DNA of 64,000 nucleotides from Octopus sinensis (GCF_006345805.1 NC_042998.1:169508001-169572000), one strand, 5' to 3'. Shown: positions 1 through 64,000, numbered from the stretch's first letter. Notes: a model not told the origin generated them from the letters alone. A program made the numbers and translations.

Positions 1-448
1 TCTGAGAATGTTACCAAATACAACAGGCACCTGAAGAAGGCCAAAGAGTACAACAACCAAGCTGTTGACTATAACCACCAAAATAAGGACTCTAGTTTGA
101 ATATATTTGCATATAATAATGATAATTCTTCATCTCAGAAAATCAAATATACATATATCATCATCATCATTTTGTGCCCACTTTTCATGTTGATACATTT
201 ATGTACATATTTTTATATGTATACATACAAATACATATTTCATTCCATAACTTCCATCTCTGAAGAGCACAGGGTTACATGGGCTGTTGTCTAACACTGT
301 TGAACCCCTAACCTAAAACTAATTGCTAAGATCAGCCATAATGGATATATATAATACTGTGCACTTTGATTAATATACCCACTCTGTTGACAAAAGTACA
401 TGTGCATAATTTTTCTTACATATGGATTTTTAGACAGCTATATATATA

Positions 449-751
449 TTGATAAAAATAGTAAGACAACAAAAGAATGAAAGAGACCTCGATATTATGT
501 AAATAGAGGAATTTATCTGTAAATATAATATGTGACAATTATTCGGTGGACATGATAAAACTCCGAGTTTCAGATGCCAAGGTGGAAATCCACACTGCCA
601 TCTCTTCAGTTATCCGGCCATTGGAAAAATGCTATATCATTTATAGCATTTTTCCAATGGCCGGATAACTGAAGAGATGACAGCGTGGATTTCCACATTG
701 GCATCCGAAACTCAGAGTTTTATCATGGCTACCAAATAATTGTCACATATT
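449..751. mobile_element. Head-to-head inverted pLTR-like element forming a ~230 bp palindrome, each arm with a degenerate type I hammerhead
   Basis: Arms ~523-636 and 642-755 are reverse complements around a TCATT spacer. The + arm (664-724) reads GATAA-CTGAAGA-GATG...CATC(C)-GAAA-CTC-A-GAG-T-T-TTATC; the - arm equivalent is 554-614. (TA)n lies at both outer ends. Confidence 0.7.
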
Positions 752-1147
752 ATATATATATATTTCAGGTAGTTTCATGAAATAAAGTAATAGGTACATG
801 GTTGACTTGTTACGTGAGTATAGATCATAAGGATGAAGGAAGTGAGGTGTGCAGTTAGTATCTTACAGCTGTTTCAAAAATATTTGCACAGATGGTACAT
901 TATCCAGCCAAACAAACAGCACCTCACCATATAGCTGTGATCTATTTGCCTCATTAGTACTGCTGTATGACTAGTTACCTTTCAGTTTGCAGGGAAATGC
1001 ATCATCTGTTAATCTGTTCCTGAAACAGTTGCAAGAGACTATCTACATGCCTTCTTTTTTCTTTATGGTTTATCCTCATGTAGCAACTCAGTTCTCATGC
1101 TTAAATATATAAATTTCATAATCTAAACAGATACCAGTTGTTTGCCT

Positions 1148-1195
<48 letters not shown>

Positions 1196-1939
1196 ATTAT
1201 TATATTATTATTATTATTATTATTATCACCATTATTATTATTTCTAATTCTCTCTAAAGAGATGGACTGGCATGTTAACTTGGCGATAACTATTAATACC
1301 CAGTCCTGCTGCCGTAGTCTCCTTTAGAGAAATTTAGAAATAATAATATTTCTATTTTTGAAAACCAGTGGATGTGTTCCACTGAATATATATAAACCTT
1401 TGAACAGACAGTCAACAATGGCGCCTGCTGGGTTCGACTACTCCACATTGATAAAGACCAAATACCCTGAAACTAGTCTCTGGATATCTGAATCAGCATG
1501 GTGAAGTTGATGACTTCCCCTGTTCTAAGGTTATATTGGACACAAGTTTGTGTTTCACATAGCTAGCTAGGGGCAATGGCCTCTTGGAGCTAATCAACGG
1601 CAGCATTCGTCCTATTTTTCTGGACTGCCAAGTTAACTTGGCAATAACTATATGTATATATATATAATTTACAGAAAAATAACTTATATATTGTCCAACC
1701 TGTGGCAGCATTGAAACAGACTTTGATTGATGATGTATGACTTTGATTGATGATGTATCAATCACACAACACAAGAAATTCTGAGTAGTAACGGGGTGAA
1801 AACTCTAAATACTTAATCCATATTGTATAATCCACAAGTATATATGTATGTATTTAGATTCCATAAATATACTTTCTCTCTCCCCTACAATACATTATTA
1901 CCATTATTTCATAGGCAATTGATTATGAACTCTCTTAGA

Positions 1940-2200
1940 TTGAGTTTCCTCAATCTGCACAGACATTCCTCCAATAATCCCTGTCCTCCATTGCCAACTT
2001 GAGAACTAATGCACCCCTGTTAATCACAAGTCTGTCAATATATGTTGTAGCCAGTTAACCTGTGTTCCTGTGACTATGTGTTGGTTTTCAGAGTAACACA
2101 TCTCTGATGCATTTATTCTTGGCTTGGTAGCAGTGCCCAGCAAGATGACCACCTTTGATATCAGGGGAAGGTCTTTATTGGTCACCCTCTGTTGCCATTC
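1940..2200 (-). mobile_element. RTE-like LINE C-terminal remnant
   Basis: AGHCYQAK...LAMEDRDYWR, with in-frame stops. Confidence 0.6.
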
Positions 2201-2584
2201 AATACTCAGTATGTATGAACTAAAATAAAGCTAAATAATTTAATCTTCCTTTTTTTATTGCCCTTTTGTGACATTACTGTTGCTGTTTAACTCTTTTGAT
2301 ACCAACCTGCTTCATACCACCTCTGGTTCTATGATACAAGCTTCTTGTTTCATCATGTTCCAAATACCAACTTAATAATGACAAATTTATTTTACTAAAT
2401 ACTTTATTATTTCAAAAATTAATTAAAACAAAGGCAGTGTATTTCAACAGAAATATGGTAATAAAAGTTAATGATTTAAATATATAAATTATTTCTGCCA
2501 TAAGTTTGATTGTATAATTATTTTAGCTTCAGAAATATATGTTTAAAGATATTTGGGAACAATTTTAAAAAAAAATCTACTGAT

Positions 2585-3370
2585 AGGCGTAGGAGTGGCT
2601 GTGTGGTAAGTAGCTTGCTTACCAACCACACAGTTCTGGGTTCAGTCCCACTGCGTGGCACATTGGGCAAGTGTCTTCTACTATAGCCTCGGGCTGACCA
2701 AAGCCTTATGAGTGTATTTGGTAGACGGAAACTGAAAGAAGCCCGTCGTATACACTTGCGTCAGAAATTAATTAGCACTTCTCAAATTTCTACATTAAAT
2801 AGGTTAAATCAATTAACCTATGAGCTGTTCAAAACGTCTTACGCGATGAGAAAACTTAGTATGGTGTGATTTTGGTCCTTGCGAGGCGCTACCTATATCT
2901 ATTAAACAAAGGAAGAGTCTGCATCTGCACTCCAAGTTGTTGTTGCACTGCTATGTCAACATCATAAGGCTGTAGACTCTCAAACTGCTCTGCAAACAAA
3001 GTTACATCATCGTTCTGCGCAACAGTGAACTCGCAACAAAGCAATAGTTCGAGATATGGCCACTAGGTGACAGCACATACCTTGAGTGAAGAGCAAATCA
3101 AGGGTGCTAATTAATTTCTGACAGTAGTGTATATATATGTATATATATGTGTTTGTGTGTCTGTGTTTGTCCCCCTAGCATTGCTTGACAACTGATGCTG
3201 GTGTGTTTACGTCCCCGTTACTTAGCGGTTTGGCAAAAGAGACCGATAGAATAAGTACTGGGCTTACAAAGAATAAGTCCCGGGGTCGATTTGCTCGGCT
3301 AAAGGTGGTGCTCCAGTTGGCCGCAGTCAAATGACTGAAACAAGTAAAAGAGAGAGAGAGAAAGAGAATA
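2585..3370 (+). mobile_element. tRNA-derived SINE family A (central (TA)n/(TG)n), interrupted by a MITE
   Basis: Head GGAGTGGCTGTGTGGTAAG...GGGTTCAGTCCC and tail GACTGAAACAAGTAAAAGAG. Other copies: ~5693-6050(+), 6720-7550(-), 7965-8340(-), 15605-16030(+), 22070-22530(-), 28268-28672(+), 39180-39605(+), 41130-41530(-), 44100-44290(-), 55900-56190(-). Confidence 0.85.
2753..3129. mobile_element. Tc1/mariner-type MITE nested in the TA tract of a SINE
   Basis: TIRs CACTTGCGTCAGAAATTAATTAGCAC and GTGCTAATTAATTTCTGACAGTAGTG, with TA on both sides. Confidence 0.8.
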
Positions 3371-3396
3371 TCAAATGTTAATATTTAATTGATTAA

Positions 3397-3618
3397 CCCT
3401 TTCGTTACCAACCCGGTTGAAACTGCCTCTGGCTCTGTAGTACAATTGTCTTGTTTTCAAAAGCTTTGAATTAAAATCTTCCACCAAACCTTAGTCACAA
3501 TTTATGTTCCTAACACTAGCTTAATGATAACTAAGTTATTTTACTAAATTCTTTGTTATATTTAAAATTAATTGAAAGAAACACAGAGCATCTCAAAATA
3601 AATACAGTAACAAAAGGG
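3397..3618. mobile_element. piggyBac-like MITE
   Basis: TTAA|CCCTTTCGTTAC ... GTAACAAAAGGG|TTAA; a related decayed copy is at ~2290-2470. Confidence 0.7.
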
Positions 3619-3998
3619 TTAAATTATTTATAATTTCAGAATTAAAAATGATTATTTGAAACAAAAGTTTGATTTGAAAAAGTATTATGAAAATGTTTTT
3701 ATTTATCTATTTATTTATTTATTCTGTTGCTTTTACTTTATATATTTTGTTGTTGCTATTTATCCTATGGGACAATCTCGATGAGACATTTAACACTATG
3801 AGAAGTTTCAAACTTGTTGATGTATTCATTATTATTATTATTATTACTCCACCAGGAGAAATGTTTAGTGGCATTTCATCCGTCTTTATGTTCTGAGTTC
3901 AAATTCTGTCAGGGTTGACTTTGCTTTGCATCCTTTTTAGCTTGATGATATAAGTACCAGTTAAGCCCTGGGATCAATGTAATCAACATTATTATTAC

Positions 3999-4040
<42 letters not shown>

Positions 4041-6190
4041 GGCAGCAAGTTGGCAGAATCATTAGCATATTGGCAAAATGCTTAGCAGCATTCGTCCAGC
4101 TTGACATTAAAACGTTCAAATTCCACCAAGGTCGACTTTACCTTTCATCCTTTCATGGTTGATAAAACAAGTACCAGTTGAGCACTGGGGTCAATATAAT
4201 CAATTTACCCCTCCCCTGAAATTGCTGGCTTTGTGCCAAAATTTGAAACTAATATTATTATTATTATCATTAAGGCAGCAAGGTGGCAGAATTGTTAGCA
4301 CTTCAGGAAAATGCTCAGCAGCATTTCTTCTGGCTTTACTGTCTGAGTTCAAATTCCACCATGGTCGACTTTGCATTTCATCCTTTTGGGGTGGATAAAA
4401 TAAGTACTGATCAAGTACAGGGGTTGATGTAATTGACTTTCCCTTCCCAACAAAATTGCTGGCCTTGTGCCAAAATTCAAAACCATTATTATTATTGTAT
4501 ATTTAACTATTGTAATTATAGAGAATTTACAACATTCAGATTCAAATAAATAAAGAATCCTAAAATAATATCCTTTTTGTCTGTTTTATATTATTCTGAT
4601 AATGTTATGAATTCCTGCAGCAACAGGCTTCAACCTCTTCTCTTAATTTTAAACACAACATACTGTATTTTCTGGCATACAAGTTGAATTTTTCAAACCA
4701 AAATTTACAGCAAGAAAAGGTAGGTCAATTTATACATCAAGGCGATTTCGGAAGACCAAAAGTTCCATGTGAAATGCAGAAGGGACAATCATTTCAGGAA
4801 GTATAAGAGACAACTCCAGATATGTTTTGGCATTATTAGAACTCATAGCATAGACTTCACTGAACTTCTCAAAGTAATGCTGAGTGACTCACATTGTACA
4901 TGTGTAGGCATGTAATATTAGCATATTTAGAAGGTGATGAAGGTTAAGCTTTGCTGAAGATGTTTAATAAAACCAAAATTATTTAAAACATATTAATCAT
5001 AGAAAAAATGCTCTCTATTCCTCATTGCATTAAATAGTTAACACTGACTTAACTATCCTTTATCATAGGAGATTATGTCTCTGCAGAGCAGATTTATGTA
5101 TGGGCCAATATAAGCATTGGATAGGGGTTTCCAAACATTGGAGACCCCTTTAACTCAGAGAAGCCTAAAGCTTGGGCTTTAAATAGCTTTGTAAATATAA
5201 GTTTTTCTCCAAAATGCTAAGAGTAAAAGATGTTTTATATGACACATTCTACCAGTGTCCGAAGTTTGAAAGTGTTTAGTTACAAAAATTTATTTTTAAA
5301 ATCTGTAAGTCAAAAGGTAAAGATCCCATCATTGTTTTAGCAAGTATGAAGTCTTTGCTTTGTTGAAGAGGTTTAATAATACAAAAAAACTGCCCATCAT
5401 TATCTCCCACATTCCCAGAAATGATTAAAATAATGTCATTAAGCCAATTGTATTTTCCTCATTATATAATTTAATAAGATATTTGAAGGTCACTGCATTA
5501 AATATGTTGACACTAATTTCGCTAAGGAAGAATTACTTCGTTAGAAAGTGAAAAGAAATCCAAGAGAGGAAAATGGTTCGACTTAAACAGAGAAAAAGTA
5601 CAGATCATACTTAGATTTGCTTGAATATTTGGTTAATAGATTGATTTAGAAATAAAGTGATGTAATAAAAAGACGATCAATGTTCTGCCTGTAGGCGTGG
5701 CCGTGTGGTTAAGAAGTTTGCTTCCCGATCGCTTGGTTCTGGGTTCAGTCGCATTGCATAGCACCTTGGCCAAATGTCTTGTACTATAACCCCAAGTCAA
5801 CCTTGTGAATGGATTTGGTAGACAGAAACTATAAGGAGCCTGTTGTGTTAGTATTTGTCCCTATCATCGCTTAATAACTTGTACTGGTTTGTTTATGTCC
5901 CCGTAACAGCAAGGAGTAAGTACGAGGCTAAAAAAAAAGAAAAAAGAGACAAAAAATACTGGGGTCAGTTTGGCCGACTAAATCATTCAAAGTAGTACCC
6001 AAGCGTGACCGTAGTCCAATGATTGAAAAAAGAAGCAGATAAAACATGCAATATATATATATATTTTTGCTACCAACATTTTAATTTTGCATTTATTCTT
6101 TGAAGGATTAAATATGTATTCACTTGAAGACCTGGCTGCTCTACTCTGCAGGCAAATACAACCACTATTTCACATCGACGCACATGGCAA

Positions 6191-6206
6191 GATAAGATGG
6201 CAGCGA
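6191..6206 (+). promoter_or_regulatory. YY1-like motif overlapping the ZCCHC4 start codon, in a CpG-retaining promoter zone
   Basis: AAGATGGCAGCG resembles the YY1 consensus AAGATGGCGGC. Nearby sequence (~5650-7500) visibly keeps more CpG than the introns. Confidence 0.4.
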
Positions 6207-6269
6207 ATGTAAATAATAACGATGTAATATTGGACTCTAATGCTGCTAACGCACCACACTGCGCGCATG
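6197..6269 (+). CDS. ZCCHC4: ZCCHC4 coding exon 1
   Basis: [24 protein letters not shown](G); donor G|GTGAG; phase 1. Confidence 0.9.
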
Positions 6270-6986
6270 GTGAGACCATTCTTGACTCAGTAAACTCTGA
6301 CTTGTTTTCTTATAACTACGTTAAGATTTTATTCCATAAATTATGGTCATTCACTAGTAGATCCGATGTTTTCTTTTAACTAGAAATACGCTCATCTGGT
6401 CTTATTGGACCCTTCTTATAAACAGGTGTTATTTGAGGGGACCCCTACGTTGTCAGTCGAACTGCTAAAAATGGCAGTTCAATCTATCAGATTACTCTCT
6501 ACCTTCTTTAAAATTATATGGTTCTTATGAACTTGGCCGGGAAAAAAGATGCGACGTCTAGAAAGACTTGAATGACAGTTTGCTGTTACCAAAAATGACT
6601 TCGAGCTAAACAACACCATGCTTATCTCTCAATACAGTCTCTTCGCTTACCTAATAAAAACTAATTACTTATGAGAATGTGTTTTTAGATACCCACCCAC
6701 ACAAAGACTATTTCATCTTTGATTTTTTATTTCTTTCAGTCAGACTACAGCCATGCTGGGGCACCGCCTTAAATTTTTAGTCAAATGAATCGACCCTAGT
6801 GCTTTTTTTTAAAAGTCTGGTACTTATTCTGTCAGTTCCTTGTGCCAAACCGTTAGGTTACGAGGACATAAACACGCCAACACCAGTTGTCAAGCGGTGG
6901 TGGTGAACATACGCACACTAGCCGGTATAATAGAATAGGAGCTTTTATATTGCATATCTAAAACGTATCCCGTAAAGGAACTGAAA

Positions 6987-7042
<56 letters not shown>

Positions 7043-7340
7043 CAGAATGGGACAAGAAAGCAAAACATCCGGACAACTAGGTGATACAAAAAGGGACAAC
7101 AAAACATCCAGATAGACAATACAAAAAAACAAGGACGGGTCATTAGAAGCTTCCTATCCTCAGTCAAGAACCAGATCATCCTCGCAATTTCGGCTGATTA
7201 ATCTTGACATTGCTCCAATCTGGCCAGCCCCAAGGAAAAACTAAGCTAAGAGAATTAGATTCCTTGGAAAAAAGCATCGAATGTATATGAAAACAGGACG
7301 GCAAAACAGATGATGTTACACGAATATAAATACAAAATAC

Positions 7341-7374
<34 letters not shown>

Positions 7375-10300
7375 GGACATAACAACAGGTGTCTTTCGAC
7401 TGGGGACGAATTGAATTCAGCTGGCGTGTGTTGAAATGATGCCTTATGGCAGAGATACAAAACTATATATATATATATGAATATGTACACGACCTGATTG
7501 GCTTTCAGTTTCCGTCTACCAAATCCTCTCACAGGGCTTTAGAAAATGATAAATGACAAATAGCTATAAGATGCACTTTTGCATGAGACAATGCTTTGCT
7601 TTATTGTGGTAAAAACAAATTTAATATGCTTCATCATACATTCTGCATCCTGTCTGTGACACAGCCATTTTAGATACATGGCAGTTTTTTGTTAAATTTA
7701 AGAATAAAATAAGCACGTCTTATACACTGGAATACGAGGGGTGCTGAAAAGTTCCTGGCTTTAGGTAAAAAAATACAGGAGGATCAGTTAATTATGATTT
7801 TGTCCAACATATTCTCCTCTCAGATTCACATGCTTATTGCATTGGTCTTTCAGTTTTTCTAAGCCCTGTAAAAAGAACTCGGATGGTTGGGCATCCAACC
7901 AGGCCTTCTGCAATACCCTTAAAGCCAGGAACTTTTCACCACCCTCTTGTATATAGTAATATATGTATACTCTTTTACCTGTTTCAGTCATTTGACTGTG
8001 CTCCATCTTAAAGGGATTTTTAGTCAAAGAAATTAACCTCAGGACTTATTCTTTGTAAGCTTAGTACTTGCTGAACTGCTAAGTTATGGGGATGTAAATA
8101 CACCAACATTGGTTGTCAAGCAATGGTGGGATAATAAACACAGACACAAAGACCACACACATACACACATACAACTGGCTTCTCTCAGTTTCCATCTACG
8201 AAATCCACTCACAAGACTATGGTTGACCCAAGGCTATAGTAGAAGACACTTGCCCATGGTGCCATGCAGTGGGACTGAACCGGAAACCATATGGTTGGGA
8301 AGCAAGCCTCTTGACACACTGCCACGGCTGCACCTGTGTTTTAAAAATTTCTGTAAAAAGCTGCTTTATTCTTCATTGCCCTCCCTTCTCAGCACATATC
8401 GTTTTTTAGATTTAATTTTAGTTTTTCATGACATATTTGGAAGATATTCTTTCGATGTCTCTTTGTAGGGCCAACATTACTGTTTGTACGTTACATCTCT
8501 GGTGGTAAATCAAGCAAGAGGTTTTATGCATGTTCAGCTTGTAGAGATCGCAAAGATTGTAACTTTTATCAGTTAGAAGATGAAAAAATCTCTGAAGCGA
8601 AATTGAAAAGAAGAGAAGAATTCAATAAAAGTCAACAGCCACCATTTACACATGAAAACTATCAACAAAGGTAATATATCATCATCATCATTGTTTTAAC
8701 ATCCACTTTTCCATGCTTGCATGGATCAGATGGTGTTTGTTGAGGTAGATTTTCTATGGTCAGTTTCACAGTGAGATATATCCCCCCGACCAAACAGGTT
8801 TTCAGGGAAGACTGGATAATGCTTGCATGATGTTGATATTTGTTTACAACAATCATGCAATGCCAAAGTAATAAGACGTTTTGTTCTTAGTTTCTGTCTA
8901 ACTTAACCTACATAGTCAAGCATTTTTATGTATATTTCTAGAGCCTTCCTTTCATCATACACATGCACTAGGCTCCAATCTGATCTGGCAGTGTTTCTAC
9001 AGTTGGATGCCCTCCCTAACGCCAACCACTCCGAGAATGTAGTGGGTGCTTTTACGTGCCACCGGCACGATGGCCAGTCTGGCGGTACTGGCAACGGCCA
9101 CGCTCAAATGGTGTTTTTCATGTGCCACCTGCACAGGAGTCAGTCCAGCGGCACTGGCAACAACCTCGCTCAAATGTTTTGTTCACAAGTGCCAGTAAGG
9201 CAACACAGGTAACGATCATGCTCAAATGGTGCTTTTTACGTGCCAACAGCACGGAGAAATCATCATCATTTAGCATCCGCTTTCCATGCTAGCATGGGTT
9301 GGACGGTTCAACTGGGGTCTGTGAAGCCAGAAGGCTGCATCAGGCCCAGTCAGATCCCTTCCTAACGCCAACCACTCTGTGAGTGTAGTGGGTGCTTTTC
9401 ACTTGTGTGATGGCCTCATGTGTTGCAAATTTGAAAGAGTACTTGTCAGTATGAGGGAACTGCAGAAAGCCTTTGGCTTGACATAATGGGAGCTAGAACT
9501 GCATGGTTTTCACAACAGGATTTAGCAGAAATAAAATCCTATTCAAAGGTTTAATAGCATAAAGTCAAATAATACAAACTAATTTCCTGCAGCCCTCATG
9601 AATCCAGATAACTATTTTATATTAGACACTCCACTGTCTCTGCAAATATAGTTGGAAACTGATAATTTACAGTTCAGGGAAATTGTTTTTAAGGCTGTAC
9701 TTTAACTTGTTAGTTACTGTCAGTGGTATGTATTTTTTCAAGAAAATATTGTTTCATTTTACAGGTGGATCAATATTCCTTGGATCACTATACATCAATT
9801 TTTTTTTTTTTAAGTTTGGTTCTGTATTTTTATTTTAATGCTTCTTCTAATTGAAGATTGCAAAGATTTTGTGAGAGCCCAGTGGAATCAAGATGTTATT
9901 GTATCGATTGTCAACTCTTGCTCCTTCCTACCGAGATAAAGCAACATCAACAGAATTCTCACAAACTTAAAAAGAATATCACTGACAAGATGTTGTCCAA
10001 CCCAACACAGTTATTTCCTCCTTATCAAAGTAACAAAGTGTATGCGGTGAGTATAAATCATCGTCATCATCACCACCACCATCGCCATATAATTGGGATC
10101 TTTTTGGTTTGAACGGCAGTTTTTAACATAATTTCTAGGTAACTAAAAAATCTTAAACTTCATATACTGGTAGACTGTGTTTATAAAACATCTTTTTCTC
10201 TTGGCTTTATTGAGAAAATTCTATAAAGATATTTGCTGTTTTTTTTCTTCAATTTCTGCAATTTCAACCAATCAATGACGTCCATTGAGTTAAAAAACAT

Positions 10301-13300
10301 TCTGTGCTGTATGAATATGTCCCTTGTTTAAGAAACAGATTGGGTTTATTTACATTTGTGAAGAAAAAAAAATACCCTTCCCCCCACCCCTAACCCTAAA
10401 CCCTAAAACATTGAAATGCAATAGATCGATACTAGGGTGATAATTATGGGTGACAATTTCATATGACACCGCTAGAAAAAACTGCCATTCAAACCAAAAA
10501 AATCCTATAGTTGTCCTTAATGGGACAGTGTAAAAGTGTCATAACGAAATACCATAAGGTGTATTGATTCTGTCAATCCATTGCCCTAACAATAATAATA
10601 GTAATGATAATTGTTTAGGCATAAAACCAGCAGTTTTGAGATGGGTTGGTCAATTAAACTGAAAGCAAAGCTGACCTTTACAGAATTTAAATTCAGAATG
10701 TTAAAAGCCAGAACAAATACCCCGAGGCATTTTTCTGATGCTGTACTGATTCTATCAATCTATCACTCTTATCATTTTTAACATAGGCACAAAGCTCCAA
10801 ATTTGGTGAGAGTGTTTAGTCAATTAAATCAATGCTAGTACTTGTCTGGTACTTAATTTTTTAAATTTCTTTATTGCCCACAAGGGGCTAAACATAGAGA
10901 GGACAAACAAGGACAAAGGGATTAAGTCGATTACATCAACCCCAGTGTGTAACTGGTACTTATTTAATTGATCCCAAAAGGATGAAAGGCTAAGTCAGCC
11001 TTGGCGGAATTTGAACTCAGGATGTAGCGGCAGATGAAATACCACTAAGAATTTCGTCCAGCATGCTTACGATTCTGCCAGCAATTTTATTAATTGTGAA
11101 AGGATGAAAATCAAAGTTGACCTCATCAGGATTTGAACACAGGCATGTTGTCTAACATCCTAACAATTTTGCCTATCTAATTCCTTTGATGATCAGGTTG
11201 ATGATAATAATAATTCTTCTATTATAGGTACAAGGCCTGAAATTTTGTGGGAGGAAACAAGTTGATTACATTGACCCCATTGCTCATCTGGTACTTATTT
11301 AATTGGTCCCATAAAAATGAAAGGCAAAGTCCACTTTTCCATGCTTACATGGATCAGATGGTATTTGTTGAGGCAGATTTTCTATGGCCAGTTTCACAGT
11401 AAGATATTTCTCCCTGACCAGACAGGTTTTCAGGGAAGACTGGATAATGGTGGCATTTGAAAGACATACTGCTAAACTTTTAGTCCAGCATGATAACGAT
11501 TCTGCGAGCTAACAAATCTGCTAATGATTCACAGAGGCAATGACCAAAACCTTTGGCATTATGCTGTGCTTGAGAAGAAGACCCATCAAGCCAAGTGAAA
11601 TCAAAGTCGTGACAGATACTGGTGTCATGCAAATGGCACCCTTGCCAGTGGCACGTAAAAGCACCCATTACATTCTTGGAGTGGTTGGCATTAGGAAGGG
11701 CATCCTGCTGTAGAAACCATGCCAAATAAAACTGGAGTCTGGTGTAGCCCCTCAGCTTACCAGCCCTGGTCAAACTGTCCAACCCATGCCAGCATGGACA
11801 ACAGACATTAAATGATGATGATAATAAAGGCTGCAAGCTCACAGAATCGTTTGAATGCCAGGCAAAATGCTTAGCAGCATTTCGTCCGTCCTTATGTTCT
11901 GAGTTCAAATCTTGCTGAGATTGACTTTCATAGTCAATAAAAAGAGTACCAGCTAAGTACTAGGGTCAATGTAATCAACTTAATCCCTCCTTTGAAGTTG
12001 CTGGCCTTGTGCCAAAATTTAAAACCAATAATAATAATAATAATTATAATGATAATAATGGTTTCAAATTTTGTCACAAGGGTAGTAATTTTGGGGCAGG
12101 GGACTAGTCGATTACATTGACTCCAGTGCTCCACTGGTACTTATTTCATCAACCCCGAAAGGATGAAAGGCAAAGTCTACCTTGGCAGAATTTGAATTCA
12201 GAAAGTAACAACAGGCAAAATATTGCTAAGCATTTTGTTCAGCATGCTAACATTTCTGCCAGCTCACCACCCTAAATAATAGTAATAACAATAACAACAG
12301 TCATATTTTTAAAAATAATATTTATATGAAAATTAAAACCTTCATTATATATGCTTTGTTATATACTTTATATAACTTCTTTTAGCAAACTCCAAATAAG
12401 TTGTTGAAAAAACATCTGCAGAATAAATAATTTGGTAAATTATTTTCTAATTTCTATTTTTTGTGTTTTGTTTAATAAATTTCAGCAATACCATTTTTCT
12501 AGAAGAACTCTTGATTTGCTTAAAACCACTTTTGAACATCAAAATATCACTCACACACTTTGTGTTGGTGTACCTAGGTAAGTGTAACCCACTTCTTTAT
12601 TCTCAATCATCATCATCATCATCGTCCGTTTTCCATGCTAGCATGGATTGGATGGTTCAACCGGGGTCTGGGAGGCCAGGAGGCTGCACCAGGCTTCAGT
12701 CTGATCTGGCAGTGTTTCTACAGCTGCATGCCCTTCCTAACACCAACCACTTCATGAGTGTAGTGGGTGCTTTTTACGTGCCACCGGCACAGGGGAGGCC
12801 ACAATCGGTTGGTGGTTTTACGTGTCACCGACACGGACACCAGTCAGGCGGTGCTGGCATCTGCCTCTTTCAGATGGTGCTTTTCACATGTCACCAGCAC
12901 GGGTATCTTAACTACAATTTCCATTTGATTTTTATTTTGATGTTGGTGTGTTTTTCTATTCTGATATAGATATGATGGGTTTGACATACAACAAATCTTC
13001 ACTTTCATCTTTGTAGACCAATATCATGAGCTCTGACATCTCAACATTATTCCATGTCTTCCCAGGTCACAGGCATTTCTGATTGTCAGCATAACCCAAC
13101 TTTCTACCTAGTGTTCATCTTCCATTCACATTACATATCCATAGCAGTAGTCTTCCATTGTGTATTGAGAAGACCCATCAAGCCAAGTGAGATCATAATC
13201 TTGGCTAATGCCAGTTTTGTGTAACTGGCATGTAAAAAGCACCCTTGAACACTGGGCGATATGCTGTGCTTGAGAAGACCTGTCAAACCAAGTGAAATCA

Positions 13301-16300
13301 AAATCACAGTTGTGGCTGATTCCAGTGCCATCTGACTGGCACTTGTGCTGGTGGCACATAAAAAGCATCACTCGAGTATTGGACCTCACTGAGGCAGTGA
13401 CAGGTGACCAAGACCTTTTGGTGATGGGAAGACCTGCCAAGGCAAGTGAGATTGTAGTTATGATCTTTGGCAGTGTCATGTAAATGGCACTTGTGTTGGT
13501 GACACATAAAAGGCACCCATTACTCTCTTGGCGTGGTTGGCATTAGGAAGGGCATTCAACCGTAGAAACCGTGCTAAATCAGACTTGAACCCGGTGCAGC
13601 TCTCCGGCTTATCGGTTCCAGTCAAATTGTTGAACCCATGTCAGCATGGAAAGCAGATGCTAAATGATGATGATAAAAAGAAGAAAAACTAATCCTTACA
13701 AGCCAGTAAGAGAGCCTCCACATAGTTGCTTAATTTGCTAATAATAGAAATGGATTCTCCTTAAAATCTTTCCTTACCATCTTAAAAGAGGAAGAACACA
13801 TTAGATAATGCGATCCAAAATGTACTGTCTAAAAATGATGGGATAATCACAGTTGAAACACTGTTAATCATAGGTTTGGTCAATCAGAGCTGACCATTCT
13901 CTAACTCTTTATGATCTAAACTGGCTCTACCTAGCCCAAGTATTCTACCTGTTTTATGTTCAATATGACCAGATCCAGCATCTCACACTATAATTTTATT
14001 CTTAAAAAAATACATTCACATCATCAAAATCTTGAAGCCATGAAGCAATGCATGATTAATTCAAGTCAATACGAATAAATAAACATTACATTTTACAGTG
14101 TAATCTGAATCCTAAAAAGATAAACAACAGAAATGTCTGAAAGCTGAGTCTTCCTCCCTCATTGAATGCTGTAGTAAAGCTTGAAATGGCTTATTATAAT
14201 TTTGTACTAGATTAGTTTTATTCCCTCTTTTGTACTCTAGTTTTCACTATACTTTTCTTTCATAGATCCTTTCAGATTCTTTTCTATAATAAAGAAATGT
14301 CACCTTATCAGATATGTAAATGAAATTCTATCATTAACTCAATAAGTTTTGATAAGGATTTCTTGAATCTGTTTATGAGTGCATTTGTTTAGCTATAAAT
14401 TCTGAAAATTGAAATTAATTGTTCTGTTCTGTGTTTTAATGCGTGTATTGTTTACAAAAAATCATTGTTGTCATATCAAAGTAAAATTTTAAACTCTAAA
14501 ATTTCGTTTTCTATCATCTGTAAATGGTAAACTCAACTATTGAGAATCTATTTTAAGCTTGTTTGTAACTTTTCTTACTATTTACCATATTTTCTGGCAT
14601 ATAAGTCAACATTGTATACAGTGTATTAACATTCAAACATTGTGCCTATCTTTCTAAATCCTGCTGCAATTCACATAGAATTTTTGTTCTAAAAAATTTA
14701 ACCTGTATGACAGAAAATATGATATTAATATTTCACTCTTAAGAATTTCTTGAAGTACCAACAAAAAATGAGAAAATTTTCTCCAATTTCATAATTTTTC
14801 ATTTATAAAAACAATAATCTTTTATTTTATTTAATTTAATCACAGTCTCCATGAAGCCATCCAAAATGAAAAAAATTGCAAGATAAAATCTCTTCTTCTT
14901 GACTTGGATCATAGATATGTAAGTTTACATTTCATTTGTAAATGAGAAATGCAGTGTCTATGTTTCAGATCACTGAATCTCAATTACAAAATGTTTTGAG
15001 AGGATATCAAGTTTTATTAACCTTTTAGCATTTAAACCTACCATATCCAACCTAAATAGTCTCTCTATTTTATGTTCAAATTGGCTAGATCTGACCTCTC
15101 ACATCTGACCTCAGTGTTACTCAAAAAATAAACAATCACTTCATCAAAATCTTGAAGCTACAACATAATACTTGATTAATTCAAATCAATGAAAATAAGC
15201 ATTATATTTGCCACAGTAATCTAAACCTCTAAAGGTTAAGGAGTGGTCATATGAACAAACAAAACTTGTGTCTGAAAATAAGGAAATGGGTGGGCAATTT
15301 GATCTTGATTTTATCAAAATTTATTAGGTAAGGTAACTGTGTTTGAATTACAGATGGATGAGGTATTAGATGGCTTGTTAGTGGGTCATGACTTCTAATC
15401 TACCGTATATGTTACATTGAAACTGTGAGATCAGCACTGTGCTGTTGTTCATTTATTTGTTAGTAACAGATACCAGATTATGTAGGAATACTACAAAGTG
15501 ATAGTTGTCAACTTATCTGAGGGAAGATTTGTTTCACCTATTTCATGTCAAGAAACTGGAGCTAAGCAGTGGCTCTTAATGTGACTCCTTCTCTTTGCCC
15601 TTGAAAAAAATATCATGATCATATTACAGGCACAGGTATGACTGTGTGATAAGAAGTTTGCTTCCTAACCACATGGTTCTAGGTACAGTCCCACTGTGTG
15701 GCACCTTGGGCAAGTGTCTTCTACTATAGCCTTGGGCCAACCAAAGCCTTGTGAGTGGATTTGGTAGACGGAAACTGAAAGAAGCCCATCGTATATATGT
15801 ATATATATATCTTTGTGTGTGTATATGTTTGTGTGTCTGTGTTTGTCCCCCCAGCATTGCTTGATAACTGATGCTGGTGTGTTTACATCCCTGTAACTTA
15901 GTGGTTCAGCAAAAGAGACCGATAGAATAAGTACTAGGCTTACAAAGAATAAGTCCTGGGGTCGATTTGCTCGACTAAAGGCAGTGCTTCAGCATGGCTG
16001 CAGTCAAATGACTGAAACAAGTAAAAGAGTAATATATATATATCTGTGTGTGTGTGTGTGTGTGTCTGTACCCCCCACCATCGCTTGACAACTGATGTTG
16101 CTGTGTTTATGTCCCTGCAACTTAGCCTTTTGGCAAAACACACTGATAGAATAAGTACTAGGCTTACAAAGAATAAATCCTGGGGTTGATTTCTTTGACT
16201 GAAGGTGATGCTCCTCTACCACCTTCATTTCTTCTTAGGTAGAATCTGTCAACATCACTGTTTTTGTGGAAGTTCCCAGTTGTTGGCAGTATTTTGCAGG

Positions 16301-17511
16301 TTTTGATATTTATGGAGTGGATTTCCTCTAAAGACCAATCAAATATCCCAAATGTCGGGATCAGTACTGGCACTGCAAATGCATAGTGGGATATTGTTTT
16401 GTTGTAAGAGGAGAGTTCCGACTGCCATATTTTCCTAAATCTGGTGTATGTGTATATGTATGCAATATACTCATACATATACACTTGAATAGTCACAACA
16501 CAAATGGAAGAGAGATAGTAAGGATAAATTGAGTGTTTCATTAAATATATCTGTAACCTATAGCTGTTAGATTCTATATTATACAACAATTTCTCAGTTA
16601 GAATTGTTTTTTTTTTCTCTGATTTTCTTCTTTTTTTTCTTCAGATGCAGGTTTACTCAGATGAAAAATTCTGCCGTTACAACATGTTTAACAACTATTT
16701 TTTCAACAATACAACAGCTTTTGAAAACTATCAAAGGTTCATTGCTGAAGAAGATGCAACGAAGAAATTAGCAGTTGTTTTTGATCCACCTTTTGGATGT
16801 ATGATTGAAGTATTGGCTCATTCTTACAATAATCTACTGAAACAGTGGCAGAGTCTATCGAAAAGTACTGACCTCATTAAATTTTTTTAAATTGTCTTTT
16901 ACACTCTCATCTGTTTCCAAATAAGGTAAAGGACAATGTTTGCATGACAGTGATACTTGTTTACGACTATCACATGATACCAAGGCTAGGTGACACTAAC
17001 ACACACAAAATATATGTTAGCAACAGAGGCAGCGTTAACACCAAGAGATGATGATGATAAACATGGATGCTCTTTCTATTAGAACAAACTTAACTTCAGT
17101 AGTTATCATGAGAGAAACTCTCATATTGGCTTTTTGTTACAAAATGTACCAAGGGGATAAAATACTGTCTCTTCCTAATATATATTTAGCTAATCGTGAC
17201 ACCACTGCCTGTCCTGGTACTGTCAATTTATATATCTCTGGCGAGGAGATCAATCACTGCTGCCTTTAGCAGTCAAGTGTCCATCATTGACAAGACCAAG
17301 CAAGGTTGAAATCACAGGATCTGGTGGTCTTGGTACTGGAGGTAGTGGGGATTTGTCTCCCCACTAGTGATATAAACAAGTGTGCATTTTGCACCAAAAA
17401 TCTAATATGAGAGTTTCTCTCCTAGTAACTACTACTGTAAAGTTTGTTCTAATAGAACATCCATGTTGAAATGGAGATAAATATTTCCTCTCAGTATTAA
17501 TAGTGACTGTC

Positions 17512-17542
<31 letters not shown>

Positions 17543-20500
17543 CACACACACACATCATCATCACCCATATACACGATGGGCTTCTTTCAATCTCCATCAA
17601 ATCCATTCACAAGGCTTTCGTTGGCCCCAAACTATTGTAGAAGACACTTGTTCGAGGTGCCATACAGTGGGACTGACCTCAAACACCATTTGGTTGAGAA
17701 GCAAACTTCTTATTTCTTTATTGCCCACAAGGGGCTAAACATAGAGGGGACAAACAAGGACAGACAAAGGGATTAAGTTGATTATATCGACCCCAGTGCG
17801 TAACTGGTTCTTAATTTATCGACCCTGAAAGGATGAAAGGCAAAGTCGACCTCGGTGGAATTTGAACTCAGAACATGATGGTAAACAAAATACTGCTGAG
17901 CATTTCGCCCGGCATGCTAACGTTTCTGCCAGCTCACCGCCTTCTTACCACACAACTACACCAGTACATTATATGAATTATTAATCTAAAAGCATTTTCA
18001 GTAATAAACTAATATTCAATCTCACCTTTACCATATTTTATTTTCCACGAAAAAAGGACAAATTCAGTTATTGTTATTATTAAATTCAAAGCCTTTTTTT
18101 TTTATATTTCTTCCTTTAGAAACATCTGAAAGTGTATTACCAGCAATAATAATTCTACCATATTTTATGGAAAAGAGAGTTCAAGATTCCTTTACAGGGT
18201 TCTTTATGCTTGATTATAAGGTAAAGTATCATCTGCATATTTTTAATTACAAAGTAAAAAGTGTCATCATCATTATCATATGTTTAGCATCTTCTTTTCC
18301 ATGCCTGCACCTATATATATATATATATTTTTTATTTTATGCAAAACAGATTTCATATACCAATCATCGTCAGTTTACAGAGGAACATTCAGATAAGAAG
18401 TCAACAGTGAGAATATTTACCAATATTGAACGTCATTTGATTCATTTACCTGAAAATGAAGGCTACTGGTATGTAAAAATATGAACTGTCTTTCATCAGC
18501 AGAATTTTCCCTCTCTCCAAATGTTTTCTATGATACAAATGCTGGAAATATACTGCCTTATGATTTAGGGAATTTGGGGAGCTTTTGACTCTACTTTTGA
18601 ACCAGTTTCTTGACTCTGTTTCCTTGGTCCTAGGGAAAAGAAACAGATACCAGTAGCTTCTAATAATCCAAGAAACACTTCGCAATTGCCATGCTTATTA
18701 TACATAAATGGAAAAAGAAAATTATGATTTTTTTAAAGATCACAATAAAAAATAGAATGATTACAACACGGAAGACACACTTTAACCATTCAAGACACAC
18801 AAAAACCATTAACTTCACTTGAATAATTATTATTTGATGTCCAAATTTTTGTAACACCAATTGCAACCTAATCACTGATGCAGTGGAATTATGTGAATGA
18901 CCAGGTAGCTGTTGATACGATGAAGATTATGACACCAAATAAATGTTTAAGTGAAGTTAACAGTTTAAGTGTATTTTTGATTGGCCAATAGGTCTTCCTT
19001 CCTGAAATAATTTTAGATTAAATCACTTGCCTGGTGAGTTCACCATAAAAAAAAAGAAGAAAAAAAAGACTATTGTTCCACTTTCTTCAGTAAAACAAAA
19101 TTAATATTTATCTCATACACTGGTACAATAAGTTGAATCTATTGCCTTGACTGGATTTTTATGATTCAATCAATCAATCTCATACTTTATAATACATACA
19201 GGAAAATGTGTTATAACCAGAAAAACATAAGGATGCCAATAACAGGTTTGAACTTATGATCCATGAGCTGGTTAGTAATTCATTTCATCTGTGCACTTTT
19301 GTTTGATGTGAGTTTTACCATTTTCTCTTGAGTTACATTTATTTAAGTGTATCTTGTTGTTAGTCACAGATTAGAGTTATTTAACAAACCTATAATAAAA
19401 GGCATTCTAGCCATAAACATCATATTTTTTTTGCATACCTATCATTATATTGTTCATGTCCTTCCATTTCAAAAACAGTAGGATGTGATTTGAGAGAGAT
19501 TTGGCTACAATTTCTAGTAGCTTTAGACAATACAGAGAGGATCCCTCATTCACTCGTTTTCATTCATCTATTTCATTTTGGTTGTTGTTGCTGTTAATCT
19601 CAAATCAGCTCTGATGAAGCAAATCTTTAACCAACAGCACATTTATCAAGATAATCACTGGTTCTTCTCATTTTGAAGCTGTGAGTGGGAAATAAACCCA
19701 AATTTCCCACAAAGTTTAATTGCTTCTTTATATTTTCTGATTTTGTTTTATTTTAACTTATTTAATTGTATGTGAGATTTTGTCTGAAAATCCACTAGAC
19801 ACTACATGAGAGGCATTATAACTGAAATGAAACTAATACTATTTTTTTTCTTCCTTAAAATTTTATTTTAATAGGTATTGTGATATATGTTGCTGTTATT
19901 CATCTCCTGAAAACAAACACTGCAATAAATGTGGCAGTTGTACTTCAAAAGTAAATTTTTGTTTTATATTTTAATATTTTTAATGAACTAATTAAAATCA
20001 AGTAATCATATATACATATATAAACAGAATGCCACATCTTGAAAGCTGGAATCAATAATATGTACACACTCATACACATGCACACATATCATTATCATCA
20101 TTTAATGTCTGTTTTCCATGTTGGCATGGGTTGAATGGTTTGACCAAAGCTGGTAAAGCCATAGACCATACCAGGTTTCATAGCCTGTTTTTGTAGATTC
20201 AACATAGATTTAATTGTAAAAATCTCTACTTGTAAACAAAATTTTAAAATGAATTTAAAAATACCTTCAAAAGTCATTGTTTATAGTTTTTCTGTTATAT
20301 TTTAGGATGGCAAGACATATGTCCACTGTGATAAATGTGCAAGATGTGTAAAACCAAACAGAGTTCACTGTGATATTTGCCAAATTTGTCAAACTAATGG
20401 ACATCAGTGTAATGTGAAATCTATGAAATGTAAGTACAGAACTCAAAAAAGAAAGCTATTTAATTTACCTATTATTCTTTAACAATTCTTTCTTAAACAG

Positions 20501-22324
20501 CCTTTCATTTAGAGTTGTTGCATTGTATATAAATAGAATTAAATTATTTTCTCTTAGATTATTCTTCAATTTAAAAGGATATTACAGTTTTGAAACAAAA
20601 GGGATTAGTTTTACCTAGTTCCATCCATCTTCTTCATTTTCTGCCACTATTTTGCCTACATTTGTACAGCATTGGATCTAAGTGACAAAAGCTTGTATAA
20701 CATTTTTGCCACTCACTCACTTGCCATAATAGGTTCCAGTGATAAGCATTGCAAGATGGCTCGGTACTATTGTGACTTCAAGTTTTATGTCAGAGTATCT
20801 TTCTACTAGAAGAGCTGCCTTCCCAATGGCCTTGTCCAAAATAACGAGAGCTTTCTCTATTCATGAGAAATCTATTTAAACCATAGAGAGGACCCTGACA
20901 GATACTACCATGCTCCTCACAACTCCAGAACTCCCAAACTGATGTCTCAACAATGGATGCAGTTTAATGTCATACCCGTATACATTTACATAATGGGCTT
21001 CTTTCAGTTTCCATCTATCAATTTGCTCATGGTGCTATGCGGTGGAACTGAACTCAGCCATATGGTTTGGAAGTGAACTTCTTAACTACTCAATCATGCC
21101 TGTACCCATCATAGATATATGCATGTGTGTGCATGTATGTGTGCATGTTCATGCACATGTGTGTTTATGTCATGACATCACATGATAGTTGTAAATGAGT
21201 ATTGCAGTCATAGAAGTGATGTTGTTAATTTTCCATGAAAACATGTCCTGCTATGAGGAAATTATAAAAACAAGTAAGGGTTGAGGACAGGAAGGGCATC
21301 CAGTTGCAGAATATTTGTCTCAACAAATTCCACCTGACCCATGCAAGCACAGAAAAGTGGAATTAAAATGACGATGATAGTGGTGGTGTACTGTTTTGAA
21401 AATTGTACATCAATTTATCAATTTCTTCAAATATAAATTATTGCTATTCTGCGTTTTGTTTTTTTTTTTATCTGGAAATCACAGATGCCTTCTTTGATAG
21501 CTTCTAGCTCAATCTTTAAAGAAAATTTATTTGACAGCAAAATAAAGAGAAAAATTATCTTTTTCTGAAACTTAAACTTTTAGAACATTTGAGCAGCTTC
21601 ATGTAACTAACTGCTACAAGATATTTAAATCTGGAATGTTTTCTATTGTAAAATATGCAAATGAGATTAGGAAAAGAGGTATGTTTTAAATTAATTTTGT
21701 CATAAATTTTTTAAATTTTATTTTTTTAAGCTGGATGTCATATCTGTGGAGATTTAACTCACAAAAGGAAAGTATGTCCTCAAAGCCAAAGTAATATATT
21801 AAATAAAAGGTAATTCATTTTATGTACATTGAAATTTTGGCTCAAGGTCAGTAAATTTGGGGGCAGGATAATTCAATTACATTGACCCCAGTGCACAACT
21901 GGAACTTATTCTATCAACCCCAGCACACAACTGGAACTTATCCTATTGGCCCCAAAGGGATTAAAGACAAAGTCAACTTCAGCAGAATTTGAACTCAGAA
22001 TGCAAAGACAGACGAAATTCTGCTAAGCATTTAACCCTGCGTGCTAACATTTCTGGCAACTCATTACCTTTATTCATTTTATTCTTTTACTTGTTTCAGT
22101 CATTTGACTGCAGCCATGCTGGTGCACCACCTTTAAGAGTGTTAGTAAAAGAAATCAACTACTGGACTTATTCTTTGTATGCCTAGTACTTATTCTATCA
22201 GTCTCTTTTGCTAAACTGCTAAGTTATGGGGACATAAATACACTAGCATCGGTTGTCAAGCGATGGCTTGGGGACAAACCCAAACACACAAATATATACA
22301 TATATATATATATACACACACACT

Positions 22325-22362
<38 letters not shown>

Positions 22363-25300
22363 GCTTCTTCCAGTTTCCATCTACCAAATCCACTCACAAG
22401 GCTTTGGTCGGCCTGAGGTTATATTAGAAGACACTTGCCCAAGGTGCCATGCAATGGGACTGTGCCTGGAACCATGTCATTGAGAAGCAAGCTTCAAGCT
22501 TCTTACCACACAGCTACACCGGTACCTATATATATATGTATATTGAAAGAAATTATTTGCTATGTTGATTAGAAAAAAAAATTTGCGTCCTCTATATCCT
22601 CATTCCAAGTACTTCCACCCTCTTTTATATAATACAGGGTTGCCTTGTATTTCTTCTATAGCAAGACACCTGGGTTTGTCTTTCCATCACGTTTTAGCCT
22701 TCTCACCCTCTCAAATACTACCCACCTTTTTTAGTCAAGCTGGTTTTTTCTCCCCCTCCCTTCTTGTCTTCCAAGTTACTCAGGGAGCTTGACTCAGCCC
22801 TGCACTTTGCTAAATCCTCTCACACCGTCCAACCTATGTCAGCATGAAAAAAGGGTGTTAAATGGTGTTGATTATACATACACACGTGTGTGTGTGTGCA
22901 TGGAGGTACATGGCTTAGTGGTTAGGGTATTGAACTCATGATCGTTAGATTATGGATTCAATTCCTAACTGGGTTGGGCAATGCTTTGTGTTCTGGAGCA
23001 GATCTCTTCATTTCACATTGCTCCAGTCCACTCAGCTAGCAAAATAGAATATTCCTGCATTGGATTGGTGTCCCATCCAGGTTGGAATAATTACACCTCA
23101 GAAACTAGGAAACTGGCCCTATGAGTTTATATGTCACAAGAGGGATCTTTATCCTATATTTAAATGTGTGTATGTATACTGCTCTCCACCAACCCTACCT
23201 TACTGCTCCATCACCTTGCATTTTCCCTCCAAGACCCCCCATTTCTTCATCCCTCATAATGTACTCTCTTAACTTTTGTTTATTACCTGCTCTTACACTT
23301 CTAAGATGCCCTCTAGGTTTTCTTTCTCTTACTACACCCATCCACCCACTGTTTCCCCTTATTTGTGTCTCTGTTTCTGCCTATCCTCTTCACTGTCTCC
23401 TCATCTACTTCTCTGACTTTCCATCTATGATGCATTTATTATTATTATTATTATTATTATTTTGTCTGCTGCTATGTTTTGAGTTCTAATTCCACCAAGG
23501 TTGACTTTGGCTTTCATCCTTTCAGGGTCGATAAATTAGTGCCAGTGAAACACTGGGTTCAATGTAATCGACTAGTCTCGTCCTCCCAAATTTCAGGCCT
23601 TGTGCCTTTAGTAGAAAGGATTATTATTATTATTATTATTATTTTTATTAATTTATTTAGTTTGCGGTGAGTTCAAATTCCATGATAGTCACTTTTGCTT
23701 TTCATTCCCACAGTTACTGAAATATGTACCAGTCAAATACTGGATTTAATTTAATCAACTATAACAGAAATTACTAAGGAATTGTTGAAGTGTCTATTGT
23801 CCTTACAGACCTTCAGAAAGAAGAGTTGGTAATTTATCAAAGTATATGGGTTTTTTTTATAAGGACATGTATTTACATGTGCTAATGCCATGCAACAAAC
23901 TACAGCCATGAGTTTGGAGTATTAGATTTTGAGTATCTGGTATCTCAGCAACACATTTTTGATGTGTAATTAATCTATTTATATGTCCTGTATGCATTGT
24001 TTCTTGGTACAAAGGTGCAGTTTTATATAGTCTGTAGTTTTTGTTGATGCCCAGATAAAATCAGTATAGATTTCAGACCTAATATGTTGTCTGTAAATAA
24101 ATGAATGTTTATTTGTAATACTTTTTGCTTTGACTTTTGTTCCTAATCTATCACTTAGATTTTTGAGTTTAAATTATACCAGAATCAGCTGTATCTTTCA
24201 CTTCATGAAAATATGAGGATAAGGATCAGATAACTGATCTATGTTATTGAATGTAAAGATCCCTATCATATCATTTGATTGTCTTAGTATATTGATAATA
24301 ATTAATGATAACAAATATGAGGACAGCTGTGTAAAAAAAGTGCTGATCTCTAACTGTGGAGGGAACCTGTCAAAAGAGGTACACCAAGGAAGATATGGGA
24401 TGAGGTGGTGAAACATGACCTTCAAATGCTGGGCCTCACAGAGGCAATGACGAATGACTGAAACCTTTGGCAATATGCTGTGCTTGCGAAGACCTGTCAA
24501 GCCAAGTGAAACTGTAATCATAGCTGATGCTGGTATCACGTAACAAGCACATAAAAAGCACCCTTCGAACATTGGGCCACATGGAGGTGATAAGTGACTG
24601 AGACTTTTGGCTATATGCTGTGCTTGAGAAGACTCCTTAAGCCAAGTGAAATCATAGTTGTGGCTGATGCTGATGTCACATAACTGGCACAGAAAAAGCA
24701 CCCATTACACTCTTGGAATGGTTGGTGTTGGGAAGGGCATCCAGCCATAGAAACTATGCCAAATCAAACTGGAACCTGGTGCAGCTCTCCAGCTTACCAG
24801 TTTCAGTCAAACCATCTAACCCATGCCAGCATGGAAAGCAGACGCTAAATGATGATGATGAAATAAGGCTAAGTAATAAACAATAACAATTTTGTAGTTA
24901 CATCCGAACATTTGAATCCCTACTTCTTTGCCACAGGTTTTAATTATTCTTTCACACACATGTTTTCTTTACTCTAACTCATGAAGGAGACACAGTTTCT
25001 GATCCAAACATCAGTGTTTCATGTTACTGCTCAATTTCCCTATTGTCTGAATGTCATCATCATATGTCTGTTTTCTTTGTTGGTATGGTTTGAACAATTT
25101 TACAGAGTCCAGTGAGCTACAGTGCTGTGTCAGGTCCCAATGTCAGCTTTGGTATGGTTTCTACAACTGGATGCCTATCCTAATGCCAATCACAGTGTGT
25201 GTTGGGTGCTTCTTTCATGACACCCACACTAGTGGGGTTGCCGAGTAACTTGCAAGAGAAAATAAAGGAAGGGAAAGGATGATGCCCTATTGATTTGAGA

Positions 25301-25561
25301 GAGGGGAGTGGATTTATGCAAAGTGTTTGAGATTATAGTATAATCTCACAGGTGCCTTACTATAAAGGAGATACATAGCTTCCTCACTTGGGTGAGTGTA
25401 GCTGGAAGGGAAATAAAGATAGATACTTTATATATTTTATTTTTTATTTTACTATGTTTTTAAGAAATTAATTTTATTTTTTCTTTCATGATTTCAGAAA
25501 ACAGAAAATTTCAAATGAAGCTACTAACTGTAAAAAAAAGAAAAGAAAACTAAAACCTTAA
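6197..25561 (+). CDS. ZCCHC4: rRNA N6-adenosine methyltransferase ZCCHC4, 12 coding exons: join(6197..6269,8469..8670,9857..10046,12486..12577,14846..14918,16645..16864,18120..18220,18350..18468,19875..19950,20306..20429,21731..21809,25498..25561)
   Basis: Manual splicing at GT-AG sites gives 1413 nt (470 aa plus stop) with consistent phases. Motifs occur in ZCCHC4 order: N-terminal zinc finger (PHCAHGPTLLF...[15 protein letters not shown]), methyltransferase core ([34 protein letters not shown]), Cys-rich region and CCHC knuckle ([15 protein letters not shown]). Family recognised from recalled motifs; no database search run. Confidence 0.95.
7040..7340. repeat. Unclassified (TA)n-anchored repeat; second copy at 50877-51030
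   Basis: AATGGGACA...AAAACATCCGGACAACTAGGTGATACAAAAAGGGACAAC...CTCAGTCAAGAACC is shared, and both copies start directly at a (TA)n tract. Confidence 0.7.
8469..8670 (+). CDS. ZCCHC4: ZCCHC4 exon 2 (zinc finger)
   Basis: tttgtag|GG CCA: [39 protein letters not shown]...; donor AG|GTAATA. Confidence 0.95.
9857..10046 (+). CDS. ZCCHC4: ZCCHC4 exon 3
   Basis: [24 protein letters not shown]...[12 protein letters not shown]; donor GTGAGT. Confidence 0.92.
10094..10507. mobile_element. TIR-bounded non-autonomous element with an internal CCCTAA-like motif
   Basis: GGATCTTTTTGGTTTGAACGGCAGTTTTT pairs with AAAAAACTGCCATTCAAACCAAAAAAATCC; CCCTAACCCTAAACCCTAA lies near 10390. Confidence 0.6.
12486..12577 (+). 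CDS. ZCCHC4: ZCCHC4 exon 4
   Basis: ttcag|[30 protein letters not shown]; donor AG|GTAAGT. Confidence 0.92.
14846..14918 (+). CDS. ZCCHC4: ZCCHC4 exon 5
   Basis: cacag|T: [24 protein letters not shown]; donor GTAAGT. Confidence 0.92.
15021..15235. mobile_element. piggyBac-like MITE, family 2
   Basis: TTAA-flanked with CC(C/T)TTTAG TIR; similar to the 29702-29921 and 42142-42361 copies. Confidence 0.65.
15605..16030 (+). mobile_element. SINE family A, ZCCHC4 intron 5
   Basis: Full head-to-tail match to the 2585 copy. Confidence 0.85.
16205..16445 (-). mobile_element. Non-LTR retrotransposon fragment, R4/Dong-like post-RT region
   Basis: [27 protein letters not shown]...[17 protein letters not shown]. 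Confidence 0.6.
16645..16864 (+). CDS. ZCCHC4: ZCCHC4 exon 6 (DPPF catalytic motif)
   Basis: ttcag|[20 protein letters not shown]...[17 protein letters not shown]...WQSLSK. The 3' end is inferred from phase because the donor GTACTG is weak. Confidence 0.9.
17010..17490. mobile_element. MITE with ~80 bp inverted repeats; related copy at 27780-28190
   Basis: 17062-17135 is the reverse complement of 17395-17466; the interior matches 27920-28190. Confidence 0.6.
18120..18220 (+). CDS. ZCCHC4: ZCCHC4 exon 7
   Basis: ctttag|AA: [33 protein letters not shown]; donor GTAAAG. Confidence 0.92.
18350..18468 (+). CDS. ZCCHC4: ZCCHC4 exon 8
   Basis: aacag|ISYTNHRQF...[22 protein letters not shown]; donor TG|GTATGT. 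Confidence 0.92.
19875..19950 (+). CDS. ZCCHC4: ZCCHC4 exon 9
   Basis: aatag|G: [25 protein letters not shown]; donor GTAAAT. Confidence 0.93.
20306..20429 (+). CDS. ZCCHC4: ZCCHC4 exon 10
   Basis: tttag|[41 protein letters not shown]; donor T|GTAAGT. Confidence 0.93.
21731..21809 (+). CDS. ZCCHC4: ZCCHC4 exon 11 (CCHC knuckle)
   Basis: ttaag|CT: [25 protein letters not shown]; donor AG|GTAATT. Confidence 0.93.
24330..24860 (+). mobile_element. Non-autonomous RTE-tail element
   Basis: Shares ...CCATGCCAGCATGGAAAGCAGACGCTAAATGATGATG with the LINE at 36240. Copies at ~8680, 9260, 11480-11820, 12600-12900, 13100-13680, 26670, 32340-32580, 38400-38670 and 42800-43040. Confidence 0.75.
25498..25561 (+). 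CDS. ZCCHC4: ZCCHC4 last coding exon (basic NLS-like tail)
   Basis: tttcag|A: [20 protein letters not shown]. Phase 2 matches the previous donor. Confidence 0.75.
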
Positions 25562-26373
25562 ATATTAATTTATGATTAAATGTTATCCAAATCTGAGAAT
25601 TTATTTTTGTATTTTTGGACAGTTCATTTTCATGTGTTATTTTTTTTTTATTCTTGTTCAATTTTTTTACTGTCATTTAATCATTTAGTCCTGAGTGAGC
25701 AAATTTGTGATCAAAAGCATTCCACTTATGATCATCCCATCTTTTTTAAAGATATCTAAGACATTATCTAATATGTCCTTTTCCTTTTTTTTTTTAAATC
25801 AGCAAGCTGTGATTGGAAAGAAATTTGGCTGCTATTTCTTGTAGGCTAAGTGACCACATAGAGGTTTTTTCATTGTGTTTAGTTTCTATTTGACTAGTGA
25901 TTGAGAAAAACAGCCCAGCAAAGCCAACTTTCCTTCTTGAATGCTTTATATTTCACAATAACCAACTGATAATGTCATTAAAAGTAAAATTTCACAGATT
26001 CTAGAATCCTCCATTTAGTGTTGCCAACAAGATGAAATCTTCGTAGCCCATTTTATAAAATTACACTAGCAGTCATAGCAGGTTAAGAAGTTTGCTTCAC
26101 AATCACTGTGTCTCAGATTTGAGCCTACTGCATAGCACCTTGAGCAAGTATCTTGTACTATAATCTTAGGTTGATCAATAGTGGAATTTAGTCGACTGAA
26201 ACTGTGCAGATGCTCAGTATATATATTTGTGTGTATGTGTGTGTTTTGCATATGTATATTGATGAAAGATGTAAACATTAGCAAAAACCAATGGTCTTTG
26301 ACCTAAGACTTTTGCAATCTTTGTTTTGCATCAAGTTACAGACACTAACCATCATTAGAAAGGTTGTGAACCT

Positions 26374-26611
26374 TTCTAAAGGCGGTGAGCTGGCAGAAAC
26401 GTCAGCGCACTGGGCGAAATGCTTTGCGGTATTTCATCCGCTACTACGTTTTCAGTTCAAATTCCGCCGAGGTCGACTTTGCCTTTCATCCTTTTGGGGT
26501 CGATTAAATACGTACCAGTTACGCACTGGAGTCGATATAATCGACTTAATTCGTTTGTCTGTCCTTGTTTGTCCCCTCTGTGTGTAGCCCCTTGTGGGCA
26601 GTAAAGAAATA
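26374..26611 (+). mobile_element. SINE family B, young copy with 17 bp target-site duplication
   Basis: AGAAAGGTTGTGAACCT at 26357-26373 and 26612-26628. Other copies: ~4040-4490(+), 10870-11340(-), 12060-12275(-), 17705-17945(-), 21830-22060(-), 23440-23620(+), 53990-54210(-), 61195-61500(+). Confidence 0.88.
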
Positions 26612-28267
26612 AGAAAGGTTGTGAACCTGTGGTTAACCCATTGCAAACTCACAACCAACATCATCACCCTCATTTAACACTCATTTTCCATGCTGGCATG
26701 GGTTGGACGGTTTAACAAGAGCTGGCAAACCAGAAGACTGCACCAAGTTCCACTGTCTTCTTTGGCATGGTTTCTACAGTTGAATGCCCTTCCTAAATGC
26801 TTATTATTTGCTAACTACAATATCAATAAAAAAAAACTACAGAAAATATAAACTCTCACTATATAAAGCTCAGCAAGTATATATTTCCTTTATTACCGAG
26901 TTGTCCGGCTCTCTTAGACTTCTGTGATTATTCTGATCAAACTTCTGTAAATCATTGTTTAACCATTTTAATTCTAAACCACAGCCGTCCATATTAAAGT
27001 GCTCATTCTTCAATTATAATCTCAATCAAAATCTTGTCACAAGATCAATTGATAATATGAGGTTTCAGTTGATCAACATTTGCGTAATATATAGAAGGAC
27101 TCCCTTTGGTCATGAATGACCATGGGATTGCACCTAGAAAGTTATCCTCTGAGGCACAAGTCTGAGCAAGGTTGTTTATGGAAGACCAAAGTCACCCATG
27201 CATACCAACCTCCCCTCTCTATGCCACCAGTGTTATTCAAGGGAAAGAAAAAGGTCAATACAGCTTGGCACCAGTGACGTTGCAACTCATTTCTACAGCT
27301 GAGTGAACTGGAGCAATGTGAAATAAAGCGTTGCTCATGAACACAACACACAGCCTGGTCCAGGAATTGAACTCACTACCTCATGATTGTGAGCCCAACA
27401 CTCTAACCACTGTTCAGCACTTAGGACTTTGAAGGGAGTATCTAGTCCTTGGGAGATGGTATTGACTATTTTACAGACATGTGATCACTCTGAAAGTTCA
27501 ATAGATATTATAAACTCAAACATTAGTAAACAGTGAAGAGATATCAGCTATTTTTTTTTTATTGAATACAGTAGTTGTAGTGTTATAGGTATGGATCTGA
27601 ATGTTGCGGTGCTGCACTAAAAACCACAAAGCTTGTATTATGTTGTTGTTTAAGTTAGTTCTTATGAAGCAAATATTAGATGAAAAGTATTCAGTTACAA
27701 CCACCTCACTGTGTTTTTGTGTTTGATTTCCCAACTCCACCCCAGGTAAAGTGTATTTAGAACTACTTTATCTATTGTTAAAAAATATATATTAGCAACA
27801 GAAGCAAAATTAATACTGAGAGGTAATATTTAAGTGGGAATAAATATTACCTCTCTGCATCAATACTGCCTCTGTCGCGAATATATATTTTGTAAGAAGC
27901 TCACTGGCTAATCGCACCACCAGCCCCTGTTCTGGCACTGTTTTTCTATATATTACTGGTGGGAAGATAAGTTGCTGCTTTCTCTAGCGGTTGTGTGTCC
28001 ATCATTGACAAGACCACGGAAGGTCAAAATCATGTGATCTGGTGGTCTCGGTGCTGGAGGTGGCAGGGATTTATTTCCCCACCAATGATATAAACGAGCA
28101 TTCTGTCCCAAAGGCCAATATGAGGTTTTCTCTCATGGCATCTATTGCAGTATAGTTTGTTCTAACAGAACATCCACGTTTATGTGAGGATAAATTTTAT
28201 CTATTGTGTCCTTCCATTTTTAAGATAATAGAATGAAATTTATAGGAAATTTAGCAATTATTTCTAA

Positions 28268-28672
28268 CAGGAGTGGCTGTGTGGTAAGTAGCTTGCTTAC
28301 CAACCACATGGTTCCGGGTTCAGTCCAACTGCATGGCACCTTGGGCAAGTGTCTTCTACTATAGCCTTGGGCTGACCAAAGCCTTGTGAGTGGATTTGGT
28401 AGATGGAAACTGAAAGAAGCCTGTCGTATATATGTATATTTATATATATATATGTGTGTGTGTGTGCATTTGTATGTCTGTGTTTGTCGCACAACATCGC
28501 TTGACAACCGATGCTGGTGTGTTTACGTCCTCGTAACTTAGCGGTTCGGCAAAATAGTCTGATAGAATAAGTACTAGGCTTACAAAGAATAAGTTCTGGG
28601 GTCAATTCGCTCGACTAAAGGCAGTGCTCCAGCATGGCCGCAGTCAAATGACTGAAACAAGTAAAAGAGTAG
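28268..28672 (+). mobile_element. SINE family A
   Basis: Full-length match. Confidence 0.85.
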
Positions 28673-29701
28673 AAGGTCAGTTAACCACATAGAAATTTCC
28701 TCACGAGTTTGCTTTGTGGTTGCTGTAGATGAGATATAGTTATTTTAGTCTAACTAGCAATTCTCATATTTCATTTAAACAGGTAACATTTCATTAAGCA
28801 TGAAATAAAAGCCAGGTGTTTCTAAAACAAAACAAGATGAAAACTAAGACAAACAATATTAGTGTAATACTTTTACACTCATGAGTTCACTCAATGTTTC
28901 TCTTAATACATTTTTGTCTTGGTTGTCACCATTTTATAAAAACAGCACCCAGCTCATCTATCTTGATGCAGGCATTGAAAGAAAATTGCTGCATCACAGA
29001 GCAATTTAAAACTTTTAGTAAATGGTACATTATATGAAAGTTTACCTGAAAGTAGTTTATTTTGTATTTTTATTGATCATTAGACTATGAAGCGGCTAGG
29101 ACTTTCAACTCGCTGATATTTGCCTTTGTTAGGTCTGTGATGTAATACAAATAGGTTGTAATCAATAGAGCATTGCAGCTATTGACTTTAGAGGAGTTAA
29201 ACCAGTATAAATCTCCTCCTCCTTGGCATTAAGATAATGTACAACAAATATTTGGTTAGTAAATAACCAAGCAAATAAAATTTTTAAGTACTAGTTTTCA
29301 AGTATATACTGTATTATTTTCTGCAATCTGCTCTTTTTAGATTATTCCAGTTTATTTTTATTCTCTATAGTTTAACTTATAGTTTATCCAGCCAAAATAA
29401 TCTACCCGTTTTATCTTCAAACTAGCTAGATCTGGCTTCTCACACTTACCCCACAATATTATTCTAAAAACAAACAATCATGTCATGGAAATCTCAAAGC
29501 TACAAGGTAATGCATGGCTGGCTAATTTTTAGCAATGTGAATAAATAGATATTACATTTGACAGAGAAATTTGAATGTTAAAACGTTACATTAATTTACT
29601 CACAGTTCATTTTTATCGTTCATCTAGTAAGTTTCTATCTCTCCATCAGCTTCTTCAATGATTAGTAAATGACTGAGTATTCCTAAGACATGTACTCTTA
29701 A

Positions 29702-29921
29702 CCTTTTAGCTTTCAAATTACTCTGTCAAATATAAAGCTTATTTATTCACATTGTTTTGAATTAATCATTCATTATCTTGCAGCCTTGAGATTTTGATAA
29801 TGTGATTGTTTATGTTTAGAATGACATTGATGGGTATGTGTGAGAGGCTTGATCTGGCTAGTTTGAACTTAAAACAGGTAGAATATTTTGGCTGGATATA
29901 GCCAGTTTGAATACAAAAGGG
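29702..29921. mobile_element. piggyBac-like MITE, family 2
   Basis: TTAA|CCTTTTAG ... AAAAGGG|TTAA. Confidence 0.7.
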
Positions 29922-32900
29922 TTAAGGTAGTTTTCATGCAGAATCAGAGTAACATAGTGTATAACAAATTTTCATCCTTGAAATTACAAGTACATTCCAC
30001 ACAGCAGGCTTCCACACAATTTCTATTTACCCATTTTCATTTACAAGGCTCAGGTTGACTCAAGGCTATGGTGATAAAAAATGCCCAATTTTCCATACAG
30101 TGAGTTTGAACTTGCAACCAATTTCATTATACACAAATGTACACACATTTCTGTTTCCATTTTGAATCCTAGTATGAACTTTTTCTCAAATTTGAATTAT
30201 ATAGTATCAAAGCAAGTATTTTCTTCCTACCATAAACAACTCGCTTGTGAAGTAGGAGTGGAACTTGTTTACTAACTAGGCAGACTACAGTGCTATCTAT
30301 GCCTTATCCAGGAGTACAATACAATTGCTCTCGCAGTAATGTTTGAACTAATTATTATATTGTAGGGATGGCTAAGTTATTTGATAAGAATAGTCACGCA
30401 TGATATTTTTTATGCTCAAGAGCTGCAACATATATTTATAAAATTATAAATATACCACTCCATAGTTTTATTCACTAAAGTAGATTATTTAATCTCTGCT
30501 TGTTGAAGGCTTTTATTGAATCTTCAGTTTTGTTATTAATACAGGTATACCTGAACTTGGGAGTTGTTTCAAGCTATGCCTTTTTTTACTTTATGTAGGG
30601 TTTTTTTTTAAAAGAAATTAATGAGGTAAAAAATAAACTTCAACCTCTATCAATTAAACAGACTTTACATTGGTTTCAGTAAACATATTTAAAAGCATAA
30701 TTTTTTTTTTTTAAATCACATAAAAGCCAATACTGAAGAGGAAGATCAAATCAAATAAATGAGAAACCATTTATTAAAACAAATATAAGCTAATTTTTAA
30801 AATGTTTTTTCATGTTATGTCGTTTTGCAAGTCAAGTCTCATAAACTTGAAATGACTTACCAATGTTAGTAGAGGTCATCATCATCAGGTAGTTGCCAGT
30901 GCCGCCTGATTGACTCCCATGCTGGTGGCATATAAAAAGCATAGGTTGTTGCCAGTACCGCCTGACTGGCTTCTGTGATGGTGGCACATAAAAAGCACCA
31001 TTCAAGCTTCGTTGTTGCTAGTGCTGCCTGACTGTAAAAAAACACCATTCAAGCATGGTTGATGCCAGTACCACTTACCATAAATCCCCAAGTATAGTCC
31101 ACCCTTGAGTATAATACACAGGGGATTTTTAGGAGGCTGCACTTCTGAAAAACCTAAACCTTGTGTATAATACGCACCCCTTCTCTAACTTGAGTCAAGG
31201 AGGTCTGTATAACGTCCTTGGTTTGTAAAAATGTATACGGTAACATCCTTTATTATTATTGTATATATAACATAATGCAAGCGTGTAGCTTTTTTGTGCA
31301 TTTTGTTTGCAGAAAATAAAGAAATAACAGTAATAACGTTTAATAAATGTTGCTTACTGCAAGTTATGGATGATTCTTTTATGACTTCATTGCTTTCAGG
31401 CTTAGCTTAAGGTATTTTCGCGCCCGACATCACAAAATGCGTCTGAATAAACATTGCCGGACACACAAACACAGATATACACGCTTGTACACACATACCC
31501 ACCCATACACACATGGACACACGTGCACACATACACATGCTCATACTCACACACAGATAAATATCAATTTATTCAATATTTATCAAACAAAGAAGATGAT
31601 TTAACTGTCTTTGAGAGAAATGTTGTATGGATCGACATGTATGTTTGCGAAGAAAACTAAGAGAAAATCAAAACTGCTATCTTATGTATATGAAAAATAA
31701 CATAAGTCAGTATTTAAAAAACATACACACATATGGATGCACACACTTACATATAAACACACACACATACAGATATACACACACTCACTCATCTTGGACG
31801 CCCAAATGGTGCTTTTTATGTGCCACCTGCACAGGAGTCATATATATATACGAGGTGGTATCAAAAAGTTCCTGGACTAGTTCTGTAGTGCACCAACAGA
31901 TGGCAGCATATGGTTGTGAGTGCAGTGAGAGCTAGTAGTCTTCTAGATCACACATTGTCTTCCAGGGATGTTCAATTTCTGAAGTGCCTATGTCACTTGA
32001 AACATTGCATACAACCCATTGCCTCATCACTATAAGCTTACCGAAGCATTCTTAATATCTTTGCAGCAGACTTACCAAGTTTAACACAAAATGTCACATT
32101 GGTTCTTTGTTCCTGTCTATGATGAAATCAGACTACAGCATACACATGATCACATAAATACAAATTTCACAACTTGCAAAGTCAATACAACAATGTCACT
32201 CAGCACACTGCCTCACAAAGGTCACTACTAGCTCTCACAACTGTGTGCTGCCATCTGTTGGTGCACTACAGAACTAGTCCAGGAACTTTTTGATACCACC
32301 TCATATATATAAATATATATATATATATATATGGCTCCTGTGCAAGTGGCACATAAAAAGCACCATTTGAGCGTAGCCATTGCCAGTACCGCCTGACTGG
32401 CCCTCGTGCACCCACTACACTCTTGGAGTGGTTGGCTTTAGGAAGGGCATCCAGCTGTAGAAACTCTGCTAGATCAGATTGGAGTCTGGTTCAGCCATCT
32501 GGTTTGCCAGCCCTCAGTCAAAATCGTCCAACCCATGCTAGCATGGAAAGCAGATGTTAAACGATGATGATGATGATATATACACACACACCTCAAATCA
32601 ATTAAAAAAGCAGATTTGAATATGTGATATCTAAACCAGTTAGATTACCAACACTATTCCTTCATCTAAGATACTTAGCTAAACCTCTCCATGCATTTAA
32701 ATATTTGAATAAATTATAGCGGTCTATTTAAATATGAGAAAGATAAAAAGAAATTAACAAAACTGATATCAGTATTAATTGTTAGATAACTCTGTCATTT
32801 TTCAGTTCGCCAATCCTTCAATCTACTTCTCTATTCAGCATTTTGTAAATATTTTTTCTTTAATATAACTATAGATTAATGATATGTAAATGCTGAGACA

Positions 32901-33703
32901 TGAAAGAGTCATTATGTATGTGCACCATTCAGGCAACTTGATATCAAGGTTACAATTATTTTTTATTTAAACAGGAAGTGTGCTTATTATAAAACTTAAG
33001 CTGTATTTCACAATGTATACATATAATTGTGTGTGTATGTATGTTATGCCAGGTCACACTTAGTGCTACAGGTAACATGTAACCCAGTACACACCTGTCA
33101 TGTGGGTTGGGCTGTCAGCAAGTAAACCCAGCAATTCTATCAAGTTTTCTTGGTAAGGTAGGTGGATTTTGTGGCAGGACAAAAAACAAAACGTCAGAGG
33201 ACAGGTAAACTCAGTAGAGTCAACGGCCGTCCAATGGCTGGAAGAGAGAAATCCCTGATCTTTTCTTAGACATCTCTCTAGAAGGAAAACATTAATGTAA
33301 AACCTGGCATCATTTGCATCCAATGATGTAGATTAGTTCTTTTTGGGCAAATACATACGTTGTTTAGAGAATGAGATTGATCCTGTGCAAGACTTTTCTC
33401 GCTTCACACTTCAAAAAGCTTCATGTCAGACATTGCTTGATTTTTAGCATTTCTATTAATATCTGTATTATGTGTTGCATACTATGGTTGGCTGCAACAA
33501 AAAAAAAAAAAAAAGGAAAAACATTCAATGGAAAATATCATGATAGAATGAAGCATGTGTCAGCATATGTGGTGCACATTCTGAACACCTCTGTGCAAAA
33601 GAGTGTAGGTCTCTAGCAGGACTCAAAGGCCACATCTGTGCTGCTTTAAGAGAACAATCAAGTGATAGCATAGCTTGAAAATGAATAGCAGCCATCATGT
33701 ATA

Positions 33704-33736
<33 letters not shown>

Positions 33737-33743
<7 letters not shown>

Positions 33744-33980
33744 TAGAAAAAAACCACCTTTTATCAATTCAAAATGAATAATTAAATTATACCATCTAGA
33801 AAATTACATATAATAGAAAAGTTAAAATTAAAATAACAATTAAAAAGTAAAGATTAAGTAAATTACAAGAATAATATAATGTATATAATAAGTAGAAAAA
33901 TGACATGTGTTTCGCTGCTATATTTAAATGATTATAGTAGTAGAGAAATCACTTGCATATAAATATAGTCACTCATCAGG
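33737..33980 (-). mobile_element. 5'-truncated hammerhead-bearing pLTR-like remnant ending at (TA)n
   Basis: Minus strand reads CTGATGA-G...CTATATTTA...TAAATATAG...C-GAAA-CACATG-TC (33902-33979). The 5' strand of helix I is absent. Confidence 0.5.
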
Positions 33981-34444
33981 TGAGTGTGTGTGCAGGCACA
34001 TGGCTTAGTAGTGAGGGTGTCAGCATCATGATCGTAAGATTGTGGTTTCAATTCCTGGACCGGGCGACACGTATTCTTGAGCAAAGCACTTCATTTCACT
34101 TTGCTCCAGTCCACTCAGCTGGCAAAAATGAGTAACGCTGCGATGGACTGGCGTCCCGTCCAGCTGGGGAACACCTACGCAATTGAAACTGGGAAACTTG
34201 GCCCATGAGCCTGGCTAGGCTTTAAAAGAGTGCATTTATTATTATTATATATATATACAACAAATAATATTTGTCTCTTTTTATGAAAACAAATGGGTTT
34301 ATAGGACTGCAAAACAAAAGTGCTCAAATGTAAATGAGACAAAGATAAAGAAACATTGATCATAGAACAAACATTAAATTTGAGTCAACGTCTTTATTTA
34401 TAACACTATACCTCAAACATTTAATCATATATAAATATCACCAT

Positions 34445-34840
34445 GGTTCTTAAACATATAAAAAAAAATATACATATACATAAAAACACAGAAGATAAAA
34501 ATATATGCGAATAAAATACAAATATATAGAACGGCCTATCAAAAGATAAATATAAACCACTAAAAATTCATAAAAATTCTAAGGTGTGCCATACTACCAA
34601 AAAACTAATAAACTAAGAGAAAATAAAATATCAAATGACTAAAAATGTTTTATCAGACAAAAGTATTTAAAACTTTTTTTTACTCCCCTCACACAAAGTA
34701 CGACCAAAGTTCAATCTTTAAAAACCATGGTAGGTTAAAGTTCGATTTGTATTTTATACGCATATATGTTTTTACCTTCTGTGTTTTTATGTATATGTAT
34801 ATTCTTTTTTTTAATATATATATATATGTTTAAGAACCAC
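34445..34840. mobile_element. AT-rich MITE-like element with ~80 bp inverted ends
   Basis: GGTTCTTAAACATAT...AAAATACAAAT pairs with ATTTGTATTTT...ATATGTTTAAGAACC. Confidence 0.5.
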
Positions 34841-34849
34841 AGTATGGTG

Positions 34850-35150
34850 TAGTGGTGTGTGGTGTGGTGTGATGGTGTTGGGAGGTGAGGGAGGCGAGAG
34901 TGGGGATAGAGGTGGAGTATGTGGGAGTGTGTGTAAGGGATGGGGGGATGGGATGGGATGGATAGTGAAGGTGGAGTTGGATTGTGTAGGGAGGGGTGAC
35001 GATGAAGGGGGAAGGGAGAAGGTGGGTAGGAGTGAAGAGAATAGGGAAGGAGAGTAGGAGTGAGGAGAAGTAAGAATCGGAGCAAGAGAGAAGAGGTGGA
35101 TGGGAGGAAGTAGGTGTAAGGGGGAGAGAGGAGAGGGGAGGAGAGTTGAG
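34850..35150 (+). repeat. G/A-rich low-complexity tract
   Basis: Runs of GGT, GGA and GGGAT. Confidence 0.85.
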
Positions 35151-35219
35151 CCCATGTGGTGCAAAGGAGCAAAGATAGAAGATTAATCCCTGTTCACGGC
35201 GCAAACAGGAGTTCGGATG

Positions 35220-35540
35220 GCTCCTGTGCAGCATGGCTCATTGGTTAGAGCATCAGGCTCACAATCATGAAGTAGTGAGTTTGATTCCTGGACAGGGCTG
35301 TGTGTTGAGCAAGACACTTTATTTCACGTTGCTTCAGTTCACTCAACTATTGAAATGAGTTGCAATGTCACTGGTGCCAAGCTGTATTGCCTTTACCTTT
35401 TCCTTGGATAACATCGGTGGTGTGGAAAGGGGAGGGTGGTATACATGGGTGACTACTGGTCTTCCATAAACAAACTTGCCTGGACTTGTGCCTCAGAGGG
35501 GAATTTTCTAAGTGCAATCCTATGGTTATTTGTGACCCCT
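35220..35540 (+). mobile_element. tRNA-derived SINE family C
   Basis: TGGCTCATTGGTTAGAGC...GAGTTTGATTCC head. Related heads at ~22900(+), 33990(+), 38700(+) and 27110-27410(-). Confidence 0.7.
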
Positions 35541-35646
35541 ATACATAATCCAAAATGGAGATGACTACCAATTTCTCTATGTGATTAGCTTGAAAAATTG
35601 TTAAGATATTTTCTTAACATGAAACCAATGGTAGCCTTAATATACA

Positions 35647-35697
<51 letters not shown>

Positions 35698-36239
35698 ATG
35701 TGTGTGTGTGTGGCCTTTGCCTGTTTTTGTCTGTTGTCAGTCTAACAGCTCAAACATTTAATGAGTGGCACTTGTGTGAACAGGCATTACCTGGTATAAA
35801 ATTCATTCATTCTTCTCACTACCAGTGCAAGTGAAATCTTAGGTTTCTTGGAACCATAAACAGATGTTGAACCTTTAATTGCAATCAGGCTAGCATGTGC
35901 ACCTGCAGCAATGAAAACACTGTCAATTTTGTAGCTTCCCTGTTTATGAGGGTGCAGAAAGTATAGTATAAATGGGTGCAGTTATGATTCTTCAGTCACC
36001 CATGAGGCTGAGTTCTTCATTGATGAGTTGTCAATATTTAGGAGGTGGAATCTTGGTCTTGCCATAAAGTTGTATGATTTTATCGTTACAGAAGGTGCTA
36101 CTATATCTGTTGTTTTAGTGTATATGGTAGTCATACACAATAATGAACCAACAGCTATTAAATACACATTTGCATACACACTTATGTGGACCTTATATAT
36201 ATGTGTGTGTGTCTGTGTATGTATGTATGTATGTATTGT

Positions 36240-37790
36240 CATCATCATCATCATCATCCTCATTTAACGTCCATTTTCCATGCTGGCATGGGTTGGATGG
36301 TTTGACATGGAACTGGCCAGCTGGGAGCTGTGCAGATTCCAAATGTCTGTTGTTGCATGGTTTCTATGATTGGATGTCCTTCCAATGCCAACCGCTTAAC
36401 AGAGTGTGCTGGGTGCATTTTATGTGCCACTAGCATGGGTGTGTTTACACAGCTCTGGCACAGGTACGTCTGTGCAACACCAGCATAGGTATGTTTATGC
36501 AGCACCTGCACAAGTGTTTTTCACGTGGCACCAGCACCTGAAAGAACAAGCCTGTATGTGTGGAAGACAGTGTTTTTTCTTAGATTGACGTGTCTTGTCA
36601 AGTACAGTAAATCACATCTCCCAGTCCCTTGTCATTTCCTCAGTGAGGCCCAGCATCTGAAGATCCTTTCTCACTTCGTCCTATGTCTTCTTGGGTCTAC
36701 CCCATCCACAGGTATACTCTACAAACAATAAGAGCTTGGCACTTCTTTACACATTTGTTCTCATCTATGTGCATCACATGACCAAACCAGCACAGTCTTC
36801 TCTCTTGCACACAACATAAGATGCCTCTTATACCCAGTTTTCCTCTTAAATCATTTATATTCTGTTGTGTGTGCACACTGGCATTACCCATCCAGCAGAG
36901 CATGCTAGCTTCATTTCTTTCAAGCTTTTGCAATCTCTCTGTAGTCAAAGCCCATGTAACATGGCTGTATGTACACAAGCATCATACAATCTGCCTTTCA
37001 CTGAGGGAGAAGCTGTTAGTTACCAACAAAGGCGAAGCTCTCTGAACATTTTTATTCTAGCAACTACACTTTCAGGACTTCTCCCACAACTGCTAACTTG
37101 ATCTCCTGGGTAACAGAAGTTATCTACTTCTTCTAATGATCCCCGAGCATTTGCATATTTTTAGTATTTATTGTATCTGTGCATTTACCACATACAAAGA
37201 CTATATTCTCTGTTAACTTTCCTGTGCACTGGGTACAACATATGAAGTTTCTACAAACACCTTTCTTACATACAGAGCTGGGCCATCTCCCAGAAGGGAC
37301 TTGTAATTTGTCTGTTTTCCTGCTTACTTTGGTTTTTACTAAATCAACTCTAAGGCCCTTAGATTCTAAGCCATGCTTCCATACCAGAATTTTTTTTCTC
37401 TAGGTCAGGTAGTGATTCAGCTATAAGAACAAGGTCATCAGTGTAGAGGAGCTCCCAGGAACAGCTGGTCTTGAATTCATCTGTTGAGGCTTGGAAGACT
37501 AAGATAAACAAGAGGGGGCTGGGAACTGAATTTTGGTGAAATACCTGTACACTGAATTCATTTCTATACTCATTACCAACATTCACCTTACAGGCAGCAT
37601 CCCTGTGCATGGTTTGTACAGCTCTCATTAATCACTCATCTATCCCTAGCTTCAGCATTGACCACCAGATACAGGAGCGGGTAACCCTGTCCAAGACTTT
37701 CTCCATGTCAACAAAAGCCAAGACAGGAGGTTTATTTTTGACTAAATACTTCTCCTGAAGTTGCTGTATATTACATACATTAAGTAGAGC
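36240..37790 (-). mobile_element. 5'-truncated, degenerate RTE-clade LINE (RT C-terminal half and 3' tail)
   Basis: Minus-strand peptides SPLLFILV...ELLYTDDLVLIAES, GRLYDACV and RRLCWFGHVM; ends in a (GAT)n tail. Confidence 0.85.
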
Positions 37791-39334
37791 ATATTTATGT
37801 ATATCCTGGTTTCACTCTTTGTTACATAACCAACTCTCTGCAGAGGAAGCAATGTAGCAGGTCTCTGCCTAAAGGTTTTTAAATTGTTCATCAAATTGAC
37901 TGATAATGTCAAACATAAAGCTGACCATTAAAGGTTTTCAAATCCCAGAAGACATCATTAAGCTGACCAATCAAGGTTGTTGTTTGTGTGTCAGTGAAAT
38001 TTAGTATAAGGTTTTTCATCAAAATTACAAGAGGGAAAGGAAAACAGAAAAACGAATGCAGCAAAGATTTCACATGAGTTACTGTTCAGTTATCAGCCAT
38101 TTGTTTTCACAACTACACTTGTCAGTAATGACATTCTTGTGATACCAACTATCTGAATTTCTACCAATTTTATCTAAAAATTTAGTAGATGACATTTAGA
38201 TACTTGCATTTCACTCACTTAATCTCTCTCTCTTGTTCACTCTCTCTCATGGTCATTATTCTCACAGCTTAACTGGTCAGATGAAAAAGATTGCAAAAAA
38301 AACCCCTGAAACAAATGACTTCCAATCGCTACAAAAACAACTACATCACTTTCTGAAAAGAACTTTCTTTCCTTTTCCTTTGGTTCTCAAAGATGTAATC
38401 TTTTTAACCTGTGCTGGTGGCATGTGTAAAAAGATTCAAGCAAGGTCATTGCCAGTACCGCCTGACTGGCCCCCATGCTGGTGGCATGTAAAAAGCACCC
38501 ACTACACTCTCGGAGTGGTTGGCGTTAGGAAGGGCATCCAGCTGTAGAAACTCTGCCAGATCAAGATTGGAGCCTGGTGCAGCCATCTGGTTCACCAGTC
38601 CTCAGTCAAATCGTCCAACCCATGCTAGCATGGAAAGCGGACATTAAACAATGATGATGATGATGAATACCCAACTTCTTATTCGTCTGCTTGTGAAGGT
38701 GCATGTCTTGGCTTATGATCAGCTTATGATTGTGAGTTCGATTCCTAGAGATACATTGCATCCTTAAGCAAGACATTTTATTTCTCATTATTCCACTCCA
38801 CTTAGCTGGCAAAAAATGAGTTGTACTTGTAATTCAAAGGGCCAGCCTTGTTACATTCTGTGTCATGCTGAATCTCCCTGAGTACTACATTAAGGGTACA
38901 CATTTCTGTGGAGTACTCAGCCACTTGCATGTTAATTTCACAAGCAGGCTGTTCTGCTGAATAAATCAACTGGAACACGTCATTGTAACTGATGGGGTGC
39001 CAGGTCATTTGTCTACTTCCTATTCATTTTTATTGTGAAACACACACACACGCTTATGGCCATGTCATATTAAACAACATCGAGCTTAGTACTTAGAAGC
39101 AGGTAATAACTTCAGAAACCTAGATGCTGTAAGCTTTACTTTCTCTATAGGCAGAGAAATAGCTATGTGCTTAAGAAGTTGGAGTGGCTGTGTGGTGAGT
39201 AGCTTGCTTACCAACCACATAGTTCCAGGTTCAGTTCCACTGTATGGCACCTTGGGCAAGTGTCTTCGACTATAGCCTCGGGCTGACCACCTTGTGAGTG
39301 GATTTGGTTGATGGAAACTGAAAGAAGCCCGTCG

Positions 39335-39402
<68 letters not shown>

Positions 39403-41129
39403 TGTGTCTGTGTTTGTCCCCCCAACATCGTTAGACAACCAATACTGGTGTGTTAACGTCCCTGTAACTTAGCAGTTCGGCAAAAGAGACTGATAGAATA
39501 ACTACTAGGCTTACAAAGAATAAGTCCTGGGGTCGATTAGCTCGACTAAAGGTGGTGTTCCAGCATGGCCCCAGTCAAATGACTGAAACAAGTAAAAGAG
39601 TAAAGCATAAAGAGTATCCTAAACATGAGGTTTTGGGTTCACTCCCACTGCATGACTCCCTGTGGCCATGCTGGGGCACTAATTTGAAAGGTTTTGGTTA
39701 AACAAATCCAGTAAATTAGATCATTTTCATTCATTTTTTATGAGTGATAGTTTTCTAGTAGGGTTTTAGGGAACAAAAACAGTATTTATGAAATATATGA
39801 GTAGATGGGTGTGTGAGTGCTTGAATTTTTCTTTGTGCTTCAGTGTGAGCAAGCAATTAGGTGAAGAAGAAGCCTAGGAAGGACACAGCTTGCTTGATAT
39901 TTTCATACTTGTGGATAAGTTTCATGCTTGAAGAATTTGATCTGTAAATATTTTAAGGATGGTTGAAAGGGTTTGTGGTAGATGTGAGTTTAGAATAATA
40001 AATATGCACGGGATTGGTTTCAGAAAAGAAAAAGAAAATTTATAGAAGAAAGCTGCTTTTGTTTAACAGCCAGAAAATTGACCACACAACCTGTCAACAC
40101 TAGGGAATTAATAGACTTTCATTTCATTTTTATATTCATAGGTGTTGTGTTATGAAACTGTCATTTATGGTATAAATTACCTACTAAATCTTTTGTAATG
40201 AGTTCCCTATCAGATAATGCTTACTCACTGTATAAGCATAAACCTAGATATATTAAGCATCCATAACATTATGATGTAAATGGGTCAAGTAATCCTTGGG
40301 GTGCTGCTCCAGACATACTGGCAGTGAACAACTCTGTGAAAATATCTTGTTTTTGAAGGAGTTATGAATAAGCAATAGCTAAATTTCTTTGGTCAAAATA
40401 TTAAATCTGTGAAATAAAACTAATTTTATAGAGTTCACTATTGATCTCCTTGATCTTTGATTGAAGAATTTACAGTGTGTGTGTGTGTGTACATCTATAT
40501 GTGTCTGTGTTTGTGTCCCCACCTCCATTTGACAAACCAACTTGAGTTGGTTTGTTTATGTTCAGCAAAAGAGACTGATAGAATAAGTACCAGGCTTTGA
40601 AAAATCAGTCCAGGGGTTGATTCATTTATTTAAAAAAATTTTTATGGTGGTGCTCCAGCATGGCCACAGTCTAATGACTGAAACAAATAAAAGACAAAAG
40701 ATATATAATGATTTTATTTAGGAGTTGTAATACTAATAACCTGTTGTTACAACTCTGTATTTTTATGATTTAGAGTGAAGCATCTGGTGAGAACAGAGCA
40801 TATCAATTAATGAAGCACAAAAAAGCAGGAGTTATGTGATCACTTTCATTGGCTTATGGTCGTTTCTGTTACAAGAAGCATTGCCCATAGATCTGAGTGC
40901 TTGTTCAACATCTTATAGTCTCCTCAAAGCCATTTACATGAAATGTGTGTTTATTTTAGAATGCATTCGAATATATAGAGTTGGTTACATTTAGAACCTT
41001 ATGCTGAAGAGCATTTTTGCTATTGTTTAATAGTCTTGCAGCAGCAACAGTCCCGCAACATCATCATGTCATAAGCATTGATTACAATTACATTTCAAAT
41101 TATTACAATCTAAACAAACTCATATTATA

Positions 41130-41530
41130 CTCTTTTACTCGTTTCAGTCATTTGACTGTGGCCATGCTGGAGTACTGCCTTTAGTTGATCGAGCAAATCG
41201 ACCCTGGAACTTATTCTTTGTAAGCCTAGTACTTATTCTATCGGTCTCTTTTGCTGAACCGCTAAGTTACAGGGATGTAAACACACCACCATCGGTTGTC
41301 GAGTGATGGGGGGGGGGGGGGCAAACACAGACACACAAACATATACGCACACATACATATATATACGATGGGCTTCTTTCAGTTTCCATCTACAAAATCC
41401 ACTCACAAGGCTTTGGTTGGCTCAAGGCTCTAGTAGAAGACACTTGCCCAAGGTGCCATGCAGTGGGACTGAACCCAGAACCATGTGGTTCGTAAGCAAG
41501 CTACTTACCACACAACCACTCCTATGCCTA
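41130..41530 (-). mobile_element. SINE family A
   Basis: Full-length reverse-complement match. Confidence 0.85.
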
Positions 41531-42141
41531 TAGTTATAATATTCTATTTATTTTTTCTGGTGAATTGTTTTCCTGTTTATTCACTCTGAAATTTAACTCT
41601 GTTTGAAACCAAAATATAAAGGTAAAGTAATTCTATTGTTTTCTTAAAGTACTTACATTGTTGCCCTAAATGTGACTGTAAGCCAATATCATGTACACAT
41701 TTTTTTTCACCCCAGCTTTATCATGTTCTCAATACCTGCATATTTTCTGTGTAAAGTGTCCCATTTTAACCTCTGTTTCATTTGCTGGTATTCAACTTCG
41801 GAACCTGCTGTAACAATCAATACAAATCTCTAAATTTGCTGATTAACTCAAACTAAGTTCAAATACAAAGAAAAAACTGAAATATATTTTATTTCTTTCG
41901 CATTCAGATTATTCTCTCAAATGCAATGCTTACTTATTCACATTGTTTTGAATTAATTATGCCTTTGAGATTAATCAGCTTTGAGATTTCAATGATGTGG
42001 CTATTTACTTTTAAAATGACATTGTAGAGTAGGTGTGATAGGCTAGATCTGGCTGGTTTGAACATTAAATAAGTAGAATATTTGGGTTGGATATGGCCAG
42101 TTTAAATACTAAGGGATTAAAATGCAATCTAGGTCATTTAA

Positions 42142-42361
42142 CCCTTTAGTGTTTAAACTGGCCATATCAGGCCAAAATTGTCTTCCTGTTTTATGCTTAA
42201 ACCAGCCAGCACTGACCTCTCACACCTATCCTACAAAGCCATTCTAAAAGTAAACAGGGACATCATCAAAATCTCAGAGTTACAAGATGCTGTACAATTA
42301 ATTTAAAACAATGTGATTAAACAGGCTTTACATTTGACAGAGTAATCTGAATGCTAAAGGG
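42142..42361. mobile_element. piggyBac-like MITE, family 2
   Basis: TTAA|CCCTTTAG ... CTAAAGGG|TTAA; a partial copy in opposite orientation is at ~41900-42120. Confidence 0.75.
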
Positions 42362-43049
42362 TTAAAAATCTATTTAGAATTATTATTTTTTTAATACAGG
42401 AATGAATAGAGAAAAAGTACTTAATCCATGGATTAGAGTTTATTTATTTGTTCTAAGTTTATTTTTCACTATGTTGGAGCCTTCAAGTGACAAAAAAAAG
42501 ATGGGGAAGTTGGGTTTGCTAGTTGGTCTTATTCTCCCCAGTACTTATTTCTGGTAGGGTTGTCTTGTACCATGCAATATAAGTCTTCCCTATTCTACAT
42601 TGTCTCTGTTCATTGAAAAGAAGTCTGTATAAAGGAAGGGGTGATGACAGAGGATGAACTAGGTGAGAGGCTGGAAGAAGCAAGAACATAATTAGAGAAA
42701 CTGAATGATTGGTGTAAGAGTGTGGCAGAGGAGGGAGTAATATATGTGTATGTATATATGTATACATACACACACACATATATATAACAAATATATATGT
42801 ATAGATATACATATACATGTGTTGCCAGTACTGCCTGATTGGTCCTCTTGCCTGTGTCATATAAAAATCACCCACTACACTCTCTGAGTGGTTAGCGTTA
42901 GAAAGGGCATCCAGTTGTAGAAATCTTGCCAGATCAGATTGGAGCCTGGTACAGCCTTCTGGCTAGTCAGTCCTCAGTCAAACTGTCCAACCCATGCCAA
43001 CATGGAAAACAGACATTAAACGATGATGATGCTGATGACATATACTTGA

Positions 43050-43795
43050 ATACAAACCTGAGACCAAACCGTTAATCTGCTAATCGTTAATTAATGAAGT
43101 TGAGATTTTTGTCAACAATTTAACTTTTAAGTTTACTTTGGAAAACATTATCAGATTAATTAACTTCTGTTACATTTAACTTCCATTAATCAGTTAATTA
43201 TTTAAAAATATAATGGAAGTTATTGATAAACCATTAATGTTCATTTTTATTATAGAAAGAAACAAAAAATTAGTCTTTGCTATAAAAACACCTTTAAAAA
43301 GTGCCAAAACTATAAAATCAGCTATTTTTGGCCCTCTTAAAGGCTTTAGAAACCCCAAACTATAGTTTTTTGCTTGAGAGTTAAAAAATGGTGATTTTAT
43401 AGTTTTAACTTTTAAAAGACCTAAGAAAGGCTGATTTCATAGTTTTGGTGCTTTTGAGGGTTTTTAAAGGCTTTTAGAGCCAGAAAAGGGTAAAAAGAGT
43501 GTCATGTTCAAGAGACCCTATAGGACAACCATGGCCAAGGCATGTGCCCACTGGAACCAGCAAGATCGCAGCACTGTGGCAGCAGACAGCATCTACACAG
43601 AGGTGGGGAGGAGGCTGGTAGTCCGCAATATGATGAGGTGGCGTTTCACCTATGACTCTTTGGTGGTCCTCAACACCATTCTGGAGACTAAGAGGCCTGT
43701 TCTCCGCAGAGTCATGACCCAGTTGAAGGTCAACAGCTTCAATGACCAGGATGTCAACTTAATGAAGGAGTATACCAAGATAATAAATTAATACT
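43050..43795 (+). mobile_element. hAT transposase remnant with subterminal repeats and a small TIR element (~43285-43470)
   Basis: ORF 43504-43791 ...LVVRNMMRWRFTYDSL... resembles the hAT P-x-x-TRWNS motif region. It is short and has no flanking exons. Confidence 0.55.
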
Positions 43796-44305
43796 AAAAT
43801 AATATTACATTATAATATATATATTATTTTGATATATACTAGCTGGATCAATGAAAACTTCATGGTAAACATTAAAAAATGTAAGCATCTATAAATTGTT
43901 TGCTGGTGCCATGAGAAATGCTGGTGTATTGTGACATTTACAGAATACAGAAAGAAGTGTAAAACTGATAACTATATAATCCAACTAAAATATTTCAGTT
44001 ACGCAAACATAAATAGAATTACTATTTAGCCTTAAAATACATCGTACATATTCAAAGAACCTTCTTGGTTTAGTGGTATGCAATGTTCTTCTGGTATGCA
44101 TTTATTCTTTTACTTGTGTCAGTCATTTGACTGTGGCTATGCTGGAGCACTGCCCTTTAGTCAAAGAAATCAACCCCTGGACTTATTACTTGTAAGCCTG
44201 GTGCTTATTCTATCAGTCTCTTCTGTCGACCACCTAAGTTACAGGGATGCAAACACACCAACATCAGACGCAAACATACACACATAAATATCTATCTGTC
44301 TGTCT

Positions 44306-44354
<49 letters not shown>

Positions 44355-44472
44355 CAATTAAGGAACGGCCATAATAGGCCATTCACCCACTAGAAATAAC
44401 AGCCAGAGCTTCTACCGCAAATAAAGATCAATTCCGTAAACAGGAGAAAATTAAAAAAACATTTACCCTGTA

Positions 44473-44578
44473 ATTTCTTGTACGGTATACCGTTTCATCC
44501 GCTGTTTAATGGTAAACTAACCTGATTAAATTAAATCAAGCTAATCTTCCATAAGCCCTCGGATTCTTCAGCAGAAAT
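44473..44578 (-). ncRNA. Type I hammerhead ribozyme, inverted copy
   Basis: Reverse complement of the forward motif; one base missing in the helix I 5' strand. Confidence 0.8.
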
Positions 44579-45131
44579 AGCTCAAGTCGGAACAGATATT
44601 TACACGAGGCATACCCAATCTTGCCAAGGCATATCTGACCTAAAATTTTCAAATCGTCGCACTCGCGCCAAATTTATCGGCAGCAATAAATATCAGCCGT
44701 CGATTCCATTACGGAATTAACCAAAAAATTCATAATTAATCAATATAGGGTGGCAAGGAAATTTTTTTAATTTTCTCCTGTTTACGGAATTGATCTTTAT
44801 TTGCGGTAGAAGCTCTGGCTGTTATTTCTAGTGGGTGAATGGCCTATTATGGCCGTTCCTTAACTGTTAATGTTGAACTTAAAAATGGTCTATGACTATT
44901 TAAATTTTTTCCCACTGGGCCGCTGGTGGCAATAAAATTCTACAAAATTTTCCTTGCCACCCTATATTGATTAATTATGAATTTTTTGGTTATTCCGTAA
45001 TGGAATCGACGGCTGATATTTATTTGCTGCCGATAAATTTGGCGCGAGTGCGACGATTTGAAAATTTTAGGTCAGATATTGCTTGGCAAGATTGGGTATG
45101 CCTCGTGTAAATATCTGTTCCGACTTGAGCT

Positions 45132-45237
45132 ATTTCTTGCTGAAGAATCCGAGGGCTTATGGAAGATTAGCTTGATTTAATTAATCAGGTTAGTTTACCA
45201 TTAAACAGCGGATGAAACGGTATACCGTACAAGAAAT
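45132..45237 (+). ncRNA. Type I hammerhead ribozyme, copy 1
   Basis: Helix I ATTTCTTG (45132-39) pairs with CAAGAAAT (45230-37). Core CTGAAGA is at 45140-46. Helix II ATCCG...CGGAT spans 45147-45213, followed by GAAA at 45214-17. Helix III is ACGG-TATA-CCGT. The cleavage triplet is GUA, with the cut after 45229. Confidence 0.9.
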
Positions 45238-45624
45238 TACAGGGTAAATGTTTTTTTAATTTTCTCCTGTTTACGGAATTGATCTTTATATTTGCGGTAG
45301 AAGCTCTGGCTGTTATTTCTAGTGGGTGAATGGCCTATTATGGCCGTTCCTTAATTGTTAATGTTGAACTTAAAAATGGTCTATGACTATTTAAATTTTT
45401 TCCCACTGGGCCGCTGGTGGCAATAAAATTCTACAAAATTTTCCTTGCCACCCTATATTGATTAATTATGAATTTTTTGGTTAATTCCGTAATGGAATCG
45501 ACGGCTGATATTTATTTGCTGCCGATAAATTTGGCGCGAGTGCGACGATTTGAAAATTTTAGGTCAGATATTGCCTTGGCAAGATTGGGTATGCCTCGTG
45601 TAAATATCTGTTCCGACTTGAGCT

Positions 45625-45730
45625 ATTTCTTGCTGAAGAATCCGAGGGCTTATGGAAGATTAGCTTGATTTAATTTATCAGGTTAGTTTACCATTAAACA
45701 GCGGATGAAACGGTATACCGTACAAGAATT
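45625..45730 (+). ncRNA. Type I hammerhead, copy 2
   Basis: Same motif; one A missing in the helix I 3' strand. Confidence 0.85.
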
Positions 45731-46114
45731 ACAGGGTAAATGTTTTTTTAATTTTCTCCTGTTTACGGAATTGATCTTTATTTGCGGTAGAAGCTCTGGC
45801 TGTTATTTCTAGTGGGTGAATGGCCTATTATGGCCGTTCCTTAATTGTTAATGTTGAACTTAAAAATGGTCTATGACTATTTAAATTTTTTCCCACTGGG
45901 CCGCTGGTGGCAATAAAATTCTACAAAATTTTCCTTGCCACCCTATATTGATTAATTATGAAATTTTTGGTTAATTCCGTAATGGAATCGACGGCTGATA
46001 TTTATTTGCTGCCGATAAATTTGGCGCGAGTGCGACGATTTGAAAATTTTAGGTCAGATATTGCCTTGGCAAGATTGGGTATGCCTCGTGTAAATATCTG
46101 TTCCGACTTGAGCT

Positions 46115-46219
46115 ATTTCTTGCTGAAGAATCCGAGGGCTTATGGAAGATTAGCTTGATTTATTTAATCAGGTTAGTTTACCATTAAACAGCGATGAAAC
46201 GGTATACCGTACAAGAAAT
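46115..46219 (+). ncRNA. Type I hammerhead, copy 3
   Basis: Same motif; CGGAT>CGAT in helix II. Confidence 0.8.
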
Positions 46220-46605
46220 TACAGGGTAATGTTTTTTTTTTAATTTTCTCCTGTTTACGGAATTGATCTTTATTTGCGGTAGAAGCTCTGGCTGTTATTT
46301 CTAGTGGTGAATGGCCTATTATGGCCGTTCCTTAATTGTTAATGTTGAACTTAAAAATGGTCTATGACTATTTAAATTTTTTCCCACTGGGCCGCTGGTG
46401 GCAATAAAATTCTACAAAAATTTCCTTGCCACCCATATATTGATTAATTATGAATTTTTTGGTTAATTCCGTAATGGAATCGACGGCTGATATTTATTTG
46501 CTGCCGATAAATTTGGCGCGAGTGCGACGATTTGAAAATTTTAGGTCAGATATTGCCTGGCAAGATTGGGTATGCCTCGTGTAAATATCTGTTCCGACTT
46601 GAGCT

Positions 46606-46711
46606 ATTTCTTGCTGAAGAATCCGAGGGCTTATGGAAGATTAGCTTGATTAATTTAATCAGGTTAGTTTACCATTAAACAGCGGATGAAACGGTATACC
46701 GTACAAGAAAT
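46606..46711 (+). ncRNA. Type I hammerhead, copy 4
   Basis: Core and helices intact. Confidence 0.88.
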
Positions 46712-47095
46712 TACAGGGTAAATGTTTTTTTAATTTTCTCCTGTTTACGGAATTGATCTTTATTTGCGGTAGAAGCTCTGGCTGTTATTTCTAGTGGGTG
46801 AATGGCCTATTATGGCCGTTCCTTAATTGTTAATGTTGAACTTAAAAATGGTCTATGACTATTTAAATTTTTTCCCACTGGGCCGCTGGTGGCAATAAAA
46901 TTCTACAAAATTTTCCTTGCCACCCATATTGATTAATTATGAATTTTTTGGTTAATTCCGTAATGGAATCGACGGCTGATATTTATTTGCTGCCGATAAA
47001 TTTGGCGCGAGTGCGACGATTTGAAAATTTTAGGTCAGATATTGCCTTGGCAAGATTGGGTATGCCTCGTGTAAATATCTGTTCCGACTTGAGCT

Positions 47096-47200
47096 ATTTC
47101 TTGCTGAAGAATCCGAGGGCTTATGAAGATAGCTTGATTTAATTTAATCAGGTTAGTTTACCATTAAACAGCGGATGAAACGGTATACCGTACAAGAAAT
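47096..47200 (+). ncRNA. Type I hammerhead, copy 5
   Basis: Core intact; small indels in distal helix II. Confidence 0.85.
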
Positions 47201-47582
47201 TACAGGGTAAATGTTTTTTTAATTTTCTCCTGTTTACGGAATTGATCTTTATTTGCGGTAGAAGCTCTGGCTGTTATTTCTAGTGGGTGAATGGCCTATT
47301 ATGGCCGTTCCTTATTGTTAATGTTGAACTTAAAAATGGTCTATGACTATTTAAATTTTTTCCCACTGGGCCGCTGGTGGCAATAAAATTCTACAAAATT
47401 TTCCTTGCCACCCTATATGATTAATTATGAATTTTTTTGTTAATTCCGTAATGGAATCGACGGCTGATATTTATTTGCTGCCGATAAATTTGGCGCGAGT
47501 GCGACGATTTGAAAATTTTAGGTCAGATATTGCCTTGGCAAGATTGGGTATGCCTCGTGTAAATATCTGTTCGACTTGAGCT

Positions 47583-47688
47583 ATTTCTTGCTGAAGAATC
47601 CGAGGCTTATGGAAGATTAGCTTGATTTAATTTAATCAGGTTAGTTTACCATTAAACAGCGGATGAAACGGTATACCGTACAAGAAAT
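47583..47688 (+). ncRNA. Type I hammerhead, copy 6
   Basis: Core and proximal helices intact. Confidence 0.86.
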
Positions 47689-48070
47689 TACAGGGTAAAT
47701 GTTTTTTTAATTTTCTCCTGTTTACGGAATTGATCTTTATTTGCGGTAGAAGCTCTGGCTGTTATTTCTAGTGGGTGAATGGCCTATTATGGCCGTTCCT
47801 TAATTGTTAATGTTGAACTTAAAAATGGTCTATGACTATTTAAATTTTTTCCCACTGGCCGCTGGTGGCATAAAATTCTACAAAATTTTCCTTGCCACCC
47901 TATATTGATTAATTATGAATTTTTTTGTTAATTCCGTAATGGAATCGATGGCTGATATTATTTGCTGCCGATAAATTTGGCGCGAGTGCGACGATTTGAA
48001 AATTTTAGGTCAGATATTGCCTTGGCAAGATTGGGTATGCCTCGTGTAAATATCTGTTCCGACTTGAGCT

Positions 48071-48174
48071 ATTTCTTGCTGAAGAATCCGAGGGCTTATG
48101 GAAGATAGCTTGATTAATTTAATCAGGTTAGTTTACCATTAAACAGCGATGAAACGGTATACCGTACAAGAAAT
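48071..48174 (+). ncRNA. Type I hammerhead, copy 7
   Basis: Same motif; CGGAT>CGAT in helix II. Confidence 0.8.
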
Positions 48175-48557
48175 TACAGGGTAAATGTTTTTTTAATTTT
48201 CTCCTGTTTACGGAATTGATCTTTATTTGCGGTAGAAGCTCTGGCTGTTATTTCTAGTGGGTGAATGGCCTATTATGGCCGTTCCTTAATTGTTAATGTT
48301 GAACTTAAAAATGGTCTATGACTATTTAAATTTTTTCCACTGGGCCGCTGGTGGCAATAAAATTCTACAAAATTTTCCTTGCCACCCTATATTGATTAAT
48401 TATGAATTTTTTGGTTAATTCCGTAATGGAATCGACGGCTGATATTTATTTGCTGCCGATAAATTTGGCGCGAGTGCGACGATTTGAAAATTTTAGGTCA
48501 GATATTGCCTTGGCAAGATTGGGTATGCCTCGTGTAAATATCTGTTCGACTTGAGCT

Positions 48558-48664
48558 ATTTCTTGCTGAAGAATCCGAGGGCTTATGGAAGATTAGCTTG
48601 ATTTAATTTAATCAGGTTAGTTTACCATTAAACAGCGGATGAAACGGTATACCGTACAAGAAAT
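48558..48664 (+). ncRNA. Type I hammerhead, copy 8
   Basis: Core and helices intact. Confidence 0.88.
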
Positions 48665-49048
48665 TACAGGGTAAATGTTTTTTTATTTTCTCCTGTTTAC
48701 GGAATTGATCTTTATTTGCGGTAGAAGCTCTGGCTGTTATTTCTAGTGGGTGAATGGCCTATTATGGCCGTTCCTTAATTGTTAATGTTGAACTTAAAAA
48801 TGGTCTATGACTATTTAAATTTTTTCCCACTGGGCCGCTGGTGGCAATAAAATTCTACAAAATTTTCCTTGCCACCCTATATTGATTAATTATGAATTTT
48901 TTGGTTAATTCCGTAATGGAATCGATGGCTGATATTTATTTGCTGCCGATAAATTTGGCGCGAGTGCGACGATTTGAAAATTTTAGGTCAGATATTGCCT
49001 TGGCAAGATTGGGTATGCCTCGTGTAAATATCTGTTCCGACTTGAGCT

Positions 49049-49155
49049 ATTTCTTGCTGAAGAATCCGAGGGCTTATGGAAGATTAGCTTGATTTAATTT
49101 AATCAGGTTAGTTTACCATTAAACAGCGGATGAAACGGTATACCGTACAAGAAAT
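49049..49155 (+). ncRNA. Type I hammerhead, copy 9
   Basis: Core and helices intact. Confidence 0.88.
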
Positions 49156-49539
49156 TACAGGGTAAATGTTTTTTTAATTTTCTCCTGTTTACCGGAATTG
49201 ATCTTTATTTGCGGTAGAAGCTCTGGCTGTTATTTCTAGTGGGTGAATGGCCTATTATGGCCGTTCCTTAATTGTTAATGTTGAACTTAAAAATGGTCTA
49301 TGACTATTTAAATTTTTTCCCACTGGGCCGCTGGTGGCAATAAAATTCTACAAAATTTTCCTTGCCACCCTATATTGATAATTATGAATTTTTTGGTTAA
49401 TTCCGTAATGGAATCGACGGCTGATATTTATTTGCTGCCGATAAATTTGGCGCGAGTGCGACGATTTGAAAATTTTAGGTCAGATATTGCCTTGGCAAGA
49501 TGGGTATGCCTCGTGTAAATATCTGTTCCGACTTGAGCT

Positions 49540-49646
49540 ATTTCTTGCTGAAGAATCCGAGGGCTTATGGAAGATTAGCTTGATTTAATTTAATCAGGTT
49601 AGTTTACCATTAAACAGCGGATGAAACGGTATACCATACAAGAAAT
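49540..49646 (+). ncRNA. Type I hammerhead, copy 10 (GUA>AUA variant)
   Basis: CCGTA>CCATA breaks the C-G pair next to the core. Confidence 0.7.
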
Positions 49647-50028
49647 TACAGGGTAATGTTTTTTTAATTTTCTCCTGTTTACGGAATTGATCTTTATTTG
49701 CGGTAAAGCTCTGGCTGTTATTTCTAGTGGGTGAATGGCCTATTATGGCCGTTCCTTATTGTTAATGTTGAACTTAAAAATGGTCTATGACTATTTAAAT
49801 TTTTTCCCACTGGGCCGCTGGTGGCAATAAAATTCTACAAAATTTTCCTTGCCACCCTATATTGATTAATTATGAATTTTTTGGTTAATTCCGTAATGGA
49901 ATCGATGGCTGATATTTATTTGCTGCCGATAAATTTGGCGCGAGTGCGACGATTTGAAAATTTTAGGTCAGATATTGCCTTGGCAAGATTGGGTATGCCT
50001 CGTGTAAATATCTGTTCCGACTTGAGCT

Positions 50029-50136
50029 ATTTCTTGCTGAAGAATCCGAGGGCTTATGGAAGATTAGCTTGATTTAATTTAATCAGGTTAGTTTACCATT
50101 AAACAGCGGATGAAACGGTATATACCGTACAGAAAT
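50029..50136 (+). ncRNA. Type I hammerhead, copy 11
   Basis: Helix III loop is TATATA; one A missing in helix I. Confidence 0.8.
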
Positions 50137-50520
50137 TACAGGGTAAATGTTTTTTTAATTTTCTCCTGTTACGGAATTGATCTTTATTTGCGGTAGAAGC
50201 TCTGGCTGTTATTTCTAGTGGGTGAATGGCCTATTATGGCCGTTCCTTAATTGTTAATGTTGAACTTAAAAATGGTCTATGACTATTTAAATTTTTTCCC
50301 ACTGGGCCGCTGGTGGCAATAAAATTCTACAAAATTTTCCTTGCCACCCTATATTGATTAATTATGAATTTTTTGGTTAATTCCGTAATGGAATCGACGG
50401 CTGATATTTATTTGCTGCCGATAAATTTGGCGCGAGTGCGACGATTTGAAAATTTTAGGTCAGATATTGCCTTGGCAAGATTGGGTATGCCTCGTGTAAA
50501 TATCTGTTCCGACTTGAGCT

Positions 50521-50627
50521 ATTTCTTGCTGAAGAATCCGAGGGCTTATGGAAGATTAGCTTGATTTAATTTAATCAGGTTAGTTTACCATTAAACAGCG
50601 GATGAAACGGTATACCATACAAGAAAT
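50521..50627 (+). ncRNA. Type I hammerhead, copy 12 (GUA>AUA variant)
   Basis: Same CCATA variant as copy 10. Confidence 0.7.
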
Positions 50628-51039
50628 TACAGGGTAAATGTTTTTTTAATTTTCTCCTGTTTACGGAATTGATCTTTATTTGCGGTAGAAGCTCTGGCTG
50701 TTATTTCTAGTGGGTGAATGGCCTATTATGGCCGTTCCTTAATTGTTAATGTTGAACTTAAAAATGGTCTATGACTATTTAAATTTTTTCCCACTGGGCC
50801 GCTGGTGGCAATAAAATTCTACAAAATTTTCCTTGCCACCCTATATTGATTAATTATATATATATATATATATATAAAATACAAATACAAAATGGGACAT
50901 GAATGCAAAACATCCGGACAACTAGGTGATACAAAAAGGGACAACAAAACATCCAGATAGACGATACAAAAAAACAAGGACGACTCATTTGAAGCTTTCT
51001 ATCCTCAGTCAAGAACCGGATCATCCTCTGCAAGGAAAC

Positions 51040-52190
51040 TTTCCACAACATTCTATGTACAAATTGGTTTGTTTTCTCCAAAAGATCATATATATATAAT
51101 CCTTCCTGCTGGGTATAGGTATGTTCTTTAGAGAAACATCCAGAGTTATTTTATCCATCATCTTAGTGTGCTACCTTATAGCACCTACCTCTCAGAAATT
51201 GGTTGTGGTTATTGGATATTAAAATGAATGGTTTACACCTGATAGCTAACTGGTAAAGCATGGTCACTCTCACAGATTGTTATGTATACAGCAAATGAAA
51301 GAAGGAAGACAAGTTTATCATCCTCTGATGAATTCATAGTTGGAGCATATGCACTTATGAGTGTTGCATAGCGATTTTTTCTTAATGGAAGTCTTAAAGA
51401 CATTAAACAATCCGAATGACCACATGGTAGTTTCTCAAGTTTTGAAGCCAGAGTGGTTTTGATGGCAAATCCCACTCCTGATTTTCTCTTATAGGTTTTC
51501 TCTCTACCACTCCAAAATAAATGATTCCCAGCAGATTTCTCTAAAAAAATTCCCCTTTCCATGAATTCTTGTTTTGGCTAACATTACATACAACATCCAT
51601 ATCATATCGCTGTAACTCTTTTGCAACAAGCGTGGATCTTCTCTCTGGATGAGATTTCAGACAATCATTGTCTAATAATGTTCGAACATTCCAGCATCCT
51701 ATATTCATAGGCTTGTATCTTAACTTGAATTTACTCACAGTTGCAGGATGATACCTGCTAGGCCAGACCACAGAACAAAATGTTCCCGAGCCCTTTTTGC
51801 CATTTGCTTCATTATCAATAAGAACTTTCATTGTTTAGATGTGCCTTTTTAAGCTTCAGCCAGCCATGTACATACAAGATGTCCATTTCTTTTTCCTCTC
51901 CAGCAATACATGTGCTTGACACTTTTTAAAGTGAGGAAAAGTTTTGCACAGCAACCATTCCCACTCTCTAAACTACAAAGCATTATCCAAAAAGAAGAGC
52001 AAGTTGACATCATTGGGTGTATTTGCAGTCGCAGGTTTTATATCAGAGTGTCCTTCTCCCAGTCTTTGCCCAACCAAAGGCTAACTACAAGACAGCAGTG
52101 AAGTATTTAAGTTCAGAGTTACTTTCTCCTGGGTAGATTGCCTTTGCCATGGCTTAGGTAAACAGAGGAGCTCTATCCACCCCTAATCTA
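51040..52190 (-). mobile_element. RTE-clade LINE 5' UTR and apurinic endonuclease fragment
   Basis: IGCWNVRTLLD...LVAKELQRYDMDVV; FWSG...SGVGFAIK...LISAYAPT; frameshifted. Confidence 0.85.
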
Positions 52191-53137
52191 TTTATTAAAA
52201 AAAAAAAAAAACTAAAATAAGAGAAATACAAATTAAAAATTGAGATAAAACTGAGAAAAAATTAAAAATAAGACTTACATACAATATATACAATTTAAAG
52301 AAACAATAGACAATATGTACACACATGCTGAAATACACTATATACAATACACACACACACAGAGTTTAAAATGCAATATATACAATACACACACACAAAC
52401 ACATGTAGTTGAATGGCCGTTGACTACGTTGGAGTTCCTCCGCCCTTTGACAGATCTTATCTTTTGTCCCGCAGGGTGTTCAACGAGGACCCACCTCACC
52501 AAGCAAGCCTGGTGGGATTACCAGTTTAGTCACTGACAACCCGACCATGGAACAGGTTGTGGGGAAAGACTTCCTCCCGTCTCCGCCCATTTCCTCGCAA
52601 ATTATTGTGTTTAAAAAAATTTTTTTTTGCCAAAAACCCACGTTTTCGGATACGGAGATTTCAGAAAATTGCAAGAAATCGGAATTTTTTCCCCTCCACC
52701 CCATTATTCCCCATCAATTTCTTCATGTTTTTCACTTTTTCCGCAGCCCTAACCCCAAAACCCCAACCCTAACCATAAGTAGAAAAATTTTTGGAAATTG
52801 GTTTCAGAATCTTAATATCCGTACTTTCCGTATATTTTGACAAAAAAAAAAAAAAAAAAAAAAAAGGGAAAAAAATATTTTACAAAACTTTTTGGAAATT
52901 TTTTTCAGAATCATAATCTCCGTATTTTTCTGCATATTTTGTAAAAAAAATTCTGAAAAAAAGTTAAAAATGAAGAATTAAGGAGGTGGGGTAATTTCAA
53001 AATGCCGATTTTTGCCAATTTTTTTTGCAGATTCATAATCTCCGTAGAGAAAAAATTTTTATTTAATAGGGGTGTTTTTTTGGGGATGGGGTGGGGTGGG
53101 GAAGGAAATCTTGCCTTACATGGTACCAGTAGGGTTA

Positions 53138-53339
53138 CATATATAAACACACACACATATACATATACGCACATACATATACGCACATATATATATATAC
53201 ACATATATATATATATATAATATATATATATATACACATACATATATATATATACACACATACATATATATACATATACACACACACACACATATATATA
53301 TATATACATACATATATATATATACATACATATATATAT

Positions 53340-53371
<32 letters not shown>

Positions 53372-53398
53372 ATACATATATATATATACATAAATATA

Positions 53399-53430
<32 letters not shown>

Positions 53431-53572
53431 CATATATATATATACATACATATATATATATATATACATACATATATATATATACATACATATATATATA
53501 TATATACATACATATATATATATACATACATATATATATATATACATACATATATATATATATACATACATA

Positions 53573-53606
<34 letters not shown>

Positions 53607-53611
53607 CATAC

Positions 53612-53642
<31 letters not shown>

Positions 53643-53666
53643 CATACTTATATATATATATTTATA

Positions 53667-53721
<55 letters not shown>

Positions 53722-53881
53722 ATACATACATATATATATATATATATACATACATACATATATATATATATACATACATACATATATATATACATACATA
53801 CATATATATATACATACATACATATATATATATATACATACATACATATATATATATATACATACATACATATATATATAT

Positions 53882-53930
<49 letters not shown>

Positions 53931-53960
53931 ATATAATATATATATACGTGTGTGTGTGTG
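53138..53960. repeat. ~820 bp compound (TA)n/(TACA)n microsatellite
   Basis: Directly visible; explains the Y/I/M/C-rich spurious ORFs at 52911-53977. Confidence 0.97.
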
Positions 53961-55585
53961 TATAAAATTGTTCTCACTTTATAGGTGTATATTTCAAATT
54001 TTGGTAAAAGTTCAGCAATTTTGGGGATGGCATAAGTCGATTACATTGACTCCAGTGTTCACCTGGTACTACTTTTATCGAAACCGAAAAGATGAACGAC
54101 AATGTCGAACTTCGGCGGCGGCATTCGAACTCAGATCGTAAAGTCGGAGAAATGCGGCTAAACATTTTTTTTTTGGCCTTGTAATAATTCTGTCAGTTCG
54201 CCGCCTTCGTGTGGTGACAGTTTTACATACATGTATTTGTCAACAACAATAACAAAAATGTGCTGGCGTACGAAGTTATGTTGTATATATGAATTAAATC
54301 TTATTTTAGAATTTCCTTCAAATCTAGAACACTTAATATAAGAATATAACGTTTGTTGCAGAATAAGTTGCTTTTAGTTTTTTAATTTTTCCAGTTTCGG
54401 GGACTTAAAACCGACCCGTACTTTATCAATCCCCGTTGTAATGGAAGATCGAAGATGATCACGGCAGGATTTGAACTCCTTCTGAATGCTTTAAAAGCAT
54501 TGTTGCATAATTAATATATTCAGTTGCTGAGAATACGTGTGTGAACTGAACTCAAGTTGTATTTATTTGTTTGAATATGGACATGCTGCTGTGTGACTGT
54601 AATAAGGTGTGACAATCCCGCCAACGCAACAGCTACATTAAGGTATTTTCCGTGTATAGATATATGTATGTGGGCCTGTGTGTGTGAATCTGCTTATGGG
54701 AATACATATGAACAGTAAATCTCAACTGAAAGTAAATTCAGATAACTGTCACTTAGCTCTCTACATGGTATTTATTATATTTTTAGTCCAAGCACAGGAT
54801 CTAAAAATTTTTTTCATTTCGCATATACTCATACATATCACATGTTTTGACTTTATTATGTCTTTTGTTTTCAATACTCATTTAGCTTCCACCACCACCA
54901 CCACTGGCAAGCAATTATTTTTCTTTCACACATACACAAAGACATGAGATTTCTCTCTCTCACACATACATTCAACTATACGCAACGTATAAGAAAAGTA
55001 TATGTGCATACGAGTAAATAAGTATACACGTGTAGTTTTATTTACTTACCCGAAAGTGGCGTCAAGGAATCTGCTTACAATGAGAAACTAATTTTATATT
55101 TCATAGTAAAATTTTAAGTGATTTACTGGGCGGTAGTTTGAACGAATATTACAGATTATTAGTGTTTTTGATTAGTTTTTAAATCTTTCCACGATACAGG
55201 ACCTTTAATATCTAAAGAAAGCTATAACAGTGAGTATATTCTTTTTTCTTCTTTTCTTTATTCATATCTATATATTCCGCTTTATCTCAATCTGACACCT
55301 GTTATGCCATCACACTTCCTAGGTAATTTTGACGTTTTTTGCAGGAGTTTTATTATTATAAATTTTGCTTCCCCATTGGTACAGAAAGAAACAGAATTGA
55401 TCAACTTTTTCTAAACACTGAATGTTTGATATTAATGTTGTTTACAAAATGCTATTTTTCGTAATTAGGAGCCCTGGATTTGAGCATCATCATGAATGAC
55501 ATACACCGGCATTCTTTCGTATCTATTTATCTATCTATCCCCATATGTGTATGTATGTATACCCAACGATACAGCTTTTTTTCTG

Positions 55586-55623
<38 letters not shown>

Positions 55624-57669
55624 TCACTTGTTACTCATAAGTTTTAAAATAGTTTCGAGTAATCATACATAACTTGCATATTATTTGCAGGACAGAATTG
55701 TATGGAACGTCCAGTAGCAAAAACGTTCTTTAAATGAATGGTTTTTAGATCGTAAACCCGAAACAATTATGTTAACAGATGCTGAGAAAATAATAGATTT
55801 GGAGAAAATTATCTTAATAGATTCAGTTTGTGTTAACGTTTGGGATCTTCTGAATTACAAACATATCTTTTTATCTTCCACTGGTTTCACCCATTAGATT
55901 GCGGCTATGCCGGGGCATCGCATTGAAAAAATTTTAGTTGAATGAATCGACTCCAGTACATTTTTTAAAAACCTGGAGTCTTTTGCTGAATCGCTAAGTT
56001 ACAGGGACGTAAACACACTAACGCCGGTTGTCAAGTGGTGGTGGGGAACACATGTTCATACAAAAGGCTTCTTTCAGTTTTCATCTACCAAATCCACTCA
56101 CAAGGTTTGGTCGGCCCGATACTATAGTAGAAGACACCCAAGGTACCCCGCAGTGAGTCTGAACGTGAAACCATGTGGTTGGAATGCAAACTATACAAAT
56201 AATTGTTTTTTAAATTGTCGTGGATGATGCTATATAATTTGTATTTCTATTAACAGTATCCCTTGTCAAGAAGTTGCTTGTGGTCGGGTAGATGACTAAA
56301 TAAAACCAAGAAAAACTTATAGCAACGTGATTTATCCTATGTGCATTATTTTTCTTTGTGTAGTTCTCATTCATATACAGGCTGCCTATAATTTCTTTCT
56401 ATCAAATAAACAGTTTGATTCAAACCGAAGCAAACTGTTGTTACAAAAAATATAACTCTTGTTTAAATGTATTGAGTGCTACTTCCGTTAGTCCATTCAC
56501 CTGTGTGTGTGTCGGAGAGTACTATACTTTGCAGCATTTGCTCTGGTTCTTTATGTTCCAAGTTCAAACCCTGTCGAGATCAATTTTTCCTTTCAATCTT
56601 TTGTGGTTAATAAATTAAAGTGTCAGTCAAGTACAAGGATCGGTATAGTAGACTGTTCTACCGTTTACTGTCATATTTCTGGCTTCGAGTCTAGAAAGTC
56701 TATATTTCTATATATAAGAGTATAGTAGTTATTTCTGTAATTATTAAGGAAAAATGCAAACCGACATCAGGGCGATGGATAGCAGAAATACTGGAACACC
56801 GGAGGAAATGCCCTTGCTGTGCTTTTATTCTCATCAGGTTTTATTTTCATTCTTTTAGAGATAGTAAATTCTGTGGCCAGAGTTGCTTGATTCAGCTGTA
56901 AATAACGGATTAAGCTGCTTTTCTTGAGCAAAGTTGGATATTTGTAACTTAAAATTTTAATTTTAAAAAATATGTATCCTATTGAATATCATACTAAATT
57001 ACTAATTAATTAGAACGGCCCAACAGGCAATCCTTATTTATATATTTTTTATTTACAAGGAAAATTTTAATGTTGGGCTGCTTCCTTTGAAAATTTGATG
57101 CTACATTTTATGAAATGGATCTGAAAACTTCGTTGTGGCAAATTAAATTGTACTCACTTCCAAAATTTGTGGCCTTACCCAAAGTTAGAAACAAACATTA
57201 CGGTCAAAAACTATTTACAACATAAACGTCCTGTAAGAGTAATTGGCGCGAAAATTAATCCGTAGACTTGCTATTATCTTTCATTGGACCGGTAAAATGC
57301 TTAAATTTTTATTGACCCTAACCTTCGTTTGGAAGTTTCTTCCTACCGACTTAGATAACTATTAAAAGTAGCCAAACAGAAAAGTGCCTAAAAAGATGTA
57401 TTATAAATTACTCTTTCCCCTCACAAAATTTGGTAGAGAAAGAACATGACAATTTGTTGTATATTAACCCCGGGTCATCTCTGATCAAGGTAATCTGTAA
57501 TCAAAGTTATTCCAGCCGTGACTGCCCTGTCTTTTCAAAGGTTTTAAAGTCTACATTATCTGTTGTCTTTTTTTTTTTTTTTTAAATTCAAATTGGTAGG
57601 TTGAGATGAGATTTTGACTGCTTTTCTGAGCCACAGCACCGCTGGGGGTCCGGTTTTTCTTCCCACACT

Positions 57670-58300
57670 TTTCCTCTTATAGACCGTCTCTCACAACAAC
57701 GTCCTACACTTCTGCTATCTTGACATCGCATCTATGAACCATTCCCATGTATCCAAGACACTTCATGTTAAATCTGCACAGAAACTTTGAACGCCCCTAT
57801 AGAGTTATGCTAGTTTTGTTTTCTTTGACAGTAAAATGTAAACAATAACAACAAATAACTGCACCTTACTACCAATAAACAGTGCACCACGCAACTATAG
57901 CTATCTTGACATCCAAATGGTAAACGTCAAAATGATTGAAGATTTCTCCTGGCGAACGTACATCTTTAACATATGTTTGGATCTGAAGTACTGGCCTTTC
58001 TCTTTAGAGCTGGAAAATACTTCAAACTCCAACAGATATCAACCCTCATTGGAGTACTGCTCCCACCCCTGGGACGGTGCTACCGCTACACCTGCAGACT
58101 CTCGAAGAAAGATCACTCGACTGGTTGGCATTAAATAGCCCAGAAACCTATTTTCGTCATCTATATTACCCCCGCTCCAGAACCTTCAACTATTATGCCT
58201 ATCCTTTTCTCCTTAGAACTTCAAGTAAAACATGCAGAGAATTCATTTCTATGCACATGATTTAACTGAAGTTATTTTTCAGTGGTTTAAACGGAACTTG
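57670..58300 (+). mobile_element. CR1/Jockey-like LINE C-terminal remnant
   Basis: PSLEYCSHPWDGA motif. Confidence 0.55.
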
Positions 58301-58799
58301 CAAGTACCAAAGAGTTTGCGAAAGTTACGGTCCTCCTCAGATCTAACAAAAAGAAAAACTAATAAAATAAAACTTTTCTAGCAGGTTGTGTCATCACGTA
58401 GAAATTTCCTTGTTGGTTCGAAGATAAATGATTGAGAGTCCTGTTCAAACGAATGCCCTGGCTTCCTCCGTTACACGTTCTTTTCTTTAGTGCAAGAGGT
58501 GGGAAAGAACGTAAATTTTTAATTTCCTAAAGTGACTTCATTCTAATGTTGCACCATTCGTAACCTCTCTCTCTCAATGTTGCAAGTGTCATTTCTCTAT
58601 ATATTTCGCCGCTATTTACCATAGCTTTTACCCTTTTAAATTTGTGGAGTGTATACCTCCGGCATCTAAATTCTCCAAAGCAACTGTTGCCTGTACTAAT
58701 ATTCCAGATATCTTTCTGTTCACTCTCTATATCTTATTTACCCTTTTGGAAACCCCTCCCTACACCTGTTAACTTTTAAGGTTTTAAACTGAAAACTAA

Positions 58800-59400
58800 T
58801 TGTATACGATGGAATTAACCGTTGCTTTCTCTACTGTTGGATATCCAATCGTCCGATTTTATTCGTTGCCATCATGTTTCTTTTGGATTCCAGTGTGCCT
58901 TTTTCCACTGTGTGTTTCTTTTGTATTCCACTGGAATGGATTCCAGTGTGTCAGCTTTTCATTCACTATTGTCATTCATTTTTATGACATGTCCAACCCA
59001 ATTCCATTTCAACGACTTCGTACATTTAACAATGTCATTTTGTTTTTGTTTGTTCTCGGAGCTACTTTGTTTTGGGCCCTTCTACGCTATTAACCTCTCC
59101 CAACTCTATCTTCTAACCAGAAAGTTGTAAACACCGTTCTATCTCAGACTTAGTAACAGAAAGTTAGCCCCTTATGTTACACAGGATATATTTCCCCGAC
59201 GTCCTTGCACCATACATGATACACATTCCCGTATTCTTTAACCACCAGAGTAACTCAGGACTTATGTATGGAAAGCTTTATAGTACTCTGAACATATGAA
59301 ATAGGGACTAACCAAAAGTTTGAAAACCAGTATAGACATCGGATCTATAAAAATGCTTTGGAGGACAGGCAAGGGGTTAAGTGTGAACTAACTTACCAAG
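58800..59400 (-). mobile_element. RTE-like LINE remnant
   Basis: SLKWNWVGHVIKMNDN, resembling the KWRWAGHVARM motif. Confidence 0.55.
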
Positions 59401-62400
59401 TGAATCAAACATTTTTCATGATTTGAAATTAAGCTCAAAGAAGACATTGTCGTTAGCGTTAATAACAATTTTTGTTGAGGAAGGCGAAAGAAAGGATTGC
59501 GAAATTATATTAATTGAAAGTTAAATGGAGACATATAGTGGACTGTGAGTTTGATCTTTGTCAGCTCTCAACTTTTTGGCCTTAGATCTCTTTACAAGAT
59601 AAAACAATTGAGAGGATATTTCGTTTTTGGATTTGGTTTGCAAGATTCTTTATATGAGTTCGTGTGTTGAAGCATATTCTATTGTGTCTGAGGAGAGTCA
59701 TTTTCTTTTTGTGCCTTATAATAAGGCACAAAAAGAAAATGACTCTCCCCAGACACAATAGAAAATTGAGAGGATAGTTTTTGTGTAAAAAGTATCCACT
59801 TAATCAGTGGATACTTTATAATATAAAATAGCGACATTGCAAAATTTCCCAGGGGTGCTGACTGTATGAATAGGAGAAAGAACATTGAAGAAAAAAAGGA
59901 GTTAAATAGACACAAATTAACTAAACCGATTTTCCCTCTAGAACTGAAAGCCTTTCCACTTCCCGTTTTTCTATTGAAGTACAAATCGTTATTGTGTATT
60001 TAAACAAAAGGCAGTTTCACTGCTTTTTCGAAACAACACTGGCAATAATATCAAAATGAGTCAGTGAAGGGAGTCTTTTACCGGTTGCCCAACCTGCTAG
60101 AAACGACAGCTGAATCTCCCTCAAATCATTTGAACGCCTTAGAAAAGAACACATCAGATGCATATAGAGAACAGTAGATGTCGAAGCATACATAACGCTA
60201 TAAATAGCATGTGAATAAACATTGGATTGAAAATAACTCCAATTCAACGGCTCCCCGTGCGGCTCGAACCCATATGTAGACACGACAAAAAGTTATATAC
60301 ATACACATACGAATACATATCTCTATACTTATACAATATGCATATATTATATTCCAGTTCACAAACGTTCTTTGTCTTTATTTTCTCTCTGCCTTTCTTA
60401 GTTTGTACGTCTTTTCCCCCCCGCATCTCTTCCGTTTTGCCATACATTTGTTAATCTTTTAGACGAGTCCGTCCTTTTCTCTCCTCAGAACAATTACTGT
60501 CACAAATGTCGATTGTGTTGTGTGTACATTAGTCTTTTTATCTTCTTTTTTATTTATTATCTCACCGTTTTGTCGCAATTTATGATAATATCTTTGTTTA
60601 AACCAGTTATTTCTAGATTTACTGTACGTGTTAGTGTAAAGCAAGCATAATGGTTGACAGTTATACCGTTAAAAACATTTTTTTTTTACCATAGTTCATT
60701 CTCTCTGTCTTCCCGACATGTTTTTATTTATATAATGTGCATGTCTTCCAAGCTAGCTTTTAAATGATCTTTCGAAGTATGTACATATAAGATAGCAAGA
60801 CCGTACGGAAACTGAAACGTACAGAAATATTCGATAATAATTCTAAAATAATTTAGTCTAAAATGAATTATATGTATGTATATGTAAACTGAAGTATAAA
60901 TCACAGGATAATAATAAATAGCATTTGAGGAATGATGTGGAAACTTTCTAGGCATTTGTATACGAAGTGAACAATGTCTATACATACATATCATTGTCGA
61001 TTATTAATGATTATTTTTTTACTTTGATTTTGTGTAGTTTATTTAACTTTATTCGCTATCTTGTACAAAATTCGAAAGATCGCCTTGCTCATACACGGAG
61101 AGAGAATTCTAACGTTTATGTTAGGACTCATTGATAGGTTAATAGTTCTGTAACTTAGGAGTTCCCTTATATTTTCTGATCCCATTAATGTTAAGCTGGC
61201 AAGGTGGCAGAACCGTTAGCGTGCCGGACAAAATCCTTAGCGGTATTTCATCCGTCTTTATGTTCTGAATTCAAATTCCGCCGAGGTCGACTTTGCCTTT
61301 CATCCTTTCGGAGTCAATAAAATAAGTATCAGTTGAGCACCGGAGTCGATGTAATCGACTTAATCCGTTTGTCTGTCCTTGTTTGTCCCATCTATGTTTA
61401 GCCCCCCTTGTGGGTAACAAAGAAACAGATAAAATAAGTATCAGTTGAGTACCTGAGTAATCGACTAGTCCCCTCCAAAATTTCGGGCTTTACTAGGACT
61501 CATTATTAAAGTTTCTTCAGTAATATCCCTGGTGTCTGAGAATAAATTTAGAATCGCGGATACTTGACAGACACGAAATACACTTGATAATTTTCTCACT
61601 TTTAAATCCAGCCATCACTTACCTATCGGATAAAATCGATCGCTGTCTAATCGAGGCAACATGCATGATTACCTGAGAACATCACTACTTCTATGATAAA
61701 ACACCTCAGAAAATGACCGAAACTATCCTTATAGGCACGCTCCTTCACATTCCTTGCACAATCCAAGTCTATATCCACAATCCCCCAGTTGTTTACTTGC
61801 ATTATTATGAACAAAAACTGCCTACAGTGCCATCGAAAGACTTGCAAGACTACACACTAAATTAATACCTTCTTATATTGCACAACGTGTATGTTCCATC
61901 AACTCCTAAATTGCAACAGAGTAGTCTCGTTCCTTATCAAGGAATTCTTCTCTAACTTCCTAATCAAGGAAGTGTTTTCTAACTTCGGTGGACCCTCACA
62001 GCCATTTGATGTTTATAAAATCCTAGTACATCTTTATAATTAAATACTATAAGGAATTGTATTTAAAAAATTGTTAAAATATTGTGAATTGTGTTACAGA
62101 AATATAACCGATTTATTGCATCAGTTTTAACAACAAAATGTTATAAGGACCCTCAGGGGCCATACGGACACACTGTTTTACACAGTTATAAGTTTTACGA
62201 AACTGGTGTTGTTTCACTATAAACCTTCGATCGCGTCAAGCATTAAAAAAAACAAACTTTCAGCTAACTTTGTGGCCTTTATCCATTTCAATATCAAGCG
62301 GCTTGATAGCTGTACATGCTGATGGAGCTCTTACCAATACTCAGTCTGTCCACGCTTGTATACCCACAAGGCTCGGTAATGCCTCCTATACTAATCTTTA

Positions 62401-63099
62401 TACACATTAATGGCTTACATGCAGTTACTTATAACCATTCACATGCATACATGGGTTTAATGTCAATTTATAAAAAGAATCCGTGGATCGAAATACAATT
62501 GATCAAAGTAATAATAACTGTTCGAATCAACAATTAATTCAGTTATTTAGTATAGAAAATAGGTTAAAGAAAAAGGTTTTATTAAAATATTTTTTACATA
62601 AAAAAAATATCATTGAATGTTTGTGTGTGTATGTGTGGAGAGAGAGAGAGAGAGATTTATACATGGTCTGAAAATTAGCGTAGTTTATATTAATGTTTAT
62701 GAGAGCTAGTTTAAAATCTGTGATAATCGAATCAATATTTGAATTATATTAATGTCTCTTTATAACCTTTATGGTAACTAGTTTAAAATATGTGGTAATC
62801 GAATCAATATTTGAAAATGATGTAACTGTTTTTATTGGACAAAGAGTGCAACAACTAGTTCAACAAAACTGCAAGATCAAAAAGCGATATAACCGTACAC
62901 GAGTGTGTGTATGTGCTTGTGACATTTTTACGGTTACAGTAAACTTAAACATGGTACGTACTCACACGTAAACTTAGGCGTGGTACGTATACACAGAGGA
63001 TTTCGCAATGAAGAAGTAATATAGAGAATAGATTAGAAGAGGAGATAGTGAGTAAAAAGAAAAGAGACAATTACGGTTGCCATCGTAACTGGCGTGGAG

Positions 63100-63900
63100 G
63101 TGGTGAGAACGACCCGTGAAAATTTCTTCAACACCAAAAACGAAGCTGCACCACCCAAAACCGGGAAGTGGTAGCGTTTTTGAGGAAAGATGCAAACAAG
63201 AAATATACTGTTGATAATTTCTGACTCATAACTCTGCTGAATGCAGGATGTAAGATTTTGGCCATGGTGCTAGTAACGAAATTGGCGTTTAGCACCAGTA
63301 GAGTAGTGGGGAAAGCATGGGAAGCCCTGTCCACAACATTCTCCACTTCATGTAGTGGAGGATGTGGATAGGATGGGTAACAATTTTATTTCGATGATGC
63401 TCTCATCAGTTAGGATCAATCGAGAGCTTTCAACGGTGTCATCCATCATATGTGGAAATAGTTCTCGAAGCATCCGATTTCCGACTTATTTTAAGAGGCT
63501 GTTTGCTTCAATGTTCAGTGGCATCCGTTTGGTTGCCAAATTGACACCCATTGGAGTTGTTTCGATTCACACATGCCATTTGTGTAATCTCTTCTGTAAG
63601 TAATGACACTTAAGTCAGTTGCGAAAGGCGGAGTTGTTGAAGGGAATTCCGATCAAATCAAGACGTGGCATAAGCGGATACCATCGAAATAGTTTCAGAC
63701 ACCACAGAGGTGATTGGTGTCGTTGTAAAGTTGATGCTATGACAGGAGCCAGTTGGCTTGTTGCTCGACACCAGAGGGAGCAAGTTCATGGCACCAACCA
63801 ACGTCCGTGAGTTACTGGATTAATAACTTAACTGTTTAGTTGCTTGGGGTTTGATCTAGTCCAGACCTCTACTTGGATAGAAACAGCGACGAAACAATGA
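63100..63900 (+). mobile_element. Degenerate Tx1/L1-like reverse transcriptase
   Basis: NF*LITLLNAGCKILAMVL, DQSRAFNGV and LLGV*SSPDL, with stops and frameshifts. Confidence 0.65.
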
Positions 63901-64000
63901 GCAAGGATGGCTAGTCTCACACAGAAATGAGCTGAGATGAAACTATTTCTAGTCGAACAGGGCTAATGGATGCATACATCATCTCCTTAGCCGTATTACC

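Follow-up and report, generated by a model that had tools for sequence, protein, structure and literature searches.

An apparently young array of 492-bp hammerhead-bearing units in a (TA)n microsatellite of Octopus sinensis: a candidate animal non-LTR retrozyme

What kind of element is the ~6.5-kb repeat block found in the analysed window (the whole 64,000-nt stretch of Octopus sinensis DNA, NC_042998.1:169508001-169572000), and by what route could it have come to lie in a (TA)n microsatellite? The block is made up of ~13 near-identical, non-coding 492-bp units with one hammerhead motif apiece, and the retrozyme features that can be tested in silico are all present in it. It is probably a young, non-autonomous, non-coding animal non-LTR retrozyme, organised in tandem, with a type I hammerhead encoded by every unit; this class is already known from animals, and the block would add a member to it.

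A sequence-only reading had placed an array of ~490-bp units at 44350-50857; the forward array was delimited by TRF as 44762-50857 (period 492, 12.4 copies, 98% matches), and 44350 is the outer end of an adjoining inverted copy (Table 1). The first base of the forward array corresponds to consensus position 22 and the last to 238, the array ending ...GATTAATTA and then TATATA; the inverted copy spans, on its own strand, approximately consensus 207 to 492 and on to 131, and its 3' end (...AATTGTTAA) adjoins (TA)n. Monomers between predicted cleavage sites are of 486-493 nt (consensus 492 nt); 45230-45722, offered earlier as an example, is exactly one predicted cleavage-to-cleavage unit. Properties of the unit: GC 36.6%; longest ORFs of at most 67 aa; LTR, PBS and PPT absent, the sole terminal repeat being the unit itself; RNA folded as linear molecule, z -6.1; RNA folded as circle, MFE -144.5 kcal/mol, 60% paired, z -6.1. 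No homologue of the unit ORFs was found among 5.8 billion proteins, and no match to them in collections including assemblies of public sequencing runs; the unit gave no match in metagenome and viral collections, apart from one chance match to a Methanosarcina MAG. Outside the array the 64-kb window holds no further copy, so that a single locus is seen there. No promoter for plus-strand transcription was identified; a T7 run lies 21 nt 3' of the cleavage site and AATAAA is found in every unit, and both could limit long transcripts, which counts against the retrozyme reading.

Table 1. Position and state of the repeat block, its hammerhead motifs and its flanks (numbering of the window)
Feature	Position	Strand	Remarks
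Left (TA)n microsatellite	44305..44351		TRF period 2, 23.5 copies; adjoins outer end of inverted copy
Inverted 5'-truncated unit copy, ~0.85 unit	44350..44761	-	BLAST vs consensus trimer
Inverted-copy hammerhead	44473..44578	-	C3 at 44571; 5' strand of helix I one T short as assembled
Inner junction, inverted copy/forward array	44762..44774		T/A-rich, aligns to both; overlapping BLAST alignments
Forward tandem array	44762..50857	+	12.4 units, 492-bp consensus; TRF, unit alignment
HHR 1	45132..45237	+	Intact, helices I/II/III 8/5/4 bp; predicted cleavage after A 45229
HHR 2	45625..45729	+	3' strand of helix I one A short, 6 bp left; passes descriptor
HHR 3	46115..46219	+	One G missing in 3' strand of helix II (homopolymer GG)
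HHR 4	46606..46711	+	Intact
HHR 5	47096..47200	+	Core and helices intact; small deletions in helix II arm
HHR 6	47583..47688	+	Intact
HHR 7	48071..48174	+	One G missing in 3' strand of helix II
HHR 8	48558..48664	+	Intact; copy used for folding and matched by RF00163
HHR 9	49049..49155	+	Intact
HHR 10	49540..49646	+	G16.2>A, giving C.A mismatch in helix III
HHR 11	50029..50136	+	Extra TA in loop 3; 3' strand of helix I one A short
HHR 12	50521..50627	+	G16.2>A in helix III
Right (TA)n	50856..50877		Adjoins 3' end of forward array; read from sequence
Right-flank repeat, 3' end of minus-strand retroelement, (TA)n as its tail	50858..51033	-	92% to 7011-7187
Paralogous 'empty' comparator, same flank repeat with uninterrupted (TA)25	6989..7187	-	TRF 6989-7039, BLAST

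The unit was compared with the invariant hammerhead core (C3 U4 G5 A6 N7 G8 A9, G12 A13 A14, A15.1-U16.1, H17); the consensus has a complete motif with CUGAAGA, GAAA, the A15.1-U16.1 pair, A17 and the GUA site, helices I, II and III being of 8, 5 and 4 bp and the last closed by a UAUA loop. Loops close helices II and III and helix I is left open, i.e., the type I arrangement named in the sequence-only reading; the 5 bp of helix II are followed by an internal loop and then by a 58-nt arm. The predicted cleavage site follows the A of GUA and separates consensus position 492 from position 1 (in the inverted copy, 44481 from 44480), and the opposite strand of the unit carries no ribozyme, so that one polarity only is represented. 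The Rfam comparison that had been suggested bore out the model alignment and fell short in score: Hammerhead_1 (RF00163) was aligned over its full length (model positions 1-45; 21.4 bits, E 0.0038) in the 151-nt search only, scans of the whole 64-kb window and of 7.5 kb gave no hammerhead match, and the gathering score (34 bits for Hammerhead_1) was reached by no family. This shortfall is accompanied by the 58-nt insertion in loop 2 and by a longer loop 3.

Twelve forward starts and one minus-strand motif were located, which reproduces the earlier count of 12 forward and 1 inverted copies. CUGAAGA, GAAA, the A-U pair and GUA are kept in the consensus and in 13 of 13 copies. The accompanying claim that every unit has all the elements is true of the consensus; as assembled, only 7/13 motifs are fully intact (six with helices of 8/5/4 bp and one, at 45625, with 6/5/4 bp), and the remaining six carry a lesion (46115, 48071, 49540, 50029, 50521 and the inverted copy). 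Most of the lesions are homopolymer deletions resembling long-read errors. Single-base deletions number 36 over the whole array, 33 of them within homopolymer runs (59% background), so that many may be assembly errors. The ribozyme region of the units is no poorer in variants than the rest; this, like the six lesions, was counted against the retrozyme reading.

An ordinary satellite containing a degenerate or chance look-alike devoid of catalytic activity is a very unlikely reading. The motif is far beyond chance: the structural descriptor found 0 matches in 300 random Markov-1 sequences of 64 kb, relaxed thresholds included, and 0 in the window outside the array. No invariant core position and none of the three helices is missing, folding of the 115-nt region of HHR 8 gives the hammerhead three-way junction as the MFE structure (-35.8 kcal/mol, z -5.7), and tandem low-GC repeats of animal genomes are where type I hammerheads typically reside (PMC7229834). 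On the side of the look-alike stand the Rfam score under the gathering threshold, the displacement of the usual loop 2 by the 58-nt insertion in helix II, and the lack of covariation support for the fold, comparative covariation being absent because the searches turned up no relative. To these is added the pair 10.1-11.1, which is A10.1-U11.1 here vs G10.1-C11.1 in the Rfam model; both sides are changed and pairing is kept. An A10.1-U11.1 pair is unusual and may lower activity. As regards contacts between helix I and loop 2, helix I was seen as a plain 8-bp duplex, and helix II as 5 bp followed by the internal loop and the long arm; the archetypal tertiary contacts are absent from mussel retrozyme hammerheads (PMC7229834).

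The surroundings of the block bear on its origin. The left flank includes a SINE. (TA)n makes up only ~0.6-2% of the window, and the block lies exactly inside such a tract, the tail of the right-flank repeat, which is uninterrupted in the paralogous copy of that flank. Microhomology was found at 3/3 junctions, namely TTAA and TTAATTA beside TATA at the outer ends and T/A-rich sequence at the inner one, where the phases differ (inverted copy at approximately consensus 207/194, forward array at consensus 22). Substitutions amount to ~0.25% across the array; the inverted copy matches the consensus trimer at 98.4% over 430 bp, with 0 substitutions and 3 one-base deletions. From this low divergence, with none by substitution in the inverted copy, the insertion looks recent. 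The earlier view of a young insertion is thus strengthened by the flanking (TA)n, the (TA)25 paralogue and the microhomology, and further by an inverted 5'-truncated copy that is out of phase and free of substitutions relative to the consensus. In insertions of Penelope-like elements (PLEs), partial tandems are accompanied by an inverted, 5'-truncated copy next to them, and some PLE clades (Naiads) prefer (TA)n targets (PMC8557442); partial tandems, an adjoining inverted 5'-truncated copy and a (TA)n target are all present here, a layout suggestive of recent insertion into a TA microsatellite through a reverse transcriptase.

Two other explanations of this layout were weighed. It is extremely unlikely that the copy number or the inversion results from faulty assembly (long-read fold-back chimera or mis-assembled repeat): the concentration of deletions in homopolymers does point to an uncorrected long-read consensus, and PLE-like tandem/inverted structures are known to trouble assemblies (PMC8557442), but the two arms of a fold-back chimera would mirror each other perfectly across the junction, whereas those here meet at ~207 vs 22, out of phase, and the inverted copy is tied to unique sequence of the left flank. 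The other explanation is a local satellite that incidentally encodes a hammerhead (cf. newt satellite 2 and cricket pDo500), amplified and inverted at the DNA level by unequal crossing-over or replication template switching, with no reverse transcription of circular RNA at the locus. It derives some force from variants common to alternate units (271C>T in u6, u8 and u10; 490G>A in u9 and u11), which are not predicted if one monomer circle was copied by the rolling-circle route and suggest that a block of two units was duplicated, either once inserted or in a process unrelated to insertion; moreover, one locus is visible, no helper element lies in the window, and the fragility of (TA)n tracts could draw rearrangements of any kind. 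It is nevertheless rather unlikely in view of the exact position inside a (TA)n tail that is whole in the paralogue, the combination of inverted truncated and tandem copies, which is the published signature of PLE-type integration (PMC8557442), the microhomology at both outer ends and the inner junction, and the extremely low divergence, inverted copy included.

If reverse transcription is invoked, the source of the enzyme has to be considered. In agreement with the sequence-only reading, neither a Penelope-type RT nor GIY-YIG was detected in the window (Pfam on 10 candidate ORFs and motif regex), an RT/GIY-YIG ORF being absent within the array and next to it as well; the sole RT fragment in the window is LINE-like in appearance. 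The block would thus be at most a non-autonomous passenger. This also weighs against the proposal that it is the pseudo-LTR (pLTR) part of a PLE, as an ORF-less deletion derivative or an array of solo pLTRs, and not an independent retrozyme family. PLE pLTRs do bear hammerheads and make tandem and inverted structures (PMC8557442), retrozymes are sister to PLE pLTRs in a 2026 preprint (bioRxiv 10.64898/2026.07.22.740005), and the block resembles PLEs further in its microsatellite association, (TA)n included, and in having the hammerhead in the repeated part. PLE hammerheads, however, are mostly minimal, with a very short helix III (PMC7229834), whereas the present motif is canonical and resembles those of invertebrate retrozymes in its stable helix III, of 4 bp and capped by a tetraloop; the rest of the window contains no hammerhead of the minimal type, and the 30-40-bp PLE 'tail' (PMC8557442) was not recognised in the block. 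A pLTR origin is therefore judged improbable.

For the preferred reading, a non-autonomous retrozyme, the following working is proposed. Plus-strand transcription would give a multimeric RNA (candidate transcript), in which every hammerhead would adopt the three-way junction obtained in silico for HHR 8 and cut the chain 3' of the A of GUA; the products would be 492-nt monomers that begin with a 5'-OH and end in a 2',3'-cyclic phosphate, and an RtcB-type host tRNA ligase would close them into circles, by analogy with other animal retrozymes, for which this step is established. Circular or multimeric RNA would then be copied at nicked (TA)n by a reverse transcriptase acting in trans, for which a Penelope-like element is the most likely source. 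The architecture of the locus suggests that priming on one strand took place at the UUAAUUA site of the RNA and yielded 12.4 units, that priming on the other strand, at the UUAA site, yielded the inverted 0.85 unit, and that the two cDNAs may have been joined through T/A-rich microhomology.

Satellites with hammerheads have been known since 1987. Metazoan non-LTR retrozymes were described as tandem repeats with type I hammerheads in coral, mussel and axolotl (Cervera and de la Pena 2020, PMC7229834); shared with them are head-to-tail non-coding units with a type I hammerhead each (dimers to large multimers in that work), low GC (class criterion <45-50%), strongly self-paired RNA and the absence of LTR, PBS, PPT and ORF. 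Unlike the units of that study (~170-400 nt), the present unit is of 492 bp and has the extra 58-nt helix II arm. The sequence-only reading had likewise noted the unit as larger than metazoan retrozymes; its size is nevertheless unexceptional, the repeat of pDo500, a satellite of Dolichopoda cave crickets, being of 463-505 bp (PMC2837043) and the consensus lengths of retrozyme families in a 2026 survey ranging over 51-972 bp (bioRxiv 10.64898/2026.07.22.740005). Plant LTR retrozymes are likewise non-autonomous, and a hammerhead-delimited RNA expected to circularise is common to them and the block; their two LTRs carry type III hammerheads, and they possess PBS and PPT, 4-bp TSDs and GC >55% (PMC4918200); this assignment was ruled out by the type I hammerhead, the tandem organisation and the absence of plant-type features. 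A viroid-like or deltavirus-like circular RNA replicon was ruled out as well, the ribozyme being present in one polarity and the element being encoded in genomic DNA. pDo500 is similar in that its tandem units of ~500 bp each contain one type I hammerhead, and its multimeric transcripts are processed to monomers (PMC2837043, PMC2808323); it is a major satellite (~5% of a genome) conserved across species, whereas here there is one short array that bears the marks of recent insertion, and the pDo500 hammerhead is compact (49 nt vs ~106 nt here).

By Tandem Repeats Finder, a single large array was found in the window (44762-50857; period 492; 12.4 copies; 98% matches), and exact-string search with the helix I/CUGAAGA/helix II string gave 12 forward sites (45132 to 50521; spacing 487-493 bp) and a thirteenth motif on the minus strand; the repeat array with hammerheads proposed in the sequence-only reading was thereby confirmed. 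The left edge assigned to it there, 44350, corresponds to the outer limit of a further copy, which is inverted (44350-44761; 98.4% identity to the reverse-complemented unit consensus); the array itself starts at 44762. Cutting at the predicted cleavage site gave eleven full units of 486-493 nt with a consensus of 492 nt (GC 36.6%), numbered from that site (between positions 492 and 1); no further copy of the unit, even partial, was found elsewhere in the window. Animal tandem-repeat hammerheads have been on record since 1987, and it was in 2020 that the class received the name non-LTR retrozymes (PMC7229834). The suspected excess of 492 nt over known sizes was not borne out: the pDo500 hammerhead satellite has 463-505 bp (PMC2837043), and consensus lengths of retrozyme families in a 2026 survey run from 51 to 972 bp (bioRxiv 10.64898/2026.07.22.740005).

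The consensus motif, AUUUCUUG-CUGAAGA-AUCCG-(58 nt)-CGGAU-GAAA-CGG-UAUA-CCG-UA/CAAGAAAU (slash, predicted cleavage site), contained all invariant hammerhead nucleotides (C3-A9; G12-A14; A15.1-U16.1 pair; non-G at position 17) and was present on one polarity of the unit only. Helix I (8 bp) is open, helix II (5 bp) is closed and helix III (4 bp) is closed by UAUA; the topology is type I. A structural descriptor built from the rules for the invariant nucleotides and the three helices (relaxed thresholds 5, 4 and 3 bp) matched, within the window, array copies only, and gave 0 matches in 300 Markov-1 random 64-kb sequences, relaxed thresholds included; with a looser descriptor for minimal Penelope-type hammerheads no match was obtained outside the array or in random sequence. 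Unconstrained folding of a 115-nt region of unit 8 returned the hammerhead three-way junction (-35.8 kcal/mol; z -5.7; energy equalled by 0 of 200 shuffles), the 58-nt insert being predicted as a long imperfect hairpin atop helix II. The stable 4-bp helix III is like that of efficient invertebrate ribozymes and unlike that of the dimer-dependent amphibian or Penelope-type variants (PMC7229834); given the palindromic stem-loop ACGGUAUACCGU, a double-hammerhead is conceivable.

Rfam returned no hammerhead at the gathering threshold over the whole window, and none at E ≤ 10 over 44000-51500 (7.5 kb). In a search of 151 nt, Hammerhead_1 (RF00163), against which the hammerhead of the sequence-only reading was checked, aligned over the full model (1-45; E 0.0038), but its 21.4 bits lie below the gathering value of 34; in the alignment, score was lost at the 58-nt loop 2 insertion and at the longer loop 3, and A10.1-U11.1 stood in place of the G-C of the model, both sides being changed and the pairing kept. 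The motif as modelled has the complete structure of a type I hammerhead and falls, formally, under the curated Rfam threshold. A textbook core with a 58-nt helix II arm thus escapes a standard Rfam window scan, and such retrozymes may be under-counted in annotations.

The consensus holds every element that had been ascribed to each unit, but as assembled 7 of the 13 motifs passed the descriptor, 45625 (named, like the others, by its first base) among these with helix I cut to 6 bp. Single-base deletions in the array fell within homopolymer runs of at least 2 in 33 of 36 cases, against 59% of positions; since this bias is the pattern of an uncorrected long-read consensus, several of the apparent motif lesions (see table) may be sequencing-consensus errors and not real. 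True substitutions amounted to ~0.25% across the array and to zero in the inverted copy. The ribozyme region was not depleted in variants and no selection on the motif was evident within the array, as is expected of a young insertion. A partial two-unit periodicity was seen in the right half (47681-50857; units 6-11): 271C>T recurs in units 6, 8 and 10, and 490G>A, which breaks helix III, in units 9 and 11. This sharing of variants by alternate units misfits the simplest model and suggests a dimeric or multimeric template or a later two-unit duplication.

Features of the window, including apparent lesions of hammerhead motifs as assembled
Feature	Position	Strand	Remark
ZCCHC4-like exon	8432-8671	+	GRF zinc finger
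ZCCHC4-like exon	16564-16887	+	DPPFG methyltransferase motif
ZCCHC4-like exon	20306-20479	+	cysteine-rich region
ZCCHC4-like exon	about 21736-21830	+	CCHC knuckle, then stop
SINE-like copy	44102-44267		left flank of array
SINE-like copies (examples)	15868-16032, 39446-39609, 41128-41293, 28510-28671, 3192-3351
Degraded LINE-like fragments	36700-37631 and 51236-51834	-	RT- and endonuclease-like
Left (TA)n	44305-44351		adjoins block
Right (TA)n	about 50856-50877		adjoins block
Hammerhead motif	46115	+	helix II minus one G
Hammerhead motif	48071	+	helix II minus one G
Hammerhead motif	49540	+	G16.2>A, giving C.A mismatch in helix III
Hammerhead motif	50521	+	G16.2>A, giving C.A mismatch in helix III
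Hammerhead motif	50029	+	loop 3 with extra TA; helix I minus one A
Hammerhead motif of inverted copy		-	helix I minus one T

The block, i.e., the array with its inverted copy, is bordered by (TA)n tracts. The right flank (50858-51033) matched 7011-7187 as a 176-bp repeat of 92% identity; this paralogue, preceded by an uninterrupted (TA)25 (6989-7039), was used as a paralogous empty-site comparator, and beyond their (TA)n tracts, on the left, the two loci were unrelated in sequence. The 176-bp repeat, on the minus strand with a (TA)n tail, probably represents a LINE or SINE 3' end. Because the tract of the paralogue is uninterrupted and the left sequences are unrelated, the preferred reading of the (TA)n is that it forms a retroelement tail on the minus strand and that the ribozyme block was inserted into this tail. 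Since (TA)n makes up ~0.6% of the window (2% with the complex tract at 53 kb included), a landing of the block in one by chance is unlikely.

The forward array spans consensus position 22 to 238 and ends in GATTAATTA followed by TATATA; read along its own strand, the inverted copy begins near position 207, continues past 492 and stops at 131, its end being AATTGTTAA followed by (TA)n. Microhomology marks all three joins: the two outer ends share it with the target at TTAA-type sites, and the T/A-rich inner junction (44762-44774), which aligns to both arms, shows it too. The arms are out of phase, and a simple fold-back sequencing or assembly chimera is excluded by this phase difference. Together with the first forward unit, the inverted copy makes up an inverted repeat of ~410 bp (44350-45170), almost spacer-free; its read-through would yield a long RNA hairpin, a possible source of small RNA.

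On sequence and structure prediction at this one locus, a retrozyme is the best-supported reading of the block, and the insertion architecture strengthens it; the element is otherwise an ordinary member of its class. The 492-nt linear monomer folded with z -6.1, and the circular monomer with an MFE of -144.5 kcal/mol (60% of bases paired; z -6.1). Modelled on animal retrozymes already characterised, the proposed cycle would begin with self-cleavage of multimeric transcripts, leaving monomers with 5'-OH and 2',3'-cyclic phosphate termini; these would be closed into circles by a tRNA ligase of the RtcB type, and the RNA would return to DNA through a reverse transcriptase supplied in trans (for the cycle, see PMC7229834; bioRxiv 10.64898/2026.07.22.740005). 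At the present locus, reverse transcription may have been twin-primed at nicked (TA)n. It is possible, and is put forward tentatively, that the block is a near-pristine integration record in which priming guided by microhomology and started on either side of a (TA)n break, on circular or multimeric ribozyme RNA, gave in one event the long tandem array and the inverted truncated copy. Only recently were animal retrozymes recognised to supply abundant small circular RNAs, and their mobility is still argued from indirect evidence; a young copy with junctions still legible could be used as a model case for the link that has been proposed to Penelope-like elements. If the single-event reading is true, the locus would provide one-locus structural evidence for Penelope-type machinery mobilising retrozymes and, given its source, the first described cephalopod retrozyme, with a long helix II arm missed by curated Rfam thresholds.

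The absence of a helper Penelope-type RT or GIY-YIG domain from the window, already stated in the sequence-only reading, was borne out by Pfam on ten ORF fragments and by simple regular expressions. Pfam gave only a weak RVT_1 match and the GRF zinc finger, and the YxDD expression a single match in the window, in LINE-like context; of the two LINE-like fragments, the one behind the weak RVT_1 match is an RT that carries YTDD, the other has an endonuclease-type N-terminal look and no Pfam match, and neither looks Penelope-like. A squid genome is reported to contain type I hammerheads (235 Rfam hits) as well as Penelope elements (PMC6962438), and Penelope-like elements have been reported in several cephalopods; no description of a cephalopod retrozyme was found in the literature searched. 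A 66-aa ORF of the unit had no homologue in protein search and no contig encoding it; metagenome contigs gave 0 matches to the hammerhead pattern and to a 23-mer of the unit, and viral contigs 0 matches to the pattern. The sole match of genome contigs to the two-part pattern, in a Methanosarcina MAG (JBNAKO010000012.1, 1932-2021, minus strand), was rejected as chance: it lies within a protein-coding region, is without helices I and III, and ~0.13 chance matches are expected.

Each unit carries a T7 run 21 nt past the predicted cleavage site (consensus 22-28; six T in the copy at 48678-48683) and an AATAAA hexamer (consensus 191-196). Pol III is expected to terminate at a T run, and either signal could limit long multimeric transcripts; a candidate Pol III A/B-box promoter in the unit was dropped, the match being too weak.

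Elsewhere in the window, the SINE-like family (~165 bp; many copies; 77-85% identity) showed no tRNA-like head by ARAGORN. Spurious long minus-strand ORFs arise from a complex microsatellite of (TA)n/(TACA)n, 800 bp in length (53139-53947). A protein-like, stop-free stretch of 107 aa just left of the array (43468-43788, plus strand; no Pfam match) may be a transposase remnant. The plus-strand ZCCHC4-like exons matched human ZCCHC4 (PDB 6UCA; E 5.7e-26) and belong to a ZCCHC4-like rRNA m6A methyltransferase gene. In the protein collections searched, evidently devoid of animal proteomes, these exons gave a single hit (51%), and an exact look-up of one ORF of the window returned no match. The array lies on the same strand, ~22.5 kb downstream of the last recognisable exon.
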